A DNA stretch of 64,000 bases from Candidatus Krumholzibacteriota bacterium (GTDB lineage Bacteria > Krumholzibacteriota > Krumholzibacteriia > JAJRXK01): assembly GCA_963764625.1 (NCBI GenBank), contig CAVXTH010000006.1, positions 672,001 through 736,000 of the forward strand. The letters are read 5' to 3'. Both the position numbers and the translations under genes were made by a program. This document shows positions 1-64,000 of this stretch, in pieces (the stretch's first letter is position 1; the number at the start of each line of letters is the position of its first letter). The notes beneath the pieces were generated by a model, which worked only from the letters and a program-made list of their open reading frames with translations, had not been told where the DNA came from and made no database searches.

Positions 1-1741
1 AGCCCGTCGAGCGGACCTCAATCTCGAAGCGATCACCAAGTTCCTTTCTGAACCAGAGGCCGATCGGCATCACGAATCCCTGTTTGCGTTCGGTCAAGAC
101 GGATTCGGGCAGCCACTTTCGAGCCGCGGCACGCAGCAGTTCCTTTCGACGCCCACCCATCATCCGTTGCTCCAGAGGAACACGAAAGGCGGCCTCGAGG
201 AGTTCATGGTCCAGTAGCGGTACCCTGGTTTCTAGGGACACCTGCATGCTGGCCCGATCTACTTTCTGAAGAATATCATCTGGCAGGTAGGTCTCGACGT
301 CGAGCCGGAGAAGTCTCTCGACCGGATCGCCCGGTGCTTCTTGGTAGATCTTTCGGTATAGATCGTAAGGCCTGAAGTCCTCGAGAGCGTGCTGAATCTC
401 CGGGCGCAGGATGCCACGCCATTCGTCAGAAGGGAATACGGAGACCATGTCGAGGTAGCGGTCGATGAAGGACAGAGCTGCTCTTTGGAGCATTCCCTTG
501 CCGAGCCGATTGGAGGGCCAGGATCTCGCGAGATATCCGAACGCGGGTCTTCTAAGAAGCGTGGGAATCCGGTCGAAGATACGCGAGCGCTCCATGCGAG
601 TGTAACGGGTGTATCCACCGAATCCCTCATCTCCACCGTCTCCACTCAAAGTGACTTTCACGGCGCTGCGCGCCATCTTGCTCACGTAGTAAGTTGGAAT
701 GATGGAATTGTCTGCCAGGAAATCATCCAGATTCGGGCATATCTGATCGACGGAGGAGATCGCGGAGAGTTCAACCACCTGCTCATGATGCCTTGTGTGA
801 ACGTGATCGGCGACAGCCCTGGCATACGCCCGCTCGTCGCTTCCATGCTCCTGGAAACCGATCGTAAAGGTGTCGAGAGCCGTCTCGATGCACTCGGAGA
901 GAGCTCCCACGACGAGGCTCGAATCGAGTCCGCCGCTGAGGAAGGCCCCAAGGGGGGCGTCGCTCATCTTTCGATATCGAACGGAGGTGTGAATGCGATC
1001 GCGGATGAGATCGACGCTGTCTGCGAAAGTGTGCGTGCTGCCCTCCGAGCTGTAATCATTCAGAGTCCAGTAGCGCTGAATCTCAGGGGTTGGATGCTTC
1101 TCGGCCAGTCTGAATCGGAGGAAATGGCCTGGAAGGAGTCGCCGAATGCCGGTAAACGGCGTGTAGTCGCGCGGCGTGTAGCCCATGCAAAAGTAGTAGC
1201 CCAGACTCTCGAGATCGATCTGACCACCGATTGAGGGAACACAGAGGAGCGCTTTGATCTCACTGGCAAAAGCCAGTCCTCCTGGAAGGACCGCATAGTA
1301 CAAGGGCTTGATGCCTACCCGGTCACGAGCGAGGAAGAGCTCTTGGCGCGAATGGTCCCAGATGCCGAAGGCAAACATCCCGTTCAGCCGCTCGAGCATC
1401 GCGGGGCCGTGCGATTCCCAAAGATGGAGCAGGACCTCGGTATCGGTTTTCGAGCGAAACCGGCTGCCCGTAGTCTCGAGGACCGAGCGAAGTTCTGCAT
1501 GGTTGTACACTTCGCCGTTGTAGGTGATCCAAGTCCTCTCATCGGTACCGTTCATCGGCTGATGCCCGGCCTTGCTGAGATCGATGATGCTGAGGCGACA
1601 ATGGCCGAGTCCGACCCCGGCGTCGGTCCAAACTCCATCGTCATCTGGACCACGGTGCTTGATTCGGTCGATCATGCCAGCAACTAGATCCCTGGAGACC
1701 TCCCGCCTGTCCGTATAGACCACGCCGGCAATGCCACACAT
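1..1741 (-). CDS. asnB: Asparagine synthase (glutamine-hydrolysing)-like amidotransferase, runs off the left edge
   Basis: Absent from the ORF track because no stop lies in the window. The reverse complement starts ATG at 1741 = MCGIAGV (Ntn Cys1). The in-frame C-terminal part reads DVETYLPDDILQKVDRASMQVSLETRVPLLDH...KQGF. Confidence 0.92.
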   Translation of the reverse strand, partial: MCGIAGVVYTDRREVSRDLVAGMIDRIKHRGPDDDGVWTDAGVGLGHCRLSIIDLSKAGHQPMNGTDERTWITYNGEVYNHAELRSVLETTGSRFRSKTDTEVLLHLWESHGPAMLERLNGMFAFGIWDHSRQELFLARDRVGIKPLYYAVLPGGLAFASEIKALLCVPSIGGQIDLESLGYYFCMGYTPRDYTPFTGIRRLLPGHFLRFRLAEKHPTPEIQRYWTLNDYSSEGSTHTFADSVDLIRDRIHTSVRYRKMSDAPLGAFLSGGLDSSLVVGALSECIETALDTFTIGFQEHGSDERAYARAVADHVHTRHHEQVVELSAISSVDQICPNLDDFLADNSIIPTYYVSKMARSAVKVTLSGDGGDEGFGGYTRYTRMERSRIFDRIPTLLRRPAFGYLARSWPSNRLGKGMLQRAALSFIDRYLDMVSVFPSDEWRGILRPEIQHALEDFRPYDLYRKIYQEAPGDPVERLLRLDVETYLPDDILQKVDRASMQVSLETRVPLLDHELLEAAFRVPLEQRMMGGRRKELLRAAARKWLPESVLTERKQGFVMPIGLWFRKELGDRFEIEVRSTG

Positions 1742-1977
1742 AATTCGGGAACGCTCCTCGTTCTGGTCCTGTCCAACTCCGTTGAGCCCAATGGCACGGG
1801 GGATGGCGAGGAACCTAACACAGTCGCTTCTCCCGGGGAACCACACAGAGCGTCCTAGGGGTCTGGAAATGTGGGGTGTACGGCCTCTGACGGTGTGGTA
1901 AAGTAATACATTCCTGGGCTCAGAAGCGTGGCACGGGCTCGAGTCTCTCTCACTCTGACTTTTGGATTCGTCACTCC

Positions 1978-3843
1978 ATGTGCGGAATTGCTGGGCGCTA
2001 TCTGACAGCCTCTGTCGAGCGAGATCCCGGAGCGGAAGAGACTCTTCTTCAGAAGATGTCCCAAGCCCTCAAACATCGTGGACCGGACGATTCTGGAGTC
2101 GCGTGGAACAGGGGAGTGGGACTTGCGTTCGCGCGGCTCTCCATCATCGATCTGAGTGGTGGCCATCAGCCGATGGAGTATGCAGATGGCCGCTATGCGA
2201 TCGTATTCAACGGTGAGATCTACAATTTCGAGCAGCTGAGGCGAGAACTCGAGGGCATGGGCTTCAGGTTTGCGACGAACAGCGACACCGAAGTACTTCT
2301 GGCTCTCTATGCAAAGCACGGTCGACAACTCTTGGACCGGCTCAACGGGATGTTCGCATTCGCAATTCACGATCGCGGCACCGGAGAGATCTTCCTGGCT
2401 CGTGATCGCCTGGGAATCAAGCCTCTGTACTACTCCCTGGGCCCGGCGGGCCTCTTCTTTTCCAGCGAAGTGAAGGCCCTGAGACTCTGTCCAGAAATCT
2501 CCCTGGAGCTGGATCCTCAAGCCCTGAGGGAGTATCTGAGCTACGGTCACATTCCTGCCCCCGGAACGGTTTATCGTTCCGTCCGAACTCTCCCGCCCGG
2601 TCACTGGCTGGTCTTCGACGGAAGTAGCTTCAAGATGGAGCGGTATTGGAGAGTCACTGCCAAGAGTTCACCCCATCGTTCACTTGCCGAGGCATCGGAG
2701 AGCCTATTCGAGCTACTCAAGGACTCAGTTCGACTCAGAATGATCTCCGATGTTCCGCTTGGAGCGTTTCTGAGTGGGGGCATAGATTCTGGATTGATCT
2801 CCAGTGTCATGAGTTTGCTCTCCGAGCGTCCGGTGCGAACCTTCAGCGTCGGCTTTGCGGAGGCAGATTTCGACGAAAGGGAAGCCGCGAGGAGAGTCGC
2901 GAGCAAGTATGGGACGGACCATCAGGAAATCGTCTGCACCGACGACATGCGAGACTTGGTGCCCATGATCGCGACCGCGTTTGATCAACCCTTCGCCGAC
3001 TCGTCTGCCCTGCCAACGTACCTCGTATGCCGTGAAGCTCGAAAATACGCGACGGTCGTTCTCTCGGGGGACGGCGGTGATGAGTGTTTCGCCGGATACA
3101 ATCGCCACAGCGTGTTCGCAGAGGGGGCAGGGGAACACGGTTTCAATCCGCTGCTGAAATGGGGCGCAGGGAAGTTGGCGGCACTGGTAGATCCCCTGAG
3201 TCGGGGTGCGCAGAGGCTTAACCGGGCGAGTCTCAACACTTCAGAATTACAACTCGATGGATTGACGCTCATCGATGGGCGGGTGAGGAATCGCCTTGCA
3301 GGTGATCGCCTGAGGAGAATCGGTCGTAGCAAAGAGTTTAGGGACCGATGGCTGGAGGAACAAGGTCGAGGGAATGCGGATCGTCTGCAAGCGATGCAGC
3401 TTCTCGAGTTCGAACTCTACCTGCCTGGTGACATTCTCGAGAAGGTTGACAAGATGAGCATGCTCAATTCTCTCGAGGTGCGAGTACCCTTCCTCGACCA
3501 TCGGATCGTGGAGTTCGGCCTATCCTTGTCCAGTGGCTTGAAGAACGATGGTCAGCGGGGAAAACTGATTCTGCGGGAGCTGGGGAAGACGCTTCTCCCC
3601 GCGGGGCATCTGGAGCGTCCCAAGGTGGGCTTTGCCATCCCCATCGACGAATGGATGCGCTCTGGATTGAGAGAATTGGTACAGGACAACTTGAGGCCTT
3701 CCCGCGTAGCCGAGGATGGATGGTTGAATCAGAGGATCGTCGACAAGATCATCGACCTGCAGAGGAGAGGCCGCCCTTGGGGTCCAGTGGTATGGACTCT
3801 GCTAGTCTTGGAGCTTTGGTATCGTTCGGTATCGAGCAATTAG
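1978..3843 (+). CDS. asnB: Asparagine synthase (glutamine-hydrolysing)-like amidotransferase
   Basis: MCGIAG start; HRGPD, RLSIID, FNGEIYNF, LSGGIDS, SGDGGDE, KVDKMSM and RVPFLDH motifs. Confidence 0.95.
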   Translation: MCGIAGRYLTASVERDPGAEETLLQKMSQALKHRGPDDSGVAWNRGVGLAFARLSIIDLSGGHQPMEYADGRYAIVFNGEIYNFEQLRRELEGMGFRFATNSDTEVLLALYAKHGRQLLDRLNGMFAFAIHDRGTGEIFLARDRLGIKPLYYSLGPAGLFFSSEVKALRLCPEISLELDPQALREYLSYGHIPAPGTVYRSVRTLPPGHWLVFDGSSFKMERYWRVTAKSSPHRSLAEASESLFELLKDSVRLRMISDVPLGAFLSGGIDSGLISSVMSLLSERPVRTFSVGFAEADFDEREAARRVASKYGTDHQEIVCTDDMRDLVPMIATAFDQPFADSSALPTYLVCREARKYATVVLSGDGGDECFAGYNRHSVFAEGAGEHGFNPLLKWGAGKLAALVDPLSRGAQRLNRASLNTSELQLDGLTLIDGRVRNRLAGDRLRRIGRSKEFRDRWLEEQGRGNADRLQAMQLLEFELYLPGDILEKVDKMSMLNSLEVRVPFLDHRIVEFGLSLSSGLKNDGQRGKLILRELGKTLLPAGHLERPKVGFAIPIDEWMRSGLRELVQDNLRPSRVAEDGWLNQRIVDKIIDLQRRGRPWGPVVWTLLVLELWYRSVSSN

Positions 3844-3861
3844 AGTCATCAGGCGAGGACG

Positions 3862-4437
3862 ATGATGGGATTCAGAGATTGTTTCACGTTGGATCTCATG
3901 GCGAGGCAACCCAGATCGTATGGCTTCCGGGAATTGCTCCGGCGTCTGATCTACGAGCCGGGTTACCGGGTTGTGGTCTACTATCGCCTGTCTCAATGGT
4001 TTCTCTGCCTGCGGTGGCTGGGCCACCTGGGAAAGATGGCCTCTCAACTCATTCTGGTGCGAATCTCTAGAGTTCCAGGCGTGGAGATCAGAACTCCCGT
4101 ACCGATTGGTGAGGGGCTGCTCATTTACCACCCGCATGACGTCGTCATCGGTTCTGGGGCAAGGGTCGGTCGCAACGCAACGATCTACAACGGGGTTACT
4201 CTAGGCGCCAGGACTCGCATCGCCTTGGACGAAAACAAGGACGTTTCGAGTCGGTATCCGACGCTCGAGGACGACGTCACCGTATTTCCCGGGGCGAAAC
4301 TCGTAGGGCCAATCGTGATTGGAAAGGGCTCCATTGTCGCAGCGAATGCCGTCGTGACAGAGAGCTTTCCTCCGGGCAGTATCATCGGGGGAATACCCGC
4401 GAGGCTCCTCAAATCACTTGACCCGGAAGAGACGTAG
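3862..4437 (+). CDS. Serine O-acetyltransferase-like hexapeptide-repeat acetyltransferase (probably acts on a sugar or glycan)
   Basis: Hexapeptide repeats (IGEGLLIYHPHDVVIGSGARVGRNATIYNGVTLG...IGKGSIVAANAVV), GIPAR C-terminus; glycan-locus context. Confidence 0.85.
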   Translation: MMGFRDCFTLDLMARQPRSYGFRELLRRLIYEPGYRVVVYYRLSQWFLCLRWLGHLGKMASQLILVRISRVPGVEIRTPVPIGEGLLIYHPHDVVIGSGARVGRNATIYNGVTLGARTRIALDENKDVSSRYPTLEDDVTVFPGAKLVGPIVIGKGSIVAANAVVTESFPPGSIIGGIPARLLKSLDPEET

Positions 4438-4476
4438 TCGCACGTCCGGCCAACTCCATTCACGCTGCACATTTCC

Positions 4477-4509
4477 TTGACCAGGGGGACGCAGGGAATA
4501 TGCTACAAT
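4477..4509 (+). promoter_or_regulatory. Putative sigma-70 promoter for the murB-murA-flippase operon
   Basis: TTGACC at 4477 and extended -10 TGCTACAAT at 4501-4509; GAGG SD before ATG 4535. Confidence 0.55.
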
Positions 4510-4534
4510 TTGGTATCCATCGAGGTACAAGAGC

Positions 4535-5461
4535 ATGCAGCGGTCAGAGCTAGAACTTCCGGGTGGTCAGACGATTCGTCAAGGTCAGCCGTTGGCGCCA
4601 TATACCACCTTTGGCATTGGCGGGCCGGCCGAGTGCCTCGTAGTCCCGGAAACGCTAGAGCAGTTTGCGGAGGCCTTGGCGTGGTCCAGAGAGCGAGGAA
4701 TATCTCTCACTCTGCTGGGTGGTGGCAGCAACGTTCTGATTGCGGATGAGGGTATCCCGGGGTTGACCATCCTGACCCGTCGTTTCAAAGCAATTCACCA
4801 GGTGTCCGAGGATACTCTTGACTGCGAGTGTGGTTGCTTTCTTCCCCATCTATCGCGCTTCGCGGAACGACTTGGCAGAGCTGGTTGGGAATTCATGGCT
4901 GCGATTCCCGGCACCGTAGGGGCAGCGGTACGGATCAACGCAGGATTGGGAAGTGGGGGCGAAATGGCCGACTGGCTCATCGGTGTCGAAGCGTTAGATC
5001 GCTCTGGAAGCAGACATGAGTTTTCCAAAGAGGATCTCGAATATGGCTACCGCCATTCGCTGCTACTTGGTCGAAGCGACCTCTTCGTCGTACAGGCCAG
5101 GCTGAAGTTGGGAAAAGAGGATTCTCCGGAGGGCATCGAGAAGAGGACAGTGGAACTACTGGCCCGGCGAAAGAGAAAAGCCCCGAAAAACCCCAGAAAT
5201 TGTGGAAGTGTCTTTCGAAAGACCGAAGATGGCATCCCCGCGGGACTCTTAATCGAGAAAGCGGGTTACAAGGGGCATCGAATGGGCCGGTGCCAGGTAT
5301 CCTCCGAGCACGCAAACTGGGTCGTGAACTTGGGGGGAGCAACCGCCGATGAAGTCAAGGCGTTGATTGCCGAGGTATCACGTGCGGTGGAGGAGGAACA
5401 CGGCGTTAGACTCCGTCGCGAAGTCGTGTACCTTCCAGAGGATCGCAAAGGAGACTCATGA
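4535..5461 (+). CDS. murB: UDP-N-acetylenolpyruvoylglucosamine reductase family (MurB paralog in a glycan locus)
   Basis: YTTFGIGGPA, LGGGSNVL, IPGTVGAAVRINAG, YGYRHS, GSVF, HANW and LRREV motifs. Confidence 0.9.
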   Translation: MQRSELELPGGQTIRQGQPLAPYTTFGIGGPAECLVVPETLEQFAEALAWSRERGISLTLLGGGSNVLIADEGIPGLTILTRRFKAIHQVSEDTLDCECGCFLPHLSRFAERLGRAGWEFMAAIPGTVGAAVRINAGLGSGGEMADWLIGVEALDRSGSRHEFSKEDLEYGYRHSLLLGRSDLFVVQARLKLGKEDSPEGIEKRTVELLARRKRKAPKNPRNCGSVFRKTEDGIPAGLLIEKAGYKGHRMGRCQVSSEHANWVVNLGGATADEVKALIAEVSRAVEEEHGVRLRREVVYLPEDRKGDS

Positions 5462-6753
5462 GCGAAGCGTCGCCAGACTACCAAATCGTCGTCGAGCCCT
5501 CGCGCTTGGAAGGCGTGGTCGAACTCAGCGGTGCCAAGAACAGCGCGCTGAAATTGGTCGCCGCCTCGATCCTTACCGATGAGGCGCTTCATCTCGAGGG
5601 TTTCCCGTCCAAGCTTACCGACGTGAATGTGATGCTCGACATGGTCGGCACGCTCGGTAAGGAGGTGGCGAGAGGCGAGAAGACAGTGGGAATCCACGGA
5701 GTCTGCTCGAGTACTTCCATCGAGCCTCAGGCCAGATCTGTCCGCACGAGTTTGCTGCTTCTTGCTGCCCTCATTGCCCGCTACGGAGAGGGCGCGGTCC
5801 CCGTACCGGGAGGATGTCAGATCGGGGAACGAAAGTACGATCTCCATCAATTGGTGCTGGAGAGTCTTGGGGCCCGAATCTGGGAGGAGAATGGGCTGCT
5901 CTTGGGTTCCTCGAAGGGCCGCTTGAAAGGGGAGTCGATTCGTCTGCCGATACGTTCGACGGGCGCGACTGAAAGCGCATTGCTTGCCGGCTCCATCGCA
6001 GAGGGCACGACGACGATCTGGAACCCACATGTACGTCCCGAGGTCCTCGATCTCGTCTCTCTGCTCGAGAAGATGGGAGCACACATTCGTGTTTACGGCC
6101 AAGAGAGAATCGAGATTGAGGGCGTGGAGGGCCTTTACGGGGCTCGGCATCGCGTCATCGTCGACAACATGGAGGCGTTCACCTTCTTGGTAGCGGCAGC
6201 GGTGACCGATGGACACGTCGAAATCCTGGGATTTCCGACCCGTGACCTGGAAGTTCCTCTCATTTTCGCACGTGCCGCCGGGGTTCATCTCTACCAAGGT
6301 CGTGCGTCGCTCATCGTCAGCGGTGGTGAGCACTGGCCGGTGGAGATCAGTACCGGCCCCTATCCGGGGATCAATAGCGACATGCAGCCTCTTTTCGCCG
6401 TTCTTGGCTCGTGCGCCGTAGGGGAGAGCCGGATCACAGACCTTCGCTTTCCGGATCGCTTCGGATACGTTGCCGAACTCAAGCGCTTCGGTGGAGAGTA
6501 CAAAGTCGAAGGAAACCTCCTCACGATCAAAGGTGGAGCGGCACGAACTGGCGCTACGGTACGCGCTCTCGATCTGCGGTGTGGAGCGGCTCTGCTCACT
6601 GCGGGGATGGCCGCCAAAGGTGTCACACGGATACTGAATGCCCAGCAGATCGACCGTGGCTACGAGTATATCGTTGGAAAACTGCAAGGTCTCGGAGGAA
6701 TACTCCGCCGAGAGGATAGTACCAGCGAAGATCCGATGATCCTTCGTGACTGA
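5458..6753 (+). CDS. murA: UDP-N-acetylglucosamine 1-carboxyvinyltransferase family (divergent MurA paralog)
   Basis: SGAKNSAL, PGGCQIGER (active-site Cys loop), PGINSDMQ, DLRCGAAL and IDRGYE motifs; ATGA overlap with murB. Confidence 0.9.
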   Translation: MSEASPDYQIVVEPSRLEGVVELSGAKNSALKLVAASILTDEALHLEGFPSKLTDVNVMLDMVGTLGKEVARGEKTVGIHGVCSSTSIEPQARSVRTSLLLLAALIARYGEGAVPVPGGCQIGERKYDLHQLVLESLGARIWEENGLLLGSSKGRLKGESIRLPIRSTGATESALLAGSIAEGTTTIWNPHVRPEVLDLVSLLEKMGAHIRVYGQERIEIEGVEGLYGARHRVIVDNMEAFTFLVAAAVTDGHVEILGFPTRDLEVPLIFARAAGVHLYQGRASLIVSGGEHWPVEISTGPYPGINSDMQPLFAVLGSCAVGESRITDLRFPDRFGYVAELKRFGGEYKVEGNLLTIKGGAARTGATVRALDLRCGAALLTAGMAAKGVTRILNAQQIDRGYEYIVGKLQGLGGILRREDSTSEDPMILRD

Positions 6754-6768
6754 TGCCATGAGGGATTA

Positions 6769-8100
6769 ATGGTGTCGCGAATTCAGCCTTCAGCACTTCG
6801 CCACATTCTCGAGACCCTTGGTACCCAAATAGCGGTACTCGCGCTGGGTGTGGTGAGTGGAGTGATCGTAGCGCGTGTCCTGGGACCGGCTGGCCGAGGG
6901 CGATATGCTCTTCTCATGATGATACCGAGCCTCGCTTTCACGTTCGGCAATCTGGGGTTCGGAAGCGCAGGTACCTATTACCTGAATCGCGGAACCATTC
7001 CTCGGGGCCGCGTGGTCGGGTCCCTCTATTCAGTTGGCGTAGCTCTGGCGTTGGTCAGCGTGACTACGATTCTGGTCCTTCATCCATGGCGGATTTCGAT
7101 TTGGCAGGATATTCCGAGGAGTCAGGTTGTTCTGGCAGTCCTCGTGACGCCGTTTCTCTTCGTCCTGAATTTTTCGAGTCGTATCCTTCTCGGCATCGGA
7201 CGAATCCGCCAGATGAACCTGCTCAAACTGGTGCAGGCGGCATGTGGCGTCGCAGCGGTCGTCATCCTCGTCGGATTACTGAGGCGTGGCGTCACCGGAG
7301 CGGTCATCGCGTTTGCGGCCTCGGGCGTCATCGGCGCCGCATGGGGGCTGACGGCAGGATTGTCGTCGGTGAAGGGGGACCGTTCACCCTCACGTAAGTT
7401 CATCGTGAGGGGGCTGGGATATGGTCTACCGTCGTTCCTGATCCTTTTGGCCAACTATCTCAATCACAACTTCGACGTCCTGCTGGTGAAGCACTATTTG
7501 GACAACTCGAGTGTCGGTCTCTACACCCTCGTAGTCGCCTGGGTCGAGCGGCTCCTCTACTTGCCACAGTCAGTGGGCACGGTTCTGTTTCAACGGGTCG
7601 CCTCGGACGAGAGTAGTGGCGAGCGTCAGCTTGTTCTGAGGAGCGGGCGTCATTCCGTTGCAGTCGTCGCTTTCGGCTCGATCGTTCTCGGTGTGGTGGC
7701 GCATGTCTTGATCGCCGGGCTGTATGGATCTGAATACATCGGCTCCGTCCCTGCGCTCTACAGCTTGCTCCCTGGCGTGGTGATGCTCTCTCTGTTTCAG
7801 ATCTACGCTGTTGCCTTGGCTGCGGATGGATACCCAAAGATCGGGGCGATCGGTTCGGCCGTTTCGTTTGGCGTTAACTATGGCCTGGATACGATCATGA
7901 TTCCGCGCATGGGCATTCTCGGCGCGGGAATCGCGACCTCGGTTTCCTATTCTCTGATGGCCTTCATCGTCCTGTTCGCGTACAAGAAAAGGTACGGTGT
8001 TACTTTCGGGGAAATGGTGTTTCTCCGAAAGACGGAGGCTCAGGAGTCCTTCCGGCGTTTGGTCGCCCATGTCAAAACTCCTGGGCGAGGCAGAAAATGA
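6769..8100 (+). CDS. wzx: Oligosaccharide flippase (Wzx/MATE-like polysaccharide biosynthesis protein)
   Basis: About 12 hydrophobic segments; ARVLGPAGRGRY, VGLY and MGILGAGIATSVSY motifs. Confidence 0.88.
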   Translation: MVSRIQPSALRHILETLGTQIAVLALGVVSGVIVARVLGPAGRGRYALLMMIPSLAFTFGNLGFGSAGTYYLNRGTIPRGRVVGSLYSVGVALALVSVTTILVLHPWRISIWQDIPRSQVVLAVLVTPFLFVLNFSSRILLGIGRIRQMNLLKLVQAACGVAAVVILVGLLRRGVTGAVIAFAASGVIGAAWGLTAGLSSVKGDRSPSRKFIVRGLGYGLPSFLILLANYLNHNFDVLLVKHYLDNSSVGLYTLVVAWVERLLYLPQSVGTVLFQRVASDESSGERQLVLRSGRHSVAVVAFGSIVLGVVAHVLIAGLYGSEYIGSVPALYSLLPGVVMLSLFQIYAVALAADGYPKIGAIGSAVSFGVNYGLDTIMIPRMGILGAGIATSVSYSLMAFIVLFAYKKRYGVTFGEMVFLRKTEAQESFRRLVAHVKTPGRGRK

Positions 8101-10541
8101 GAGCGCCTAAAGACGTCCTCAGTCGGGCGCTGTTGCTCGCCCCGCTGGCAGTGGCAGTAGCTCTACCTCAGACGGTCGGCGTTCTGTCTGTTTCCGCTGG
8201 CTGGCTTCTTCTGGTAGTACTGCCCGGGAATGGCTTCCTCCGCCTTTTCCCCATCACATTGCTTCGAGATGGTGACAACCTGGGGTTGCTCGATGCGTGG
8301 TTCGAATCGACCGTCGTGGGGGTCATGTGTCTGTCGCTTTGGCTCAGCCTTGCCGACATGGCGAGCATTCCCTTGGTCTATGCCGTGACCGTATTTGGTG
8401 GATTGGGCGTGGCCCTCTGGCTGACCAAAGGAACGTTTGGAACTCTGGTCCCTTCGCGGATCGGTTGGGAATACGTGCTCGTGGTGTCGCTGATTGCGCT
8501 CGGCACGGTGCGTGCCGTTCTTCTTTCCCGTGCGAATCCAGGTGGTACCGACGTGCTGGCGCACCTCGACGGCGTGCGGCAAGTGGTTGCGACGGGAGAG
8601 GTCTTCCCACACATGCCGAGAATCGATGGAATGGCGGGACTCAGACCCGACCCTCGGTTTGGAACGTGGCACGGGATGCTCGCCGGCATCTGGAAGCTAG
8701 CCGGGGGACCACTCTGGAGCACATGGGCATGGGTGGGAATTTGGATGATTGGGCCGATTCTAATCGCGATGGAGAGAGTCGCGCGGGCCATCTTTCGAAG
8801 CGCCGCTGCCGGCGCCGTCTGCTTGTTTGTGTATCTCCTGCTGATGCCAAGAGTGGAAGCGGACCTATTCTCAATCGCCGCGCTACCATCAGTAGTGGCA
8901 CGGAGCGTTGTCGGTTTCATCGTGCTTTGGCTCTGGCGCGGCCTCGACGAAAGCAAGTCGTTCCAGTGGAATTGGGGTCTCGTTGTACTCGCTGCGGGTC
9001 TTTCACTGTTCCGTTTGGACTACTACATGATGGTGGGCGGCGTGATCGGGATTCTCGCCTGTGTGGGCGCGTGCGGACTGGGGGGAGAGATTCGGTGGCT
9101 CTGGAGCAGGAGACTTGGCATCTGGGTTCTGAGTGGGCTTCCCTTTCTGATCTACAAGTACTGGCTGTCCCTTCCTACACCTCCTGGCTACATGTCACGG
9201 CATCTTGCGGGAGCATTGCTCCTCGGGGGCAAATGGTGGATGACCGATGTCTTCCAGGTTGGTCCTCTCGTCGGCGTTTTGTGGCTCTTGGGCATCATCT
9301 GGCTGGCCAAGGAGCGGGCAGCCCTGGACCAAAAAACGTGGCTTCTGCTCAGCGTCCTCTGCCTGGGAGCCGTTCAGGCATTCAATCCGCTGTTCTGCCG
9401 CGTACTCGAACCACTCGTGAGTGCCCCGTATATAATGCGGCTCGTGAAGCTGTTTCCGATCTACCTCCTCGTCACGGGAATGGTACTCGGCCTCACTCGA
9501 AGAACGGTGGGAGGGGAGAGAACCCACGGCGGCGTTCTGATGGGCTTCCTAACTCTGATCCTGGTTCTGCTCGCCAGCAACAGTAGCCTGAGGAATTGGA
9601 GCGCTTCGTTTCACGATCGGAAAGCAGACCATAGTTACGGAGTTGAACCTGGGATTCTCGAGTGGCTGCGAGCGCATGGAAATTCTGGAGTGATTGTCCT
9701 GGCCCACCCAAGCGTGGGCTATGCAATCGCCGGTTTGACGGATCTGTCGATCGTAGCCGCGCCGCCCAGCCATGCTTCACCGTGGGTGATTGATGCGCGT
9801 CAGCGAGAACGGGACGCAGATCGGACGCTCAGCCAGTGTACTTCCCTGCAGGAGCGGCGAAGAATACTCGAGAAATATCAGGCACAGTGGGTTTGCTTCA
9901 AGGAGGAGAAGGGAACGGCAGAGGACTGGGGTAGCGCGAGAGTACTGCATGAAGAGAACGGCTGGAAGCTGCTCGATGTTCCCCCCAAGCGGGAGAACCT
10001 TGAGAGCCCGGAGGATGACTGCAGCGTCGAGTTTCCCTCGAACCCATCGCATGGGCGGATCCTGTCGGTCGGAGATGAGATAGATGCTCTCATTGACTGG
10101 CCGGACACCGTGAGAGTCACCCAAGGTTCGACCACGACGCTTCCCCTCATATGGAAAGCAGAGGCACCCATTCCCGATCGCAAGATATGGGTGCTCAGGT
10201 TCGATCAGGACTATCCGCACGGGTTGCTGTATTGGAAGAGTTGGAGCAAGCCGTATCGCAAGTTGCAGGAGAACTTGAGTGGAGGTCGATATCGCTTTCG
10301 TGTCGAGGGGAGGCCTTGCAATGACCGACCCTCCGTCTTTTCCTGGGTGCCAAGCCAAGGGTACAGAGATGAGCTCGAGGTAACCGTTCCACATGACGTT
10401 CACAGAGGAATCTATCGCGTCGAACTGCGAATCCGTCCTTTCCAGTTCATGCAGAGCTACCACCCCGGTGATTACTTGAGTGATCACGATCTGTGGAGCG
10501 GTGTAGATTGCGGTACCGTCCTTCTGGTGGGAGGGCCTTGA
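8097..10541 (+). CDS. Large polytopic membrane protein, GT-C/STT3-like architecture
   Basis: Many TM segments, DxxxH (TDVLAH) in the first large external loop, then a soluble C-terminal domain (LEWLR...VLAHPSVGYAI...ILEKYQAQWV). Confidence 0.6.
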   Translation: MRAPKDVLSRALLLAPLAVAVALPQTVGVLSVSAGWLLLVVLPGNGFLRLFPITLLRDGDNLGLLDAWFESTVVGVMCLSLWLSLADMASIPLVYAVTVFGGLGVALWLTKGTFGTLVPSRIGWEYVLVVSLIALGTVRAVLLSRANPGGTDVLAHLDGVRQVVATGEVFPHMPRIDGMAGLRPDPRFGTWHGMLAGIWKLAGGPLWSTWAWVGIWMIGPILIAMERVARAIFRSAAAGAVCLFVYLLLMPRVEADLFSIAALPSVVARSVVGFIVLWLWRGLDESKSFQWNWGLVVLAAGLSLFRLDYYMMVGGVIGILACVGACGLGGEIRWLWSRRLGIWVLSGLPFLIYKYWLSLPTPPGYMSRHLAGALLLGGKWWMTDVFQVGPLVGVLWLLGIIWLAKERAALDQKTWLLLSVLCLGAVQAFNPLFCRVLEPLVSAPYIMRLVKLFPIYLLVTGMVLGLTRRTVGGERTHGGVLMGFLTLILVLLASNSSLRNWSASFHDRKADHSYGVEPGILEWLRAHGNSGVIVLAHPSVGYAIAGLTDLSIVAAPPSHASPWVIDARQRERDADRTLSQCTSLQERRRILEKYQAQWVCFKEEKGTAEDWGSARVLHEENGWKLLDVPPKRENLESPEDDCSVEFPSNPSHGRILSVGDEIDALIDWPDTVRVTQGSTTTLPLIWKAEAPIPDRKIWVLRFDQDYPHGLLYWKSWSKPYRKLQENLSGGRYRFRVEGRPCNDRPSVFSWVPSQGYRDELEVTVPHDVHRGIYRVELRIRPFQFMQSYHPGDYLSDHDLWSGVDCGTVLLVGGP

Positions 10542-10542
10542 C

Positions 10543-11826
10543 GTGAGCGGGTCGCTTAGGATCCTCATCCATTTGGATTTCCTGGGACTTGGCGGACACA
10601 TGCTTTCCACCATCAGTCTCGCCAGTGCACTCCAGCGGCGAGGGCATGAAGTGCTCGTGGCAGGAGAGCTCGGACCCCTGCGCCAGAAACTCGAAGACTC
10701 ACATCTCCGTTTCGTGCGCCTCCCACTCGGGCTGGATCCCATCCCTTCGATGCCGGTGTTCGACCCGCCAAATGGGGAGAGCATTGCTTCAGGATTGTCG
10801 GAGTTGGCAGTCAGCTGGAAGGCCAACGTCGTCCATGCGTTCCATCCTTATAACTTGCCCGCGGCACGGAGGGCTGCGCTTGCCGCGGACATTCCTTCCT
10901 TTCTTACCATCTGTGGGGGCAGACCGCAGTTCTCCCTTCCTGAAGGCCAGAGTGAGACGATCGTGTTCAGCGAGGAGTTGCGTGATGCCTATGTGCAAGC
11001 CGGCATCGTTGCCGAGGACAGAATTCATGTAGTGGAAAATCGCCTTCCGATTGCCGAATTGACGAGGGGACCCTGGAACCTCGAACCAGATCTCGAGGAA
11101 CGAATGCTACCGAATAGCCGAAGGATTCTCATGATCGGCCGTCTTGAAGAGGCGAAGATGAGCGGGACGTTACACGTCGTAGAGGCGATCTCGCGACTGC
11201 GAGAGAAGGTGGCCAATGTGCAGCTGCTCCTTGTGGGAGTAGGACCCGGCAGCCGTTCCGTGAGGGCTCGCGCGGCGGAACTCGGTCTCAGCGCGGAAAG
11301 CGGCGGATTCGTGGAGTATGGAAGAGTCTACGATGCCTACCGTCTGATCCCGCATGCCGACGTCTGCGCCGGCGTGGGAAGGAGTATTTTCGAGGCAATG
11401 GCGATCGGTCGGCCGTGCGTAATCGTGGGTGCGAACGGTTTCGCCGGCGTCGTTTCACCGGAGTGGATCGAACAAATCTCCTATTTCAACTTCTCAGGAC
11501 GAAATGCCACCAGTCCATCTACGGTACAGGCCCTTACAGACGCATTTGAAGAGCTACTTTCCAGAAAGCAGCTGTCAGAAGAACTGGTAGCCTTTGGACG
11601 TGATTACGCCGCGAAACGGCTGGATGTAGAAGTGGGTGCCGCGAAGTACGAGAAAACATACATGAACGCGCTGCGACAATGGGAGGAGGGAACGATACCG
11701 CGGGACAGAGTTCAGGCCATAGCGGACTACCGTAGGCAGCTACGCAAAAAGAGAGATGCCGCCCGCCGCGGAATGATCTTGAGACGAGCCTACCATGGCA
11801 TCACAAAGCTCCTGCACATTCGCTAG
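10543..11826 (+). CDS. Glycosyltransferase family 4
   Basis: LGGH...LASALQRRGHEV N-terminus; IGRL and FEAMAIGRP motifs. Confidence 0.88.
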   Translation: MSGSLRILIHLDFLGLGGHMLSTISLASALQRRGHEVLVAGELGPLRQKLEDSHLRFVRLPLGLDPIPSMPVFDPPNGESIASGLSELAVSWKANVVHAFHPYNLPAARRAALAADIPSFLTICGGRPQFSLPEGQSETIVFSEELRDAYVQAGIVAEDRIHVVENRLPIAELTRGPWNLEPDLEERMLPNSRRILMIGRLEEAKMSGTLHVVEAISRLREKVANVQLLLVGVGPGSRSVRARAAELGLSAESGGFVEYGRVYDAYRLIPHADVCAGVGRSIFEAMAIGRPCVIVGANGFAGVVSPEWIEQISYFNFSGRNATSPSTVQALTDAFEELLSRKQLSEELVAFGRDYAAKRLDVEVGAAKYEKTYMNALRQWEEGTIPRDRVQAIADYRRQLRKKRDAARRGMILRRAYHGITKLLHIR

Positions 11827-11872
11827 CGAGCAGAAGTACGAGTTTCGTGGGGCGATTCGCACAAGGAACGAC

Positions 11873-12544
11873 TCAGGCCTTCGGCATGAGGCGACGCAGC
11901 ACGAGCTTGGCGAGAGTTTTCAAGCCCACAGCAAAACTCTGTCCCTTGGAGAGGGAATACTCAGTGTAAATGGCCTTGATCGGAATCTCGACCAGCTTCA
12001 GCTTGTGCCGGCGCGATTCTGCAATGATCTCCGAAGAAACCTCCATTCGATTAGTTCTGATCTCGATCTTCTGTAGGGCTTCACGGCGAAACCCGCGGTA
12101 CCCCGATTGTGAGTCCGTTACCCAGGCACCGAAGAGAACAAGGGTGACCAGGTTTCCCACCCAGTTCGCGATCTGTCGCTTCTTGGGCATCCCGCGTGGA
12201 TCGAGCAGTCTGGAGCCGATGACGACATCCGCTCCTTCGCGGATAGCCGCCACGAAACGGGGGATGTCTTCTGGATCGTGCTGTCCGTCGGCATCGAGAC
12301 AGATGATCGCTTCGCCTCCGCGAGCCAGGGCCGCGGCGAAGCCCGTGCCCAGCGTGGCTCCGAGTCCTCGATTGATGACGTGCCGAACGAGAATCGCGTG
12401 TCCCGCGAGCGCGACCTGACTGGTCCCATCCTTGGAGCCGTCGTCGACGACCACGACCTCGTCGACCATGGGCGTGACGCGTTCCAGGACTTCCGGGAGA
12501 GTAGATTCTTCATTGAAGGCGGGGATCACCGCAATGGTCCTCAT
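11873..12544 (-). CDS. Glycosyltransferase family 2 (polyprenol-phosphate glycosyltransferase/DPM1-like)
   Basis: Start reassigned to MRTIAVIPAFNEE; VVDDGSKDGT, DADGQH, VIGSR and TDSQSGYR motifs. Confidence 0.9.
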   Translation of the reverse strand: MRTIAVIPAFNEESTLPEVLERVTPMVDEVVVVDDGSKDGTSQVALAGHAILVRHVINRGLGATLGTGFAAALARGGEAIICLDADGQHDPEDIPRFVAAIREGADVVIGSRLLDPRGMPKKRQIANWVGNLVTLVLFGAWVTDSQSGYRGFRREALQKIEIRTNRMEVSSEIIAESRRHKLKLVEIPIKAIYTEYSLSKGQSFAVGLKTLAKLVLRRLMPKA

Positions 12545-12807
12545 GCATCGATTGTAGACGGGCTGTGGAGGCGAAGCAAGCGGCGGCCTGGAACCAGCGA
12601 TTCGGGGCACGAACGCATCGTCCAAGGACGCGCCTTTCACGGACTTGCGGCGGGCGGGTCGAGGGGGGCCTCATACTTTCTTGTGCTTCCTCGAGGGGCC
12701 TTCTCCCGAAGCGAATCCGCCTACCTCCGGGCCGAGCGGGTGTGCTAGTCTCCAGCCCGTTTCGGGGGCCGTGCGAGTCCGCTGGCGAGAAAGGACGAGA
12801 GCCGGGG

Positions 12808-13851
12808 ATGAGAGTCCTGCTGATTTCCGAGCGCTGGGAGAGCGTAATTGACGAAGGCATGCTAGTCTTCCTCGATCGATTCGCCCGATTCCTCAAGACC
12901 AGATTTCCTCTCCTGATCGTCCACGAGAGGGGAAGTGGGGCCGACGATCTGCCTCTGCGCCGTTTGCGTTTGGGGAAGGCACTCGTTACCCCCGCGCTCC
13001 AGGAATGCCTTGAGAGCTTCCGCCCCGAGTTGGTCCTCTACTGTCCCACGGCCTGCGCGACTTTCAATGCGCTGGTGAGGCATTCCCGACTCAGTCGGGC
13101 GTACCGGGGAGTTCCCTGTGCGCTCTTGAGTCTCCAGAGCCGGGAGTACACTTGGTGGCAGCGGCCTCTTCTGCGTTACGTGCGGCCGTGGCGACTGGTG
13201 GTGCTTTCGCGAGCGCAGGAACTCGCTGCCCGGGATCATGGGTTTCCAACGCTCGCGATGCGCGCGGGAGTCGACCTCGACCGCTTTCGGCCGACACCAG
13301 ACGACGAGCGAGTTCGGCTCCGTCAGAAGTTTGGTTGGCCACAGGAGAAGAGAGTGATCCTGCACGTGGGTCATCTGTGTTCCGGCCGCGGTCTGCGGGC
13401 GCTGAAAAGTTTGGCTGGACAGCAAGGGCTTCACCTCGTCCTGGCGGCGAGCACGGCGAATCCGGCCAACGAATCTCTGAAGAGAGAGTTGGAGCAGGCG
13501 GGCGTCGAGGTTCACCATGAATACCTTCCCCGCATCGAGGATTTGTATCGGGCCGCCGACCTCTATCTGTTTCCAGTGAGGGAAGGGAGCGGGAGCATCG
13601 AGTTCCCCCTGTCGGTGCTGGAAGCGATGGCCTGCAATCTTCCGGTAGTGACCACTCCGTTCGGCGCGTTGGCGGAGAACTTCCTCGCTGGCGACGGGCT
13701 GCAGTATTTTCAGACGCCGGAAAAAATCCCGGCCGCAATGGACGCGGTGCTGTCGGCGCGAACCGACACTCGGGCGAAGGTGGAGGGCTTCAGCTGGGAG
13801 GCTGGTATGGAGACGCTGATGTCCGCATTGCGTGAGGCGATGAACTCGTGA
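12808..13851 (+). CDS. Glycosyltransferase family 4
   Basis: Start reassigned to MRVLLIS; GVDLDRF, HVGH and EFPLSVLEAMACNLPVV motifs. Confidence 0.88.
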   Translation: MRVLLISERWESVIDEGMLVFLDRFARFLKTRFPLLIVHERGSGADDLPLRRLRLGKALVTPALQECLESFRPELVLYCPTACATFNALVRHSRLSRAYRGVPCALLSLQSREYTWWQRPLLRYVRPWRLVVLSRAQELAARDHGFPTLAMRAGVDLDRFRPTPDDERVRLRQKFGWPQEKRVILHVGHLCSGRGLRALKSLAGQQGLHLVLAASTANPANESLKRELEQAGVEVHHEYLPRIEDLYRAADLYLFPVREGSGSIEFPLSVLEAMACNLPVVTTPFGALAENFLAGDGLQYFQTPEKIPAAMDAVLSARTDTRAKVEGFSWEAGMETLMSALREAMNS

Positions 13852-14528
13852 GTTCTACGCTGGTGTATCTTGCCGGTCTTGACGGCTCGGGAAAGAGCAC
13901 GCAGGCGCAGCTCTACGCATCCCAGGCGCGGAAACGGGGGGAAGTCTGGGATTATCGCTGGGCTCGCTGGGAGCCTTTCATCACCTCTCCCTTGATGCGT
14001 CTGGCCCGCTGGATCCTCGGACGTGGGGCCAAACGCGGATCCAGTCGGCCGCGAGACGATGCGGGATACGAGGATTTCACCCAGGGAAAGCAGCGTGTTT
14101 TCCGCAGCGCTTGGAGGCGAAAGGTGTGGACGACGGTGGTTCTGTTGGAATACCTCCCGCAGGCATGGTGGAGACTGGGGGGAAGCCGCCTTAGCGGGGA
14201 GCGGATTCTCTGCGACCGCTACCTCCCGGATCTCTGGGTCGATCTGGCGGTGAACTTCGCCAGCGGACCGGCAGGGATCGAGGCGCTGGCGCACCATCCC
14301 CTCTGTCGGCTCTTTCCCAGGATCGACAGAATGATCTTTCTGGATGTCGATCCACGAATCGGCTTCGAGCGCAAGAATGATGGAACTCCGCTTGCCTACC
14401 TGGAGGAGCGTAGGCCACTGTACCTGGCACTCGAGACCGTCTTGCCCTTTCAGCGCGTGAACGCGAATGGAAGTGTGGAAGAGGTAGCAAAAGGCCTCAG
14501 AGAAGCGATGGAACACAGGCCCGGCTGA
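13848..14528 (+). CDS. Thymidylate kinase-like P-loop protein
   Basis: GLDGSGKST P-loop, ILCDRY and IFLDVDP motifs of the dTMP kinase fold; coupled to the upstream GT4. Confidence 0.8.
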   Translation: MSSTLVYLAGLDGSGKSTQAQLYASQARKRGEVWDYRWARWEPFITSPLMRLARWILGRGAKRGSSRPRDDAGYEDFTQGKQRVFRSAWRRKVWTTVVLLEYLPQAWWRLGGSRLSGERILCDRYLPDLWVDLAVNFASGPAGIEALAHHPLCRLFPRIDRMIFLDVDPRIGFERKNDGTPLAYLEERRPLYLALETVLPFQRVNANGSVEEVAKGLREAMEHRPG

Positions 14529-14593
14529 GTCGATGGCAATGTGCTAAACTCATACGACGCCTAGGCTCCCCGAAACCCCACTTCAGGTCGTAC

Positions 14594-16111
14594 ATGAAAC
14601 GCCTCATCATCATCGGAATCGACGGGATGGACGCGGACTTCGTCGCCGCCCACCCCGAGGACATGCCCAACTTCCATCGCCTTGGCGAGAGGGGATATGG
14701 GGGTGGGCTCTACACGGTGTTTCCCTCGGATTCGATTCCCTCCTGGATCACCATCTTCACCGGGATCCCACCGGTGGATCACGGCATTCTGGATGCCATC
14801 GACTACTTCAAGAAGAACTGCACCGATTTTTCGGTCGATACTTCGGTGTTCAAGGGACGCACTTTTTGGGACGTCGCTTCCGATGCCGGCAAGAGCGTGT
14901 GCATCATCAATCCCTTCATGGCGTATCCTCCCTGGCGCGTGAACGGCTGCATGGTGAGCGGGCCGGTCTTCGTGACTGATGGTAAGGAGGCCGCGTGGCC
15001 TAAGGATCTCGGAGCGGAGTTCCCGATTCCCTCCATGGGAGGAATCGTCGACTTTCCCTCCAAGGAAACCCTCCATCAGTTTCGTCGGGAAAGCATCGAG
15101 TACACCGAAACGCAGCATCGTTTCTCCTTGAAGCTGTTGCGCAAGAAGGGTCCTTTCGATCTGTTCTTCTCCACCTATCTCACGCTCGATCGAGTCCAGC
15201 ATTTCTACTGGCGCTACCACGACCAAGAGGATCCCACCTACCCTGGACCTACCGAGCACGAGGGTGTAGTTCTGGAATTCTATCGGCTCTTCGATCGTTT
15301 GGTGGGGGAGTACATGGAGGCCGCGGGAGACGAGTACGAGATCATGGTGGTGAGCGATCACGGACACGGTCGCCGCTGCACGAAAGTGGCGAACGTCAAC
15401 GAATATCTGCGACGTAAAGGCTGGCTCGAGGCGCGCGGCGGCAGCAAGAATCCGCTGAACCCGCGGCGCCTGGTGCAAAAGCTGAAGACCTCGACCTTGA
15501 ACATGCTCGATCGCCTTGATATGGCCGACGTGGCACATCGCATCGTGAAGACGGTGCCGAAGGTGCGTGAACTGAAGAAGACCTCGTTTCTGGTGGACGA
15601 GGAGAGCAACCTCGTCTTCACTCCGCGCTTCGCCGGAACCAATCCCTGTGGCGGGGTGTCCATTAACCGCGCGGTGTGCGCGGCGCGAGCGATCGATTAC
15701 GAGGAGCTGCGCGCCGAGCTGAAACGCGACCTCTTGGCCATGCGCGACGAGGGGACGGGGGAGAGCCTTTTCCAGTGGGTCTTGACGCGGGAAGAGTACG
15801 TGGGCAACGGCCAGGCCATCTCCAAGTTCCCCGATCTGGTCTTTCTGCTGAAAATGGAATACGGCACGGGATGGGATCTCTTTGGGGACATCGTGTCGAC
15901 GAACCCGACGCACCGAAAGATCTCCGGGGGCCACAAACTGCGAGGCGTGCTGTACACGAGCCTCGATCCTCACGCTGCTGAAGGGGATATCGAAGAGACA
16001 CCCGCCGTGCATGACATAGCCCCGCTGGTGCTCCACACTCTCGGCTTACCGCGCCAGCCCTGGATGCGACGAGTGGGCCACGCAAAGCCCGAGGTGGCAT
16101 GCGAATCTTGA
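14594..16111 (+). CDS. Alkaline-phosphatase superfamily (type I phosphodiesterase/nucleotide pyrophosphatase)
   Basis: IGIDG, DSIPSWITIFTG, LDRVQH, VSDHG and GGH metal-ligand motifs. Confidence 0.88.
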   Translation: MKRLIIIGIDGMDADFVAAHPEDMPNFHRLGERGYGGGLYTVFPSDSIPSWITIFTGIPPVDHGILDAIDYFKKNCTDFSVDTSVFKGRTFWDVASDAGKSVCIINPFMAYPPWRVNGCMVSGPVFVTDGKEAAWPKDLGAEFPIPSMGGIVDFPSKETLHQFRRESIEYTETQHRFSLKLLRKKGPFDLFFSTYLTLDRVQHFYWRYHDQEDPTYPGPTEHEGVVLEFYRLFDRLVGEYMEAAGDEYEIMVVSDHGHGRRCTKVANVNEYLRRKGWLEARGGSKNPLNPRRLVQKLKTSTLNMLDRLDMADVAHRIVKTVPKVRELKKTSFLVDEESNLVFTPRFAGTNPCGGVSINRAVCAARAIDYEELRAELKRDLLAMRDEGTGESLFQWVLTREEYVGNGQAISKFPDLVFLLKMEYGTGWDLFGDIVSTNPTHRKISGGHKLRGVLYTSLDPHAAEGDIEETPAVHDIAPLVLHTLGLPRQPWMRRVGHAKPEVACES

Positions 16112-17340
16112 TGGCGAACACCTACCACTATCTCCGAGGTGGAGATAGCGCGTACGCGTTGGGAATTTCCTCCGCATTGGAGGAGGCGGGGCATGAGGTG
16201 ATACCCTTCGCGATGCAAGGGGATGCCAATCTTTCCTCCGACGCCGCGAGTTACTTCGCACCCGAGCTGGACTATCCCGCCTTGCAAGAGGAGGGGGGAC
16301 TCGCGAATTCGTGGAAAGTTGTCAGCAACTCGATCTACAATCGTCAGGCGAGGCGCAATCTCCAGAGGCTTCTCGATGAGAGGCGCGTGGACATAGTCCA
16401 TCTCCACTCGATCATGCATCATCTCACCGCCTCGATCGTCCTGGAGTGTCGCCAGCGCGACCTGCCCGTGGTGTGGACGCTCCACGATGCAAAGGCGTGT
16501 TGCCCCACCACGAGATTCATGCGCAAAGGGAAGATCTGTCACGATTGCGCTCAGGGACGGTTTTATCGCGCGGTGACCACTCGCTGTAAGCGCGGCAGTC
16601 TGGCGGCGTCGGCAATCGTCGCTCTCGAGCTCTACCTCCATCGCTGGTGGAAGATCTACGAGAAGGCAGACCTCCTCTTGGCTCCCAGTCGATTTCTACG
16701 CGATCTCCTGGTGGCCACCGGGCTTCGCCCACGACGCTTCGAGGTCCTGCCAAACTTCGTCGAGGTCGGGAAGTTCGATCCGGCACCCCCCGACGGCAGC
16801 TATGCGCTCTACCTGGGTCGACTCTCCCCGGAGAAAGGTCTGGAAACGCTCTTGCAGGCCGCGGCCCTCGAACCGCGGGTTCCCCTGCGAATCGTGGGCA
16901 CGGGGGAGATGGAACCGTATCTCAGGGGCCAGTGCGAAGCGCTCGGCCTGGACCACCTGCGGTTCGAGGGACACCTCGACGGCCCCGCTGTCCGCGAGTT
17001 GCTGTACGGGGCCAAATGTCTCGTCCTCCCTAGCATATGCGATGAGAATTGCCCTCTGTCGGTGCTCGAATCCTTCGCGGCCGGCCGGCCGGTACTTGCA
17101 AGCCGATGCGGGGGAATCCCCGAGCTGGTGGAAGAGGGAGTGACCGGTCGTCTCGTCGAACCGGGCAGCGCCGAGGCAATCGCCCGCGGTCTGAAGGATC
17201 TGGTGGAACGGCCGGAGGAATGGCGGGCCATGGGACAGAGAGCGAGAGCAGTTGCAGATCGCAGTTATGACAAGGGACAACACATCGAAACGCTGACTGA
17301 GCTCTATCGCTCAGTTTTGGTTCAGCGGAACCACGGCTGA
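16099..17340 (+). CDS. Glycosyltransferase family 4
   Basis: MRILMAN...RGG, VWTLHD, GRLSPEKG and ENCPLSVLES motifs. Confidence 0.92.
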   Translation: MRILMANTYHYLRGGDSAYALGISSALEEAGHEVIPFAMQGDANLSSDAASYFAPELDYPALQEEGGLANSWKVVSNSIYNRQARRNLQRLLDERRVDIVHLHSIMHHLTASIVLECRQRDLPVVWTLHDAKACCPTTRFMRKGKICHDCAQGRFYRAVTTRCKRGSLAASAIVALELYLHRWWKIYEKADLLLAPSRFLRDLLVATGLRPRRFEVLPNFVEVGKFDPAPPDGSYALYLGRLSPEKGLETLLQAAALEPRVPLRIVGTGEMEPYLRGQCEALGLDHLRFEGHLDGPAVRELLYGAKCLVLPSICDENCPLSVLESFAAGRPVLASRCGGIPELVEEGVTGRLVEPGSAEAIARGLKDLVERPEEWRAMGQRARAVADRSYDKGQHIETLTELYRSVLVQRNHG

Positions 17341-17349
17341 GGTTGCAAC

Positions 17350-18462
17350 GTGCGCGTTACTTTCGTTTCCCCTCCTCTGTACGCTATGCACACCCGCCCC
17401 GACCTGCATTTTGCGGGTGGAGCGGAATTCCAGCAACTCTCGCTTGCACGTTGGATGCGCGACAATGGGCATGAGGTGTCCTTCGTGGTTGGAGACTTTG
17501 GGCAGAATGAAGTCGAGACGGTGGAGGGCTTTCATTTCTACCGTGCATTTGAGATTGGGGTGGGGAACCGCAAGTTGCGATTCATCCCCGATATGCTCAA
17601 GTTGAGAGACGCGATTCGACAAAGTCGCCCCCAGCTCGTAAATCAACGTTCAACCTCGTTCTACACGGGCCAGTGCTGTTGGTTCAGCCACCAGTGCGAT
17701 GCCGCATTCACCTTCTCCTTGGGAATCGACTACAACTGCTGGCCCGATCTCCAAGGCCGCGCGCCGAAGATCATACAGCACATGTATCGTTGGGGCGTGG
17801 AACACGCCGAACTCGTGTTGGCACAGACGAAGAACCAATGCACACTGATGGAGCAGAATTTTCGCTGTCACCCTGAGGTTCTACCCAATGTGCTTGCCAT
17901 CCCGGAGCCCCGGGTACCTGACGAGGAGAGAGACTACGTCCTGTGGGTGGGCAGCCTGGCGAAGCGCAAACGACCTGAGATCTTTCTCGAGCTCGCCCGC
18001 TCGCTCGCCCAACAGACTTTTGTCCTGGTTGGTGGACCGGGGGAAGATGAGGGCTACGACGAGCAGATGAGACTGATCGCCCAGAAAATCCCCAACCTCG
18101 AATGGCGTGGCTTCGTACCACCACAGGAAATGGACACGATCTACCGTCACGCGCGTTTGCTCGTGGGAACTTCGAGATTGGAGGGGCTCCCGAACACCTA
18201 TCTACAGAGCTGGTCCCATGGAGTGCCCGTCATTTCGGTGAGCGTGGATCCGGATCAGGTCATCGTCCAGAAGGAACTGGGAGAATTGGTAGGGGAAGAG
18301 GGTGACCTGGAATCTGTCGTTCGCATTTGGCTAGACGACTCGAGTCGGCGGCACCGAGCTGGCCAGCGCGGGTATGAACACGTGCGCGAGATCCATGACA
18401 TCGAGCGCGTCGCGCCCAGAGCGGTCGAGTTCTTCGAGCAAGCGATGGCGCAGCATGACTGA
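17350..18462 (+). CDS. Glycosyltransferase family 4
   Basis: GGAEFQ, WVGS...KRPE and EGLPNTYLQSW motifs. Confidence 0.9.
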   Translation: MRVTFVSPPLYAMHTRPDLHFAGGAEFQQLSLARWMRDNGHEVSFVVGDFGQNEVETVEGFHFYRAFEIGVGNRKLRFIPDMLKLRDAIRQSRPQLVNQRSTSFYTGQCCWFSHQCDAAFTFSLGIDYNCWPDLQGRAPKIIQHMYRWGVEHAELVLAQTKNQCTLMEQNFRCHPEVLPNVLAIPEPRVPDEERDYVLWVGSLAKRKRPEIFLELARSLAQQTFVLVGGPGEDEGYDEQMRLIAQKIPNLEWRGFVPPQEMDTIYRHARLLVGTSRLEGLPNTYLQSWSHGVPVISVSVDPDQVIVQKELGELVGEEGDLESVVRIWLDDSSRRHRAGQRGYEHVREIHDIERVAPRAVEFFEQAMAQHD

Positions 18463-19591
18463 GGGACCTTTGCGCATCGCAATTCTCGGCACGCGAGGGC
18501 TTCCGCCTCGGTACGGCGGGCGAGAGACTGCCGCGGACGAGATCGGGCGGCGCTTGGTAGCGCGCGGCCACGAAGTGCTCGTTTACTCTCGGAACTACAA
18601 CGCTCCGTCACCTCGACCTCGAGAGTACGGTGGAATCCGCCTGGTTTACCTGCCTTCGATTCGAACCAAGAACTTCGATACACCGTTCCACCTCGCGCTG
18701 TCCCTCGTACACCTCCTCTTGCGGGAAAGGTCAGAGGTCGTGGTCCTGAGTGGATCAGGAACCTCCTTTGCGATTCCGATACTTCATCTGTTTGGCAAGA
18801 AGACGGTCATGTGGGTGGATGGGAAGGCGTGGACCCGCGGGAAGTGGGGGCGCATTGCACAATGGTATCTGAAGCGCTCTGCGCGCTATGGGGTCGCGCA
18901 CAGCGACGCCATCATTACGGACACCCCGCTTGCTCATCGCTTCTATTTGGAGGAAATGGGCATAGAAACCAACTGCATCCCCTATGGGGCGCAGGTGGAA
19001 CCAGTTGGGGGCACGGAGACTCTCGAACGATTTGGGCTGGTCCCGGGTGAGTACGTACTTTTCGTGGGACGGCTCGTGCCGGAGAAAGGCGTTCAGTATC
19101 TCATCGAGGCGTATGAGAAAATCGACACTCCCAGGAAACTGGTGATCGTCGGTGACGATCCCTATCAGCCCGAGTTCATCTGCGAACTCAAGAGTACCAT
19201 GGACCCACGCATCCTTTTCACCGGGTATGTCTTCGGAAGCGGGTTCCACCAGCTCATGCGCAATTGCCGAGTCTACGTACAGCCGAGCGAGGTCGAGGGG
19301 ACAAGCCCTGTCCTCCTCAGTGCGATGGCCTACGGCCGTGCTGTAGTGGTCAACGGGATTCCCGAAAATCTCAATACGATCGGTGAGGCAGGAATCTCCT
19401 TCGAACCGAGCAACTCGCGTGATCTGCAAGCGAAGTTAGAAGATATTCTCGAGGATGACGCTCGACTGCAAGATTTGGGAAAACAAGCTGTCAATCGAGT
19501 GCGCTTGCACTACGACTGGGAGCCGATCACCGATAGCTTCGAGGAACTCTTGCTCTCTCTCCACAGGAGCGTGCGGCGTGAAGCGGACTGA
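18455..19591 (+). CDS. Glycosyltransferase family 4 (DUF1972-like N-terminus)
   Basis: Start reassigned to ATG 18455; IAILGTRGLPPRYGG, VGRLVPEKG and EGTSPVLLSAMAYG motifs. Confidence 0.9.
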   Translation: MTEGPLRIAILGTRGLPPRYGGRETAADEIGRRLVARGHEVLVYSRNYNAPSPRPREYGGIRLVYLPSIRTKNFDTPFHLALSLVHLLLRERSEVVVLSGSGTSFAIPILHLFGKKTVMWVDGKAWTRGKWGRIAQWYLKRSARYGVAHSDAIITDTPLAHRFYLEEMGIETNCIPYGAQVEPVGGTETLERFGLVPGEYVLFVGRLVPEKGVQYLIEAYEKIDTPRKLVIVGDDPYQPEFICELKSTMDPRILFTGYVFGSGFHQLMRNCRVYVQPSEVEGTSPVLLSAMAYGRAVVVNGIPENLNTIGEAGISFEPSNSRDLQAKLEDILEDDARLQDLGKQAVNRVRLHYDWEPITDSFEELLLSLHRSVRREAD

Positions 19592-19694
19592 CGATCGGCC
19601 GAACTCGCGGAACCGGCGGGGAAGACTCGAAGGCACACCTCACGGTGGAGAATACTATTGCCCTCACAGCCACGCTTCAGGTAGCATCGTAAGT

Positions 19695-20411
19695 GTGCTA
19701 AAGGAACATCAGAAGCTTCAAGAAACGGTCGACTCCGTACTGCTTGGAAAGCCACGGCCACGGGTGCTCGAGGCTGGCTGCGGTTCGTTGAGCCACGTGC
19801 GGTTTCCGGCCGACACCCAGCTGGTTGGGATCGACATCTCGCAAGGTCAACTGGATAGAAATAAGGGCCTCCACGAGAGAATCTTGGGGGATGTGCAAAC
19901 CTATCAGCTCGAGCCCGAGAGTTTCGATGGAATTGTCTGTTGGGACGTTCTCGAGCACCTCGAGGCACCGGAAAAAGCGCTGGAGAGATTCTCCGAGGGA
20001 ATTCGAGCTGGCGGTGTTATCATCCTCTCCGCTCCAAATCCGCTCTCCACCAAGGGCCTGGTGACCAAACTTACGCCCTACGTGTTTCACCTGTGGTTTT
20101 ACCGCAAGATCCGTGGATGGAAGCAGGCGGGAACGGCGGGCAATCCGCCTTTTCCCACCTACTTGAGGCTCTCGATGGCTCCGAAATCCATCGAAAGATT
20201 CGCCGCACGCCAGGGTCTCCACGTGCTGTATCGAAGCGTGGCCGGATATGGGGACTCGAGGGACGTGATGGGTCGGAAAAGCCGGAAAGTGGATATGGTG
20301 ATGGTCGTGCTCAACTCCCTGCTACGAGTTCTCAGTTTGGGTACGATCCAGCCAGAGGCGACACAGCTGTATTTCGTGCTTCAGAAGCCTCCCGCGGCAT
20401 CGAGCGCCTGA
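19695..20411 (+). CDS. Class I SAM-dependent methyltransferase
   Basis: VLEAGCGS, VGIDIS and WDVLEHL motifs; probable GTG start at 19695. Confidence 0.85.
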   Translation: MLKEHQKLQETVDSVLLGKPRPRVLEAGCGSLSHVRFPADTQLVGIDISQGQLDRNKGLHERILGDVQTYQLEPESFDGIVCWDVLEHLEAPEKALERFSEGIRAGGVIILSAPNPLSTKGLVTKLTPYVFHLWFYRKIRGWKQAGTAGNPPFPTYLRLSMAPKSIERFAARQGLHVLYRSVAGYGDSRDVMGRKSRKVDMVMVVLNSLLRVLSLGTIQPEATQLYFVLQKPPAASSA

Positions 20412-20429
20412 ACTCAAGTCTGTCTGTCC

Positions 20430-20990
20430 TCACAGCAGATTGCTCGGCTGCCAACCCATACGCCTCGCGGTCTCGGTGAAGGCGCGGGTCAGCTTGGTGT
20501 TCAGGCGCCGGTAGAACGGCCGCGCCAACAACCACAGCATGACCGCGTAGATCAGGTACACAGTACCCAGATTGATATAGTTCGGACGCGCCTTCGACTG
20601 GAGGTACCCGATGGGCATGTCGAAGCTCCAGTAGGTGAGGCCGCTCCAGGCCACGGCAAGGGGGTGAAGCCAGTTTATATTGATCGCCCACAGCGCGTTC
20701 ACCGCCAACATTAGACTCGTAATGGAGAGCAGCTTGGCGAGGAAGGGGCGTCGGCACAGGCCCACGAGACCCAGAAAGATGGCCAGGAGCAACGCGCCGT
20801 GTTGTGCCAGCTTTTGTAGCTCCCATACCCAGAAGCCCAGGTAGATCTTGTACCACACATAGTCCGGCGTGGTCGGTAAGAGCCAAAAAACTCGAACCAT
20901 CAAAACCAGCAAGACGGAGTAGACCGGCAGCAACCGGTAGCGGTCACAATCCGCAATGTGGGAAGCGGCACGTTGCAACCAGTGTCGCAT
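20430..20990 (-). CDS. Hypothetical membrane protein (~4 TM)
   Basis: 186-aa ORF with hydrophobic helices; AAAGGTGAG SD-like sequence upstream; fills the gap between convergent and divergent neighbours. Confidence 0.65.
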   Translation of the reverse strand: MRHWLQRAASHIADCDRYRLLPVYSVLLVLMVRVFWLLPTTPDYVWYKIYLGFWVWELQKLAQHGALLLAIFLGLVGLCRRPFLAKLLSITSLMLAVNALWAININWLHPLAVAWSGLTYWSFDMPIGYLQSKARPNYINLGTVYLIYAVMLWLLARPFYRRLNTKLTRAFTETARRMGWQPSNLL

Positions 20991-21176
20991 GACAACTCAC
21001 CTTTCTCAGGAGCGGCATGGGCTCCTCGGGTACCATGAGAAAGGGATGAACTCGGCAAGAGGGTGAAACCGCAAGATCCGTACGCCACCGATCCACGCTG
21101 GCAATGCGGAGCTTGCATGCTATGCTCGTTGCCCTTTCGCCTTCGATACGGCTTTCCCTCTTGAGGAGATCTTCGG

Positions 21177-23585
21177 GTGTCTCGACGCCTTCGGCGCAGC
21201 GTTCTGGGTATCGTACTGGCTCTGGTCGGACTCCTGATCGTGACTTTCTCCACCGGGACCTTTCTCCTGCGCGCCAGTCTGCCGCTCCTTCAGGGCGAGG
21301 AACCGGTGAAAGGCCTGCAGCAGACCGTCACGGTGGAGCGCGATTCCCTAGGGGTGCCCACGATCAAGGCTCGCGACCGTCTCGACGCGGCACGTGCCCT
21401 CGGATTCCTCCACGCTCAGGACCGCTTCTTCCAGATGGACCTGCTGCGTCGCAGAGCCGCCGGGGAGTTGGCCGCACTCTTTGGCCCCGCTCTCTTTGCG
21501 ACCGATCGCGAGGTGCGGCGCCACCGCTTCCGAGAACGGGCAGAGCGGCAAGCCGCGGCTACTTACGGGCGCAACCGAGAAATTCTTTTGGCCTACACTG
21601 AAGGGGTGAACGAAGGACTGGCCGCGTTACACGCTCGCCCCTTCGAATACTTCGTGTTGCGTCAGAGACCCCAGCCCTGGCGCCCCGCTGACACTTTCCT
21701 CACTCTCTATGCCATGTTTCTGGATCTCGACCTCTCCACCGCCACCACCGAAGCAAGCTGGGCCTGCGTGCACGACGTCCTTCCACCTGGGCTTGCGGAG
21801 CTGCTCTTGCCGCGCGGGAACCGCTGGGAGGCGCCGCTGCAAGAGGGGGAGGTAGGCGGCGTTGTCCTTCCCGATTCCTCCCAGGTCGACCTGCGTGAGT
21901 CGTCGGATTGGATTCCCGATGCTAACCCCACCGAAGTCAAAGGTTCCGAAAGCTCTGGCCGCGAGCCCGCCGGGTCGAACAACTGGGCCATCGCAGGAGC
22001 TCTGAGTGGCCATGGTGGCGCTCTTCTCGCCAACGACATGCACCTGGGTCACGCCCTGCCCAACATCTGGTACCGCGCACGCATGAGTTGGCCCGAGGAC
22101 GAGGGAACTCGCTCCATGGTGGGAGTCACGCTGCCCGGCGCCCCGGCGTTGGTCGCGGGGAGCAACGGTCAAGTGGCCTGGGGTTTCACCAACAGCCAAG
22201 GCGATTGGTGTGATCTGGTCCGGCTCGAGTGCGCACCGGGCGATTCCACTCTCTACCGCACTCCGGTCGGCTGGAAACACTTCACGCACGCGCCGCTTCC
22301 GATCGAAGTCGCGGGCGCGAAACCTGACACCCTCTGGGCCGACGAAACGATTTGGGGTCCGGTGTACGGCCACGCTGCGAACGGAGAGCCTCTGGCCCTG
22401 CGCTGGACCGCCTACGATTCCACCGCGGTGAATCTGAATCTGCTCGAACTCGAGTCGACCGGCGATGTAGATGCGGTCGTCGCCCTGGCGGCCAGCCTGG
22501 GGATTCCCGAACAGAACTTGGTATGCGTCGACCAGTCGGGAAGGATCGCCTGGACAGTGGCGGGCGCAATCCCCCGGCGAGTCGGCTTCGACGGACGGCT
22601 TCCGGTCTCGTGGGCCGATGGTAGCCGTCGATGGGACGGGTACTACGACGCTTCCTCGCAACCCAGACTCGTCGATCCCCAAGAGGGTCGCCTGTGGAGC
22701 GCGAACAATCGCGTGACGGCGGGGGAGGATCTTGGGCGAATCGGAGACGGGGGTTACGCGCTAGGCGCGAGGGCGCGACAGATTCGGGACGCTTTGCGCG
22801 CGTTGGACCACCCGGTGGAGAAGGACATGTTGGCGGTGCAGCTCGACGATCGGGCTCTCTTCATGGGGGAGTGGCGTACGCTCTTGCTCACGGTCCTGAG
22901 GCGCACACCACCAACGCCGAACACGGCTCGCGCGGAATTCCAACGAATCGTGCGCGATGAGTGGTCGGGCCACGCCAGCGTGGAATCGGTGGCGTACCGG
23001 CTGGTGCGTGAGGCGACCCATAACTGCGTACAGAGAATCTACGAGATGCTGACCGCGCCCTGTCGCCGCGCCGACCCGCGCTTCCGCTCGATCTGGCTGC
23101 CCTATCGTCACGCCGTGAGCTGGGAACTCTTGAGCAAGCAACCGCGAAATCTCCTGAGTTCCCGCTACCCCGACTGGGACGCGCTGGTGCTTCAGGCAAT
23201 CGACGAGACGGTGGCCGCGGCGACCGCCGAGGGAGCCGAGCTAAAGGACCATACCTGGGGCGCCCGCAATACGGTGGACATCGCACACCCCCTCTGCCGG
23301 CTCTTTCCCTGGTTGAGTCGGTGGCTGGCAGTGCCCCCGCTTCCTTTGCCCGGAGACTCCTGGATGCCCCGCGTGCAGCACCCTCGCCGAGGCGCCAGCG
23401 AGAGGTTCGTGATCTCGCCTGGACGCGAAGCGGAGGGAATCTTCGAGATGCCGGGAGGGGAGAGTGGCCACCCCCTTTCCCGCTTTTTCACCGCGGGAAC
23501 CGGGGCTTGGGCGAAAGGTGAGCCGACGCCACTTCTACCCGGACCCGCGAAGTACCGGCTCACATTGACCCCTCAGGGGACATAG
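21177..23585 (+). CDS. Penicillin acylase family (Ntn hydrolase) protein
   Basis: N-terminal TM/signal; RDSLGVPTI, HAQDRFFQMDLLRR, GSNNW (Ser nucleophile), ANDMHL, SANN and PGGESG motifs. Confidence 0.93.
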   Translation: MSRRLRRSVLGIVLALVGLLIVTFSTGTFLLRASLPLLQGEEPVKGLQQTVTVERDSLGVPTIKARDRLDAARALGFLHAQDRFFQMDLLRRRAAGELAALFGPALFATDREVRRHRFRERAERQAAATYGRNREILLAYTEGVNEGLAALHARPFEYFVLRQRPQPWRPADTFLTLYAMFLDLDLSTATTEASWACVHDVLPPGLAELLLPRGNRWEAPLQEGEVGGVVLPDSSQVDLRESSDWIPDANPTEVKGSESSGREPAGSNNWAIAGALSGHGGALLANDMHLGHALPNIWYRARMSWPEDEGTRSMVGVTLPGAPALVAGSNGQVAWGFTNSQGDWCDLVRLECAPGDSTLYRTPVGWKHFTHAPLPIEVAGAKPDTLWADETIWGPVYGHAANGEPLALRWTAYDSTAVNLNLLELESTGDVDAVVALAASLGIPEQNLVCVDQSGRIAWTVAGAIPRRVGFDGRLPVSWADGSRRWDGYYDASSQPRLVDPQEGRLWSANNRVTAGEDLGRIGDGGYALGARARQIRDALRALDHPVEKDMLAVQLDDRALFMGEWRTLLLTVLRRTPPTPNTARAEFQRIVRDEWSGHASVESVAYRLVREATHNCVQRIYEMLTAPCRRADPRFRSIWLPYRHAVSWELLSKQPRNLLSSRYPDWDALVLQAIDETVAAATAEGAELKDHTWGARNTVDIAHPLCRLFPWLSRWLAVPPLPLPGDSWMPRVQHPRRGASERFVISPGREAEGIFEMPGGESGHPLSRFFTAGTGAWAKGEPTPLLPGPAKYRLTLTPQGT

Positions 23586-23586
23586 A

Positions 23587-23616
23587 TTGATTGTGGTTGG
23601 GCAGGAGTGCTATACT
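23587..23616 (+). promoter_or_regulatory. Putative sigma-70 promoter for the radical SAM operon
   Basis: TTGATT-18 nt-TATACT with extended TG (TGCTATACT). Confidence 0.6.
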
Positions 23617-23687
23617 CGACTTTCTGGCGGAGCTCCCATCCTCTCCGATCGTTGCGCAGCGTTCCTTTCGAATCTTCGAGGTGATCC

Positions 23688-24821
23688 ATGGATCTGTCCG
23701 TGATCCTCACTTATCGCTGTGACTCGCGCTGCTCGATGTGCAACATCTGGCAGAATCCGACGAAAACCAACAGCGAAGTGACCCTCGAGACGCTGGCCAA
23801 GCTCCCAGGAGGCTTCGATCATCTGAATCTCACCGGCGGCGAACCCACCCTCAGGAAGGATCTAGGCGAAATCGTCGATGCCCTCGCTCCCAAGGCGTGC
23901 ACCATCGAGATTTCCACCAACGGCCTTCATCCGGACAAACTGGTTCCCATCGTGAAGCGCCATCCCAGCATCAAGATCCGCATCAGCGTGGAGGGCTTCG
24001 AAGCGACGAACAACTGCATCCGCGGCGAGAAAGAGGGCTTCTCCAAGAAGATGGAATGCATGGATGCGTTGATCGAAGCGGGAGGGACGGACCTCGGTTT
24101 CGCGACGACCTTCCAGGACGAAAACGTGGATGAGATCGTCGACCTCTACGTGATGAGCCGTGACAAGGGAGTGGAGTTCGCCACCTCGGCTCTTCACAAC
24201 GGCTTCCAGTTCCACAAGGACGACAACGTCCCCTACGACCGTCGAGCCATCGCGAGCCGGGTGGAAGACCTGGTGGCGGAGATGATGAAGGCCTGGGATG
24301 CCAAGACTCTATTCCGTGCCTACCTGAACCTGGGTCTCATCGCCAAAGTATTGGGACACGATCGCCTCATTCCGTGTACCGCCGGCAGCATGTTCGGCTT
24401 CATTGATCCGTGGAGTGACGTCTACGCCTGCAACGTCCGGCCGGATCTCAAAATGGGGAACCTCTTGGAAGCGAGCTGGCGGGAGATCATGACCTCGCCG
24501 GTGGCGGACGAGCAGCGCAAGAAGGTCAGCGCTTGCACGCAGAATTGCTGGATGGTGGCCTCGGCGAAGACCGCGATGCGGAACGAGCACTACGCCAAGC
24601 TCCCGCGGATGAAACCTCTGCTCTGGGTGATCCAGAACAAGCTGCGGACCATGCTGGGGATCCGTATTCCTTTCGAGAAGTACGTCGATTATTCCATCGT
24701 GCATCAGGACGAGAACATCGTGCGGCGCGAAACCTATCTGGGGAAACGTCAGAAAGCGGTCATGCAGCCGGACGAAAGCCGGCAGTACGGCCAGTTCAAG
24801 AACGGATTCTTCAATCGCTAG
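23688..24821 (+). CDS. Radical SAM protein with SPASM/twitch domain
   Basis: CxxxCxxC (CDSRCSMC), TGGEP, STNG; C-terminal PCTAG...VYACN...CTQNCWM. Confidence 0.92.
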   Translation: MDLSVILTYRCDSRCSMCNIWQNPTKTNSEVTLETLAKLPGGFDHLNLTGGEPTLRKDLGEIVDALAPKACTIEISTNGLHPDKLVPIVKRHPSIKIRISVEGFEATNNCIRGEKEGFSKKMECMDALIEAGGTDLGFATTFQDENVDEIVDLYVMSRDKGVEFATSALHNGFQFHKDDNVPYDRRAIASRVEDLVAEMMKAWDAKTLFRAYLNLGLIAKVLGHDRLIPCTAGSMFGFIDPWSDVYACNVRPDLKMGNLLEASWREIMTSPVADEQRKKVSACTQNCWMVASAKTAMRNEHYAKLPRMKPLLWVIQNKLRTMLGIRIPFEKYVDYSIVHQDENIVRRETYLGKRQKAVMQPDESRQYGQFKNGFFNR

Positions 24822-24832
24822 AGGCGTCGCGG

Positions 24833-25993
24833 ATGAATGTGGCCATCCTGGGGATCAAGACCCTGCCCGCGGTGGCGGGTGCGGACCGCGTCGTAGAGAA
24901 GCTTCTGGAAAACTTCTCTACGGAGCACGACTATTGGGTCTACCTTCGCAAGGACTCCTCCTCGGTAAGCTGTCACGACAACCTGCATTTCATCCACGTT
25001 CCGGCTCTGCGCGGAAAGCATCTGGGTTCATTCAGCTATTTCTTCCTCTGTTGCGTGCACTACCTGCTCAAGGGCCGCTACGATCTCGCCCACGTTCACA
25101 ATTCGGATTTCGGACTCTTCGTTCCCCTGCTCCGGCTCAAGCTCGGGGTTCCCGTGTTGGGCACCTTCCATGGTGACCCCTACTCGCGGGAGAAGTGGGG
25201 GAGCTTCGCCAAGCTCTACCTGAGGCTCTCGGAATGTTTCTTCGTTCAGTTCTGTCAAAGAGTGAGCTCGGTTTCCCGCTTCAAAGATCAGGTTCGGGGG
25301 CTGTGGACTAGGAAGGCCGTTACCTACATTCCCAACGGCGTCGATCCCTACTTTCAGGAGAGCCATCCGGAAAGTCTCGACCTGGCGGATTTCGGACTCG
25401 AGCCGCGAGCCTACCTTCTCTTTGCCTGTGGTCGGCTCGATTCAACCAAGGGGCTACATCACTTGCTTGCCGCCTGGGGATCGGTGGACACGACCCACCG
25501 GCTTTGCGTCGTGGGCGACTTCAGCCACGACGCGACGTACAGTGCGCGCGTCGACGCCATCATCGAGGCGGACCCCTCGATTCACGCCCACCGCCGTCTC
25601 CTGGGGAGAGAAGCGCTTCTCGAGCTGGTGAGGAATTGCGTGCTCTTCGTCTTCCCGTCGGAATACGAGGCGATGTCGATGATGCTGCTGGAGGCGATCT
25701 CCTGCATGCGACCGGTCCTCTGCTCGGACATCCCACCGAACCTGGAGCTTCTCGTCCCCGGCTATCCCTACGTGTACCGGACCGGAGATGACCGGTCGTT
25801 GGCCGAACGACTCGAAGCCGCCCTCGCCGATCCTGAGCTCGAACGCTGGAGTGAGAAACTCTACGAACGTTGCATGCGCGACTACGCGTGGGGACCCATC
25901 GCCGCCGAGTACGAGGAACTGTATCGTGAGGCGAGCGGAGGATCAATCGCCCCGGCATCGGCGAGCATGCAGGCGCACAATGGGAGCACCTAG
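24833..25993 (+). CDS. Glycosyltransferase family 4
   Basis: Start reassigned to MNVAILG; YIPNGVD, GRLDSTKG and EAMSMMLLEA motifs. Confidence 0.9.
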   Translation: MNVAILGIKTLPAVAGADRVVEKLLENFSTEHDYWVYLRKDSSSVSCHDNLHFIHVPALRGKHLGSFSYFFLCCVHYLLKGRYDLAHVHNSDFGLFVPLLRLKLGVPVLGTFHGDPYSREKWGSFAKLYLRLSECFFVQFCQRVSSVSRFKDQVRGLWTRKAVTYIPNGVDPYFQESHPESLDLADFGLEPRAYLLFACGRLDSTKGLHHLLAAWGSVDTTHRLCVVGDFSHDATYSARVDAIIEADPSIHAHRRLLGREALLELVRNCVLFVFPSEYEAMSMMLLEAISCMRPVLCSDIPPNLELLVPGYPYVYRTGDDRSLAERLEAALADPELERWSEKLYERCMRDYAWGPIAAEYEELYREASGGSIAPASASMQAHNGST

Positions 25994-25994
25994 C

Positions 25995-28103
25995 ATGAGG
26001 CAGAAACTGAAACTCGGTCTGCTTCTGGAGATCGGACTGCTTGCATGCCTGCCCGCACTCGCATGGAGCAATTCCTTTCTGGTACTGGGGGGTCACATGT
26101 ACGGACTGACCCCGGATAAGAAACCCTGCCCCGGATTTCAGGCCATCGTCGACAGCTTGCCGCACTACGGTCCCGACGCCTACATCGCCGCGGGCGATTG
26201 CACATTCTCCGGTGCTGCTGCCGAGTGGGATAGCCTGCAAGCCACCTACGCGGGCAAGTGGAGCTTCCCCTTCGTTCCCGTCCTGGGGAATCACGACAGC
26301 GAGAACATGGTGGAGTGGTATTCGCGCTGGGGAGATGACACCTGGCGGAGCGACTACGACTCGACGCGTGTCCTCTTCCTCTGGTCATCGCAATCTCCCA
26401 ACGGAAACCCCGACCAAGAGCACTTCAATTTCATCGTGAACGAACTGGCGCAGGCCGCCAGCGATCCCAGCGTCAGCGACCTTCTGATCGTCCAACATCA
26501 CCTGGCTTGGGTGAAGACGAATCCGCGTTACGAAGTGATCCGCGAAATGGGGAACGCCTGGTACGACGAGTTCTCCACCCGTGGATACGACGTGAACGCG
26601 TTCTTCGACGAGCTCTGGCCCCACATCAAGGCGGTGGCACAGGTCAAACCGGTGACGATGTACTGCGGCGATACCGGCTACACCGATCTGGTACCGGGCA
26701 TCTTCTACGACGTGCTCGACGGAGTGACCCTGATCGCGACCGGCTATCACGCCGCAGGAGCTGCGAATAACGATGCGGTGGTGTTCTATCGATCCAGCGG
26801 AGGGAATGTCTCTCTCGAACTGTACTCACCCTGGGGCACGGTCTTCAATCCGCTGCAGAGCTACAATCTGGCGTACTGGACGGCGCAGCTCGCCGCTCCC
26901 GCAGATCCCGTTCCCACCGTCACGCCGGGTCCGCAGCCACCCTTCGTCAGCGATCTCCCTTCGGGAGTCTTCGACATGGGCGACCATGTCGACCCTCGCT
27001 ATGAAACCTACCAGGCTTCGACGGGCTATACCGTGACTCTCTCGCCCTTCGTGATGTCGGTCACCGAAATTACCGTCGCCCAGTACCTGGCTTTTTTGAA
27101 CGATACGGGTTCGAATCTCTACCAGGGATTCTCCTGCGTCGACCTCACCGATGCGCAGTGTCAGATCGAGTATTCGGCCGGAGTCTACTCGGTCAGGGAT
27201 TCGGTGGATTCACGGCTGCCCATCGTCGAGGTGAGCTGGTACGGGGCCCTCGCGTACTGCAACTGGCGCAGCCAACTCGACGGGAAGGATCCGGCCTACG
27301 ACGGCGTGAGCCCGGTGGGGGGGAGCAACGGCTGGCGGCTTCCCACCGACGCCGAGTTCGAGTACGCCATGCGCGGCGGATACGGATCGTCGCCGACCAC
27401 CCCGGGATACTCTCGCTTCTGGTGGGGGGACGATTCGCCCGATTACGTGCACGATTACGCGAACTACTACGGGACCGGGGGAGCGGACGTCTGGGGAGGC
27501 CTGGCGCCGGTGGGATCGTTTCCACCCAACCTCTTCGGACTGAGAGATATGGCGGGCAACGCTTTCGAATGGTGCGCCGACCCCTGGACCTGGTCCGGCG
27601 AACTCTCGGGGAGCGTGAACGATCCCCTCGAAAGCGGTTCGATCGGATACACCCAGTACCGCGTGATCCGCGGCGGTGGATACAACTTCGACTGGGCGGG
27701 CTGCCGCAACGGCTATCGCAGCGGCGAGCTCGCCAACGAGAGTCAGAGCTACATCGGGTTTCGCATCGCACGCTCGGGAAGCGACGTCGTCACCAGTGGT
27801 CCGGCCGTGACTCGGATTCCGGTCAGCGTCGCGCTCAATCCTGCGGTGCCCAACCCCTTCAATCCGCGCACCACGCTGCGCTTCGAGCTGCCCCCGGGCA
27901 TCCACCGCGCGGAGCTCTCCATCTACGATGCGCGAGGTCGTCTGGTGCGCCACCTGAAATCCGGTGACGGTTGGCCTTCGGACGGGCAAGTCATCTGGGA
28001 TGGAATGAACGATCGCGGAAGCGAGAGTGCCTCGGGCAGCTACTTCGCGGTTCTCAAAGCCGGGACCCAGCAGAGTTCGCAGAAGTTGAGTTTGATCCGC
28101 TGA
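25995..28103 (+). CDS. Secreted protein: variant metallophosphoesterase + FGE-sulfatase (SUMF1) domain + FlgD-Ig C-terminal domain
   Basis: Signal peptide; AAGD and LGNHD motifs; EITVAQY...VSWYGALAYCNW...RLPTDAEFEYA...GLRDMAGNAFEWC...RGG...GFR; PNPFNPRTTLRF...YDARGRLVR...WDG. Confidence 0.85.
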   Translation: MRQKLKLGLLLEIGLLACLPALAWSNSFLVLGGHMYGLTPDKKPCPGFQAIVDSLPHYGPDAYIAAGDCTFSGAAAEWDSLQATYAGKWSFPFVPVLGNHDSENMVEWYSRWGDDTWRSDYDSTRVLFLWSSQSPNGNPDQEHFNFIVNELAQAASDPSVSDLLIVQHHLAWVKTNPRYEVIREMGNAWYDEFSTRGYDVNAFFDELWPHIKAVAQVKPVTMYCGDTGYTDLVPGIFYDVLDGVTLIATGYHAAGAANNDAVVFYRSSGGNVSLELYSPWGTVFNPLQSYNLAYWTAQLAAPADPVPTVTPGPQPPFVSDLPSGVFDMGDHVDPRYETYQASTGYTVTLSPFVMSVTEITVAQYLAFLNDTGSNLYQGFSCVDLTDAQCQIEYSAGVYSVRDSVDSRLPIVEVSWYGALAYCNWRSQLDGKDPAYDGVSPVGGSNGWRLPTDAEFEYAMRGGYGSSPTTPGYSRFWWGDDSPDYVHDYANYYGTGGADVWGGLAPVGSFPPNLFGLRDMAGNAFEWCADPWTWSGELSGSVNDPLESGSIGYTQYRVIRGGGYNFDWAGCRNGYRSGELANESQSYIGFRIARSGSDVVTSGPAVTRIPVSVALNPAVPNPFNPRTTLRFELPPGIHRAELSIYDARGRLVRHLKSGDGWPSDGQVIWDGMNDRGSESASGSYFAVLKAGTQQSSQKLSLIR

Positions 28104-28121
28104 ACGATAGGGGCGCCCGCC

Positions 28122-29000
28122 TCAACGAAACGTGGTCTCCACATACTCGCTCAGGGCTTCGCGCCAACCCCGCATGGGCGGAAGTCCGATGAGCCGCGCG
28201 CGCAGTCCCTCCAGTGCTTCCGAGGAAGGTCGAAACGCGGCCAGAGGAAACTCAGCCGAGGAACAGGGCTCGACCCGGCAACGCTTGATGCCAGCGGCCT
28301 TCAAAATCACTTCCGCCATTTCGAAGCGCGTGCAGGCGCCTTCGTTCGCCCCGTGATAGGTGCCGAATCTCTCAGTCGAGAGAAGTTCGAGACAGCGCGC
28401 GGCGATATCGGCGGTATAGGTGGGAGAGCCCGTCTTGTCATTGACCGCGAGCAAAAGCTCACTCGTGCGCGCGCGTTCGATCATCTTGGCCACGAACTTC
28501 TTGTCCTCGGGTCCACCTCCGAACATCCATCCGGCCCGGACGATGTAGTGCTTGGCGACCAGCCGCCGCACCGACTCCTCACCGGCAAACTTGCTGCGGG
28601 CATACACGCTGACCGGGGCAGGAGAATCGAATTCGTGATAGGGGGTGATCTTGTCGCCGGGGAAGACGCTGCCGGTGGAGACGTAGAGCAGGCCGCAGCC
28701 ACGCTCGTGACAGAGCGTCGCCAGGCTCTCGGTGCCCATGGCGTTTACCTGCCACGCGTCCGCAGGGTTCCGCTCGCACCCGTCCACATCGGTCAACGCA
28801 GCCAGATGGAGAACCCAGTCGGGCTGAAATCGCCGGATTCCCTCGACCAGATTCTGGTACTGGGTGACGTCGAGCCGGTTTTCCGGATCCCGCTCCAGCT
28901 TGGCGATGTCGGTGGCCCAGACTTCCTGTCCCGCCGCCTCCGCCGCGGTGCGCAAGTCTCTTCCCATCATGCCCCGCGCGCCGGTGATCAGCAGCCTCAT
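28122..29000 (-). CDS. rfbD: dTDP-4-dehydrorhamnose reductase
   Basis: MRLLITGARGMMG, AALTDVDGCE, YARSK and GSPTY motifs. Confidence 0.9.
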   Translation of the reverse strand: MRLLITGARGMMGRDLRTAAEAAGQEVWATDIAKLERDPENRLDVTQYQNLVEGIRRFQPDWVLHLAALTDVDGCERNPADAWQVNAMGTESLATLCHERGCGLLYVSTGSVFPGDKITPYHEFDSPAPVSVYARSKFAGEESVRRLVAKHYIVRAGWMFGGGPEDKKFVAKMIERARTSELLLAVNDKTGSPTYTADIAARCLELLSTERFGTYHGANEGACTRFEMAEVILKAAGIKRCRVEPCSSAEFPLAAFRPSSEALEGLRARLIGLPPMRGWREALSEYVETTFR

Positions 29001-29247
29001 GGAATCCTCCCCGAAAGTGCCCGGTTTCACGCCCGGAGGCCAAGGCTAGCAGAGCCCGGGCCAGCTGGCGAGGGAGAGCTGGAGCCTGAGCCGCCGGTCC
29101 GGCGCCGTGAAGCCCGCCCTGGGGGCCTCGGGGAGGGGGCAGCGGGCAGGGGCGGTAATTTCTTATTGGAAAGGAACTTGCATGGAAAAAAGAGCGGCAT
29201 TGAGCCCCTTGGAATCCTTCAATTTTCTATGCTATACTGCGTGGGTC

Positions 29248-30360
29248 ATGCGAACCGATATCCAACAGGTACCGTTCCTGGACCTGATGGCCCAAAACGG
29301 CCCCCTTCGTGACGAGATCAACGCAGCGATGGCTCGTGTCATCGATCAGAATGCTTTCATTCTGGGTCCCTCACTGTTTTCCTTCGAGGCGGCATTCGGG
29401 GACTATTGCGAAGCTGCGCTTTGTGTGGGACTCAGCTCGGGCTGCATGGCCTTGCAGCTGATGATGCAGGCGGCGGGGATCAAAGCGGGGGACGAGGTGA
29501 TCACCGTACCCAATACTTTCGTGGCTACGGTCGAGGCAATCCTGGCGGTGGGGGCAACCCCCGTACTCAGTGATGTCGATCCTACGACCTGGCTCATGGA
29601 CGTACATGCGGTGGAAGAGAAGATCACCCCGCGCACGAAGGCAATTCTGGCCGTTCACCTCTATGGGATACCTTGCGATCTCGACGCGCTACGGGCGCTC
29701 GCACAGAAGCACGGTATCCTGCTCCTGGAGGACGCGGCTCAGGCGCACGGCGCCCGTTGGAAATCCTCTCGCATTGGCAGCAGCAGCACCGCCGCGGCCT
29801 TTTCGTTCTACCCTGGCAAGAACTTGGGTGCGATGGGCGACGGTGGCGCCGTGGTGACGGACGATCCCGATCTGGCGGAAACGGTGGCGGCTCTGCGCCA
29901 CCACGGTCAGTTCGAGAAGAACATCCATGCCCTCGCAGGAACCACCGGCAGACTCGACTCTCTGCAGGCGGCGGTCCTGGAGGTGAAGCTAGCACACCTG
30001 GACGACTGGAACGATGGGCGCCGTCGCGTGGCCAAGCGGTATCGAGAACGACTCGCCGGTACTCGGTATCGGATGCCGCAACCCACCGAGGGAGCGGAGC
30101 CTGTCTATCATCTGTTCGTAGTCAACCACCCAGAGGTGGACCGAGTGAAGGAAGTGCTGAGGGAGCACCGAATCGGCCATGGGGTACATTATCCCCTGGC
30201 GGTGCATCTGCATCCTGCTTTCTCTGGCTTGGGTCGCGAAGGGGACTTCCCGGTCGCCGAAGCGATTTGTCGTCAAATCGTCTCGCTTCCGATGTACGCG
30301 GAGCTGGATGACGACACGGTAGACTACGTCAGCGAGGTGTTGCTGAGGCTCGAGTCCTGA
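29248..30360 (+). CDS. DegT/DnrJ/EryC1/StrS family sugar aminotransferase
   Basis: VPFLDL, PNTFVAT, EDAAQAHGA, FSFYPGKNLGAMGDGG and RLDSLQAA motifs. Confidence 0.93.
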   Translation: MRTDIQQVPFLDLMAQNGPLRDEINAAMARVIDQNAFILGPSLFSFEAAFGDYCEAALCVGLSSGCMALQLMMQAAGIKAGDEVITVPNTFVATVEAILAVGATPVLSDVDPTTWLMDVHAVEEKITPRTKAILAVHLYGIPCDLDALRALAQKHGILLLEDAAQAHGARWKSSRIGSSSTAAAFSFYPGKNLGAMGDGGAVVTDDPDLAETVAALRHHGQFEKNIHALAGTTGRLDSLQAAVLEVKLAHLDDWNDGRRRVAKRYRERLAGTRYRMPQPTEGAEPVYHLFVVNHPEVDRVKEVLREHRIGHGVHYPLAVHLHPAFSGLGREGDFPVAEAICRQIVSLPMYAELDDDTVDYVSEVLLRLES

Positions 30361-30461
30361 GACGGAGGGCCGTCCCGGGATTCGAATGGAGCGTGTGAAA
30401 TCTGACACCTGGTTTGAAGGGGCCGGGTGTACGATCAGGGTCGGCCATCGATCACCGTGTA

Positions 30462-31217
30462 ATGCAGCTCAGCACAGGGACGGCTCCTCAGATGAAGAAA
30501 GACGCGACAGCTTTGAATCTCGCAACGCTGGAAAAACAGTTGGAAGCGGCCGAGGCATTCAGTCTGCGCATCGGTAGACTGGAACAGTCGCAGCTCCAAT
30601 TGGGTGTGAAGCGCGCGATGGATCTTTTGATCTCCGCCGCGATCTTGGTGGTGGGTTCCCCGCTCTTTCTCTTGATCGCCCTCGCGGTGAAAGGCACTTC
30701 TCGCGGCCCCGTGTTCTTCCGCCAGACGCGCCTCGGTATGAATGGTATCCCGTTTACTTTCTATAAGTTCCGGACGATGCGTCACAATAACGATGAATCG
30801 CTTCATCGCAGCTTCGCCCAGAGCTTCATCAACGGAAGGATGGAGAGTCGCCAAGGAAGGCGGGTCTTCAAGATGATCAGCGATCCGCGGGTCACCCGGA
30901 TCGGCACTTTTCTCAGACAGAGCAGCCTCGATGAGCTGCCTCAGTTTTGGAACATTTTCAAGGGAGAGATGAGTCTCGTTGGGCCGCGCCCGCCCATCCA
31001 CTACGAGTTGGATCACTATCAGGATTGGCACAAGGATCGCTTGAAGGCCAAGCCGGGTCTTACCGGCCTCTGGCAGGTCAGTGGCCGTAGCCGGGTACCT
31101 TTCGACGAGATGGTAATGCTGGATCTGCACTACATCACGCACTGGAGCCTCGCGCTGGACCTACGGATCATCTTCAAGACGATTCCGGTGCTCCTGAAGG
31201 GAGATGGGGCCTACTGA
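30462..31217 (+). CDS. Bacterial sugar transferase (priming phosphoglycosyl transferase, short PglC-like form)
   Basis: KRAMD, KFRTM, DPRVT, SLDELPQ, MSLVGPRP and KPGLTGLWQVSGR motifs; start uncertain (30462 or 30492). Confidence 0.9.
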   Translation: MQLSTGTAPQMKKDATALNLATLEKQLEAAEAFSLRIGRLEQSQLQLGVKRAMDLLISAAILVVGSPLFLLIALAVKGTSRGPVFFRQTRLGMNGIPFTFYKFRTMRHNNDESLHRSFAQSFINGRMESRQGRRVFKMISDPRVTRIGTFLRQSSLDELPQFWNIFKGEMSLVGPRPPIHYELDHYQDWHKDRLKAKPGLTGLWQVSGRSRVPFDEMVMLDLHYITHWSLALDLRIIFKTIPVLLKGDGAY

Positions 31218-31269
31218 GCGACCCCTAATTCCTAATGACAAAGGCCAGACCTTCAAGCGAGGACCACCA

Positions 31270-32307
31270 ATGAGCGCTCCCATTCGCGTTGGTGTGATCG
31301 GGGTTGGGTACTGGGGCCCAAACCTGGTTCGAAATTTTGCTTCTCTACCGAATACCCAGTGCGTCTGGGCGGTCGACCTGGACGAAGAGCGACTGAATCA
31401 CGTTCAGAGTCTGTACCCGTCCCTCGAAGTGAGCCGCAAGGCCTCCGACGCGATCGACGATCCCAAAGTGGATGCCATCGTGCTGGCTACGCCGGTGGAC
31501 AAGCACGAGGAGATCGCGGTCAGCGCGCTCGAACACGGAAAGCACGTCTTCGTGGAGAAGCCCATGGCGGCCACCGTGAACGAGTGTCATCGGATGATCG
31601 AGGCGGCGGAGCGGAACAAGAAAGTCCTGATGGTCGGCCACACCTTTCTCTACAACTCGGTGGTGAGACGCATTCGCCAACTGATCGAGGAGGGCGAGCT
31701 CGGCGAGATCTTCTACATCAACATGACGCGCGTGAATCTCGGGCTGTTTCGGGAAGATGTGAACGTCGTGTGGGACCTTGCCCCGCACGACATCTCCATC
31801 CTCGACTACCTGCTCGATTCGCACCCGATCAAAGTGCACGCGACGGGAAACGCCTTCGTGCAGCCTGGAATCGAAGACGTAGCGTTCGTCGATCTGGAAT
31901 ACCCGGGAAGCATCCGGGCCCATCTCCACGTGAGCTGGCTCGATCCCAACAAGATCCGCCGGGTTACGGTGGTGGGTAGCAAGAAGATGTTGGTGTACGA
32001 CGACACCTCCAATCTCGAGAAGCTGCGCGTCTACGACAAAGGTGTCACCAAGATGCCGCACTATGACAGCTTCGGCGAATTCCATTTGAGCTATCGTTAT
32101 GGAGACATCGTTCTGCCCCGCATCGACGAGGCGGAACCGCTCAAGACCGAAGCCCAGCACTTTTTGGAATGCATCCGGGAGGGAAAGAAACCCTTGAGCG
32201 ATGGGGACAATGGTCTCAAGGTGGTGGAGGTTTTGGAAGCCGCCTGTCGTTCCATTTCCGAAGGCGGCGCCGCCATCGAGCTGAATGGGGTGGGGAGCCC
32301 GAGCTGA
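31270..32307 (+). CDS. Gfo/Idh/MocA family oxidoreductase
   Basis: VIGVGYWGPNLVRN, VEKP and DLAPHD motifs; GGA SD before ATG 31270. Confidence 0.92.
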   Translation: MSAPIRVGVIGVGYWGPNLVRNFASLPNTQCVWAVDLDEERLNHVQSLYPSLEVSRKASDAIDDPKVDAIVLATPVDKHEEIAVSALEHGKHVFVEKPMAATVNECHRMIEAAERNKKVLMVGHTFLYNSVVRRIRQLIEEGELGEIFYINMTRVNLGLFREDVNVVWDLAPHDISILDYLLDSHPIKVHATGNAFVQPGIEDVAFVDLEYPGSIRAHLHVSWLDPNKIRRVTVVGSKKMLVYDDTSNLEKLRVYDKGVTKMPHYDSFGEFHLSYRYGDIVLPRIDEAEPLKTEAQHFLECIREGKKPLSDGDNGLKVVEVLEAACRSISEGGAAIELNGVGSPS

Positions 32308-33446
32308 AGTCCCCGAGCGCCAAACTCAGAGTACGATTTCTCGCGGATCGCCTGCCGGTAGGCGGCGCCGAGCGGGTCGTGCAATCCCTCTGCCTTCATC
32401 TCCCGGAGCACGGCATCGAGTCGGCTCTGACGACCTTTCGCGGGCTTGGCGAAATTGGGGAGGAGATCGCGGCCGGCGGCATCCCGGTTCAGGGTGAATT
32501 TCTTCCGCATCCCAAGTCTCCCACCGCACTTCCGCGACTCATTCGCCATCTGAGCCGAGAAGCTCCCGATCTACTCTACGTTCTCGATCACGGCAACGCG
32601 CTGTTCTTGGGCCGGCTCGCGGCGCGGCTGGCCGGAGTGCGGCGCCAGGTGTGCGCGGTGCACCGCACGAGGAGGGCCGACGCGAGTCCCAGCCTCGGCT
32701 TCTTGGATCGTCTGCTGATGCCGCTCTCGGACGCGGTGATCGCGGTCAGCCGGGGCCAGGCCGAGTACCTCAGACGGGACATCGGCATCGATCCCACGCG
32801 GCTGGTCGTCATCCACAACGGCATCGACACCTCCCGCTTCTCGGCTCCACTGCGGGGAGAGGAGAGAGAATCACACCGGCGCGCGCTCGGGCTGCCGCCC
32901 AAGGCCCCGCTCGCGGTGATCGTGGCCGGTCTGCGTCCGGAAAAACACCACGAGTTGATCCTGGAAGCTGTGCAGCGCACCCGTCACGAGCCTCGTCCTC
33001 ATTTGGCGATCGTGGGCACAGGACCGCGCGAAGCAGCGATTCGGGAGCTTTCGGTGAAGCTTGGTCTCCAAGAGCGCGTGCACTGGCTGGGATTGCGTGG
33101 CGACGTTCCCGCGATTCTCCGCGTCGCCGATCTCCTGGTTCTCTCGTCTCATCCGGTCGTCGAAACCTTTCCGCTTTGTGTCCTGGAGGGAATGGCGGCG
33201 CAGCTGCCCGTAATTTCCACCCGAGTGGGCTCGATCGAGGAGATGGTGGTCGAGGGCGAGACCGGACTTCTCGTCCCGCCCTCCGACGCGCGCACCTTCG
33301 CCACCGCGATCGACCTTCTGCTTCGCGATCACTACAAAGCGCAAGACATGGGAGAGGCGGGACGGGCCCATGTATTGCGGAACTTCGATCAGAAGACCAT
33401 GGTAGAGGCTACGGCACGCTTGCTTCGCCGGCTCGCGGCGAAGTAA
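32304..33446 (+). CDS. Glycosyltransferase family 4 (start uncertain; possibly CTG)
   Basis: GGAER, IHNGID, LRPEKHH and ETFPLCVLEGMA motifs. Confidence 0.85.
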   Translation: MKSPSAKLRVRFLADRLPVGGAERVVQSLCLHLPEHGIESALTTFRGLGEIGEEIAAGGIPVQGEFLPHPKSPTALPRLIRHLSREAPDLLYVLDHGNALFLGRLAARLAGVRRQVCAVHRTRRADASPSLGFLDRLLMPLSDAVIAVSRGQAEYLRRDIGIDPTRLVVIHNGIDTSRFSAPLRGEERESHRRALGLPPKAPLAVIVAGLRPEKHHELILEAVQRTRHEPRPHLAIVGTGPREAAIRELSVKLGLQERVHWLGLRGDVPAILRVADLLVLSSHPVVETFPLCVLEGMAAQLPVISTRVGSIEEMVVEGETGLLVPPSDARTFATAIDLLLRDHYKAQDMGEAGRAHVLRNFDQKTMVEATARLLRRLAAK

Positions 33447-33468
33447 AAGCGGCAGAGGAGGACCGAGA

Positions 33469-34353
33469 GTGGGAGATTCCTCTCTCACAAACTACCTGGA
33501 ACAGTTTGCGCGCCGCCTCCGACCCAGGCTCATCGCCGCCGTCGAAGCTCGGGAACACGCGCACACTCCAAGCTTGAAAGAAGCCCTGGGTTACACTCTC
33601 CTGGCGCCGGGCAAACGAATCCGTCCGGCCGTGATCGATCTGTGGTCCCGCTGTGCTTCAGGAGCTGACGCGAGTCTCGTCCTCGATGCCGCGACGGCGG
33701 TCGAATTGATCCACAGTTCTTCTCTCATCCTCGATGACCTTCCGAGCATGGACGACGCGCGCACGCGACGCGGACTTCCGTGTTGCCATCTGGTGTACGG
33801 GCTCGACACCGCCATCCTGGTGGCGACCGCCAACCTGGCCCGGGCCTTCGAGCTTCTGGGCGAGGTCGATTCCAAGACCAAAGGACGCAGACTCACTTCT
33901 CTCTTCGCCAAGGCGGTGGGGGTGGGCGGAATGATCGGGGGACAGCACGTCGACCTGCATCTCGAGCCGGAAAAGCGGACCCTCGATACTCTCGAATACA
34001 TCCACCGCCACAAGACGGGAGAACTCTTCGGCGCCTGCGCGCGGGCCGGGGTGCGGCTGGCTCTTGCCGATGAGCGCCTGGAGCTGATCGCGGCCAACTA
34101 CGCGCGCAACCTGGGCCTCGCGTTCCAGATCAAAGACGACCTTCTGGATGCCTACGGTCATTCGCAGGAGATGGGAAAGGATGCCCGCAAAGATCGGGGC
34201 AAAGCCACTTTCGTCAGCACCCTGGGCGCGGAAGCCAGCGAGGAGATCATGAACCAACTCCTGGACACCGCGCGCGAGAGCTTGCATCACCTCGATGGCG
34301 CCGATCCGCTGCTCCTCGAACTCTGCACCTTCGTGCAGACGCGCAGGAACTAG
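33469..34353 (+). CDS. Polyprenyl synthetase, CrtE/GGPP-synthase-like
   Basis: GKRIRP, FARM HSSSLILDDLPSMDD...RRG, GMIGGQ, KTG and SARM FQIKDDLLD. Confidence 0.9.
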   Translation: MGDSSLTNYLEQFARRLRPRLIAAVEAREHAHTPSLKEALGYTLLAPGKRIRPAVIDLWSRCASGADASLVLDAATAVELIHSSSLILDDLPSMDDARTRRGLPCCHLVYGLDTAILVATANLARAFELLGEVDSKTKGRRLTSLFAKAVGVGGMIGGQHVDLHLEPEKRTLDTLEYIHRHKTGELFGACARAGVRLALADERLELIAANYARNLGLAFQIKDDLLDAYGHSQEMGKDARKDRGKATFVSTLGAEASEEIMNQLLDTARESLHHLDGADPLLLELCTFVQTRRN

Positions 34354-34356
34354 GCG

Positions 34357-36219
34357 ATGCCACGCAGCCCCTTTGAGGAAGAGAAGCTGCAGGAGGGACT
34401 CGCCCGGCTTCGGGAGCTGGGGTATCTGCGTTCCCCGGTGGAGAGCTTCGTGGCGAAGAGAGTCTCGCGCGGCAAGAACCCCTGGCGGGCGGCTCTTTTG
34501 GCGGGTCTGTGGTTGGGTGCCGGCGGCGGCGCGCTCACCGGATGCCTGCTCACCCTCTCGGTCGCGGTCGCGCAAACCGAAATTCTGGACAACCTCCACG
34601 ATTTGTTCTGGCTGGGACTGGATCTCGTGCTCGCGGCCGCCGTCCTGGGCGGCGTGCTGGTGACTCTGTTCGCGTATCCGCTCTTGCTCAGCGCTCGTCG
34701 CAATGGATTCTCGGCGGGACAGCGGGGCGAGCTGGTGGTGTTCCTCGGCTCCTCCTTGCTCTTCGGTCTGTATCTGAGCGATGTCATGGGGCGCTTCCTC
34801 TTGGTGTCGGTCCAGGGATCGACTTGGCTTCTGCTGTCGCTGCTGGCGAGTCTTCTCTGCGCCCTGCTGGGAGTGGCGTGGGGCCGCCTGCTACGCGCCC
34901 TTCTGGCCGTGGCCAGACTCGACCAACTCGCAGTATCCAGCGCCAAGACCGCCGCTCGCTATACCCCACGCGTCATTCTGCTCGGCTTCATCGCGACGTC
35001 CTGCCTGCTCATCCTGGGACCCTACCGGGAGCTGCGGCCGCTGCGCGGCCTGGATGCGATCGATCCCGGTCCGCCGGTGCAGACGCACCAGCCGCTCGTC
35101 TTGCTCACGGTCGATGGCGCGGAACCTTCGCAGCTTCCCCGCCTGAGGGATCGTCTCCACGGCGAGTTGAAAGAACTGCGGCCGCCGGGCCTCGCGCTCC
35201 ACCCGGAGAGTTTTTGGAACTGCGTGGCCACCGGGTTTCCGCCCGAAATCCACGGCCTCGTTCGAGCCTCGTCCACCGGGCCCAAGGGGGTGGCGAGTGA
35301 TTTGAGGCGAGCGCGGCGCCAACCGCTTTTGGAACTGGTGCTGCGGGGACTCTTGCCCGGCATCGGGTTGGCCAAAGAGAGGGCCCACGACCAGCGCGAG
35401 CTTCTGAGGCCGCAGTTCTGGGAGATCGCAGCGCACATGGGTTTGAAGATGCAGGTGGTGAACGCCTGGGCCACCTATCCCGCCGCGCGGCACGCTGACC
35501 TCACGGTGGTGAGCGACCGGTGTTTCCTTCGCCTATGGGAGGGTGGCACGGATGCGGCGGAGGATCCTCTGCTGGTGCAGCCCCCTCGCCCGGATCTGTT
35601 GCCCGATCTTCGCGAAGCCCTGGCCACGCGCGACTCGTACCCCTCGCTGGTTCGCGGCGATTCTCTGCTGGAGACCCTTCCATTGCACGATCTGCAGCAG
35701 GTCGCCGATGCCTGGCACTACGCGGTTGCCAGCGACCTCTTCCATGCCTCTCTGGCGTTGAAGGGCATGGACGCGGCGGGGCAAGGCGGTTGGATCTGCC
35801 ATCTGGGGGGAGCGGACATCGTCGAGCGCGCGGCGCAGAGGATACCCGCCGGAGCCTCGCGGACGGTGGCGACGCGCCTGGAGGCGCTCTACACGAATTT
35901 CCTGGATGAACTGGTGCTTAAAGTGGTAGAGGAAGTTCCCGAGAGAGCACGTTTGTGTCTTGTGCTCTCGCGGGTGGGGAAGGGAGAGAGGCGGGCCTGG
36001 GCATTCCCCGCTACCCTGGCAAAGGGCGAGGGCAGCGTGCTCGAGCTCACTCCATCCCTGTTGAGCATTCTGGGACTTCCCCCGGCAAGAGACATGGCGG
36101 GAAAGAACAAGAGAGGACCGGCGACGTGGGGCAGTCGGCCGGCCTGGACGCCGCACGCGGAACGATCCTCAGCGGATCTGCAGAGGCTAAGGTCCCTGGG
36201 ATACATCGGCGGTTCCTGA
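34357..36219 (+). CDS. Membrane protein with a degenerate alkaline-phosphatase-superfamily domain
   Basis: About 5 TM segments, then LLTVDGA, FWNCVATG and VNAWATYPA; C-terminal RLRSLGYI tail; no SDHG. Confidence 0.6.
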   Translation: MPRSPFEEEKLQEGLARLRELGYLRSPVESFVAKRVSRGKNPWRAALLAGLWLGAGGGALTGCLLTLSVAVAQTEILDNLHDLFWLGLDLVLAAAVLGGVLVTLFAYPLLLSARRNGFSAGQRGELVVFLGSSLLFGLYLSDVMGRFLLVSVQGSTWLLLSLLASLLCALLGVAWGRLLRALLAVARLDQLAVSSAKTAARYTPRVILLGFIATSCLLILGPYRELRPLRGLDAIDPGPPVQTHQPLVLLTVDGAEPSQLPRLRDRLHGELKELRPPGLALHPESFWNCVATGFPPEIHGLVRASSTGPKGVASDLRRARRQPLLELVLRGLLPGIGLAKERAHDQRELLRPQFWEIAAHMGLKMQVVNAWATYPAARHADLTVVSDRCFLRLWEGGTDAAEDPLLVQPPRPDLLPDLREALATRDSYPSLVRGDSLLETLPLHDLQQVADAWHYAVASDLFHASLALKGMDAAGQGGWICHLGGADIVERAAQRIPAGASRTVATRLEALYTNFLDELVLKVVEEVPERARLCLVLSRVGKGERRAWAFPATLAKGEGSVLELTPSLLSILGLPPARDMAGKNKRGPATWGSRPAWTPHAERSSADLQRLRSLGYIGGS

Positions 36220-36245
36220 TTCCCTCGGGCGACGAGGAGGTTTCC

Positions 36246-36938
36246 ATGCGAAGCATCGGTCATTTTCCACTGCTCGTCTTGGTGCTCGGACTCAGCGCGT
36301 GCGCGTCGCATCCAGCGCCCAGCGTGAAGTCCGATCCGCAAGCGGCGCCAGAGAGTTCGGTACAACAAGAGAACGCGGCGACGGAAAAGTCGGCCGGCGA
36401 GATCACCGGGCCCGCCGCGGGCTATCGAGTCGAAAGTGAAGGCGAAGCCCCGGTCACCAAAGACGTGGAGTTCGAGGAAGACCGACTTCCTCCCTCCCCG
36501 GAGGAAGTCGAAGCCACCAAACTCGAAAGCGAGCGCGTGTCCTCGAGCGAAGTGGAGCAGCTGCCCAAAGTGCAGGGAGCAGCAACGCCGGACAGCGGCG
36601 GCGACAAGATTCCCCCCAGCGTCAGCGCGCCGGTGGACCCCAGCGTGAAGATACCGATCGAAGGGAAGCGCCCCGCGGCGCGCCTGGGATTCAGGGTGCA
36701 GATCGCGGCCTCGCGCGACAAGAGCAACGCGGAGGAGGTCGCACGGCAAGCGCGCAGCCGGATTCCCGAGACGGTCTACGTGGTCTTCGAGAGCCCGTAC
36801 TACAAAGTGCGCGTGGGAGACTTCAGCGATCGCGCCCTTGCCCTCCAGCTGCGGGATCGGCTCCGGGGCTATGGCTACGACGAGGCCTGGGTGGTCACGA
36901 CGACCGTCATGGAAAGCGCGAAGGATTCCGGCTCTTGA
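36246..36938 (+). CDS. SPOR-domain lipoprotein
   Basis: GAGGAGG SD, lipobox LSAC, low-complexity linker, then FRVQIAA...YYKVRVGDF...LRGYGYDEAWVV. Confidence 0.88.
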   Translation: MRSIGHFPLLVLVLGLSACASHPAPSVKSDPQAAPESSVQQENAATEKSAGEITGPAAGYRVESEGEAPVTKDVEFEEDRLPPSPEEVEATKLESERVSSSEVEQLPKVQGAATPDSGGDKIPPSVSAPVDPSVKIPIEGKRPAARLGFRVQIAASRDKSNAEEVARQARSRIPETVYVVFESPYYKVRVGDFSDRALALQLRDRLRGYGYDEAWVVTTTVMESAKDSGS

Positions 36939-37001
36939 CGCAGGCAGGGCATTGTCTAAACTAATCAGTCCCACGCGGTGGGAGTCCCTGGTTTTCAAGG
37001 G

Positions 37002-37077
<76 letters not shown>

Positions 37078-37086
37078 TCGTTTCCG

Positions 37087-37163
37087 GGCGGCATAGCCAA
37101 GTGGTCCAAGGCGACGGTTTGCAAAACCGTTATTCCCCAGTTCGAATCTGGGTGCCGCCTCCA
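37087..37163 (+). tRNA. tRNA-Cys(GCA)
   Basis: GGCGGCA...TGCCGCC-T-CCA with anticodon arm ACGGT-TTGCAAA-ACCGT. Confidence 0.96.
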
Positions 37164-37225
37164 GTCGACCCGAGCACGGCCTGCAGCCCTACGAGGAAGC
37201 GGGCTCCGCCGGAATCGAGTTCGAC

Positions 37226-37259
37226 ACGCGGATGACGCCCGGAGCGTCATCCGCGTTTT
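37226..37259 (+). terminator. Probable intrinsic terminator/processing hairpin between tRNA-Cys and tRNA-Leu
   Basis: Perfect 13-bp stem ACGCGGATGACGC/GCGTCATCCGCGT followed by TTT. Confidence 0.65.
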
Positions 37260-37303
37260 CGCTTGCCCAAAACTGCGATGGCGCGGATTTTGGTAGCGAT
37301 GGG

Positions 37304-37388
37304 GCCCGGGTGGCGGAATTGGTAGACGCAGGGGACTTAAAATCCCCTGAAGCTTGGCTTCGTGAGGGTTCGATTCCCTCCCCGGGCA
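37304..37388 (+). tRNA. tRNA-Leu(TAA), CCA not encoded
   Basis: GCCCGGG...CCCGGGC-A, anticodon arm GGGGA-CTTAAAA-TCCCC, long variable arm. Confidence 0.95.
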
Positions 37389-37449
37389 GATCACCTCCGC
37401 ATTCGGAAGCCAGCAAAACAGCCCAGGGTTTCAGGGGTGAAGAGCACGC

Positions 37450-38583
37450 GTGCGCATCGCATATCTGAGCATCGGCCGGCATCTGCACACTCAGCGATGG
37501 ATCCAATACTTCGCGAGAAGAGGCCATGAGTGCCATCTCCTCACGGTTCAACCCGGTCCGCTCGAAGGGGTGCGGGTGCACGACATTCGCACCCATGCCC
37601 CTGGCAAGCCGCTGCGCTACTGGTTGAGTCTGAGGAAGGTGCGGGCGATCCTGCAGGACCTGAGGCCAGATCTCCTCCATACCCATTTCCTGACCGGCTA
37701 CGGCTACTGGGGACACTTCTCGCGCTTTCAACCCAACATCCTCACCGTCTGGGGCGACGACGTCTATCTCACACCCCGCGAGAACGTGTTGAAGGGTTGG
37801 CTGGCGCGCCGGGCTCTTGGCTCCGCGCGCGCGGTCACCGGAGACTCGGTGGACATCCTCAAGCAATGCGTCGATTTGGGCGCCAGAGCCGAGTCCTGCT
37901 ACGAAATCCAATGGGGGGTCGATTTCTCCGTGTTCAGCCCGGAACGGTCCAGCCAGGTCCGGAAGGAGCTGGGCATTCCGGAGGGATCGCCCGTCATTTT
38001 CTCGCCCCGCTCGTTTACGCAGGCTTACTACAACATCGATGTCATCATCGCCGCGGTTGCTGGCTTGCAAGCCCAGCGTCCCGCGGTTCATGTCATCTTC
38101 GCCGGTTACGAGGGCGATCAGACCCCCTTCCGCGCGATGGCCGAAAAGGCCGGGCTCACCCGGCAAACGCATTTCGTCGGGCGAATTCCCCACGAACGCT
38201 TTGCGGATTACCTCGTCGCCAGTGATGTCTTCGTGAGCGTTCCCTCGGTGGACGCAACCGCGGTCTCTCTCCTGGAAGCCATGGCGTGCGGACGGGCGAT
38301 CGTCGTCTCCTCGCTGGCCTCTTCGCTCGAGTGGGTTCGGGACGGCGAGAACGGAATCGTGGTGCCGCCACGCGACGAGAACGCGCTCGTGAACGCGCTC
38401 ACGACTCTGGTGGACGACGACTTAGTGCGCCGTCGCTTCGGTGAGGTATGCGCGCGCGAGGTTCGCCAGCGAGCTGACCACGAAACGAACATGGAGTGGA
38501 TGCTTCGTCTCTACGAACATTTCGTCACGGGCAAGGAGATCCCCGCTGAGATACGCTCGATGAAGAGCAGGGGACTCGCATGA
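37450..38583 (+). CDS. Glycosyltransferase family 4
   Basis: HTQRW, TVWGDDV, SPRS and SLLEAMACG motifs. Confidence 0.9.
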   Translation: MRIAYLSIGRHLHTQRWIQYFARRGHECHLLTVQPGPLEGVRVHDIRTHAPGKPLRYWLSLRKVRAILQDLRPDLLHTHFLTGYGYWGHFSRFQPNILTVWGDDVYLTPRENVLKGWLARRALGSARAVTGDSVDILKQCVDLGARAESCYEIQWGVDFSVFSPERSSQVRKELGIPEGSPVIFSPRSFTQAYYNIDVIIAAVAGLQAQRPAVHVIFAGYEGDQTPFRAMAEKAGLTRQTHFVGRIPHERFADYLVASDVFVSVPSVDATAVSLLEAMACGRAIVVSSLASSLEWVRDGENGIVVPPRDENALVNALTTLVDDDLVRRRFGEVCAREVRQRADHETNMEWMLRLYEHFVTGKEIPAEIRSMKSRGLA

Positions 38584-39518
38584 TCACCGTCGTCATCCCC
38601 ACTCACCGCAAGCCCGCGCTGCTCCAGCGTACCCTTTCCGCGTTGGAGATTCAGAGTTACGCGGGGGAGTGGGAGGTCCTGGTGGTGGACGACGGCTCCG
38701 GGGATGAAACCCCGGTTGTGCTCCGCGAGTGGGGGCGGCGCCTGCCCCTCCGCGCGATCGTGCTGAAGGAAAACGAGGGGCGGTCGCGAGCTCGCAACCA
38801 CGGATGGCGTGGGGCCAGGGGAGAGACGGTTCTCTTTCTGGACGACGACATCCTGCTCGAGAGGAACGCTCTGGCGGCGCACGCCGCGGCGCAGGAGCGC
38901 CGTGCCGCGGGGTGGTTGGGCGAGGTGCGCACGGCCCCGGAGATCGTCGATTCCAGCCTGTTCGAATACCTCGACGGCCAGGGCATCGCGAAGTGTACCC
39001 CGGGCGGTCCGGTGCCGGCTCGCTATTTCCTGACCCAGAATGTTTCGCTTCCGCGGGCGGCCCTGGCCCTGTGCGACGGTTTCAACGAAGGCTTCCAGGC
39101 TTACGGATTCGAGGACATGGAATTGGCCTTTCGGCTGGAAGATCAAGCCAAGCTCGGCTTCCACTTCCTCGACGGCGCCCTGGGCCATCACGTCCACCAC
39201 CACAGCCTCCGCGAATATCTGGAGAAGAAGCGCGAATGCGGACGCGCCTCGTTGCCCCTGATCGCCCGTCTTCATCCCGGGCGGATGCGCGAGATGCAGC
39301 TCGACCTCCTCCTGGGGCCTCGGGGGGAGCTCTCCGGCTCGCGCTCTCTCATGGCCACCGGGCTTGCCCGCAGCTTCCGGTGGGGAGGCCCAGGCTTGGC
39401 TCAGACGGCGCTCCGCCTCCTCGGGGGGGCGTTGCCCCGCGCCGCCCGGCGGCGCCTCTACGACTACCTCGTCCTGGCCTGCTACGCGCAGGGTCTGTCA
39501 GGAGTAAAACTGCCATAA
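38580..39518 (+). CDS. Glycosyltransferase family 2
   Basis: VVIPTH, VVDDGSGD, ARNHG, FLDDD and YGFEDMEL motifs. Confidence 0.9.
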   Translation: MITVVIPTHRKPALLQRTLSALEIQSYAGEWEVLVVDDGSGDETPVVLREWGRRLPLRAIVLKENEGRSRARNHGWRGARGETVLFLDDDILLERNALAAHAAAQERRAAGWLGEVRTAPEIVDSSLFEYLDGQGIAKCTPGGPVPARYFLTQNVSLPRAALALCDGFNEGFQAYGFEDMELAFRLEDQAKLGFHFLDGALGHHVHHHSLREYLEKKRECGRASLPLIARLHPGRMREMQLDLLLGPRGELSGSRSLMATGLARSFRWGGPGLAQTALRLLGGALPRAARRRLYDYLVLACYAQGLSGVKLP

Positions 39519-39636
39519 TGGCAGTATTCTGTCATTCTGTCGGTCACAGGGGCAGGACCCTATCGCCCTTCAATTTTTTAAGTATTGCCATTACAGTGAG
39601 TTACGCTCCTTTCGCTTGCCTGGCATGGGGATTGTT
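39509..39636 (+). promoter_or_regulatory. Putative sigma54 promoter of dnaK with upstream activator sites and IHF-like site
   Basis: Palindrome ACTGCCAT-A-ATGGCAGT (39509-25), degenerate copy at 39529-43, TTCAA-TTTT-TTA (39569-80), and CTGGCATGGGGATTGTT -24/-12 (39620-36). Confidence 0.6.
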
Positions 39637-39686
39637 CAGGCTCCAAGCACACGCATACCGTTTGCACGAGGAAAGGAAGCCATACC

Positions 39687-41606
39687 ATGGGCAAGATCAT
39701 CGGGATCGACCTGGGCACCACGAACAGCTGCGTAGCTGTGGTGGAAGGCTCGGAGGTCAAAGTCATCACCAACACCGAAGGGCAGAAGACCACGCCCTCG
39801 GTCGTGGGGTGGAACAAAGAGGGCAACCGCCTGGTCGGTGTGGTCGCCAAGCGCCAGGCGGTCACGCAGCCCGAGCATACGATCTATTCCATCAAGCGAT
39901 TCATGGGACGACAGTTCAACGAGGTCGCGGACGAAATCAGCGAAGTGCCCTACGAGCTCATCGAGGGCCCTGGCGGCAAGGTCGTGGTGAAAACCCCCTC
40001 GGGAGAATTTACTCCGCCGGAGATTTCCGCCGTGATTCTGCAGAAAATGAAGGAAACCGCGGAGAGCTATCTGGGTGAGCCGGTCACCGAAGCGGTGATC
40101 ACGGTTCCCGCGTATTTCAACGACTCCCAGCGCCAGGCCACCAAGGACGCGGGGCGTATCGCTGGACTCGAGGTGAAGCGCATCATCAACGAGCCCACCG
40201 CCGCCGCGCTGGCCTATGGACTCGACAAAAAGAAAAATGAAACGGTGGCGGTGTTCGACCTCGGGGGTGGAACTTTCGACATCTCGATTCTGGATCTCGG
40301 GGAAGGGGTCTTCGAAGTCAAGTCGACCAATGGGGACACTCACCTCGGTGGAGATGATTTCGATCAGGCCGTCATCAATTGGCTGGTCAAGGAATTCAAA
40401 TCGGCGGAAGGCATCGATCTGTCCTTGGACAGCATGGCGATGCAGCGCTTGAAGGAAGCAGCCGAGCGCGCCAAGTGCGAGCTCTCCAGCTCGAGTCAGA
40501 CCGAAATCAATCTTCCCTTCATCACCGCCGACGCGAGCGGCCCCAAGCATCTGGTGCAGACCCTCACGCGTTCACGCTTCGAGCAACTAGTCGACGACCT
40601 GGTGGCGCGCACGGTGGGCCCCTGCCAGAAAGCGATCAAGGACGCAGGTCTCTCGACCTCCGACATCGACGAGGTCATTCTCGTCGGGGGTTCGACCCGC
40701 ATGCCGGTGATCCAGGAGAAGGTGAAGAGCCTCTTCGGAAGGGACCCGAATCACTCGGTCAATCCCGACGAGTGCGTGGCCATGGGGGCCGCGATTCAAG
40801 GTGGCGTGCTTTCGGGCGAGTCTCATCTGAGCGACGTCGTGCTGCTGGATGTTACCCCCCTGAGTCTGGGAATCGAGACCCTCGGTGGCGTCATGACCAA
40901 GCTCATCGAGCGGAATACCACGATCCCGACCAAGAAGTCGCAGACCTTCTCCACCGCCGACGACAATCAGAGCGTGGTCGAAATCCACGTGCTGCAAGGC
41001 GAACGCGAGATGGCCTCGGTCAACAAATCGATCGGTCGCTTCCAACTCACGGGCATTCCGCCCGCGCCGCGTGGCATTCCGCAGATCGAAGTCAGCTTCG
41101 ACATCGACGCGGACGGCATTCTCAACGTCAATGCGAAGGACAAAGCCACCGGCAAGGAGCAGAGCATCGTCATTCAGGCGTCGAGTGGACTGGACGAATC
41201 GGAAATCGAGAGGATGGTCGAGGACGCCAAGTCCCACGCCGACGAAGATAAGAAGCGGCGCGAGAAAGTGGACGCCAAGAACCAGGCGGATTCCCTACTC
41301 TACCAGGCGCGAAAGCTGCTGAGCGAGACGGGCGAGAAAATCCAGGGTGGCACGAAGGAAGAGGTGGAGAAGGCGATCTCCGAACTCGAAGCCGTGAAGG
41401 ACGGGGAGGACCTGGCCGCCATCTCGAGCCGGACCAAGGCCCTCAGCGATGCGCTCCAGAAGGCCGGGACGGAGGCCTACCAGGAAGCCTCGGCCGCCCA
41501 AGGTGAATCGGCACAGGGGCAAACGGAAGGCCAGGCCGAGAGCGGAAACGGCTCATCCGAGCCGGTCGACGCCGATTTCGAGGTGGTCGACGAGGAGAAA
41601 CCCTGA
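39687..41606 (+). CDS. dnaK: Chaperone DnaK (Hsp70)
   Basis: [33 protein letters not shown] motifs and DADFEVV tail. Confidence 0.99.
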
Positions 41607-41646
41607 GCGGGCCGACCCAAGCTCGCTCGTCCAGACACCCGGTCGG

Positions 41647-41676
41647 TTGACACGGGCCGGGGACATGGTTCACAAT
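41647..41676 (+). promoter_or_regulatory. Putative sigma-70 promoter upstream of the structured leader and sigma-factor gene
   Basis: TTGACA-18 nt-CACAAT. Confidence 0.6.
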
Positions 41677-41680
41677 CTCT

Positions 41681-41912
41681 CCGCGAGTTCTCCCACAACA
41701 GGTTCCGCCTGAGAGCGGACCCGATCCCGGCGTACACGGCATCATCGCCGGGAACTGCTTCCTGGGAATGACGTAGGAGAAGAGAGCCTTCACGGTCAAG
41801 GGCCGCCTGGGGTCGCTTAGGATCCCGGGGCTCCTGTGTCGAATGGCTAGGATGGAGGCAATGGGAGTGTCGCTGTCGAGTTTGCAGGGAGACGCGGAAA
41901 AGCTGGCGTCCC
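41681..41912 (+). ncRNA. Candidate structured leader RNA/ncRNA (family not recognised)
   Basis: Several nested hairpins, with the 5' end able to pair with two alternative 3' partners (see findings). Confidence 0.4.
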
Positions 41913-41927
41913 AAGGTGGAGGAAACA

Positions 41928-42785
41928 ATGTATGAAGTCGAGCGGAGCCCTGATCGTCGGCAGGATCAGGCGCTTCAGCATTATCTGAAGGTGATTGGCC
42001 GCTACCCCTTGCTCACCAAGGAGCAGGAGTTCGAGCTCGCCTTCCGCATTCGGGGCGGCGACGAACCGGCGTTGGAGAAGCTGGTCTACTCCAATCTCCG
42101 TTTCGTGGTGAGTGTGGCGAAGCGTTACGTGGGCCACGGGCTCTCCTTCCTCGATCTCATCGCGGAAGGCAACATGGGGCTCATCACCGCAGCTCATCGT
42201 TTCGATGAGCGACGGAACTTCCGTTTCATCTCGTACGCAGTGTGGTGGATTCGGCAGGCAATTCAAAAGGCTCTGGCCGAACAGACTCACACGGTTCGGT
42301 TGCCGATCAACCGCGCGCAACAGGCGCAGCGTTTGCGGAAGATCAACAACCGCATGGAACAGGAAAAGGGCGGCACGATTCCCCGGGAGGAATTGGCCAA
42401 GCAGCTCGACATTTCGGTGAGCAAGCTCAACGAGATCAACGCCGTGTTGCGTCCCCTGCTCTCGATCGACGAGAGCCTTCACGACGAAGAGTCGCAGCCC
42501 CTCCAGGAGATTCTCTCCAATCCCGACGATCCCACGCCCGAAGACGAGTTCGTCCGGGATGAGCTGCGGGACCAATTGGTGTCCGCCATGAAGAATCTCA
42601 CCTCGCGGGAACGCGACATCGTGGTGCGTTACTATGGCCTCAGCGGGGAGGAGAGCACTTCCCTCGAGGCGATCGGCGAGGACATCAACCTCTCGCGCGA
42701 ACGGGTGCGCCAGATTCGCAACGACGCGCTGAGGAAGATGCGGCATTCGGTCTCCGGAACGAACCTGACGGACTATCTCACTTGA
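41928..42785 (+). CDS. RNA polymerase sigma-70 factor, RpoD/SigA-like, lacking region 1.1
   Basis: GGAGG SD before ATG 41928; YLKVIGRYPLLT, NLRFVVSVAKRY, DLIAEGNMGL, RFISYAVWWIRQ and SRERVRQI motifs. Confidence 0.93.
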   Translation: MYEVERSPDRRQDQALQHYLKVIGRYPLLTKEQEFELAFRIRGGDEPALEKLVYSNLRFVVSVAKRYVGHGLSFLDLIAEGNMGLITAAHRFDERRNFRFISYAVWWIRQAIQKALAEQTHTVRLPINRAQQAQRLRKINNRMEQEKGGTIPREELAKQLDISVSKLNEINAVLRPLLSIDESLHDEESQPLQEILSNPDDPTPEDEFVRDELRDQLVSAMKNLTSRERDIVVRYYGLSGEESTSLEAIGEDINLSRERVRQIRNDALRKMRHSVSGTNLTDYLT

Positions 42786-42809
42786 TCGGAAAAGAAGGTC
42801 TGGTGCGAG

Positions 42810-42839
42810 AGGCCTGTTCTTCCAGCAGGCCTTTTTTTT
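42810..42839 (+). terminator. Intrinsic terminator after the sigma factor
   Basis: GGCCTGTT/AGCAGGCC stem followed by T8. Confidence 0.8.
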
Positions 42840-42853
42840 GAGAGAGGGTTGCC

Positions 42854-43108
42854 GTGGCGGAGGTCACTCTGGAGCTGCTCTTCTTCGCGGACGTGGCCCG
42901 CAAGACGGGGAATCGTCAGGAGACGATTTGTCTGCCTGGGGACTCGACTCTGGCCGACTTGCAGGACGAGGTCTTTCGCCGCCATCCCCAACTCAAGCCG
43001 ATGGAGCGCCATCTCGTGTGGTCGGTCGATGAAGAGGTCGCCACCCCCAAAACTCGGCTGGGCACGGCAAGTCGGGTGGGAGTGATGCCGCCCTTCAGCG
43101 GGGGTTGA
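42854..43108 (+). CDS. moaD: Molybdopterin synthase sulfur carrier subunit (MoaD/ThiS)
   Basis: LLFFA N-terminal strand; C-terminal PPFSGG. Confidence 0.9.
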   Translation: MAEVTLELLFFADVARKTGNRQETICLPGDSTLADLQDEVFRRHPQLKPMERHLVWSVDEEVATPKTRLGTASRVGVMPPFSGG

Positions 43109-43115
43109 GGCGCCG

Positions 43116-43523
43116 ATGGATCGCGTTTTCCTCAGCGACGAGACGCTCGACGTCGACGGTCTCAAAGCCAGCCTGGTGAACGGCCAGCGCGGCGCCGTGG
43201 TTAGCTTCGAGGGCAGGGTCCGCGAGACCGAAGGCAAGATGGAGCTGCGAGGAATCGACTATGAGGCCTACGCGGCCATGGCGGAGAAGCAGCTCGATGA
43301 GCTTCTGCGCCAGGCTCACGAGAAATGGCCACAGTTCGAAGCGGTGGTGGCGCATCGCAGAGGGGTCGTCGCAGTGGGGGAGTGCGCCGTGTTCATCGCG
43401 GTGGCGACCGTCCACCGTGCGGAGGCATTCGCGATCTGTCACTGGCTCATCGACGAACTCAAGGCCCGGGTACCGATCTTCAAGCGGGAGCACTTGCCCC
43501 GCGGCTCAGGCCGTCAGACTTGA
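43116..43523 (+). CDS. moaE: Molybdopterin synthase catalytic subunit
   Basis: GAVVSFEGRVR, YEAY, HRRG, HRAEAF and LKARVPIFKRE motifs. Confidence 0.92.
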   Translation: MDRVFLSDETLDVDGLKASLVNGQRGAVVSFEGRVRETEGKMELRGIDYEAYAAMAEKQLDELLRQAHEKWPQFEAVVAHRRGVVAVGECAVFIAVATVHRAEAFAICHWLIDELKARVPIFKREHLPRGSGRQT

Positions 43524-43561
43524 CAGCGCAAGGGGCCTCGGATATTAATTTCGGTCCCTGG

Positions 43562-43639
43562 GGGCGATTAGCTCAGCTTGGTTAGAGCGCTTGCTTGACA
43601 TGTAAGAGGTCACTGGTTCAAGTCCAGTATCGCCCACCA
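43562..43639 (+). tRNA. tRNA-Val(GAC)
   Basis: GGGCGAT...ATCGCCC-A-CCA with anticodon loop TTGACAT; TTGACA-17-TATTAA promoter at 43520-43548. Confidence 0.96.
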
Positions 43640-43702
43640 TTTTGCTTTCCGGGAATGCGCTCCTTCGGCGGGGGCGCGCGAAGGCCGCGAGGCTGATCTC
43701 TA

Positions 43703-43728
43703 GGGTGAACCTCCGGGTTCGCCTTTTT
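43703..43728 (+). terminator. Intrinsic terminator between tRNA-Val and thrS
   Basis: GGTGAACC-TCCG-GGTTCGCC followed by TTTTT. Confidence 0.65.
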
Positions 43729-43757
43729 CGTTCGCCGATTTTGCTGAAGGAGTGGTC

Positions 43758-45683
43758 ATGGCCGAAGCGAACGTCACTCTGAGTCTACCCGACGGAAGCG
43801 CAGTCGATGTGCCGCGCGGGAGCACGGTCCTGTCGGCCATCGCGACCATCGGCGAAGGGCTCGCCCGGGCCGCGGTCGCGGCCAAGCTCGACGGCCACTA
43901 CCAACCCCTCGACGAGACGCTCCAGGAAGACGCGCGGTTGGAAGTGGTGACGAAGAACATGGACGAAGCCCTCGACGTGCTTCGTCACAGCACCGCGCAC
44001 CTGATGGCCTACGCGATTCAGGAACTCTTCCCCGATGTGCAGTTCGCGTTCGGACCGCCGGTGGAGAACGGCTTCTATTACGACATCAGAGTGGACCGGC
44101 CGTTTTCCGAACAGGACCTCGAAAAGATCGAACAGAGAATGAAGGAGCTGGCCAAGCAGAGCTTCCCCATCGTTCGCGAAAAGATCGATCGTGACGCGGC
44201 CCTGAAGCGTTTCGGCGACCAACCCTTCAAAGTGGAGCAGATCGAGGAACTCAAAGGGCAGGAGATCTTCGCCTATCACATGGGTGAATTCACCGATCTC
44301 TGCGAAGGTCCGCACGTTGCGAACACCAAGAGCATCAAAGCGTTCAAGCTCTTGAGCGTGGCCGGCGCATACTGGCGCGGTGATGAGAACCGGGAACAAC
44401 TGCAGCGCATCTACGGCACTTCATGGTTCAGCAAGAAGGACCTGGACGCCTACCTCGAAAGGCTCGAGCAAGCCAAGCTGCGCGACCACCGGAAGCTGGG
44501 GAAAGAGCTGGATCTCTACTCTATCCAGGACGAGGCCGGCGGTGGCCTGGCCTTCTATCATCCCAAGGGTTCGGTACTGCGACACATTCTCATCGACTTC
44601 TGGAAGCGCGAGCACCTGCGGCACGGGTACCAGATGGTCGACACGCCCCACATCAGTCGGGCCGACTTGTGGCGCACCTCCGGTCACATGGATTTTTACC
44701 GCGAGAACATGTACCTGTTCGAAATCGAGGATCAGGAGTACGTGGTGAAGCCCATGAATTGCCCCGGTCACGTACTCATCTACAAACGACGCCTCTGGAG
44801 CTATCGCGACTTACCGGTGCGCTACGCCGAAATGGGAACCGTATATCGCTACGAACGCAGTGGCACTCTACACGGTATGCTCCGGGTGCGCGGCTTCACG
44901 CAGGACGACGCACACATCTTCTGCACTCCGGAACAACTCGAAGACGAAATCCTGGGCGTGCTGCGTCTCACCCGGCACATCCTCACCACTTTCGGCTTCG
45001 AGGAATTCCACGTCGAACTGAGCGTGCGTGATCCTCTCAACAAGGAGAAGTACGCCGGTAGCGACGAAGAATGGGAGAGAGCAGAACTCTCCCTCGTGAA
45101 GGCAATCGAGGCCGAGGGCCTCAGCTATCGCCGCATGGAAGGGGAGGCGGTCTTCTACGGGCCGAAGATCGACGTGAAGCTGGTCGACGCCCTGGGGCGC
45201 AAATGGCAGACCTCGACCTGCCAGTTCGATTTCAATCTGCCGCGGCGCTTCGGGGTCGAGTACGTCGACAACCACGGCGAGCGCAAAAACGTCTACATGG
45301 TTCATCGGGCCATTTTCGGCTCCCTCGAGCGCTTCATCGGAATGCTGACCGAGCAATTCGCGGGCGAGTTCCCCCTGTGGCTGGCGCCGGTGCAGGTCGC
45401 GGTTCTCCCGGTGAACGATCAGGTTCTGGGCTACGCCAAGGAGGTCGACGCGAAGCTCAAGGCCGCCGGGATCCGCAGCGAGGTCGACGCCCGCGCCGAG
45501 AAGATCGGCCGGAAGATCCGCGACTCCGAGCTGGAGAAGGTGGAATGGATGGCCATCATCGGCGAGCGGGAGCACGAGGCCCAGGGGGTCTCGGTGCGCC
45601 GGCACGGGAAGGGCGATCTGGGTCCCCAGAGCCTGGATAGCTTCATTTCTGGTCTCCTTGACGAAATCGAGGACAAGCGCTAG
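43758..45683 (+). CDS. thrS: Threonine--tRNA ligase
   Basis: TGS domain; RHSTAHL, DLCEGPHV, RDHRKLG, KPMNCP, RVRGFTQDDAH and HRAIFGSLERF motifs. Confidence 0.99.
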   Translation: MAEANVTLSLPDGSAVDVPRGSTVLSAIATIGEGLARAAVAAKLDGHYQPLDETLQEDARLEVVTKNMDEALDVLRHSTAHLMAYAIQELFPDVQFAFGPPVENGFYYDIRVDRPFSEQDLEKIEQRMKELAKQSFPIVREKIDRDAALKRFGDQPFKVEQIEELKGQEIFAYHMGEFTDLCEGPHVANTKSIKAFKLLSVAGAYWRGDENREQLQRIYGTSWFSKKDLDAYLERLEQAKLRDHRKLGKELDLYSIQDEAGGGLAFYHPKGSVLRHILIDFWKREHLRHGYQMVDTPHISRADLWRTSGHMDFYRENMYLFEIEDQEYVVKPMNCPGHVLIYKRRLWSYRDLPVRYAEMGTVYRYERSGTLHGMLRVRGFTQDDAHIFCTPEQLEDEILGVLRLTRHILTTFGFEEFHVELSVRDPLNKEKYAGSDEEWERAELSLVKAIEAEGLSYRRMEGEAVFYGPKIDVKLVDALGRKWQTSTCQFDFNLPRRFGVEYVDNHGERKNVYMVHRAIFGSLERFIGMLTEQFAGEFPLWLAPVQVAVLPVNDQVLGYAKEVDAKLKAAGIRSEVDARAEKIGRKIRDSELEKVEWMAIIGEREHEAQGVSVRRHGKGDLGPQSLDSFISGLLDEIEDKR

Positions 45684-45737
45684 ATTGCACCGGACTCTCG
45701 ACCCCGGTAGCGGCCGGGGTGGAGGGCGGAAAACTTA

Positions 45738-45853
45738 CAAGAAGAAGCGGTCTGCTTCTCACCCGGCGGAGGCCAAGCGTGCCACCGTCATCTAGCCGGG
45801 TTCCTGAGGCACTCTGATGGAGGGAGCAGACCATGTTGTTTGCTCCTTTTGTT
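45738..45853 (+). promoter_or_regulatory. L20 leader (ribosomal protein L20 autoregulatory attenuator)
   Basis: AGAAGC-N5-GCTTCTCACC core, ACCCGG/CCGGGT stem, and terminator GGAGCAGAC/GTTTGCTCC-TTTT whose 5' arm is complementary to GGTCTGC; lies upstream of infC-rpmI-rplT. Confidence 0.8.
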
Positions 45854-45889
45854 GTATGAGGAGCACAGTGAGACGAAGGAGGTCTCGAT

Positions 45890-46420
45890 ATCGCCAATTC
45901 GCCACCGACTCCCCAGAACCGAGTCAACTACCAAATCCGTATCCCGCAGATCCGGGTGATTGACGAAGAAGGGGAGCAGCTTGGGATCATGGAAACCAGG
46001 GACGCTCTGGAGCTGGCAATGGATCGAGGCCTGGATCTCGTAGAAATTGCCCCGACCGCGCGTCCCCCCGTTTGCCGGATCATGGACTATGGCCGTTTCA
46101 AGTACGAGGAAAGCAAGCGACAGAAGCACGCCAAGTCCAAGCAGCAGCACCAAAAGGTGAAGATGATCAAGTTCCGTCCCAAGACGGAAGATCACGATTA
46201 CACATTCAAGAAGAATCACATCCTGGAATTTCTGGCGGCGGGGGAGCGAGTCAAAGTCCTCGTCCAGTACCGGGGACGCGAGATGGCGCACAAGGAGCGA
46301 GGTATGATGGTGATCACGCGTCTGCTTCAAGACTTGGACGAAGCAGCCCTCGTGGTCGATCCTCCCAAGATGGAGGGGAATACCCTCAGCCTGATGTTGA
46401 TGCCGCCGAGCAAGAAGTAG
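45890..46420 (+). CDS. infC: Translation initiation factor IF-3 (non-canonical ATC start)
   Basis: AAGGAGGT SD, then in-frame ATC...[15 protein letters not shown]; DLVEIAP, CRIMDYG and KFRP motifs. Confidence 0.95.
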
Positions 46421-46484
46421 AAATGGCGAGGAACGCGAGCCGTCATGGCTTCGCGCGACGTTCTTCCAGACGCAGGAGGGCGAG

Positions 46485-46682
46485 ATGCCCAAGATGAAAA
46501 GTAATCGGGCCGCGGCCAAGCGGTTCCGGCGAACCGGCAGCGGCAAGATCCGTCGTCAGAAGGCCTTCCACGGCCACATATTCACGAAGAAGACCACCAA
46601 GAGGAAGCGGAATCTACGCCGGTTGACCCTTGTAGCCTCGGTGGATGAGAGCCGGGTCAAGAAGATGCTGGCAGGCGGTTAG
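46485..46682 (+). CDS. rpmI: 50S ribosomal protein L35
   Basis: [14 protein letters not shown]...H.FTKK. Confidence 0.98.
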
Positions 46683-46712
46683 GCGCACAGAGTTCATCAG
46701 GAAGGTTCGATC

Positions 46713-47066
46713 ATGTCACGAGCAACGAACAACCCCGCAAGCCGCGCGCGTCGGAAGAAGGTTCTCGAGAGAGCGCGCGGGTACTACGGTGGACGCAGCA
46801 AGCTGAATCGAAGTGCGCAGGAGACCGTCGATCGCGCTCTGGTCTACGCCTACCGCGACCGGCGCAACAAGAAGCGGGATTTTCGACGGCTGTGGATCAC
46901 TAGAATCAACGCGGCCGCGCGCATTCACGGGCTCAACTACAGCCGCCTCATCTGCGGACTGAAGGCGGCCAAGGTGGAAATCGACCGAAAGATTCTCGCC
47001 GACCTCGCGGTTCGGGACGAGCAGAGCTTCGCGAAGATTGCTGAACTCGCGAAGGCCCACCTCTGA
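46713..47066 (+). CDS. rplT: 50S ribosomal protein L20
   Basis: [26 protein letters not shown] and DRKILADLA motifs. Confidence 0.99.
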
Positions 47067-47096
47067 TCGTCGCGGTATCGAGAGCAAGAGATTCGC

Positions 47097-47132
47097 GCCG
47101 CCCCGGGCCCAGCTGGCTTCGGGGCGGTCTTT
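47097..47132 (+). terminator. Probable terminator hairpin between rplT and pheS
   Basis: GCCGCCCCGGGCC/GGCTTCGGGGCGGT stem followed by CTTT. Confidence 0.5.
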
Positions 47133-47148
47133 GGTGGGGGAGGATGGA

Positions 47149-48144
47149 ATGCAGGAGAGAATCGAGCAGATTCTGCGCGAGGCTCTCGCGGCGATCCGCG
47201 AAGCCCGAGACGAGTCGAGTCTGGAGGACACCCGGATCCGCTACCTGGGCCGTAAGGGGACTCTGACCTCACTCCTCCGCGGCTTGAAGGAACTGTCGGC
47301 CGAGGAGCGGCCCAAAGTGGGCCAGACGATGAACGCGGCCAAGGAGGAGCTCACCGGCGCCCTGACACAGCGGCGTGCGGAGCTCGAGTCGCAACGGTCG
47401 GAATCGGTGGCAGCCTGGGACCTGAGCTTGCCGGGCCGCAGACCCCACGCGGGAAGCCGGCACCTCATCCAGCAGACCATCGAACGAATCTGCGACATCT
47501 TCCACGGCATGGGATATTCGCGCGCCGATGGTCCCGACGTCGAGCTGGATGCCCTGAATTTCACCGCGCTGAATTTCCCGGATGACCACCCGAGTCGCGA
47601 TCTTCAGGACACCTTCTACGTGAACGATGAAGTGGTGCTGCGAACCCAGACCTCGCCGGTTCAGGTGCGGTACATGCGCGCGCACACGCCTCCCATCGCC
47701 ATTCTCTCGCCGGGCCGCGTGTATCGACAGGAGCAGCCCGACGCAAGCCATGCCGCCGAGTTCCATCAAATCGAGGGACTCTTCGTGGACAAGGCAGTAT
47801 CGATGGCGGACTTGAAAGCGACCGTTTTCGCCTTCGTCAGAGCCTTCCGCGGCGAAGAGAATCCGCGCCTGCGCTTTCGCCCTCACTTCTTTCCCTTCAC
47901 CGAACCGAGCGTGGAAGTCGATCTCTGGTGGGAGACCGAGGGGAAAGGACAGTGGTTGGAGATCATGGGAGCGGGCATGGTTCATCCGCACGTTTTCGAG
48001 AACTGCGGCTACGGGCCTGACGAGTACACGGGTTTCGCCTTCGGAATGGGCATCGACCGTTTGGCCATGGTGAACGCCGCAATTCCCGACATCCGACTGC
48101 TGCACGAGAACGACCTTCGTTTTCTCTCCCAGTTTCCATCCTGA
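47149..48144 (+). CDS. pheS: Phenylalanine--tRNA ligase alpha subunit
   Basis: Start reassigned to ATG 47149; HPSRDLQDTFY, LRTQTS, FHQIEG, FPFTEPS and FAFGMG motifs. Confidence 0.98.
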   Translation: MQERIEQILREALAAIREARDESSLEDTRIRYLGRKGTLTSLLRGLKELSAEERPKVGQTMNAAKEELTGALTQRRAELESQRSESVAAWDLSLPGRRPHAGSRHLIQQTIERICDIFHGMGYSRADGPDVELDALNFTALNFPDDHPSRDLQDTFYVNDEVVLRTQTSPVQVRYMRAHTPPIAILSPGRVYRQEQPDASHAAEFHQIEGLFVDKAVSMADLKATVFAFVRAFRGEENPRLRFRPHFFPFTEPSVEVDLWWETEGKGQWLEIMGAGMVHPHVFENCGYGPDEYTGFAFGMGIDRLAMVNAAIPDIRLLHENDLRFLSQFPS

Positions 48145-48159
48145 GTCGAGGAGTCCATC

Positions 48160-50583
48160 GTGAAGCTCTCCATCGAGTGGTTGCGCGAACTCGTGGATTT
48201 GCCGCCCGAGGTCGAAACGATCTGCCAGGACCTGACCCTGCTCGGGCTGGAAGTCGAACAGGTGGAAGAGGTCGGTCTCAGCTTTCCGGGGATCGTGGTG
48301 GGCCGGGTGCTGCAGCACGCTGCGCATCCCAATGCCGATCGGCTGAGCGTCTGCGTGGTCAGCGACGGGAAAACCGAGTTTCCCGTGGTGTGCGGGGCGC
48401 CGAACGTCCGTCAGGGCTTGACCGTCGCCTTCGCCACCCCGGGCTCTACTCTGCCCGATGGAACCACGATCAAGAAGACCAAGATTCGCGGAGAAGTCTC
48501 CCTCGGCATGATTTGCAGCGAGAGAGAGCTGGGGCTCGGGGATGGTCAGAGCGGAATCCTCGAGCTCGACGAGCAGTACGAGGTCGGCAGGGGAATGGAC
48601 GAGCTCTTCGGCTGGAAGGACACCTGCGTCGAGATCGAGGTCACGCCCAACCGTCCCGATTGGCTGAGCCACATCGGGGTGGCGCGCGAGCTCGCGGCCA
48701 AGTACGGCAAGGAGCTGCGCCTGCCCCAGGTGAACCACACGGTCGAAATGGTGGACGAGGACGAGGGCTTCCGGGCGAAGTGTGAAGACGAGGAAGCGTG
48801 CCCGCGCTATACCGGCCGCATCGTGCGCGGGATTCAAATGAGAGAAACGCCACCCTGGATGCGCAGGAGATTGCTCGCGATCGGCCAGAGGCCGATCAAC
48901 GCGGTCGTCGACTGCAGCAACTACCTCCTGCACGAGTGCGGTCAACCCAACCACGCTTTCGACCTGAACAAGATCAAGGGAAACGAGATCGTAGTGCGGC
49001 GCGCCAAGAAGGGCGAACGGTGCGTGACGCTGGATGATCAGGTGCGCGAACTCAGCCCTCAGCACCTGGTGATCGCCGATAGGGAGGGGCCGGCCGCGCT
49101 CGCGGGTCTGATGGGAGGGAGTCGGACGGAAGTCTCCGACGACACCTCGGATCTTCTGCTCGAGGTGGCGAACTTCGATCCGATTACCGTGCGTGGCATG
49201 CGCCGCGATCTCGGCATGAACACCGATGCCTCCTACCGTTTCGAACGCGGCTGCGATCAAGAGCTCATTCCCTGGGTGCAGAGTCGTCTCGCTGAGTTGC
49301 TCGCGAGTTGCTGCGGCGGTACGGCGAGTCCGAAAGCGTTTCAGGCTCTCGGGAAGGCGCCGGCGCCCAGCGCCCACTTCTTCATGCGCTCGTCGCAAGT
49401 GGAGCGTCTGCTCGGGGTGAGAGTGGAGACGGCGGAGATGACACGTATCCTTCATCGTCTGGGAATTTCGGCGGAGAAGGCGGAGCGCGAGGGTGAAACC
49501 GGCCTGTGGGTGCGACAACCCAGTTTCCGCCGCGACCTCCTGGAAGAGGTCGACGCCATCGAGGAGATCGCTCGTCTCTACGGCTACGATAAGATTCCAG
49601 CGCGGGACCGCGCCCCCATGCTCCTGCCGGCTCGCCGGGAAACAGGGGAGACGCTGCGACGTCAGCTTCGCGATCATCTCGCGGCCGCGGGGATTCACGA
49701 GGTCACGGGTTCCTCGTTCATGGAATCGAAGGATCCCGATCGCTTTCTCCTGGCTCAGGACGATCCGCGGCGCGGCGCGGTGGAGGTCTTGAATCCACTG
49801 GTGGCCGGTGAGGGTCTCCTGAAGACCACCTCTCTGCCAGAGATGCTGCGCATCGTCGACCGCAACCGGCGACGTGCCTATACCGGACCCATCCGCGTGT
49901 TCCAACTGGATCGGTGTTTCCTGAAGAAGGAAGGCCTCACCCTGCCCGAGGAGCCCGAGGCCCTGGTCGTGGTATGGGCGGGTCCGGCGGAAACCGCGCA
50001 CTCCTCGCGAGAGCCACGAGTTCTGGATCCCTTCGATGCATTGGGAGAGATCGAGGTGATGCTCGAGAGCCTGGGGATCCAGGCGCGGTTCTCCCCGGGC
50101 GAGGAGGAGAGCTATGATGAGAAGGGGACGGCGGTGGGAGTGCGCGACGACACCCGCGAGCTGGGTCACATCGGGATGATCCACCCGAGAGTGGCCAAGG
50201 CCTACGGCTTGGAGGGTCCCATCCTGCACGCCACGCTCTCGCTGAGGCGGCTGGAGGAGTCGCTTCCTCAGGGCGCGCAATACAATCCGGTGCCGATCTA
50301 TCCTCCGGTGCGGCGGGACCTGAGCCTCCTGGTGCCCAAGGGGGTCGGCTACGGACAGATCGCCGGGCTCTTGCGAGGCGAGGGGGGCGAGCTTTTGGAG
50401 AGTCTGGACGTGTTCGATCTCTACGAGGGCAAGGGAATCGGCTCCGCGGCCCGCGCCCTGGGGGTCCGATTGGTGCTCCGCAGCCTCAAGGGAACTCTGA
50501 AGGACAAGCGAGTCGATTCTCTCGTGGCTAAGATTCTTCAGAAATTGGATGAGGAATTGGGCGTAAAGCTCAGGGCAGAATGA
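48160..50583 (+). CDS. pheT: Phenylalanine--tRNA ligase beta subunit
   Basis: HPNADRL, VCGAPN, TPNRPD, ASYRFERG and RRDLS motifs. Confidence 0.98.
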   Translation: MKLSIEWLRELVDLPPEVETICQDLTLLGLEVEQVEEVGLSFPGIVVGRVLQHAAHPNADRLSVCVVSDGKTEFPVVCGAPNVRQGLTVAFATPGSTLPDGTTIKKTKIRGEVSLGMICSERELGLGDGQSGILELDEQYEVGRGMDELFGWKDTCVEIEVTPNRPDWLSHIGVARELAAKYGKELRLPQVNHTVEMVDEDEGFRAKCEDEEACPRYTGRIVRGIQMRETPPWMRRRLLAIGQRPINAVVDCSNYLLHECGQPNHAFDLNKIKGNEIVVRRAKKGERCVTLDDQVRELSPQHLVIADREGPAALAGLMGGSRTEVSDDTSDLLLEVANFDPITVRGMRRDLGMNTDASYRFERGCDQELIPWVQSRLAELLASCCGGTASPKAFQALGKAPAPSAHFFMRSSQVERLLGVRVETAEMTRILHRLGISAEKAEREGETGLWVRQPSFRRDLLEEVDAIEEIARLYGYDKIPARDRAPMLLPARRETGETLRRQLRDHLAAAGIHEVTGSSFMESKDPDRFLLAQDDPRRGAVEVLNPLVAGEGLLKTTSLPEMLRIVDRNRRRAYTGPIRVFQLDRCFLKKEGLTLPEEPEALVVVWAGPAETAHSSREPRVLDPFDALGEIEVMLESLGIQARFSPGEEESYDEKGTAVGVRDDTRELGHIGMIHPRVAKAYGLEGPILHATLSLRRLEESLPQGAQYNPVPIYPPVRRDLSLLVPKGVGYGQIAGLLRGEGGELLESLDVFDLYEGKGIGSAARALGVRLVLRSLKGTLKDKRVDSLVAKILQKLDEELGVKLRAE

Positions 50584-50714
50584 GGACACTTGCCCTGTGA
50601 CCTGTGGCCGGATTAAGCTGGGATGAATCGTAGGCACGACGTTCACGCGCACGAGAGCTCCGAGACTGCGCATCTCGGCGCGCGGAACTCGAATCTCGAC
50701 AGTGGGAGGCAGCG

Positions 50715-50996
50715 ATGGAGCCAGGCGTGACGACGGTCACCATCTTCGGGCAGGACTACAGCATCCGCGGGGGAGAGGATGCCGCCTATGTCCGCGACAT
50801 CGCCAAGTTCGTTGATGAGCGAATGCGGGAAGTCGCCTCCTCGGGTAGCCAAATCACCTCGATGCGAGTGGCCATCCTGGCCTCGCTGAACATTGCCGAC
50901 GAGTTGTTCCAGGAGAAGGAAGGACGCCGTCGCACCCACAAGGAATTGCGCAAGCGCGCACAGAAGCTGTTGAAACGCCTGGAAGCGAGCGCCTGA
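50715..50996 (+). CDS. zapA: Cell division protein ZapA
   Basis: VTIFGQDY, AKFVDERM and AILASLNIADE motifs; sits after pheT. Confidence 0.93.
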   Translation: MEPGVTTVTIFGQDYSIRGGEDAAYVRDIAKFVDERMREVASSGSQITSMRVAILASLNIADELFQEKEGRRRTHKELRKRAQKLLKRLEASA

Positions 50997-51015
50997 TGAA
51001 GTTGTCCCCGACGAA

Positions 51016-51204
51016 GTGGAGTATCCCTGCCGCGTTTGTGATGCACCGACGTTTTTGAGCCAACAAGTTGACCACGGAGTTCCGCAGTTCGTGATCCCAA
51101 GGCCAAGTCTTGCGAAAGGAAAGGCCGAGGGTCGCGGCAGGGACTCCACTTGAACCGAATGGTTCAAAGGGTCTCGTGCACACGGCCCTGCGGGCCTACT
51201 CCAT
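51016..51204 (+). ncRNA. ssrS: 6S RNA
   Basis: About 190 nt downstream of zapA; closing stem GTGGAGTA/TACTCCAT, TTGAGCCA/TGGTTCAA flanking the central bubble, GGAGTTCC/GGGACTCC terminal-arm stem and ACTTGAACC motif. Confidence 0.85.
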
Positions 51205-51225
51205 CCCTCCTGGAAGAGTGACTTC

Positions 51226-52020
51226 ATGCGCGTGTTTTTCATCGGAGACATCGTGGGACGTCCGGGCCGCAAGGCCCTGCGTGAACTTCTTCCCGGGGTC
51301 AAGAACACCTACGCTCCCCAGCTCGTGGTGGCGAACGTCGAGAACGCCGCCTCCGGCTTCGGCCTGAACGAGAAAGTGGGGAGGGAGATCCTCGAGTGCG
51401 GTGTCGACGTTATGACTGGAGGCAACCATCTCTGGGATCGCAAAGGCAGTGAAGCCTACATCGATTCCGAAGAATGTCTGGTGCGTCCCGCAAACTATCC
51501 CCAGGGGACCCCGGGGCGCCGTTTCCATCTTTGCGAGGTGTCTGGAATCCGGGTGGCCGTCCTCAGTCTACAGGGGCGCGTGTTCATGCCTCCTCTGGAC
51601 TGTCCCTTCCACGCCCTCGATTCCCTTTTGGACGAGTTGAAGAGCCGCGCCGACATCTTCCTTTTGGATTTCCACGGAGAGGCCACCAGCGAGAAGAGAG
51701 CCATGGCGGTGTACGCCGATGGACGCGTATCGGCGGTGGTGGGAACGCACACCCACGTCCCAACCGCGGACGAATGTATTCTTCCCAAGGGCACCGCCTT
51801 CATCTCCGATCTGGGGATGACTGGACCCTACGATTCCATCATCGGAATGGACCACGAGAGCGTGATGGCGAAGTTCTTGACCGGGCTTCCCCATCGCTTC
51901 GAGGTGGCCAACGAAGACGCGCGCCTGAGCGGACTCATCGTGGATTTGGACGAGGAGAGCGGCCGGGCCCGATTCGTTCAGCGGGTTCACGAACGCCTGG
52001 ATGAAGTGGAGGATTCATGA
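51226..52020 (+). CDS. TIGR00282/YmdB family metallophosphoesterase
   Basis: GDIVGRPG, NVEN, TGGNH, DFHGEATSEK, GTHTHV and DLGMTG motifs. Confidence 0.95.
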   Translation: MRVFFIGDIVGRPGRKALRELLPGVKNTYAPQLVVANVENAASGFGLNEKVGREILECGVDVMTGGNHLWDRKGSEAYIDSEECLVRPANYPQGTPGRRFHLCEVSGIRVAVLSLQGRVFMPPLDCPFHALDSLLDELKSRADIFLLDFHGEATSEKRAMAVYADGRVSAVVGTHTHVPTADECILPKGTAFISDLGMTGPYDSIIGMDHESVMAKFLTGLPHRFEVANEDARLSGLIVDLDEESGRARFVQRVHERLDEVEDS

Positions 52021-52904
52021 GCGCGCGCATCCTGGATGGGACGGCCCTGGCCCAGAAAGTCAGGGCTCGGCTCACGACGGAGGTCGAGCAACGAGTGCAA
52101 CGGGGACTCAGAGCTCCCAAACTCCAGGTGATCCTGGTGGGCGATGATCCCGCGAGCGCGATCTACGTGCGCAACAAGGAAAAAGCTGCCGCGAAAGCGG
52201 GGATCGAGGGAGGAGTCAAACGTCTTCCGGAGAACACGAGTTCGCAGGAGCTTCACGCCGCGATCGAAGCGGTGAATGCAGACGAGGGCGTCGATGGTCT
52301 CCTCGTCCAACTTCCTCTTCCGGCCGCGATCGACCCCGCCGCGGTGCGTTCGTGGATCGATCCCACGAAGGACGTGGACGGTCTGCATCCAGAAAACGTC
52401 GGCCTATTGGCCAGCGGCACCCCGCGATTCGTTCCCTGCACTCCGGCCGGCTGTCTTGCGCTCCTTAAGGAGCATGGGATCGAGGTGGCGGGTCGCCGCG
52501 CGCTCGTGATCGGGCGCTCTCTCATCGTGGGCCGTCCCATGGCCACCCTTCTCTCGCAGAAGGGAGTGGATGCCACCGTTACGATCTACCATTCACGGAG
52601 CCGTGACTTGAAGGAACTGGCGAGCGAGGCCGAGATCATAGTGGCGGCGGCGGGAACCCCCATGCTGCTGAAGCCCGAGCACGTGAAACCGGGGGTGGTG
52701 GTCGTCGATGTCGGGATCCACCGGATCGAGGATCCTACCGCGCCCAAGGGAACGCGTTTAGTGGGCGACGTCGATCCCGGCGTGGCCGAGCTCGCGTCGT
52801 GGATCTCACCCGTCCCCGGGGGAGTGGGCCCCATGACCATCGCCATGCTCCTTGCGAACACGGTTCTCGCGCACGGCCGGAAGACCGGGACACTGAGCGA
52901 ATGA
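52017..52904 (+). CDS. folD: Methylenetetrahydrofolate dehydrogenase/cyclohydrolase
   Basis: YVRNK, VQLPLP, KDVDG, PCTP, GRSLIVGRP and PVPGGVGPMT motifs. Confidence 0.98.
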   Translation: MSARILDGTALAQKVRARLTTEVEQRVQRGLRAPKLQVILVGDDPASAIYVRNKEKAAAKAGIEGGVKRLPENTSSQELHAAIEAVNADEGVDGLLVQLPLPAAIDPAAVRSWIDPTKDVDGLHPENVGLLASGTPRFVPCTPAGCLALLKEHGIEVAGRRALVIGRSLIVGRPMATLLSQKGVDATVTIYHSRSRDLKELASEAEIIVAAAGTPMLLKPEHVKPGVVVVDVGIHRIEDPTAPKGTRLVGDVDPGVAELASWISPVPGGVGPMTIAMLLANTVLAHGRKTGTLSE

Positions 52905-53785
52905 AGCACGCCGAATTCGAAGCCGAACTACAGAGCGATAGGGACGAAGCGACGCGCCGGGCCGCCGAGGCTCTCGATGCCCGCTCGGGCGCGGCTCCGC
53001 GCCTGAAGGAGGCGATGCAGTACAGTCTTATGGGTGGGGGAAAGCGGCTGCGCCCGCTTCTCGCACTGTGGATTCACGACGCGGCGGGCGGATCCCGTTC
53101 CCCGGCGATCTGGCACGCCGCGACCGCCTTGGAGTTGCTCCACACCTACAGTCTGATCCACGACGATCTTCCCGCGATGGACGACGACGATCTGCGCCGC
53201 GGTCAGTTGTCGTGTCACAGGAGCTTCGACGAGGCCACCGCCATTCTCGCCGGCGATGCGTTGCAAACCCTGGCCTTCGAGATTTTGGCCCAGATCGAGC
53301 CCGCGGAGATCGCCTCCGCCTGTGTGTTTCGGCTGGCGCGAAGCAGCGGGCTTCAGGGAATGGCGAGCGGACAGCAGTGGGATCTGATGGCGAGCGAGGA
53401 TCACGATGCCCCTCCGGTCGAAACGATTCATCGGCTCAAGACCGGCGCGCTCATCGGGGCCAGCCTTGCCCTGGGCGCGATTTGTTCCGGGGCGCAGACC
53501 AAAGTTGTGGATCAAGTGGAAGAGGCAGGAATCCAGCTCGGAATCGCGTTTCAAATCATCGACGACATCCTGGACGAGACCGCCACCGCGAAGGAGCTGG
53601 GCAAGAGCCCCGGCAAGGATAAAAAGCAAGGGAAGCTGACCATCCTCCGCGCTCACGGCCTGACGCAGAGCAAGATCTTAGCGCGCGAGGGCCTCGCGAG
53701 CTGTGTCGGCCGGCTGAAGGAGCTCTCTCTGTGGTCGGAGAAAATAGGCTGGCTATGTGAATCGTTGGTGAATCGTGGGCGCTGA
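52901..53785 (+). CDS. ispA: Farnesyl diphosphate synthase
   Basis: Start reassigned to ATG 52901; GGKRLRP, HTYSLIHDDLPAMD and FQIIDDILD motifs; upstream of dxs. Confidence 0.92.
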   Translation: MKHAEFEAELQSDRDEATRRAAEALDARSGAAPRLKEAMQYSLMGGGKRLRPLLALWIHDAAGGSRSPAIWHAATALELLHTYSLIHDDLPAMDDDDLRRGQLSCHRSFDEATAILAGDALQTLAFEILAQIEPAEIASACVFRLARSSGLQGMASGQQWDLMASEDHDAPPVETIHRLKTGALIGASLALGAICSGAQTKVVDQVEEAGIQLGIAFQIIDDILDETATAKELGKSPGKDKKQGKLTILRAHGLTQSKILAREGLASCVGRLKELSLWSEKIGWLCESLVNRGR

Positions 53786-54245
53786 AGGGACGATTCTCGG
53801 ATCGAGTCTGCCCCCGTGGGCCTACATTCTGTTGGCCGGACTGGCGGTTCAGATTCTCAAGTTTGCGCTCTACTGGCTGGTACGGCGCAAGAGGAACCTG
53901 CGGTATCTGGTTTCCTCGAACGGGTTCCCCAGTCTGCACGCGGTCGTGTTCGCCTGTTTGGCGACCATGATCTTCAGGGTGCGGGGGGGGCAAGATCCGG
54001 CCTACAATGCCGTTTTGATCTATGGCGCTATCATTCTTCACGACGCCATGAGAGTGAAAGGACGAGTCGAGCAGGGGAGAAATCTCGCCTTCGCGGTGGC
54101 GCAGCGGCTTCAGAACCGCCTCGCCCGCCGCTTCTCCTTCGGCGAGTTGCTGCTCGGCGGCCGCTTCAACCATCGTCCCACCCACGTGCTGGTGGGCATC
54201 ATCATGGGAGTTCTGCTGGGCCTGGGGTACCGCTATCTGCCCTGA
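53775..54245 (+). CDS. Divergent PAP2 family (DUF212) membrane protein
   Basis: QILK...GFPSLHA...HDA...V...QG...H.P.HVL.G pattern; ispA-DUF212-dxs synteny. Confidence 0.8.
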   Translation: MGAEGTILGSSLPPWAYILLAGLAVQILKFALYWLVRRKRNLRYLVSSNGFPSLHAVVFACLATMIFRVRGGQDPAYNAVLIYGAIILHDAMRVKGRVEQGRNLAFAVAQRLQNRLARRFSFGELLLGGRFNHRPTHVLVGIIMGVLLGLGYRYLP

Positions 54246-54342
54246 ACCTAGTCCCTTGGCGGAATCTGAGCCCTGCGATAGAGTGCGAGAACCGAATCCA
54301 CCGGACTCGGGATCCGGAGACGTGGAAGAGAGGTAGAAAGCG

Positions 54343-56277
54343 ATGGCTCCCATTCTCCCCGGAATCGAATCACCGGACCAACTCTCCGGGCTGAGCCCCG
54401 AAGAGCTCCGTCAGCTCGCAGAGGAACTCCGCGCGGAGATCCTGAGGGTCGTGAGTGGAATCGGGGGCCACCTCGGCGCCAGCCTGGGCGTGGCCGAGCT
54501 CACGGTGGCCTTGCACCACACCTTCGATTCCCCTCGCGACAAGATCGTGTGGGACGTGGGGCATCAGGCCTATGGCCACAAGTTGCTCACCGGACGGCGC
54601 GAGCAGTTCAGCAGCATCCGCCAATTCGGCGGGATCTCGGGCTTTCCCAAGCGAAGCGAGAGCGAGCACGACACCTTTGGAGTCGGGCACGCCTCGACCG
54701 CCATTTCCGCTGCACTTGGATACTGCAAGGCACGCGACCTTCGCCGGGAACGGCACCACGTGGTCGCGGTGGTCGGTGACGGAGCTCTCACCGGAGGAAT
54801 TGCCTACGAGGGAATGAACAACGCCGGCCAGCTCGACAGCGATCTCATCGTCGTGCTCAACGACAACGAGATGTCGATCTCGCGCAACGTGGGCGCAATG
54901 AGTCGCTATCTCACGCAAATCACCTCTGGCCGCGTGTACACCGCCATGGAGGCCGAAGTCTTCAAGCTGCTCGGCAAGTTGCCCGCCGGCACCAAGGCCC
55001 AGGATCTGGCGGGACGGGTCAAGGAAGCGCTGAAGACCCTGATGGTTCCGGGACAACTCTTCGAATCGCTGGGCTTCCGCTACTTCGGCCCGCTCGACGG
55101 CTACGACATCGATCTCCTGGTGAATACTTTCGAACAGGTGAAGAAGCTGAAGGGTCCCACGCTTCTTCACGTCATCACGCGAAAGGGGAAGGGCTATTCC
55201 TTCGCGGAGGAGGACGCCACCAAGTACCACGGGGTCTCGCGCTTCGATCCCAAGGAAGGCCTGGCGAGCTCTCCGAAGTCCAAGGGGGCCCCCAGCTATA
55301 CCTCCGTCTTCGGCCGCACCCTGGTCGAAATGGCGCGCAAGGATCGCCGCGTGGTGGCCATCACGGCCGCGATGCCCGACGGCACCGGCCTCATGAACTT
55401 CGCCAGCGAGTTTCCCGACCGCTTCTTCGACGTGGGAATCGCCGAGCAGCACGCGGTCACCTTCGCCGCCGGCCTGGCCTGTCGCCAGATGAAACCGGTG
55501 TGTGCCATCTACTCGACCTTCTTGCAGCGGGCCTACGATCAGCTGATTCACGATGTCGCGCTGCAAAAGCTGAACGTCTTCTTCGCGCTGGATCGCGCGG
55601 GACTGGTCGGAGCGGACGGGCCCACCCATCACGGTGCCTTCGATCTCTCGTATCTGCGCGCCGTGCCCAACCTGGTGATCATGGCGCCCAAGGACGAAAA
55701 CGAACTTCAGCGCATGGTCGCGACCGGCCTTGCCTACGACGCGGGTCCAATCGCGGTGCGCTATCCTCGCGGCGCGGGACCGGGCGTGGCCCTGGAGAAG
55801 CACTACAAGCCGCTCGAGATCGGCAAAGCAGAAGTGCTGCGCAAGGGGGACGAGGTGCTGCTGATCGGAATCGGGTTCGGAGTCCAGTTGGCGCTCGACA
55901 CAGCTCAGCTCCTGCAGGAGGCGCAGCTGAGCACGACCGTGGTGAACGCCCGTTTCGTGAAACCTCTCGATCAGGATCTGCTTCTGGAGCAGGCCTCGAA
56001 CCACCGCATAGTGGTGACGATCGAAGAGAATACTCTGGCGGGAGGATTCGGATCCGCGGTTCTGGAGCTGCTCCACGAGAATCTCAAACAGCCCCCGCGC
56101 GTGTTTCGCTTCGGTCTTCCCGATCGCTTCCAGCACCACGGCTCCCCCCAGCAGCTCCATGAGCAATGCGGACTGAGTGCTCCTGCGATCGCACAGGAGA
56201 TTCGCAACCGTCTGCAGCTCGATGACCGCTGGATTGACCTCGGTCACCACCGCCGCTCGAAGAATCAAGAGGGTTGA
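54343..56277 (+). CDS. dxs: 1-deoxy-D-xylulose-5-phosphate synthase
   Basis: GGHLGASLG, WDVGHQ, GDGA, NDNEMSI, GIAEQHA and DRAGLVGADGPTH motifs. Confidence 0.99.
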   Translation: MAPILPGIESPDQLSGLSPEELRQLAEELRAEILRVVSGIGGHLGASLGVAELTVALHHTFDSPRDKIVWDVGHQAYGHKLLTGRREQFSSIRQFGGISGFPKRSESEHDTFGVGHASTAISAALGYCKARDLRRERHHVVAVVGDGALTGGIAYEGMNNAGQLDSDLIVVLNDNEMSISRNVGAMSRYLTQITSGRVYTAMEAEVFKLLGKLPAGTKAQDLAGRVKEALKTLMVPGQLFESLGFRYFGPLDGYDIDLLVNTFEQVKKLKGPTLLHVITRKGKGYSFAEEDATKYHGVSRFDPKEGLASSPKSKGAPSYTSVFGRTLVEMARKDRRVVAITAAMPDGTGLMNFASEFPDRFFDVGIAEQHAVTFAAGLACRQMKPVCAIYSTFLQRAYDQLIHDVALQKLNVFFALDRAGLVGADGPTHHGAFDLSYLRAVPNLVIMAPKDENELQRMVATGLAYDAGPIAVRYPRGAGPGVALEKHYKPLEIGKAEVLRKGDEVLLIGIGFGVQLALDTAQLLQEAQLSTTVVNARFVKPLDQDLLLEQASNHRIVVTIEENTLAGGFGSAVLELLHENLKQPPRVFRFGLPDRFQHHGSPQQLHEQCGLSAPAIAQEIRNRLQLDDRWIDLGHHRRSKNQEG

Positions 56278-56295
56278 GAACCTCAGAGGAGCGAC

Positions 56296-57201
56296 ATGCT
56301 CACACGAATCGGGCTCATCGCGAATCTCACAAAACCCAGCGTCCGCGACGCGGTACACGTTTGCCGTAGAGAGCTCATGACCCACGGGTTTCAGCCCGTG
56401 ATGAGTCAGACCATGGCCGCGCAGCTCGAGCTGAAGGGCCCAGTGGTGAAGCAGGAGGAGATGCCACGTTTCGTCGACGCGATCATCACGCTTGGCGGCG
56501 ATGGGACCTTTCTCATGGCTGCGCGTCTGGTGGGCAAGGACAGGATTCCCCTCCTGGGCATCAACCTGGGAAGTCTGGGCTTCTTGGCCGAAGTTCGTCA
56601 CGAAGAGATCGCCAGCGCGATCAGCACTCTGGCCGACGGCAACTATCGGATCGAGAAGCGGCGGAAAGTGAGCGCGTCGGTCCTCCGCGGCGGGGAAGTG
56701 GTGTGCGAACTCACGGCCCTGAACGACGCGGTCCTGAACATGGGCGCGACGCCCCGGGTGCTCGATCTGGAAGTGAAGGTGAACTCCACCTCCCTCGGAC
56801 GTTATCTGGCCGATGGGCTCATCGTTTCCACTCCCACCGGGAGCACCGCGTATTCGCTCTCTGCCGGCGGACCCATCGTCGACCCGTCCATGGACGCCCT
56901 CTTGATCACGCCGATTTGTGCGCACAGTCTGGCCATTCGACCGCTCCTGTTACACCACAACCATCCCCTGGAGATTCTCCTCCACGACTGTCCCGACGGA
57001 GTCCTCTCGGCCGACGGACAACTGCTGCAACACGTCGTCACCGGAGATCGCATCTCTTTCCGGCGCGCCCACGAACCCGCTTACCTCATCCGACTACCCC
57101 GGCGCAATTTCTTCGAGATCATACGAGAAAAACTGCGTTGGGGGGGGACGCCTCGAACTCTCAACGAAGGTCGCGACGACGGCGATTGCGACGGAGACTG
57201 A
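56296..57201 (+). CDS. nadK: NAD(+) kinase
   Basis: GGDGT, GINLGSLGFL, LND and STPTGSTAYSLSAGGP motifs. Confidence 0.97.
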   Translation: MLTRIGLIANLTKPSVRDAVHVCRRELMTHGFQPVMSQTMAAQLELKGPVVKQEEMPRFVDAIITLGGDGTFLMAARLVGKDRIPLLGINLGSLGFLAEVRHEEIASAISTLADGNYRIEKRRKVSASVLRGGEVVCELTALNDAVLNMGATPRVLDLEVKVNSTSLGRYLADGLIVSTPTGSTAYSLSAGGPIVDPSMDALLITPICAHSLAIRPLLLHHNHPLEILLHDCPDGVLSADGQLLQHVVTGDRISFRRAHEPAYLIRLPRRNFFEIIREKLRWGGTPRTLNEGRDDGDCDGD

Positions 57202-57205
57202 AGCC

Positions 57206-58921
57206 GTGCTCCGGGAACTCCGACTCAAGAACCTGGCCATCGCGCGGGATGTGTCCGTCGTCTTCGGCCCGGGGCTCAACGCCCTGAGCGGCAGCACCGG
57301 CGCGGGGAAGTCTCTGGTGGTGGAGGCGGTCCGCTGGTTGCGCGGAGAGAAGACCGATCCCGGTTTGATTCGCGCCGGGGAGGATTGGGCGTGCGCCGAG
57401 GCGGTTTTCGATCTACAGCAACGGCCCGAGATCGCACGCGCACTCTTCGAACTGGGGATGACCCCGTCCGAAGATGGCGTCCTTTGCCTGCGGCGTGAGC
57501 TCCGACGCGAAGGGCGCTCCCGCGCTTTCCTCGACGGCCGGCTCACCTCGGCCAATCACCTGCAGGCGGTTTGCGAACATCTTCTCGAGCTGTTCAGCCA
57601 GCATCAGCAGACCCAGATTCTCGAGCCCTCGCGCCACCGGCAGTTGTTGGACGATTGCGGCGTATCGGTCGAGCTGTGTGCTGAATGGAACGAGGCCTAC
57701 GTCCGCTATCGCAAGTGCCAACAGGAGCTGTGGGCCTGGCAGAAACGACGCGAAGAGTTTCTCGCGCAGCGGGAGATTCTCCTCTTTCAGCGGCGCGAGC
57801 TCGAAGAGGCCGACTTGAGCGAAGGGGAATTGGAGCGATTGCGCGAACGCGTGACGCTTTTGACCGAGGGCGCCCAAATTCTCCAGGCCGCGCAGGCCGC
57901 GTTGTCCCGGCTCGAAACGGACGAAGGAGGAGCTGTCTCGGAGCTTTCGAGCGCGATCCAGTCGCTGGACCGGGTGGGAGACGCCATCGCCTCGGTCTTC
58001 GAGGCCAAGGAATCGCTGCATCAAGCACTCGAACTCGCGAGCGATGCCTCCCGGGAACTGGAGCGCTTCCTCGACACCGCCGATTTCAATCCGGACGACC
58101 TGGATGCTGACCAGGCGCGCCTGTCTCAACTCGAATCGCTGTGCCGCAAGTACTCGCGGAGCGAGAGCGAGTTGCTCCGTCTCCTGGAGAAGCTCGCGAC
58201 GCAACTCGACGCCGAGGATTGGGAAGAAGCGCAGCCGCAGCGCCTTCTCTTACCGTTGAATACGTCCATTGCCGAGTTGGAAGAGATTGGAACTCGGCTG
58301 TGGAAGGAACGCCGGCGGGTGGCGCGGCGCGTTTCCACCAACGCCGAGCAGCTGCTAAAGGAGCTGGGAATGACCGAGGCCGAACTGAAGTTCGAGTTCG
58401 ATCTGAAGCCGGATCCCGAGGGACCGCTGAAAGTGGCTGGAGTTCGCGTCACCCCGACGCCGGAGGGACCAGGGACGGTCCGGCTGCTAGTGCGCACCAA
58501 CCGCGGCGAGACTCTGGGACCGATCGAGAAAATCGCCAGCGGGGGAGAGCTGAGTCGGATCAGCCTCGTGCTGCAGACTCTCGCCGTCCAGGGCACGCAT
58601 CCCGCCCTTCTCATTCTCGACGAAGTCGACGCCGGGGTGGGGGCCGACCTCGGTCCCGCTCTCGCGCGGCGACTCTCGGTCATGGCGGATACCCTGCAGG
58701 TCCTGGTCATCACCCATCTTCCCGCGGTCGCCGCCGCCGCGTCCACCCACCTGGTGGCCCGAAAAGAGGCTAGTGGCCAGCGCACCCTCTCCCGCATCGA
58801 TGCCGTCCAAACCGAGGACCGTCTCAGCGAGCTGAGTCGCATGGTCGGTGGCGAAAAGCGCGCGGCGCGTGAAGTGGCGCGCGGGCTCTTGCGCAGTACC
58901 CAGGCAAGAGCGGGATCATGA
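57206..58921 (+). CDS. recN: DNA repair protein RecN
   Basis: GTG start (MLRELRLKN); GSTGAGKS, coiled coil, ASGGELSR, LDEVD and ITHLP motifs. Confidence 0.95.
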   Translation: MLRELRLKNLAIARDVSVVFGPGLNALSGSTGAGKSLVVEAVRWLRGEKTDPGLIRAGEDWACAEAVFDLQQRPEIARALFELGMTPSEDGVLCLRRELRREGRSRAFLDGRLTSANHLQAVCEHLLELFSQHQQTQILEPSRHRQLLDDCGVSVELCAEWNEAYVRYRKCQQELWAWQKRREEFLAQREILLFQRRELEEADLSEGELERLRERVTLLTEGAQILQAAQAALSRLETDEGGAVSELSSAIQSLDRVGDAIASVFEAKESLHQALELASDASRELERFLDTADFNPDDLDADQARLSQLESLCRKYSRSESELLRLLEKLATQLDAEDWEEAQPQRLLLPLNTSIAELEEIGTRLWKERRRVARRVSTNAEQLLKELGMTEAELKFEFDLKPDPEGPLKVAGVRVTPTPEGPGTVRLLVRTNRGETLGPIEKIASGGELSRISLVLQTLAVQGTHPALLILDEVDAGVGADLGPALARRLSVMADTLQVLVITHLPAVAAAASTHLVARKEASGQRTLSRIDAVQTEDRLSELSRMVGGEKRAAREVARGLLRSTQARAGS

Positions 58922-60405
58922 GCGTTCGCGCGGACTCTCCCAGCGCGCGCCGCTTTTCCACCCTGGCTGGCCGCTACAACCTCGTTCCCGTGGTGCGAGA
59001 GCTCATGGGGGATCTCGAGACGCCCCTGTCGGCCCTCTTGAAACTGAGAGCCACCGGAGAGCGGAGCTTCCTGTTGGAGAGCGTGGAGGGCGGCGAGAAC
59101 TGGGGACGCTACTCCATCCTGGGCGTGGCGCCCTCCGGCCGCTTTCGCGCGCGCGGGGATCGCGTGACCATCGAGTGGAAAGGACGCGAGCGGGTCCTGC
59201 GGGCAGCCGACCCCCTCCAGGCACTGGCGCGATGGCTGAAGCGCTTTCGCCCCGCACCGGTGGAGGGCCTGCCGCGCTTTTTCGGCGGCGCGGTGGGAAG
59301 CATCTCCTACGATGCGATTCGTTCGATCGAGAACATTCCGGACCGTCACCGTACCCAGGATGATCCCGATGAACTCGACTTCTTTCTCGTCACCGATCTG
59401 GTGGTCTTCGACAATCTCAGCAAGCGCATGAAGCTCGTCGCGTGCGCAACGATCAAGAGCGATGCACGCGCGGCCTATCACGAGGCGGTGGCGCGGCTGG
59501 ACGCCTTGGAGACCGCGCTGCGCGCGCCTCTCCCGCAACCACTGCCCCCGCGTCCGGCGCGGAGTCCCCACTTTCGTTCCTCCACCACGAAGCAATCATT
59601 TTGTGCGGCGGTGAAACGAGCCACCGAGTACATCCGTGCCGGCGACTGCTTCCAGATCGTTCTGAGTCGCGAGCTGCGTTGCCGCTGCGCCGCCAGTGCG
59701 CTCGAAGTCTATCGCGCGCTCCGGGTCATCAATCCCAGCCCCTACATGTTCTATTTCGACTACGGTGAACGGCAGCTGGTGGGAGCCTCTCCCGAAGTCC
59801 TGGTTCGAGTCGAAGACGGACGCGCCGAGGTGAGACCGATTGCGGGAACCAGAACTCGCGGACGATCTTCAGCCGAAGATGAAGCGCTCATCCGAGAGCT
59901 CCTGGCCGATGAGAAAGAGCGGGCGGAGCACGTGATGTTGGTCGATTTGGGGCGCAACGACTTGGGACGAGTTTGCCGCTTCGGAAGTATACGGACCGAC
60001 GAGTTGATGGTGGTGGAGAAGTATAGTCACGTCATCCACCTGGTGAGCCACGTCACCGGAGAGCTACGGCGGGATCGGGATTGCTTCGACGCCCTGGCCG
60101 CGTGCTTTCCCGCAGGAACCGTATCGGGTGCGCCCAAGATTCGCGCCATGGAGCTCATCGACGAGTTGGAGACCTGCCGTCGGGGCGCCTACGCCGGAGC
60201 CGTCGGGTATATTTCTTTCGCGGGAGCCATGGATACCTGCATCGCGATCCGTACCATGGTGAAAGAGGGAGGCATCGCGCGGCTGGGAGTCGGAGCGGGA
60301 ATCGTTCTCGATAGTCAACCCGCGCGCGAGTTCGAGGAGACGAACGAAAAGGCAGGAGCCCTCAGGCAGGCCATCGAGTGGGCCGAGAGAGGGGAGTTGC
60401 AGTGA
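58918..60405 (+). CDS. trpE: Anthranilate synthase component I
   Basis: LLES...GRYS, NPSPYM, SPE, PIAGT, EHVMLVDLGRND and GAPKIRAM motifs. Confidence 0.97.
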   Translation: MSVRADSPSARRFSTLAGRYNLVPVVRELMGDLETPLSALLKLRATGERSFLLESVEGGENWGRYSILGVAPSGRFRARGDRVTIEWKGRERVLRAADPLQALARWLKRFRPAPVEGLPRFFGGAVGSISYDAIRSIENIPDRHRTQDDPDELDFFLVTDLVVFDNLSKRMKLVACATIKSDARAAYHEAVARLDALETALRAPLPQPLPPRPARSPHFRSSTTKQSFCAAVKRATEYIRAGDCFQIVLSRELRCRCAASALEVYRALRVINPSPYMFYFDYGERQLVGASPEVLVRVEDGRAEVRPIAGTRTRGRSSAEDEALIRELLADEKERAEHVMLVDLGRNDLGRVCRFGSIRTDELMVVEKYSHVIHLVSHVTGELRRDRDCFDALAACFPAGTVSGAPKIRAMELIDELETCRRGAYAGAVGYISFAGAMDTCIAIRTMVKEGGIARLGVGAGIVLDSQPAREFEETNEKAGALRQAIEWAERGELQ

Positions 60406-60995
60406 AATCCGGCGCTCAAAATCCTCTCGTCCTCGTCCTGGACAACTACGACAGTTTCACCTTCAACCTGGTGCAATACCTGGGTGAGCTCGGCGCGCGG
60501 GTCGAGGTGCGGCGAAACGACGAGATCAGCGTGGCGGGCATTCGCCGCCTCAAGCCGGCTGGCCTTCTCGTCTCTCCGGGACCGGGGACTCCGGATGACG
60601 CGGGGGTGAGCCTGGACGCGATCTCCCAGCTGGCGGGAAAGATGCCCATCCTGGGAGTGTGTCTCGGCCACCAGGCGCTCGCTCAGGCGTTCGGGGGGAC
60701 GATCGGGCAGGCGAATCACATTCTCCACGGGAAGACCTCGGAGGTGATACACGGGGCAAAGGGGATTTTCAGCGGGATGAAGAATCCCTTCATCGCCACC
60801 CGCTATCACAGTCTGGAAGTTCCGCGAGCGGGACTCCCGTCCGACTTCGAAGTCGTGGCGTGGACCGCCGACGACGAGATCATGGCGATCAAACACAAGC
60901 AGAGCGAGAGCTGGGGGGTCCAATTCCACCCCGAGTCCATTCTCACCGAGGATGGCATCCAGATTTTGCGCAACTGGCTGGAGTCGTGCCGATGA
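60402..60995 (+). CDS. trpG: Anthranilate synthase component II (glutamine amidotransferase)
   Basis: DNYDSFT, SPGPG, GVCLGHQ, RYHSL and QFHPES motifs. Confidence 0.96.
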   Translation: MKSGAQNPLVLVLDNYDSFTFNLVQYLGELGARVEVRRNDEISVAGIRRLKPAGLLVSPGPGTPDDAGVSLDAISQLAGKMPILGVCLGHQALAQAFGGTIGQANHILHGKTSEVIHGAKGIFSGMKNPFIATRYHSLEVPRAGLPSDFEVVAWTADDEIMAIKHKQSESWGVQFHPESILTEDGIQILRNWLESCR

Positions 60996-62041
60996 GTCAG
61001 GACGAAAGGCACTCCGTCGATCTGGGCGGCTCATTGCGTCTTGCGTTGCAAGGCAAAGACCTCGATCAACAGAGCGCCCGAGGGGTGATGGAGACCATCC
61101 TCGAAGGTAGGGCTACCGCGCCCTGGATTGCCGGTTGGTTGGTCGCTCTCAGACAAAAGGGCGAGAGCGTCGACGAGATCATCGGTTTCGTACTCGCGCT
61201 TCGCGCACACGCCGATCTCATTCAATGTACCCAGGAGCCCCTGGTCGACACCTGTGGCACCGGGGGCGACCGCGCGCACACCTTCAACATCTCTACCGGC
61301 GCGGCACTGGTGGCGGCGGGGGCGGGGGCCCATGTCGCCAAGCACGGCAACCGTTCGGTGAGCAGCCGCTGCGGAAGCGCGGACGTGATGGAAGCGTTGG
61401 GAGCTACGCTCGAAGTGCCCAAGGAGGAGGTGCGGCGGGCGATCGACGAGATCGGGTTTGGGTTTCTCTTCGCTCCCCGGCACCACTCGGCCCTGAAGCA
61501 CGCGGTCGAGCCCAGGAAGGCGCTCGGCGTACGCACCGCCTTCAACCTCCTGGGACCTCTGGTGAACCCGGCCGCGGCCCCGTACCAACTCATCGGAGTC
61601 TACGACGGTACGCTGCTGCCGAAGCTGGGCGAGGTCCTGCGGGGTCTGGGGACGCGGCGGGCTCTCCTGGTGCACGGCGAAGACGGTCTCGACGAACTGA
61701 GCGTGTGCGCTCCCAGTCGCACCCTCTTGGTCGACGGTGAGTTGACGGAAGGACGCGTCGATCCGGCCGAGTTTGGTCTGGGACCCCATCCCGCCCGGGC
61801 GCTTGCTGGGGGCGACGCGCGCCAGAACGCCGCCATTCTCAACGAGGTGCTTGGGGGAGAGAAGGGTCCGGCGCGCGACGCGATCGTCCTGAATGCGGGG
61901 GCGGCGCTTCACGTGGCAGGCCTGGCGGAGAACTTGAGGGAGGGAATCGAACGGGCGAAGCAGAGCCTCGACCGCAAAGAGGCGCTGCGCGTGCTCCACG
62001 AGTACCGACGATTCACTCAAGAGTGCGGGGGCAACGCGTGA
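60992..62041 (+). CDS. trpD: Anthranilate phosphoribosyltransferase
   Basis: DTCGTGGD, FNIST, KHGNR and GLDE motifs; ATGA overlap with trpG. Confidence 0.97.
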   Translation: MSQDERHSVDLGGSLRLALQGKDLDQQSARGVMETILEGRATAPWIAGWLVALRQKGESVDEIIGFVLALRAHADLIQCTQEPLVDTCGTGGDRAHTFNISTGAALVAAGAGAHVAKHGNRSVSSRCGSADVMEALGATLEVPKEEVRRAIDEIGFGFLFAPRHHSALKHAVEPRKALGVRTAFNLLGPLVNPAAAPYQLIGVYDGTLLPKLGEVLRGLGTRRALLVHGEDGLDELSVCAPSRTLLVDGELTEGRVDPAEFGLGPHPARALAGGDARQNAAILNEVLGGEKGPARDAIVLNAGAALHVAGLAENLREGIERAKQSLDRKEALRVLHEYRRFTQECGGNA

Positions 62042-62850
62042 GCCAGCACCTGGAGAAGATTCTCGCGTCGGTGGCGGCGCGTCTGGTGCAGCGGCGTAAA
62101 GAGGTGCCGATGGCCGCGCTCGCGCAACGCTACGCGGAGCTGGCGCCCACTCGATCGTTAGAGGCGGCCTTGCGCCGCCCCGGCAAGGGGGGAAGCGACC
62201 CCGCGCCGCTGCGGGTCATCGGGGAGCTCAAGCGCAAGTCCCCTTCGGCCGGGGCCATACGGGACGAGCTCGATGCTTCCCAGCTCGCGCGAGAACTGGA
62301 AGCGGCGGGATGTAGAGCGCTCTCGGTTCTCACCGAAGAGGAGCACTTCGGCGGAAGCCTCCAGAGTCTGGCCTCGGCCCGTTCCGCGGTCGATCTTCCG
62401 CTGCTGCGCAAGGACTTCATCGTCGACCCCTACCAGCTACTGGAAGCGCGGGTGTCGGGTGCGGACGCGGTCCTGCTCCTGGCCGCGGTGCTACCCGATG
62501 AACTCCTCCTCGCGTTCCGGGACCGAGCGGCGGAGTGGGGAATGGAGGTCCTCGCGGAGGCGCACGGGGCCCATGAGCTGGAGCGGATCCTCGAGCTGGA
62601 CCTGCCTCTGGTAGGGTGTAACGCACGTGATTTAAGAACATTCGAGGTTGATCTTCACAAGGCACTCGAACTCTGTGCCCAGGTTCCCCCCGAGAGGGTG
62701 TGCGTGGTGGAAAGCGGAATTCTCGAGCCCGAGCAGGCCCGCCTCGCGAGCGTCAGTCCGGTGGACGCGGCCCTGGTCGGGGAGGGACTCATGCGCGGCG
62801 CGAGCCCCGGCCGGCGTTTCGCCGAGCTCTTCGGGGAGGGTCCCCGATGA
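62038..62850 (+). CDS. trpC: Indole-3-glycerol phosphate synthase
   Basis: ELKRKSPS, SVLTE, LRKDF, NARDL and ESG motifs. Confidence 0.96.
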   Translation: MSQHLEKILASVAARLVQRRKEVPMAALAQRYAELAPTRSLEAALRRPGKGGSDPAPLRVIGELKRKSPSAGAIRDELDASQLARELEAAGCRALSVLTEEEHFGGSLQSLASARSAVDLPLLRKDFIVDPYQLLEARVSGADAVLLLAAVLPDELLLAFRDRAAEWGMEVLAEAHGAHELERILELDLPLVGCNARDLRTFEVDLHKALELCAQVPPERVCVVESGILEPEQARLASVSPVDAALVGEGLMRGASPGRRFAELFGEGPR

Positions 62851-63479
62851 AGCAGGTTCGGGTGAAGATCTGTGGACTGACGAGAGCGGAGGATGCCCAC
62901 TGCGCGCTCCGGCATGGCGCGAGCTACTTGGGGTTCGTTTTCGCGGAGAGCCCCCGGCGGGTGGATCCCGAGGACATCGCGCCCTGGGTGGACGAGCTGC
63001 GCCAGGAAGCCGAGCTGGTGGGCGTGTTTCGCGACCAGTCGCCAGATGAGGTGGCGCGCATCGTGGAGGCGCTCGATCTCGATCTGGTGCAGCTCCACGG
63101 GAGCGAGAGTGGCGAGGCGTGGCGGCAACTTCCGGTCCGTTTGATCGAAGCGAGGGGAGTGAGCGAGAGCCGGGTCGCTCCGTCGCGACTGCAGGATACC
63201 GCCTGGGCGACCCTCCTGGACAGCATCTCCAGTGCGGGAGGGGGGAGTGGCCAGGTGTTTCCCTGGCGCCATGCGGTGGCCCTGGCCAAGCGCAGACGGG
63301 TGTTTCTCGCGGGTGGACTGACCCCGTCGAACGTGGGGAAGGCGATCGCGCAGGTTCATCCTTTCGCGGTGGACGTGTCGAGCGGAGTCGAGAGTGAACC
63401 CGGCCACAAGGACCCAGCCAAGCTCGCGGCGTTCTTGCAAGCGGTACGCGCGTGCGACACGGGGAAGGAAGGGCAATGA
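62847..63479 (+). CDS. trpF: Phosphoribosylanthranilate isomerase
   Basis: VKICGL, QLHGSE, GGSG, LAGGL and DVSSGVE motifs. Confidence 0.96.
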
Positions 63480-64000
63480 GCACCGGCGAATCCGAATTCG
63501 TATTCGACGAAAACCTGGGAGAGGATGGCCGCTTCGGTCCCTTCGGAGGGCAGTACATGCCCGAGACGCTGATGGGTCCTCTCGAAGAGCTGGAGCGCGC
63601 GTTTCACGCCGCACGCAAAGACGAGAGCTTCGCCCTCGAGTTGAAGGATCTGCTGGAGAATTACGCAGGCCGTCCCACGGCCCTGACTTTTGCCCGTCGT
63701 CTGAGCGCGCACTACGCGAGCGCGCCGATCTGGTTGAAGCGGGAGGATCTCGCCCACACCGGAGCCCACAAGATCAACAACGCGCTGGGACAGGTGCTTC
63801 TTGCCAAGCGCATGAAGAAGACGCGGATCATCGCCGAAACCGGGGCGGGGCAGCATGGTGTTGCCACCGCGACCGCGTGCGCTGCCCTGGGACTCTCCTG
63901 CGCGGTCTACATGGGTACGCTCGACATGAAGAGGCAGGCCCTGAACGTCTATCGCATGCGCCTTCTGGGCGCCGAGGTGATCGCCGTCGACAGCGGATCT
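63476..64000 (+). CDS. trpB: Tryptophan synthase beta chain, runs off the right edge
   Basis: [35 protein letters not shown] and AETGAGQHG motifs. Confidence 0.97.

Follow-up and report, generated by a model that had tools for sequence, protein, structure and literature searches.

The genes at positions 3862–11826 of the window, as we call the 64,000-nucleotide stretch of a Candidatus Krumholzibacteriota genome analyzed here, probably form an accessory, horizontally spread cassette for a UDP-activated lactyl-ether sugar of a Wzx-flipped surface polysaccharide. At its core lies an additional pair of MurB- and MurA-like genes, here termed murB2 and murA2, which has intact catalytic residues, belongs to a separate, transferred clade and keeps a conserved gene partnership. 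A reading made from the sequence alone (hereafter the sequence-only reading) had proposed a dedicated pair for a lactyl-ether sugar; gene copies, trees and neighborhoods agree with this proposal, and from homology and gene context we infer the product, the chemistry, the acceptor sugar and the part of each partner in the cassette. MurA2 would attach the enolpyruvyl group of PEP to a UDP-sugar hydroxyl, and MurB2 would convert the enol ether to a 1-carboxyethyl (lactyl) ether using NADPH/FAD. The hexapeptide acyltransferase and/or an AsnB amidotransferase would then decorate the sugar, the GT4-like enzyme of the cassette would attach it to a polyprenyl-linked repeat unit, and the cassette Wzx would flip this unit.

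Operon organization and housekeeping genes

The open reading frames at 4535..5461 (murB2, + strand, 308 aa) and 5458..6753 (murA2, + strand, 431 aa) had been read as a MurB–MurA pair, and their coordinates, domains and overlap were confirmed. MurB2 is a type II UDP-N-acetylenolpyruvoylglucosamine-reductase homologue and MurA2 a MurA-like enolpyruvyl transferase. The stop codon of murB2 and the start codon of murA2 overlap in the tetranucleotide ATGA, which couples the two genes translationally. They are part of a co-directional run with the order AsnB-acetyltransferase-MurB-MurA-Wzx-814-aa protein-GT4. This run is opened by an AsnB-type amidotransferase (1978..3843, + strand), which stops 19 nt before the acetyltransferase gene and probably belongs to the cassette. 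Divergent from the operon lies another AsnB-type glutamine amidotransferase of the asparagine-synthase family (2..1846, − strand), which runs past the start of the window; profile searches gave Asn_synthase (1.9e-83) and GATase_6/7 in Pfam, 482.7 bits on TIGR01536 (cut-off 267.1) and 556.8 bits on TIGR03108, below its cut-off of 816.9. The hexapeptide-repeat acyltransferase (3862..4437, + strand; Pfam Hexapep 3.6e-13) is CysE/EpsC-like, stays under the cut-off of the EpsC model NF041874 (116.9 bits, cut-off 150) and is probably a sugar O-acetyltransferase of the cassette. One promoter-like site was seen at 4477–4504, in the gap between this gene and murB2, in a promoter and terminator scan of positions 1–20000 that as a whole found sites no more often than shuffled sequences did (4 vs 5.4; 14 vs 15.5). 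Among the sequencing runs listed as sharing sequence words with the window, five in number, the sampled words were present at a fraction of 0.28 at most, and no RNA run was among them.

Downstream of murA2, the neighbors had been described as a flippase, a GT-C-like protein and a GT4. The first and last of these stood: the gene at 6769..8100 (+ strand) encodes a Wzx-type flippase (Pfam Polysacc_synt and Polysacc_synt_3), and the gene at 10543..11826 (+ strand) a GT4-like glycosyltransferase, which has weak GT4 matches in Pfam, clusters with the family that travels with the cassette and is a candidate transferase for the lactyl sugar. The 814-aa protein between them (8097..10541, + strand), whose gene shares its first 4 nt with the end of wzx, belongs to no known family. 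Since profile searches gave zero Pfam or NCBIfam matches for it and the only hits were language-model look-alikes, the GT-C-like label is unsupported. These look-alikes are hypothetical proteins, commonest in Krumholzibacteriota, with weaker ones to DUF6541, DUF1616 and DUF6077. By eye, the N-terminal two thirds look hydrophobic, and the protein may be a candidate polymerase or GT-C-like protein. Further genes of the glycan locus (11873..20411) comprise a GT2 on the − strand, four GT4, a 226-aa P-loop-like protein, a phosphodiesterase of the alkaline-phosphatase superfamily and a methyltransferase. The surface-glycan region continues at 23688..39518 with a radical SAM protein, GT4s, a protein with an FGE-sulfatase domain, an RmlD-like reductase, a DegT aminotransferase, a GFO/IDH/MocA oxidoreductase, a polyprenyl synthetase and a GT2, and includes a PglC-like initiating transferase (30414-31217).

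The genome carries this pair in addition to its housekeeping genes. A search for separate housekeeping copies, suggested along with the original proposal, found both in the genome: murA (C5:226077-227321), which adjoins prfA-prmC and scores 538.3 bits on TIGR01072, and murB at a separate site (C6:276605-277510). MurA2 and MurB2 share 37% and 39% identity with these copies, respectively. No peptidoglycan genes lie near murB2-murA2, as the sequence-only reading had stated; the four Mur-ligase genes are found at C6:361-370 kb, ~300 kb from the start of the window at C6:672 kb. This gene context argues against a role in peptidoglycan synthesis.

A MurA clade transferred between phyla and its gene partners

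Among the matches listed, MurA2 is 54-74% identical to 119 other clusters. Its clade is separate from the housekeeping enzymes and has been transferred between phyla: in a midpoint-rooted tree it unites 44 intermixed rows from at least nine phyla (SH-aLRT 99), and the genome's own housekeeping MurA groups with the housekeeping side, in a comparison set that was drawn by a motif-driven scan and has a taxonomic skew, with 35 of 44 housekeeping-type rows from Pseudomonadota. For one clade member, the source gives the label Methanosarcina barkeri. Cultured bacteria that carry the clade include Sphingomonas sp. Leaf20, Psychroserpens burtonensis DSM 12212, Zhouia amylolytica, Shewanella insulae and Acetobacterium paludosum. 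MurB2 groups with cyanobacterial cassette MurBs (SH-aLRT 99), and the MurBs of cassettes form more than one clade in the tree. A phylogeny of both proteins had been named as a check, and it places MurA2 as well as MurB2 outside the clades of vertical inheritance.

The distribution among close relatives is patchy. An orthologue of MurA2 was found in one of 60 relatives searched, the congener G002 (74% identity), all other matches being at most 41% identical; within the genus, two of five genomes have the pair, and a search of 56 other relatives found it in none. The entire cluster is syntenic in G002 (Wzx 66% and the 814-aa protein 51% identical), where AsnB genes flank it too, and the genes from the GT2 to the last GT4 within 11873..20411 are likewise syntenic, with 66-89% protein identity.

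A survey of homolog neighborhoods, also named as a check, revealed polysaccharide clusters in which MurA is accompanied by MurB, an acetyltransferase, Wzx and a glycosyltransferase. MurB occurs within ~3.2 kb of MurA in 25 of 33 clade loci, compared with 0 of 43 loci of housekeeping-type murA. A hexapeptide acetyltransferase is found in 18 of the 33, often ~120 nt or less from MurA, and the Wzx family and the GT4-like family in 13 each; all four partners are co-directional with MurA. The usual order is MurA-(AcT/AsnB)-Wzx-MurB-GT (AcT, acetyltransferase), with the GT4-like gene last. Other neighbors include Wzy, Wzc, GT2, GT4, UDP-glucose dehydrogenase and epimerases. Furthermore, all five clade-bearing genomes tested carry an additional housekeeping-type MurA (32-40% identity). 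The window fits this cassette pattern, with an Arg327-type MurA, MurB, a modifier gene (which in the pattern is acetyl-, amido- or sulfotransferase-like), Wzx, a GT4-like gene and a housekeeping MurA elsewhere in the genome. The sequence-only reading had added that the neighboring AsnB enzymes could amidate the carboxyl group of the sugar. AsnB genes occur in five of the 33 clade loci and stand directly between MurA and Wzx in two (L007 and L009), which lends modest support to the enzyme at 1978-3843 as a candidate amidating modifier of the cassette sugar.

In eight of the 33 clade loci, the available DNA contains no MurB. In four of these, one flank is shorter than 2.6 kb, and in the other four (L012, L021, L026 and L033) MurB is absent although each flank extends for 5.8 kb or more. 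Reduction is thus not encoded next to MurA in every locus. A DDE transposase lies directly upstream of MurA in L021 and L026. The four loci with ample flanks would suit a pathway in which MurA2 yields an enolpyruvyl (carboxyvinyl) ether and this ether either stays unchanged or is passed to another enzyme, with MurB2 dispensable or acting elsewhere. However, murB2 and murA2 overlap in the window, three quarters of the clade loci keep MurB close by, and no FrhB-type protein was found among 21 neighboring ORFs at six of the eight loci that lack MurB, so that we consider such a pathway very unlikely. Under the lactyl-ether pathway, genomes with these loci may use the housekeeping MurB instead.

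Catalytic residues and the acceptor pocket

MurA2 belongs to the EPSP_synthase family (PF00275; E 4.1e-66, residues 13-409) and matches the solved MurA 1NAW at E 8e-75 over residues 12-418. All sequence motifs singled out by the sequence-only reading are present (GERKYD, VRPE, DNME and DLRFPDRF in MurA2, and GSVFRK in MurB2), and so are the catalytic Lys, Cys and Asp that it had reported as retained: Lys27, Cys120 and Asp308 of MurA2 correspond to Lys22, Cys115 and Asp305 of E. coli. In E. coli numbering, Lys22, Asn23, Arg91, Cys115, Arg120 and Arg331 are invariant in the clade (153/153), and Asp305, Asp369, Arg371 and Arg397 are kept in 152 of the 153 sequences. MurA2 itself has every catalytic or PEP-binding residue checked, including Lys22, Cys115, Arg120, Asp305, Arg331, Arg371 and Arg397, and we regard it as a probable PEP-dependent enolpyruvyl transferase that acts on a UDP-sugar.

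For MurB2, Pfam detected FAD_binding_4 (E 4.9e-19) and MurB_C (E 2.5e-28); the nearest solved relatives are 3TX1, 4PYT and 1HSK. It keeps Arg173, Ser225 and Glu296, as does the housekeeping copy, in alignment with the Listeria enzyme 3TX1; we take these Arg, Ser and Glu residues to be the catalytic triad of MurB. With 280.3 bits on NF010480 (cut-off 259) and 195.3 bits on TIGR00179 (cut-off 144.5), MurB2 has the appearance of a typical type II MurB and would use NADPH/FAD to reduce the enolpyruvyl ether to a lactyl ether. Because it passes the equivalog cut-off, it gives no information on a new substrate. The GSVFRK motif had been taken as a sign of divergence, but this claim did not hold: 3TX1 reads GSVFKRP at the same place, and the difference is therefore not meaningful.

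That both proteins keep all their catalytic residues, and that annotation pipelines call them cell-wall enzymes, would also be expected of redundant or stress-backup peptidoglycan isozymes, such as MurA2/MurZ of Gram-positive bacteria, or of a fosfomycin-tolerance device. Such roles are very unlikely. The pair is remote from the Mur ligases and embedded in a glycan operon that brings a flippase and a glycosyltransferase of its own; its occurrence in the genus and among other relatives is sporadic, as described above; and the clade includes the sequence labelled as from Methanosarcina. A change of the active-site Cys to Asp is a mechanism of intrinsic fosfomycin resistance (PMC8698320), and since Cys115 is kept in all 153 clade sequences, intrinsic resistance of this kind is not expected.

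The acceptor pocket of MurA2 leaves more room for interpretation. Of 11 UDP-GlcNAc contacts listed for 1UAE, eight are identical in MurA2 (Arg120, Asp305, Asn23, Arg91, Asp123, Leu124, Ser162 and Gly164), and three positions differ (K160 to Ile, V163 to Thr and I327 to Arg), where some contacts may be main-chain. While position 160 varies in the clade between Ile, Met and Leu, other changes at or beside the contacts are nearly fixed: position 327, which is Arg330 of MurA2 itself, is Arg in 152 of 153 clade sequences compared with Ile or Val in 44 of 44 housekeeping MurA, Val163 is replaced by Thr in 153/153, Pro121 by Lys in 147/153 and Ala119 by Glu or Asp in 150/153, and the housekeeping Phe302-Pro303-Thr304 becomes Ile-Asn-Ser. 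Such near-invariant changes across phyla suggest that the pocket is under selection and unlike the housekeeping pocket. MurA2 also scores 368.5 bits on the murA equivalog model TIGR01072, below the cut-off of 392.7.

Within the cassette explanation, these observations bear on two readings of specificity. One, which we put forward tentatively as a plausible possibility, is that the MurA2 clade has a distinct specificity, using an acceptor sugar or hydroxyl other than O-3 of UDP-GlcNAc, marked by the invariant Arg327, Lys121/Tyr122, Thr163 and the Ile-Asn-Ser-Asp loop. In the same tentative proposal, this clade together with MurB and a swappable modifier might, across many bacterial phyla and some archaea, serve as the principal route of the MurA/MurB type by which O-antigens and exopolysaccharides obtain their lactyl-ether sugars, next to an unrelated WfeP-type route. 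The other reading, nested in the same overall explanation, is narrower: the pair might convert UDP-GlcNAc to UDP-MurNAc as the housekeeping enzymes do, as a private supply for a MurNAc-containing surface glycan. The eight identical contacts are compatible with it, as are the score of MurB2 above the cut-off of the UDP-N-acetylmuramate dehydrogenase equivalog and the NCBI subfamily model NF006873 (380.5 bits for MurA2, cut-off 297), which calls clade members MurA. Set against these are the sub-threshold murA equivalog score and the near-invariant changes at 327, 163, 121, 119 and 302-304, many of which are common to a second cassette clade, and we hold the narrower reading to be somewhat doubtful, although a real possibility.

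Related enzymes and routes to lactyl-ether sugars

Housekeeping MurA (EC 2.5.1.7; 1UAE and 1NAW from E. coli/E. cloacae) and type II MurB (EC 1.3.1.98; 3TX1 and 1HSK from Listeria/S. aureus) have the same folds and catalytic residues as the window pair, for which the same two-step logic of enolpyruvyl transfer from PEP and subsequent flavin-dependent reduction is expected. Unlike them, the window pair, which shows low identity to the housekeeping copies of the genome, is part of a separate clade that moved between phyla and of a Wzx-type glycan operon, and MurA2 in particular has a systematically changed pocket and falls short of the murA equivalog. The second cassette-type MurA clade comprises Bacillota loci (L035, L036, L037 and L043) and second copies in three relatives (G027, G042 and G046). 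Like MurA2, its members are extra MurA copies, with MurB adjacent in L035, L036, L043 and G027, and they share Lys121, Tyr/Phe122, Thr163, Arg188, Asn303, Ser304 and Arg327 with the MurA2 clade. In contrast to MurA2, they form their own branch (SH-aLRT 99) on the housekeeping side of the midpoint-rooted tree, at 36-41% identity to MurA2. A further relative, NikO (4FQD), matches MurA2 at E 5.5e-31 over residues 168-419 only, far more weakly than MurA does. NikO is the enolpyruvyl-UMP transferase of nikkomycin synthesis, a MurA-family enzyme recruited to an antibiotic rather than a cell-wall pathway.

Liu 2008 and Senchenkova 2006 are said to have dealt with glucolactilic-acid genes of E. coli O124/Shigella O antigens, namely wfeP and a second gene. 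As far as the passages available to us go, the wfeP system resembles the window cassette in that a lactyl-ether sugar of a surface polysaccharide is made as a nucleotide sugar, but it probably relies on another enzyme family. We had considered wfeP-type genes as possible MurA/MurB homologues and set this idea aside, as the literature passages suggest a different family. Moreover, a blastn search in distant mode with a Shewanella clade gene gave no match in 5,426 E. coli genomes, a search which distant protein homologues could escape.

Lactyl-ether sugars have for decades been reported from many O-antigens and exopolysaccharides; passages of two papers (PMC7685785, PMC8466920) document that they occur there. 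The only lactyl-sugar genes named in the searchable part of the literature are of the E. coli/Shigella wfeP type, and the accessible text of a Campylobacter preprint links a proposed glucolactilic acid to a pyruvyl transferase gene. Ketal pyruvyltransferases (PF04230; CsaB, WcaK, WcfO) also add a three-carbon acid to glycans in a PEP-dependent manner, as stated in excerpts of PMC6801904; in contrast to MurA2/MurB2, they have an unrelated fold and form a cyclic ketal instead of an ether, with no subsequent reduction. Our literature search found no paper in which a lactyl-ether polysaccharide is attributed to a pair of MurA/MurB paralogues, nor an assay of a clade enzyme. What MurA/MurB-like genes do in organisms that lack murein is described as unclear in the literature passages seen.

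The cassette is a concrete candidate for a pathway to lactyl-ether sugars, one that is widespread and easy to assay. Annotation pipelines give its genes cell-wall names and cell-division GO terms, and such labels can mislead metabolic models as well as tallies of peptidoglycan genes made for archaea and uncultured phyla. The two kinds of MurA can be told apart in a simple manner by the fixed residue signature of the clade.

A second MurA-MurB pair in a run of surface-glycan genes

The window encodes a MurB-like protein, MurB2 (4535-5461, + strand; 308 aa, with FAD_binding_4 and MurB_C domains), and a MurA-like protein, MurA2 (5458-6753, + strand; 431 aa), which has a full-length EPSP-synthase fold and MurA models as its best matches. 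An ATGA overlap joins the murB2 stop with the murA2 start. Both genes belong to a tight, co-directional run on the + strand, in the order AsnB-type amidotransferase (1978-3843), hexapeptide acyltransferase (3862-4437), MurB2, MurA2, Wzx-type flippase (6769-8100), an 814-aa protein (8097-10541) and, as the last gene, a GT4-like transferase (10543-11826); a second AsnB gene (2-1846, - strand) is divergent to this run. Further glycosyltransferases and modifying enzymes follow up to ~20.4 kb, and a second glycan-gene block, which contains a PglC-like initiating transferase, extends up to ~39.5 kb. The sequence-only reading had noticed this pair as divergent and embedded in a glycan operon; its observation is confirmed, and the two reading frames and all motifs that it quoted are present in the window sequence. 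Its label “GT-C-like” for the 814-aa protein found no backing, as searches of Pfam and NCBIfam returned no match and the sole leads are hypothetical proteins, most often from Krumholzibacteriota, that a language model ranks as similar. By eye, the N-terminal two thirds of this protein appear hydrophobic, and it is 51% conserved in the syntenic cluster of the congener G002.

Separate housekeeping copies of both genes are found elsewhere in the genome. The housekeeping murA (contig C5, 226077-227321) adjoins prfA and prmC, is 37% identical to MurA2 and reaches 538 bits with the murA equivalog model TIGR01072. With that model MurA2 gets 368.5 bits, short of the 392.7 cut-off, but it passes a looser subfamily model. 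The second murB (39% identity to MurB2) lies at 276605-277510 of contig C6, the contig of the window, and four Mur-ligase genes are located at 361-370 kb of C6, ~300 kb from the window. All five clade-bearing genomes tested carry an additional housekeeping-type MurA. MurB2 itself scores above the MurB equivalog cut-offs, has its best structural alignments with type II MurBs and retains the catalytic Arg, Ser and Glu. Its GSVFRK motif, previously taken as divergence, is not significant, since Listeria MurB reads GSVFKRP at this position. A role of the pair as a backup for peptidoglycan synthesis appears very improbable.

Distribution and phylogeny of the cassette

Listed alongside MurA2 are 119 other protein clusters, which share 54-74% identity with it; Methanosarcina barkeri, Natranaerovirga, Rhodonellum, Cecembia and Pseudoflavitalea are among their source labels. 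A motif-driven search across genomes, one per species, yielded 80 loci, of which 33 share at least 48% identity with MurA2 and belong to Bacteroidota, Cyanobacteriota, Pseudomonadota, Verrucomicrobiota, Kiritimatiellota, Armatimonadota, Campylobacterota, Thermodesulfobacteriota and Bacillota. In a quick maximum-likelihood tree of 96 MurA rows (SH-aLRT support only), MurA2 falls within a separate 44-row clade with intermixed phyla (SH-aLRT 99), and the genome's own housekeeping MurA groups with the housekeeping-type rows. Among 60 relatives searched, only G002 has a MurA2 orthologue (74% identity; all other matches ≤ 41%), together with the complete cluster in conserved gene order (51-89% protein identity); the acetyltransferase of the cassette was not detectable in this syntenic cluster. 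In a 54-row MurB tree, whose deep nodes are weak, MurB2 and its G002 orthologue group with MurBs of cyanobacterial cassettes (support 99) and not with the MurB clade that the genus inherits vertically; the cassette MurBs as a whole split into at least two groups.

Clade members of 49-54% identity also occur on seven plasmid or chromid records from Rhizobium (five), Agrobacterium and Qingshengfaniella. Qingshengfaniella alkalisoli carries a minimal cassette on a plasmid (L123; NZ_CP042263.1, 104167-107000), with a hypothetical 178-aa gene, clade MurA, MurB and GT2 in order. This MurA gene is annotated with cell-cycle, cell-division and cell-wall-organisation GO terms, which indicates that pipelines mislabel the cassette. 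A second cassette-type clade, on a separate branch from the MurA2 clade (SH-aLRT 99), comprises the Bacillota loci L035, L036, L037 and L043 and additional copies carried by three relatives in the same class (L088/L096, at G027:C147:2373-4435; L089; L091). MurB adjoins MurA in L035, L036, L043 and the relative G027.

Active-site residues and the acceptor

Residues were numbered by alignment to E. cloacae/E. coli MurA and compared among 153 MurA2-clade, seven second-clade and 44 housekeeping-type sequences, leaving out the long-branch row L090; the housekeeping-type sample, picked by motif scan, is skewed towards Pseudomonadota (35 of 44 rows). The catalytic and PEP-binding residues Lys22, Asn23, Arg91, Cys115, Arg120 and Arg331 show no variation in any of the three groups, and Asp305, Asp369, Arg371 and Arg397 are absent from at most one sequence per group. 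MurA2 probably acts on a UDP-sugar, since the UDP contacts Asp123, Leu124, Ser162 and Gly164 are retained.

A fixed set of positions distinguishes the cassette clades from housekeeping MurA. Position 327 is Ile/Val in all 44 housekeeping-type sequences and Arg in 152 of 153 MurA2-clade and 7/7 second-clade sequences. From housekeeping to MurA2 clade, the other changes are Ala119 to Glu/Asp (150/153), Pro121 to Lys (147/153), Val122 to Tyr/Phe, Val161 to Arg, Val163 to Thr (153/153), Ala186 to His, Glu188 to Arg, Arg232 to Asn and Phe-Pro-Thr to Ile-Asn-Ser at 302-304; Lys121, Thr163, Arg188, Asn303, Ser304 and Arg327 are common to both cassette clades. Positions 119, 121, 163 and 327 are among the hydrogen-bond and ionic contacts tabulated for 12 MurA-UDP-GlcNAc crystal structures (Table 1 of PMC13750019). 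These changes fit, but do not prove, a switch to another acceptor or to another hydroxyl as the target, and several of the contacts are perhaps made by the main chain. The acceptor may be something other than UDP-GlcNAc, and UDP-GlcNAc itself is almost as plausible.

Gene partners and the proposed pathway

Searches of the 33 clade loci with HMMs built from neighbour families (E ≤ 1e-10) detected MurB in 25, the hexapeptide acyltransferase in 18, an epimerase/dehydratase in 16, the GT4-like family of the window and Wzx in 13 each, UDP-glucose dehydrogenase in nine and AsnB in five. MurB was found near none of 43 housekeeping-type murA loci. The typical order is MurA-AcT-(MurB)-Wzx-(MurB)-GT4, where AcT is the acetyltransferase, and L007 and L009 show MurA-AsnB-Wzx-MurB-GT4. 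Between MurA and Wzx, L008, L012, L022, L034 and L038 carry an acetyltransferase and L011, L026 and L031 a sulfotransferase-like gene, which directly follows MurA in L011 and L031. Because different modifier genes occupy it in different loci, the slot next to MurA looks like a swappable position for an acetyl-, amido- or sulfotransferase-like gene, suggesting interchangeable decoration of the same sugar.

Four of the eight loci without MurB have short flanks; the others (L012, L021, L026, L033) are flanked by 5.8 kb or more on each side. No FrhB-type reductase was present among 21 ORFs scanned in six of these eight loci. In L021 (6996-8033) and L026 (8916-9938), murA is immediately preceded by a DDE_3/IS630-like transposase, consistent with a recent rearrangement of the cassette or with its mobility. 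In Paraglaciecola aquimarina (L041:11282-12400), the MurB adjoining clade MurA matches as three separate reading-frame pieces and may be frameshifted or decaying.

Lactyl (1-carboxyethyl) ethers are established in the O-antigens of E. coli O58, O124, O146, O69 and O150 (PMC7685785) and in exopolysaccharides of Salinivibrio and Cyanospira (PMC8466920). The E. coli review ascribes UDP-GlcLA synthesis to wfeP (PMC7685785). This route is probably not MurA/MurB-like, since a gene annotated WfeP adjoins a 4Fe-4S protein in a Zunongwangia EPS cluster table (PMC4332637) and a Campylobacter preprint ties a proposed glucolactilic acid to a pyruvyl-transferase gene. For archaea outside pseudomurein-containing methanogens, MurA- and MurB-like roles are described as unclear and might be in extracellular polysaccharides (PMC10117817). 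Our searches found no biochemical work on this MurA-MurB cassette, though subscription-journal papers or supplements may contain some; the enzyme principle is already known, and the subfamily, its residue signature and the cassette are uncharacterised in the literature searched. We consider it likely that the cassette is a dedicated, horizontally spread pathway, in which MurA2 and MurB2 would yield a UDP-activated lactyl-ether sugar, its own glycosyltransferase and flippase would build this sugar into a surface polysaccharide, and the acetyltransferase, perhaps also AsnB, would decorate it.

The window holds several further genes in and around the glycan region. A penicillin-amidase-family gene (21177-23585, + strand; 802 aa, E 3.5e-141) lies between the two glycan-gene blocks, with matching DNA at the corresponding place in G002 (69% over 2.2 kb). 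Inside the region are a radical SAM protein (23688-24821, + strand), an FGE-sulfatase-domain protein with a C-terminal FlgD-Ig domain (25788-28103, + strand) and, consecutively, a DegT aminotransferase, the PglC-like transferase and a GFO/IDH/MocA oxidoreductase (29107-32307, + strand), a set which resembles amino- or diamino-sugar precursor gene sets of the WbpB/WbpE type. A 497-aa antisense ORF (5266-6759, - strand) covers the whole of murA2; a greedy gene caller places such ORFs opposite clade murA genes at six loci in all, including L015 and L042, and the ORF is probably a GC-rich codon-usage artefact instead of a real gene.
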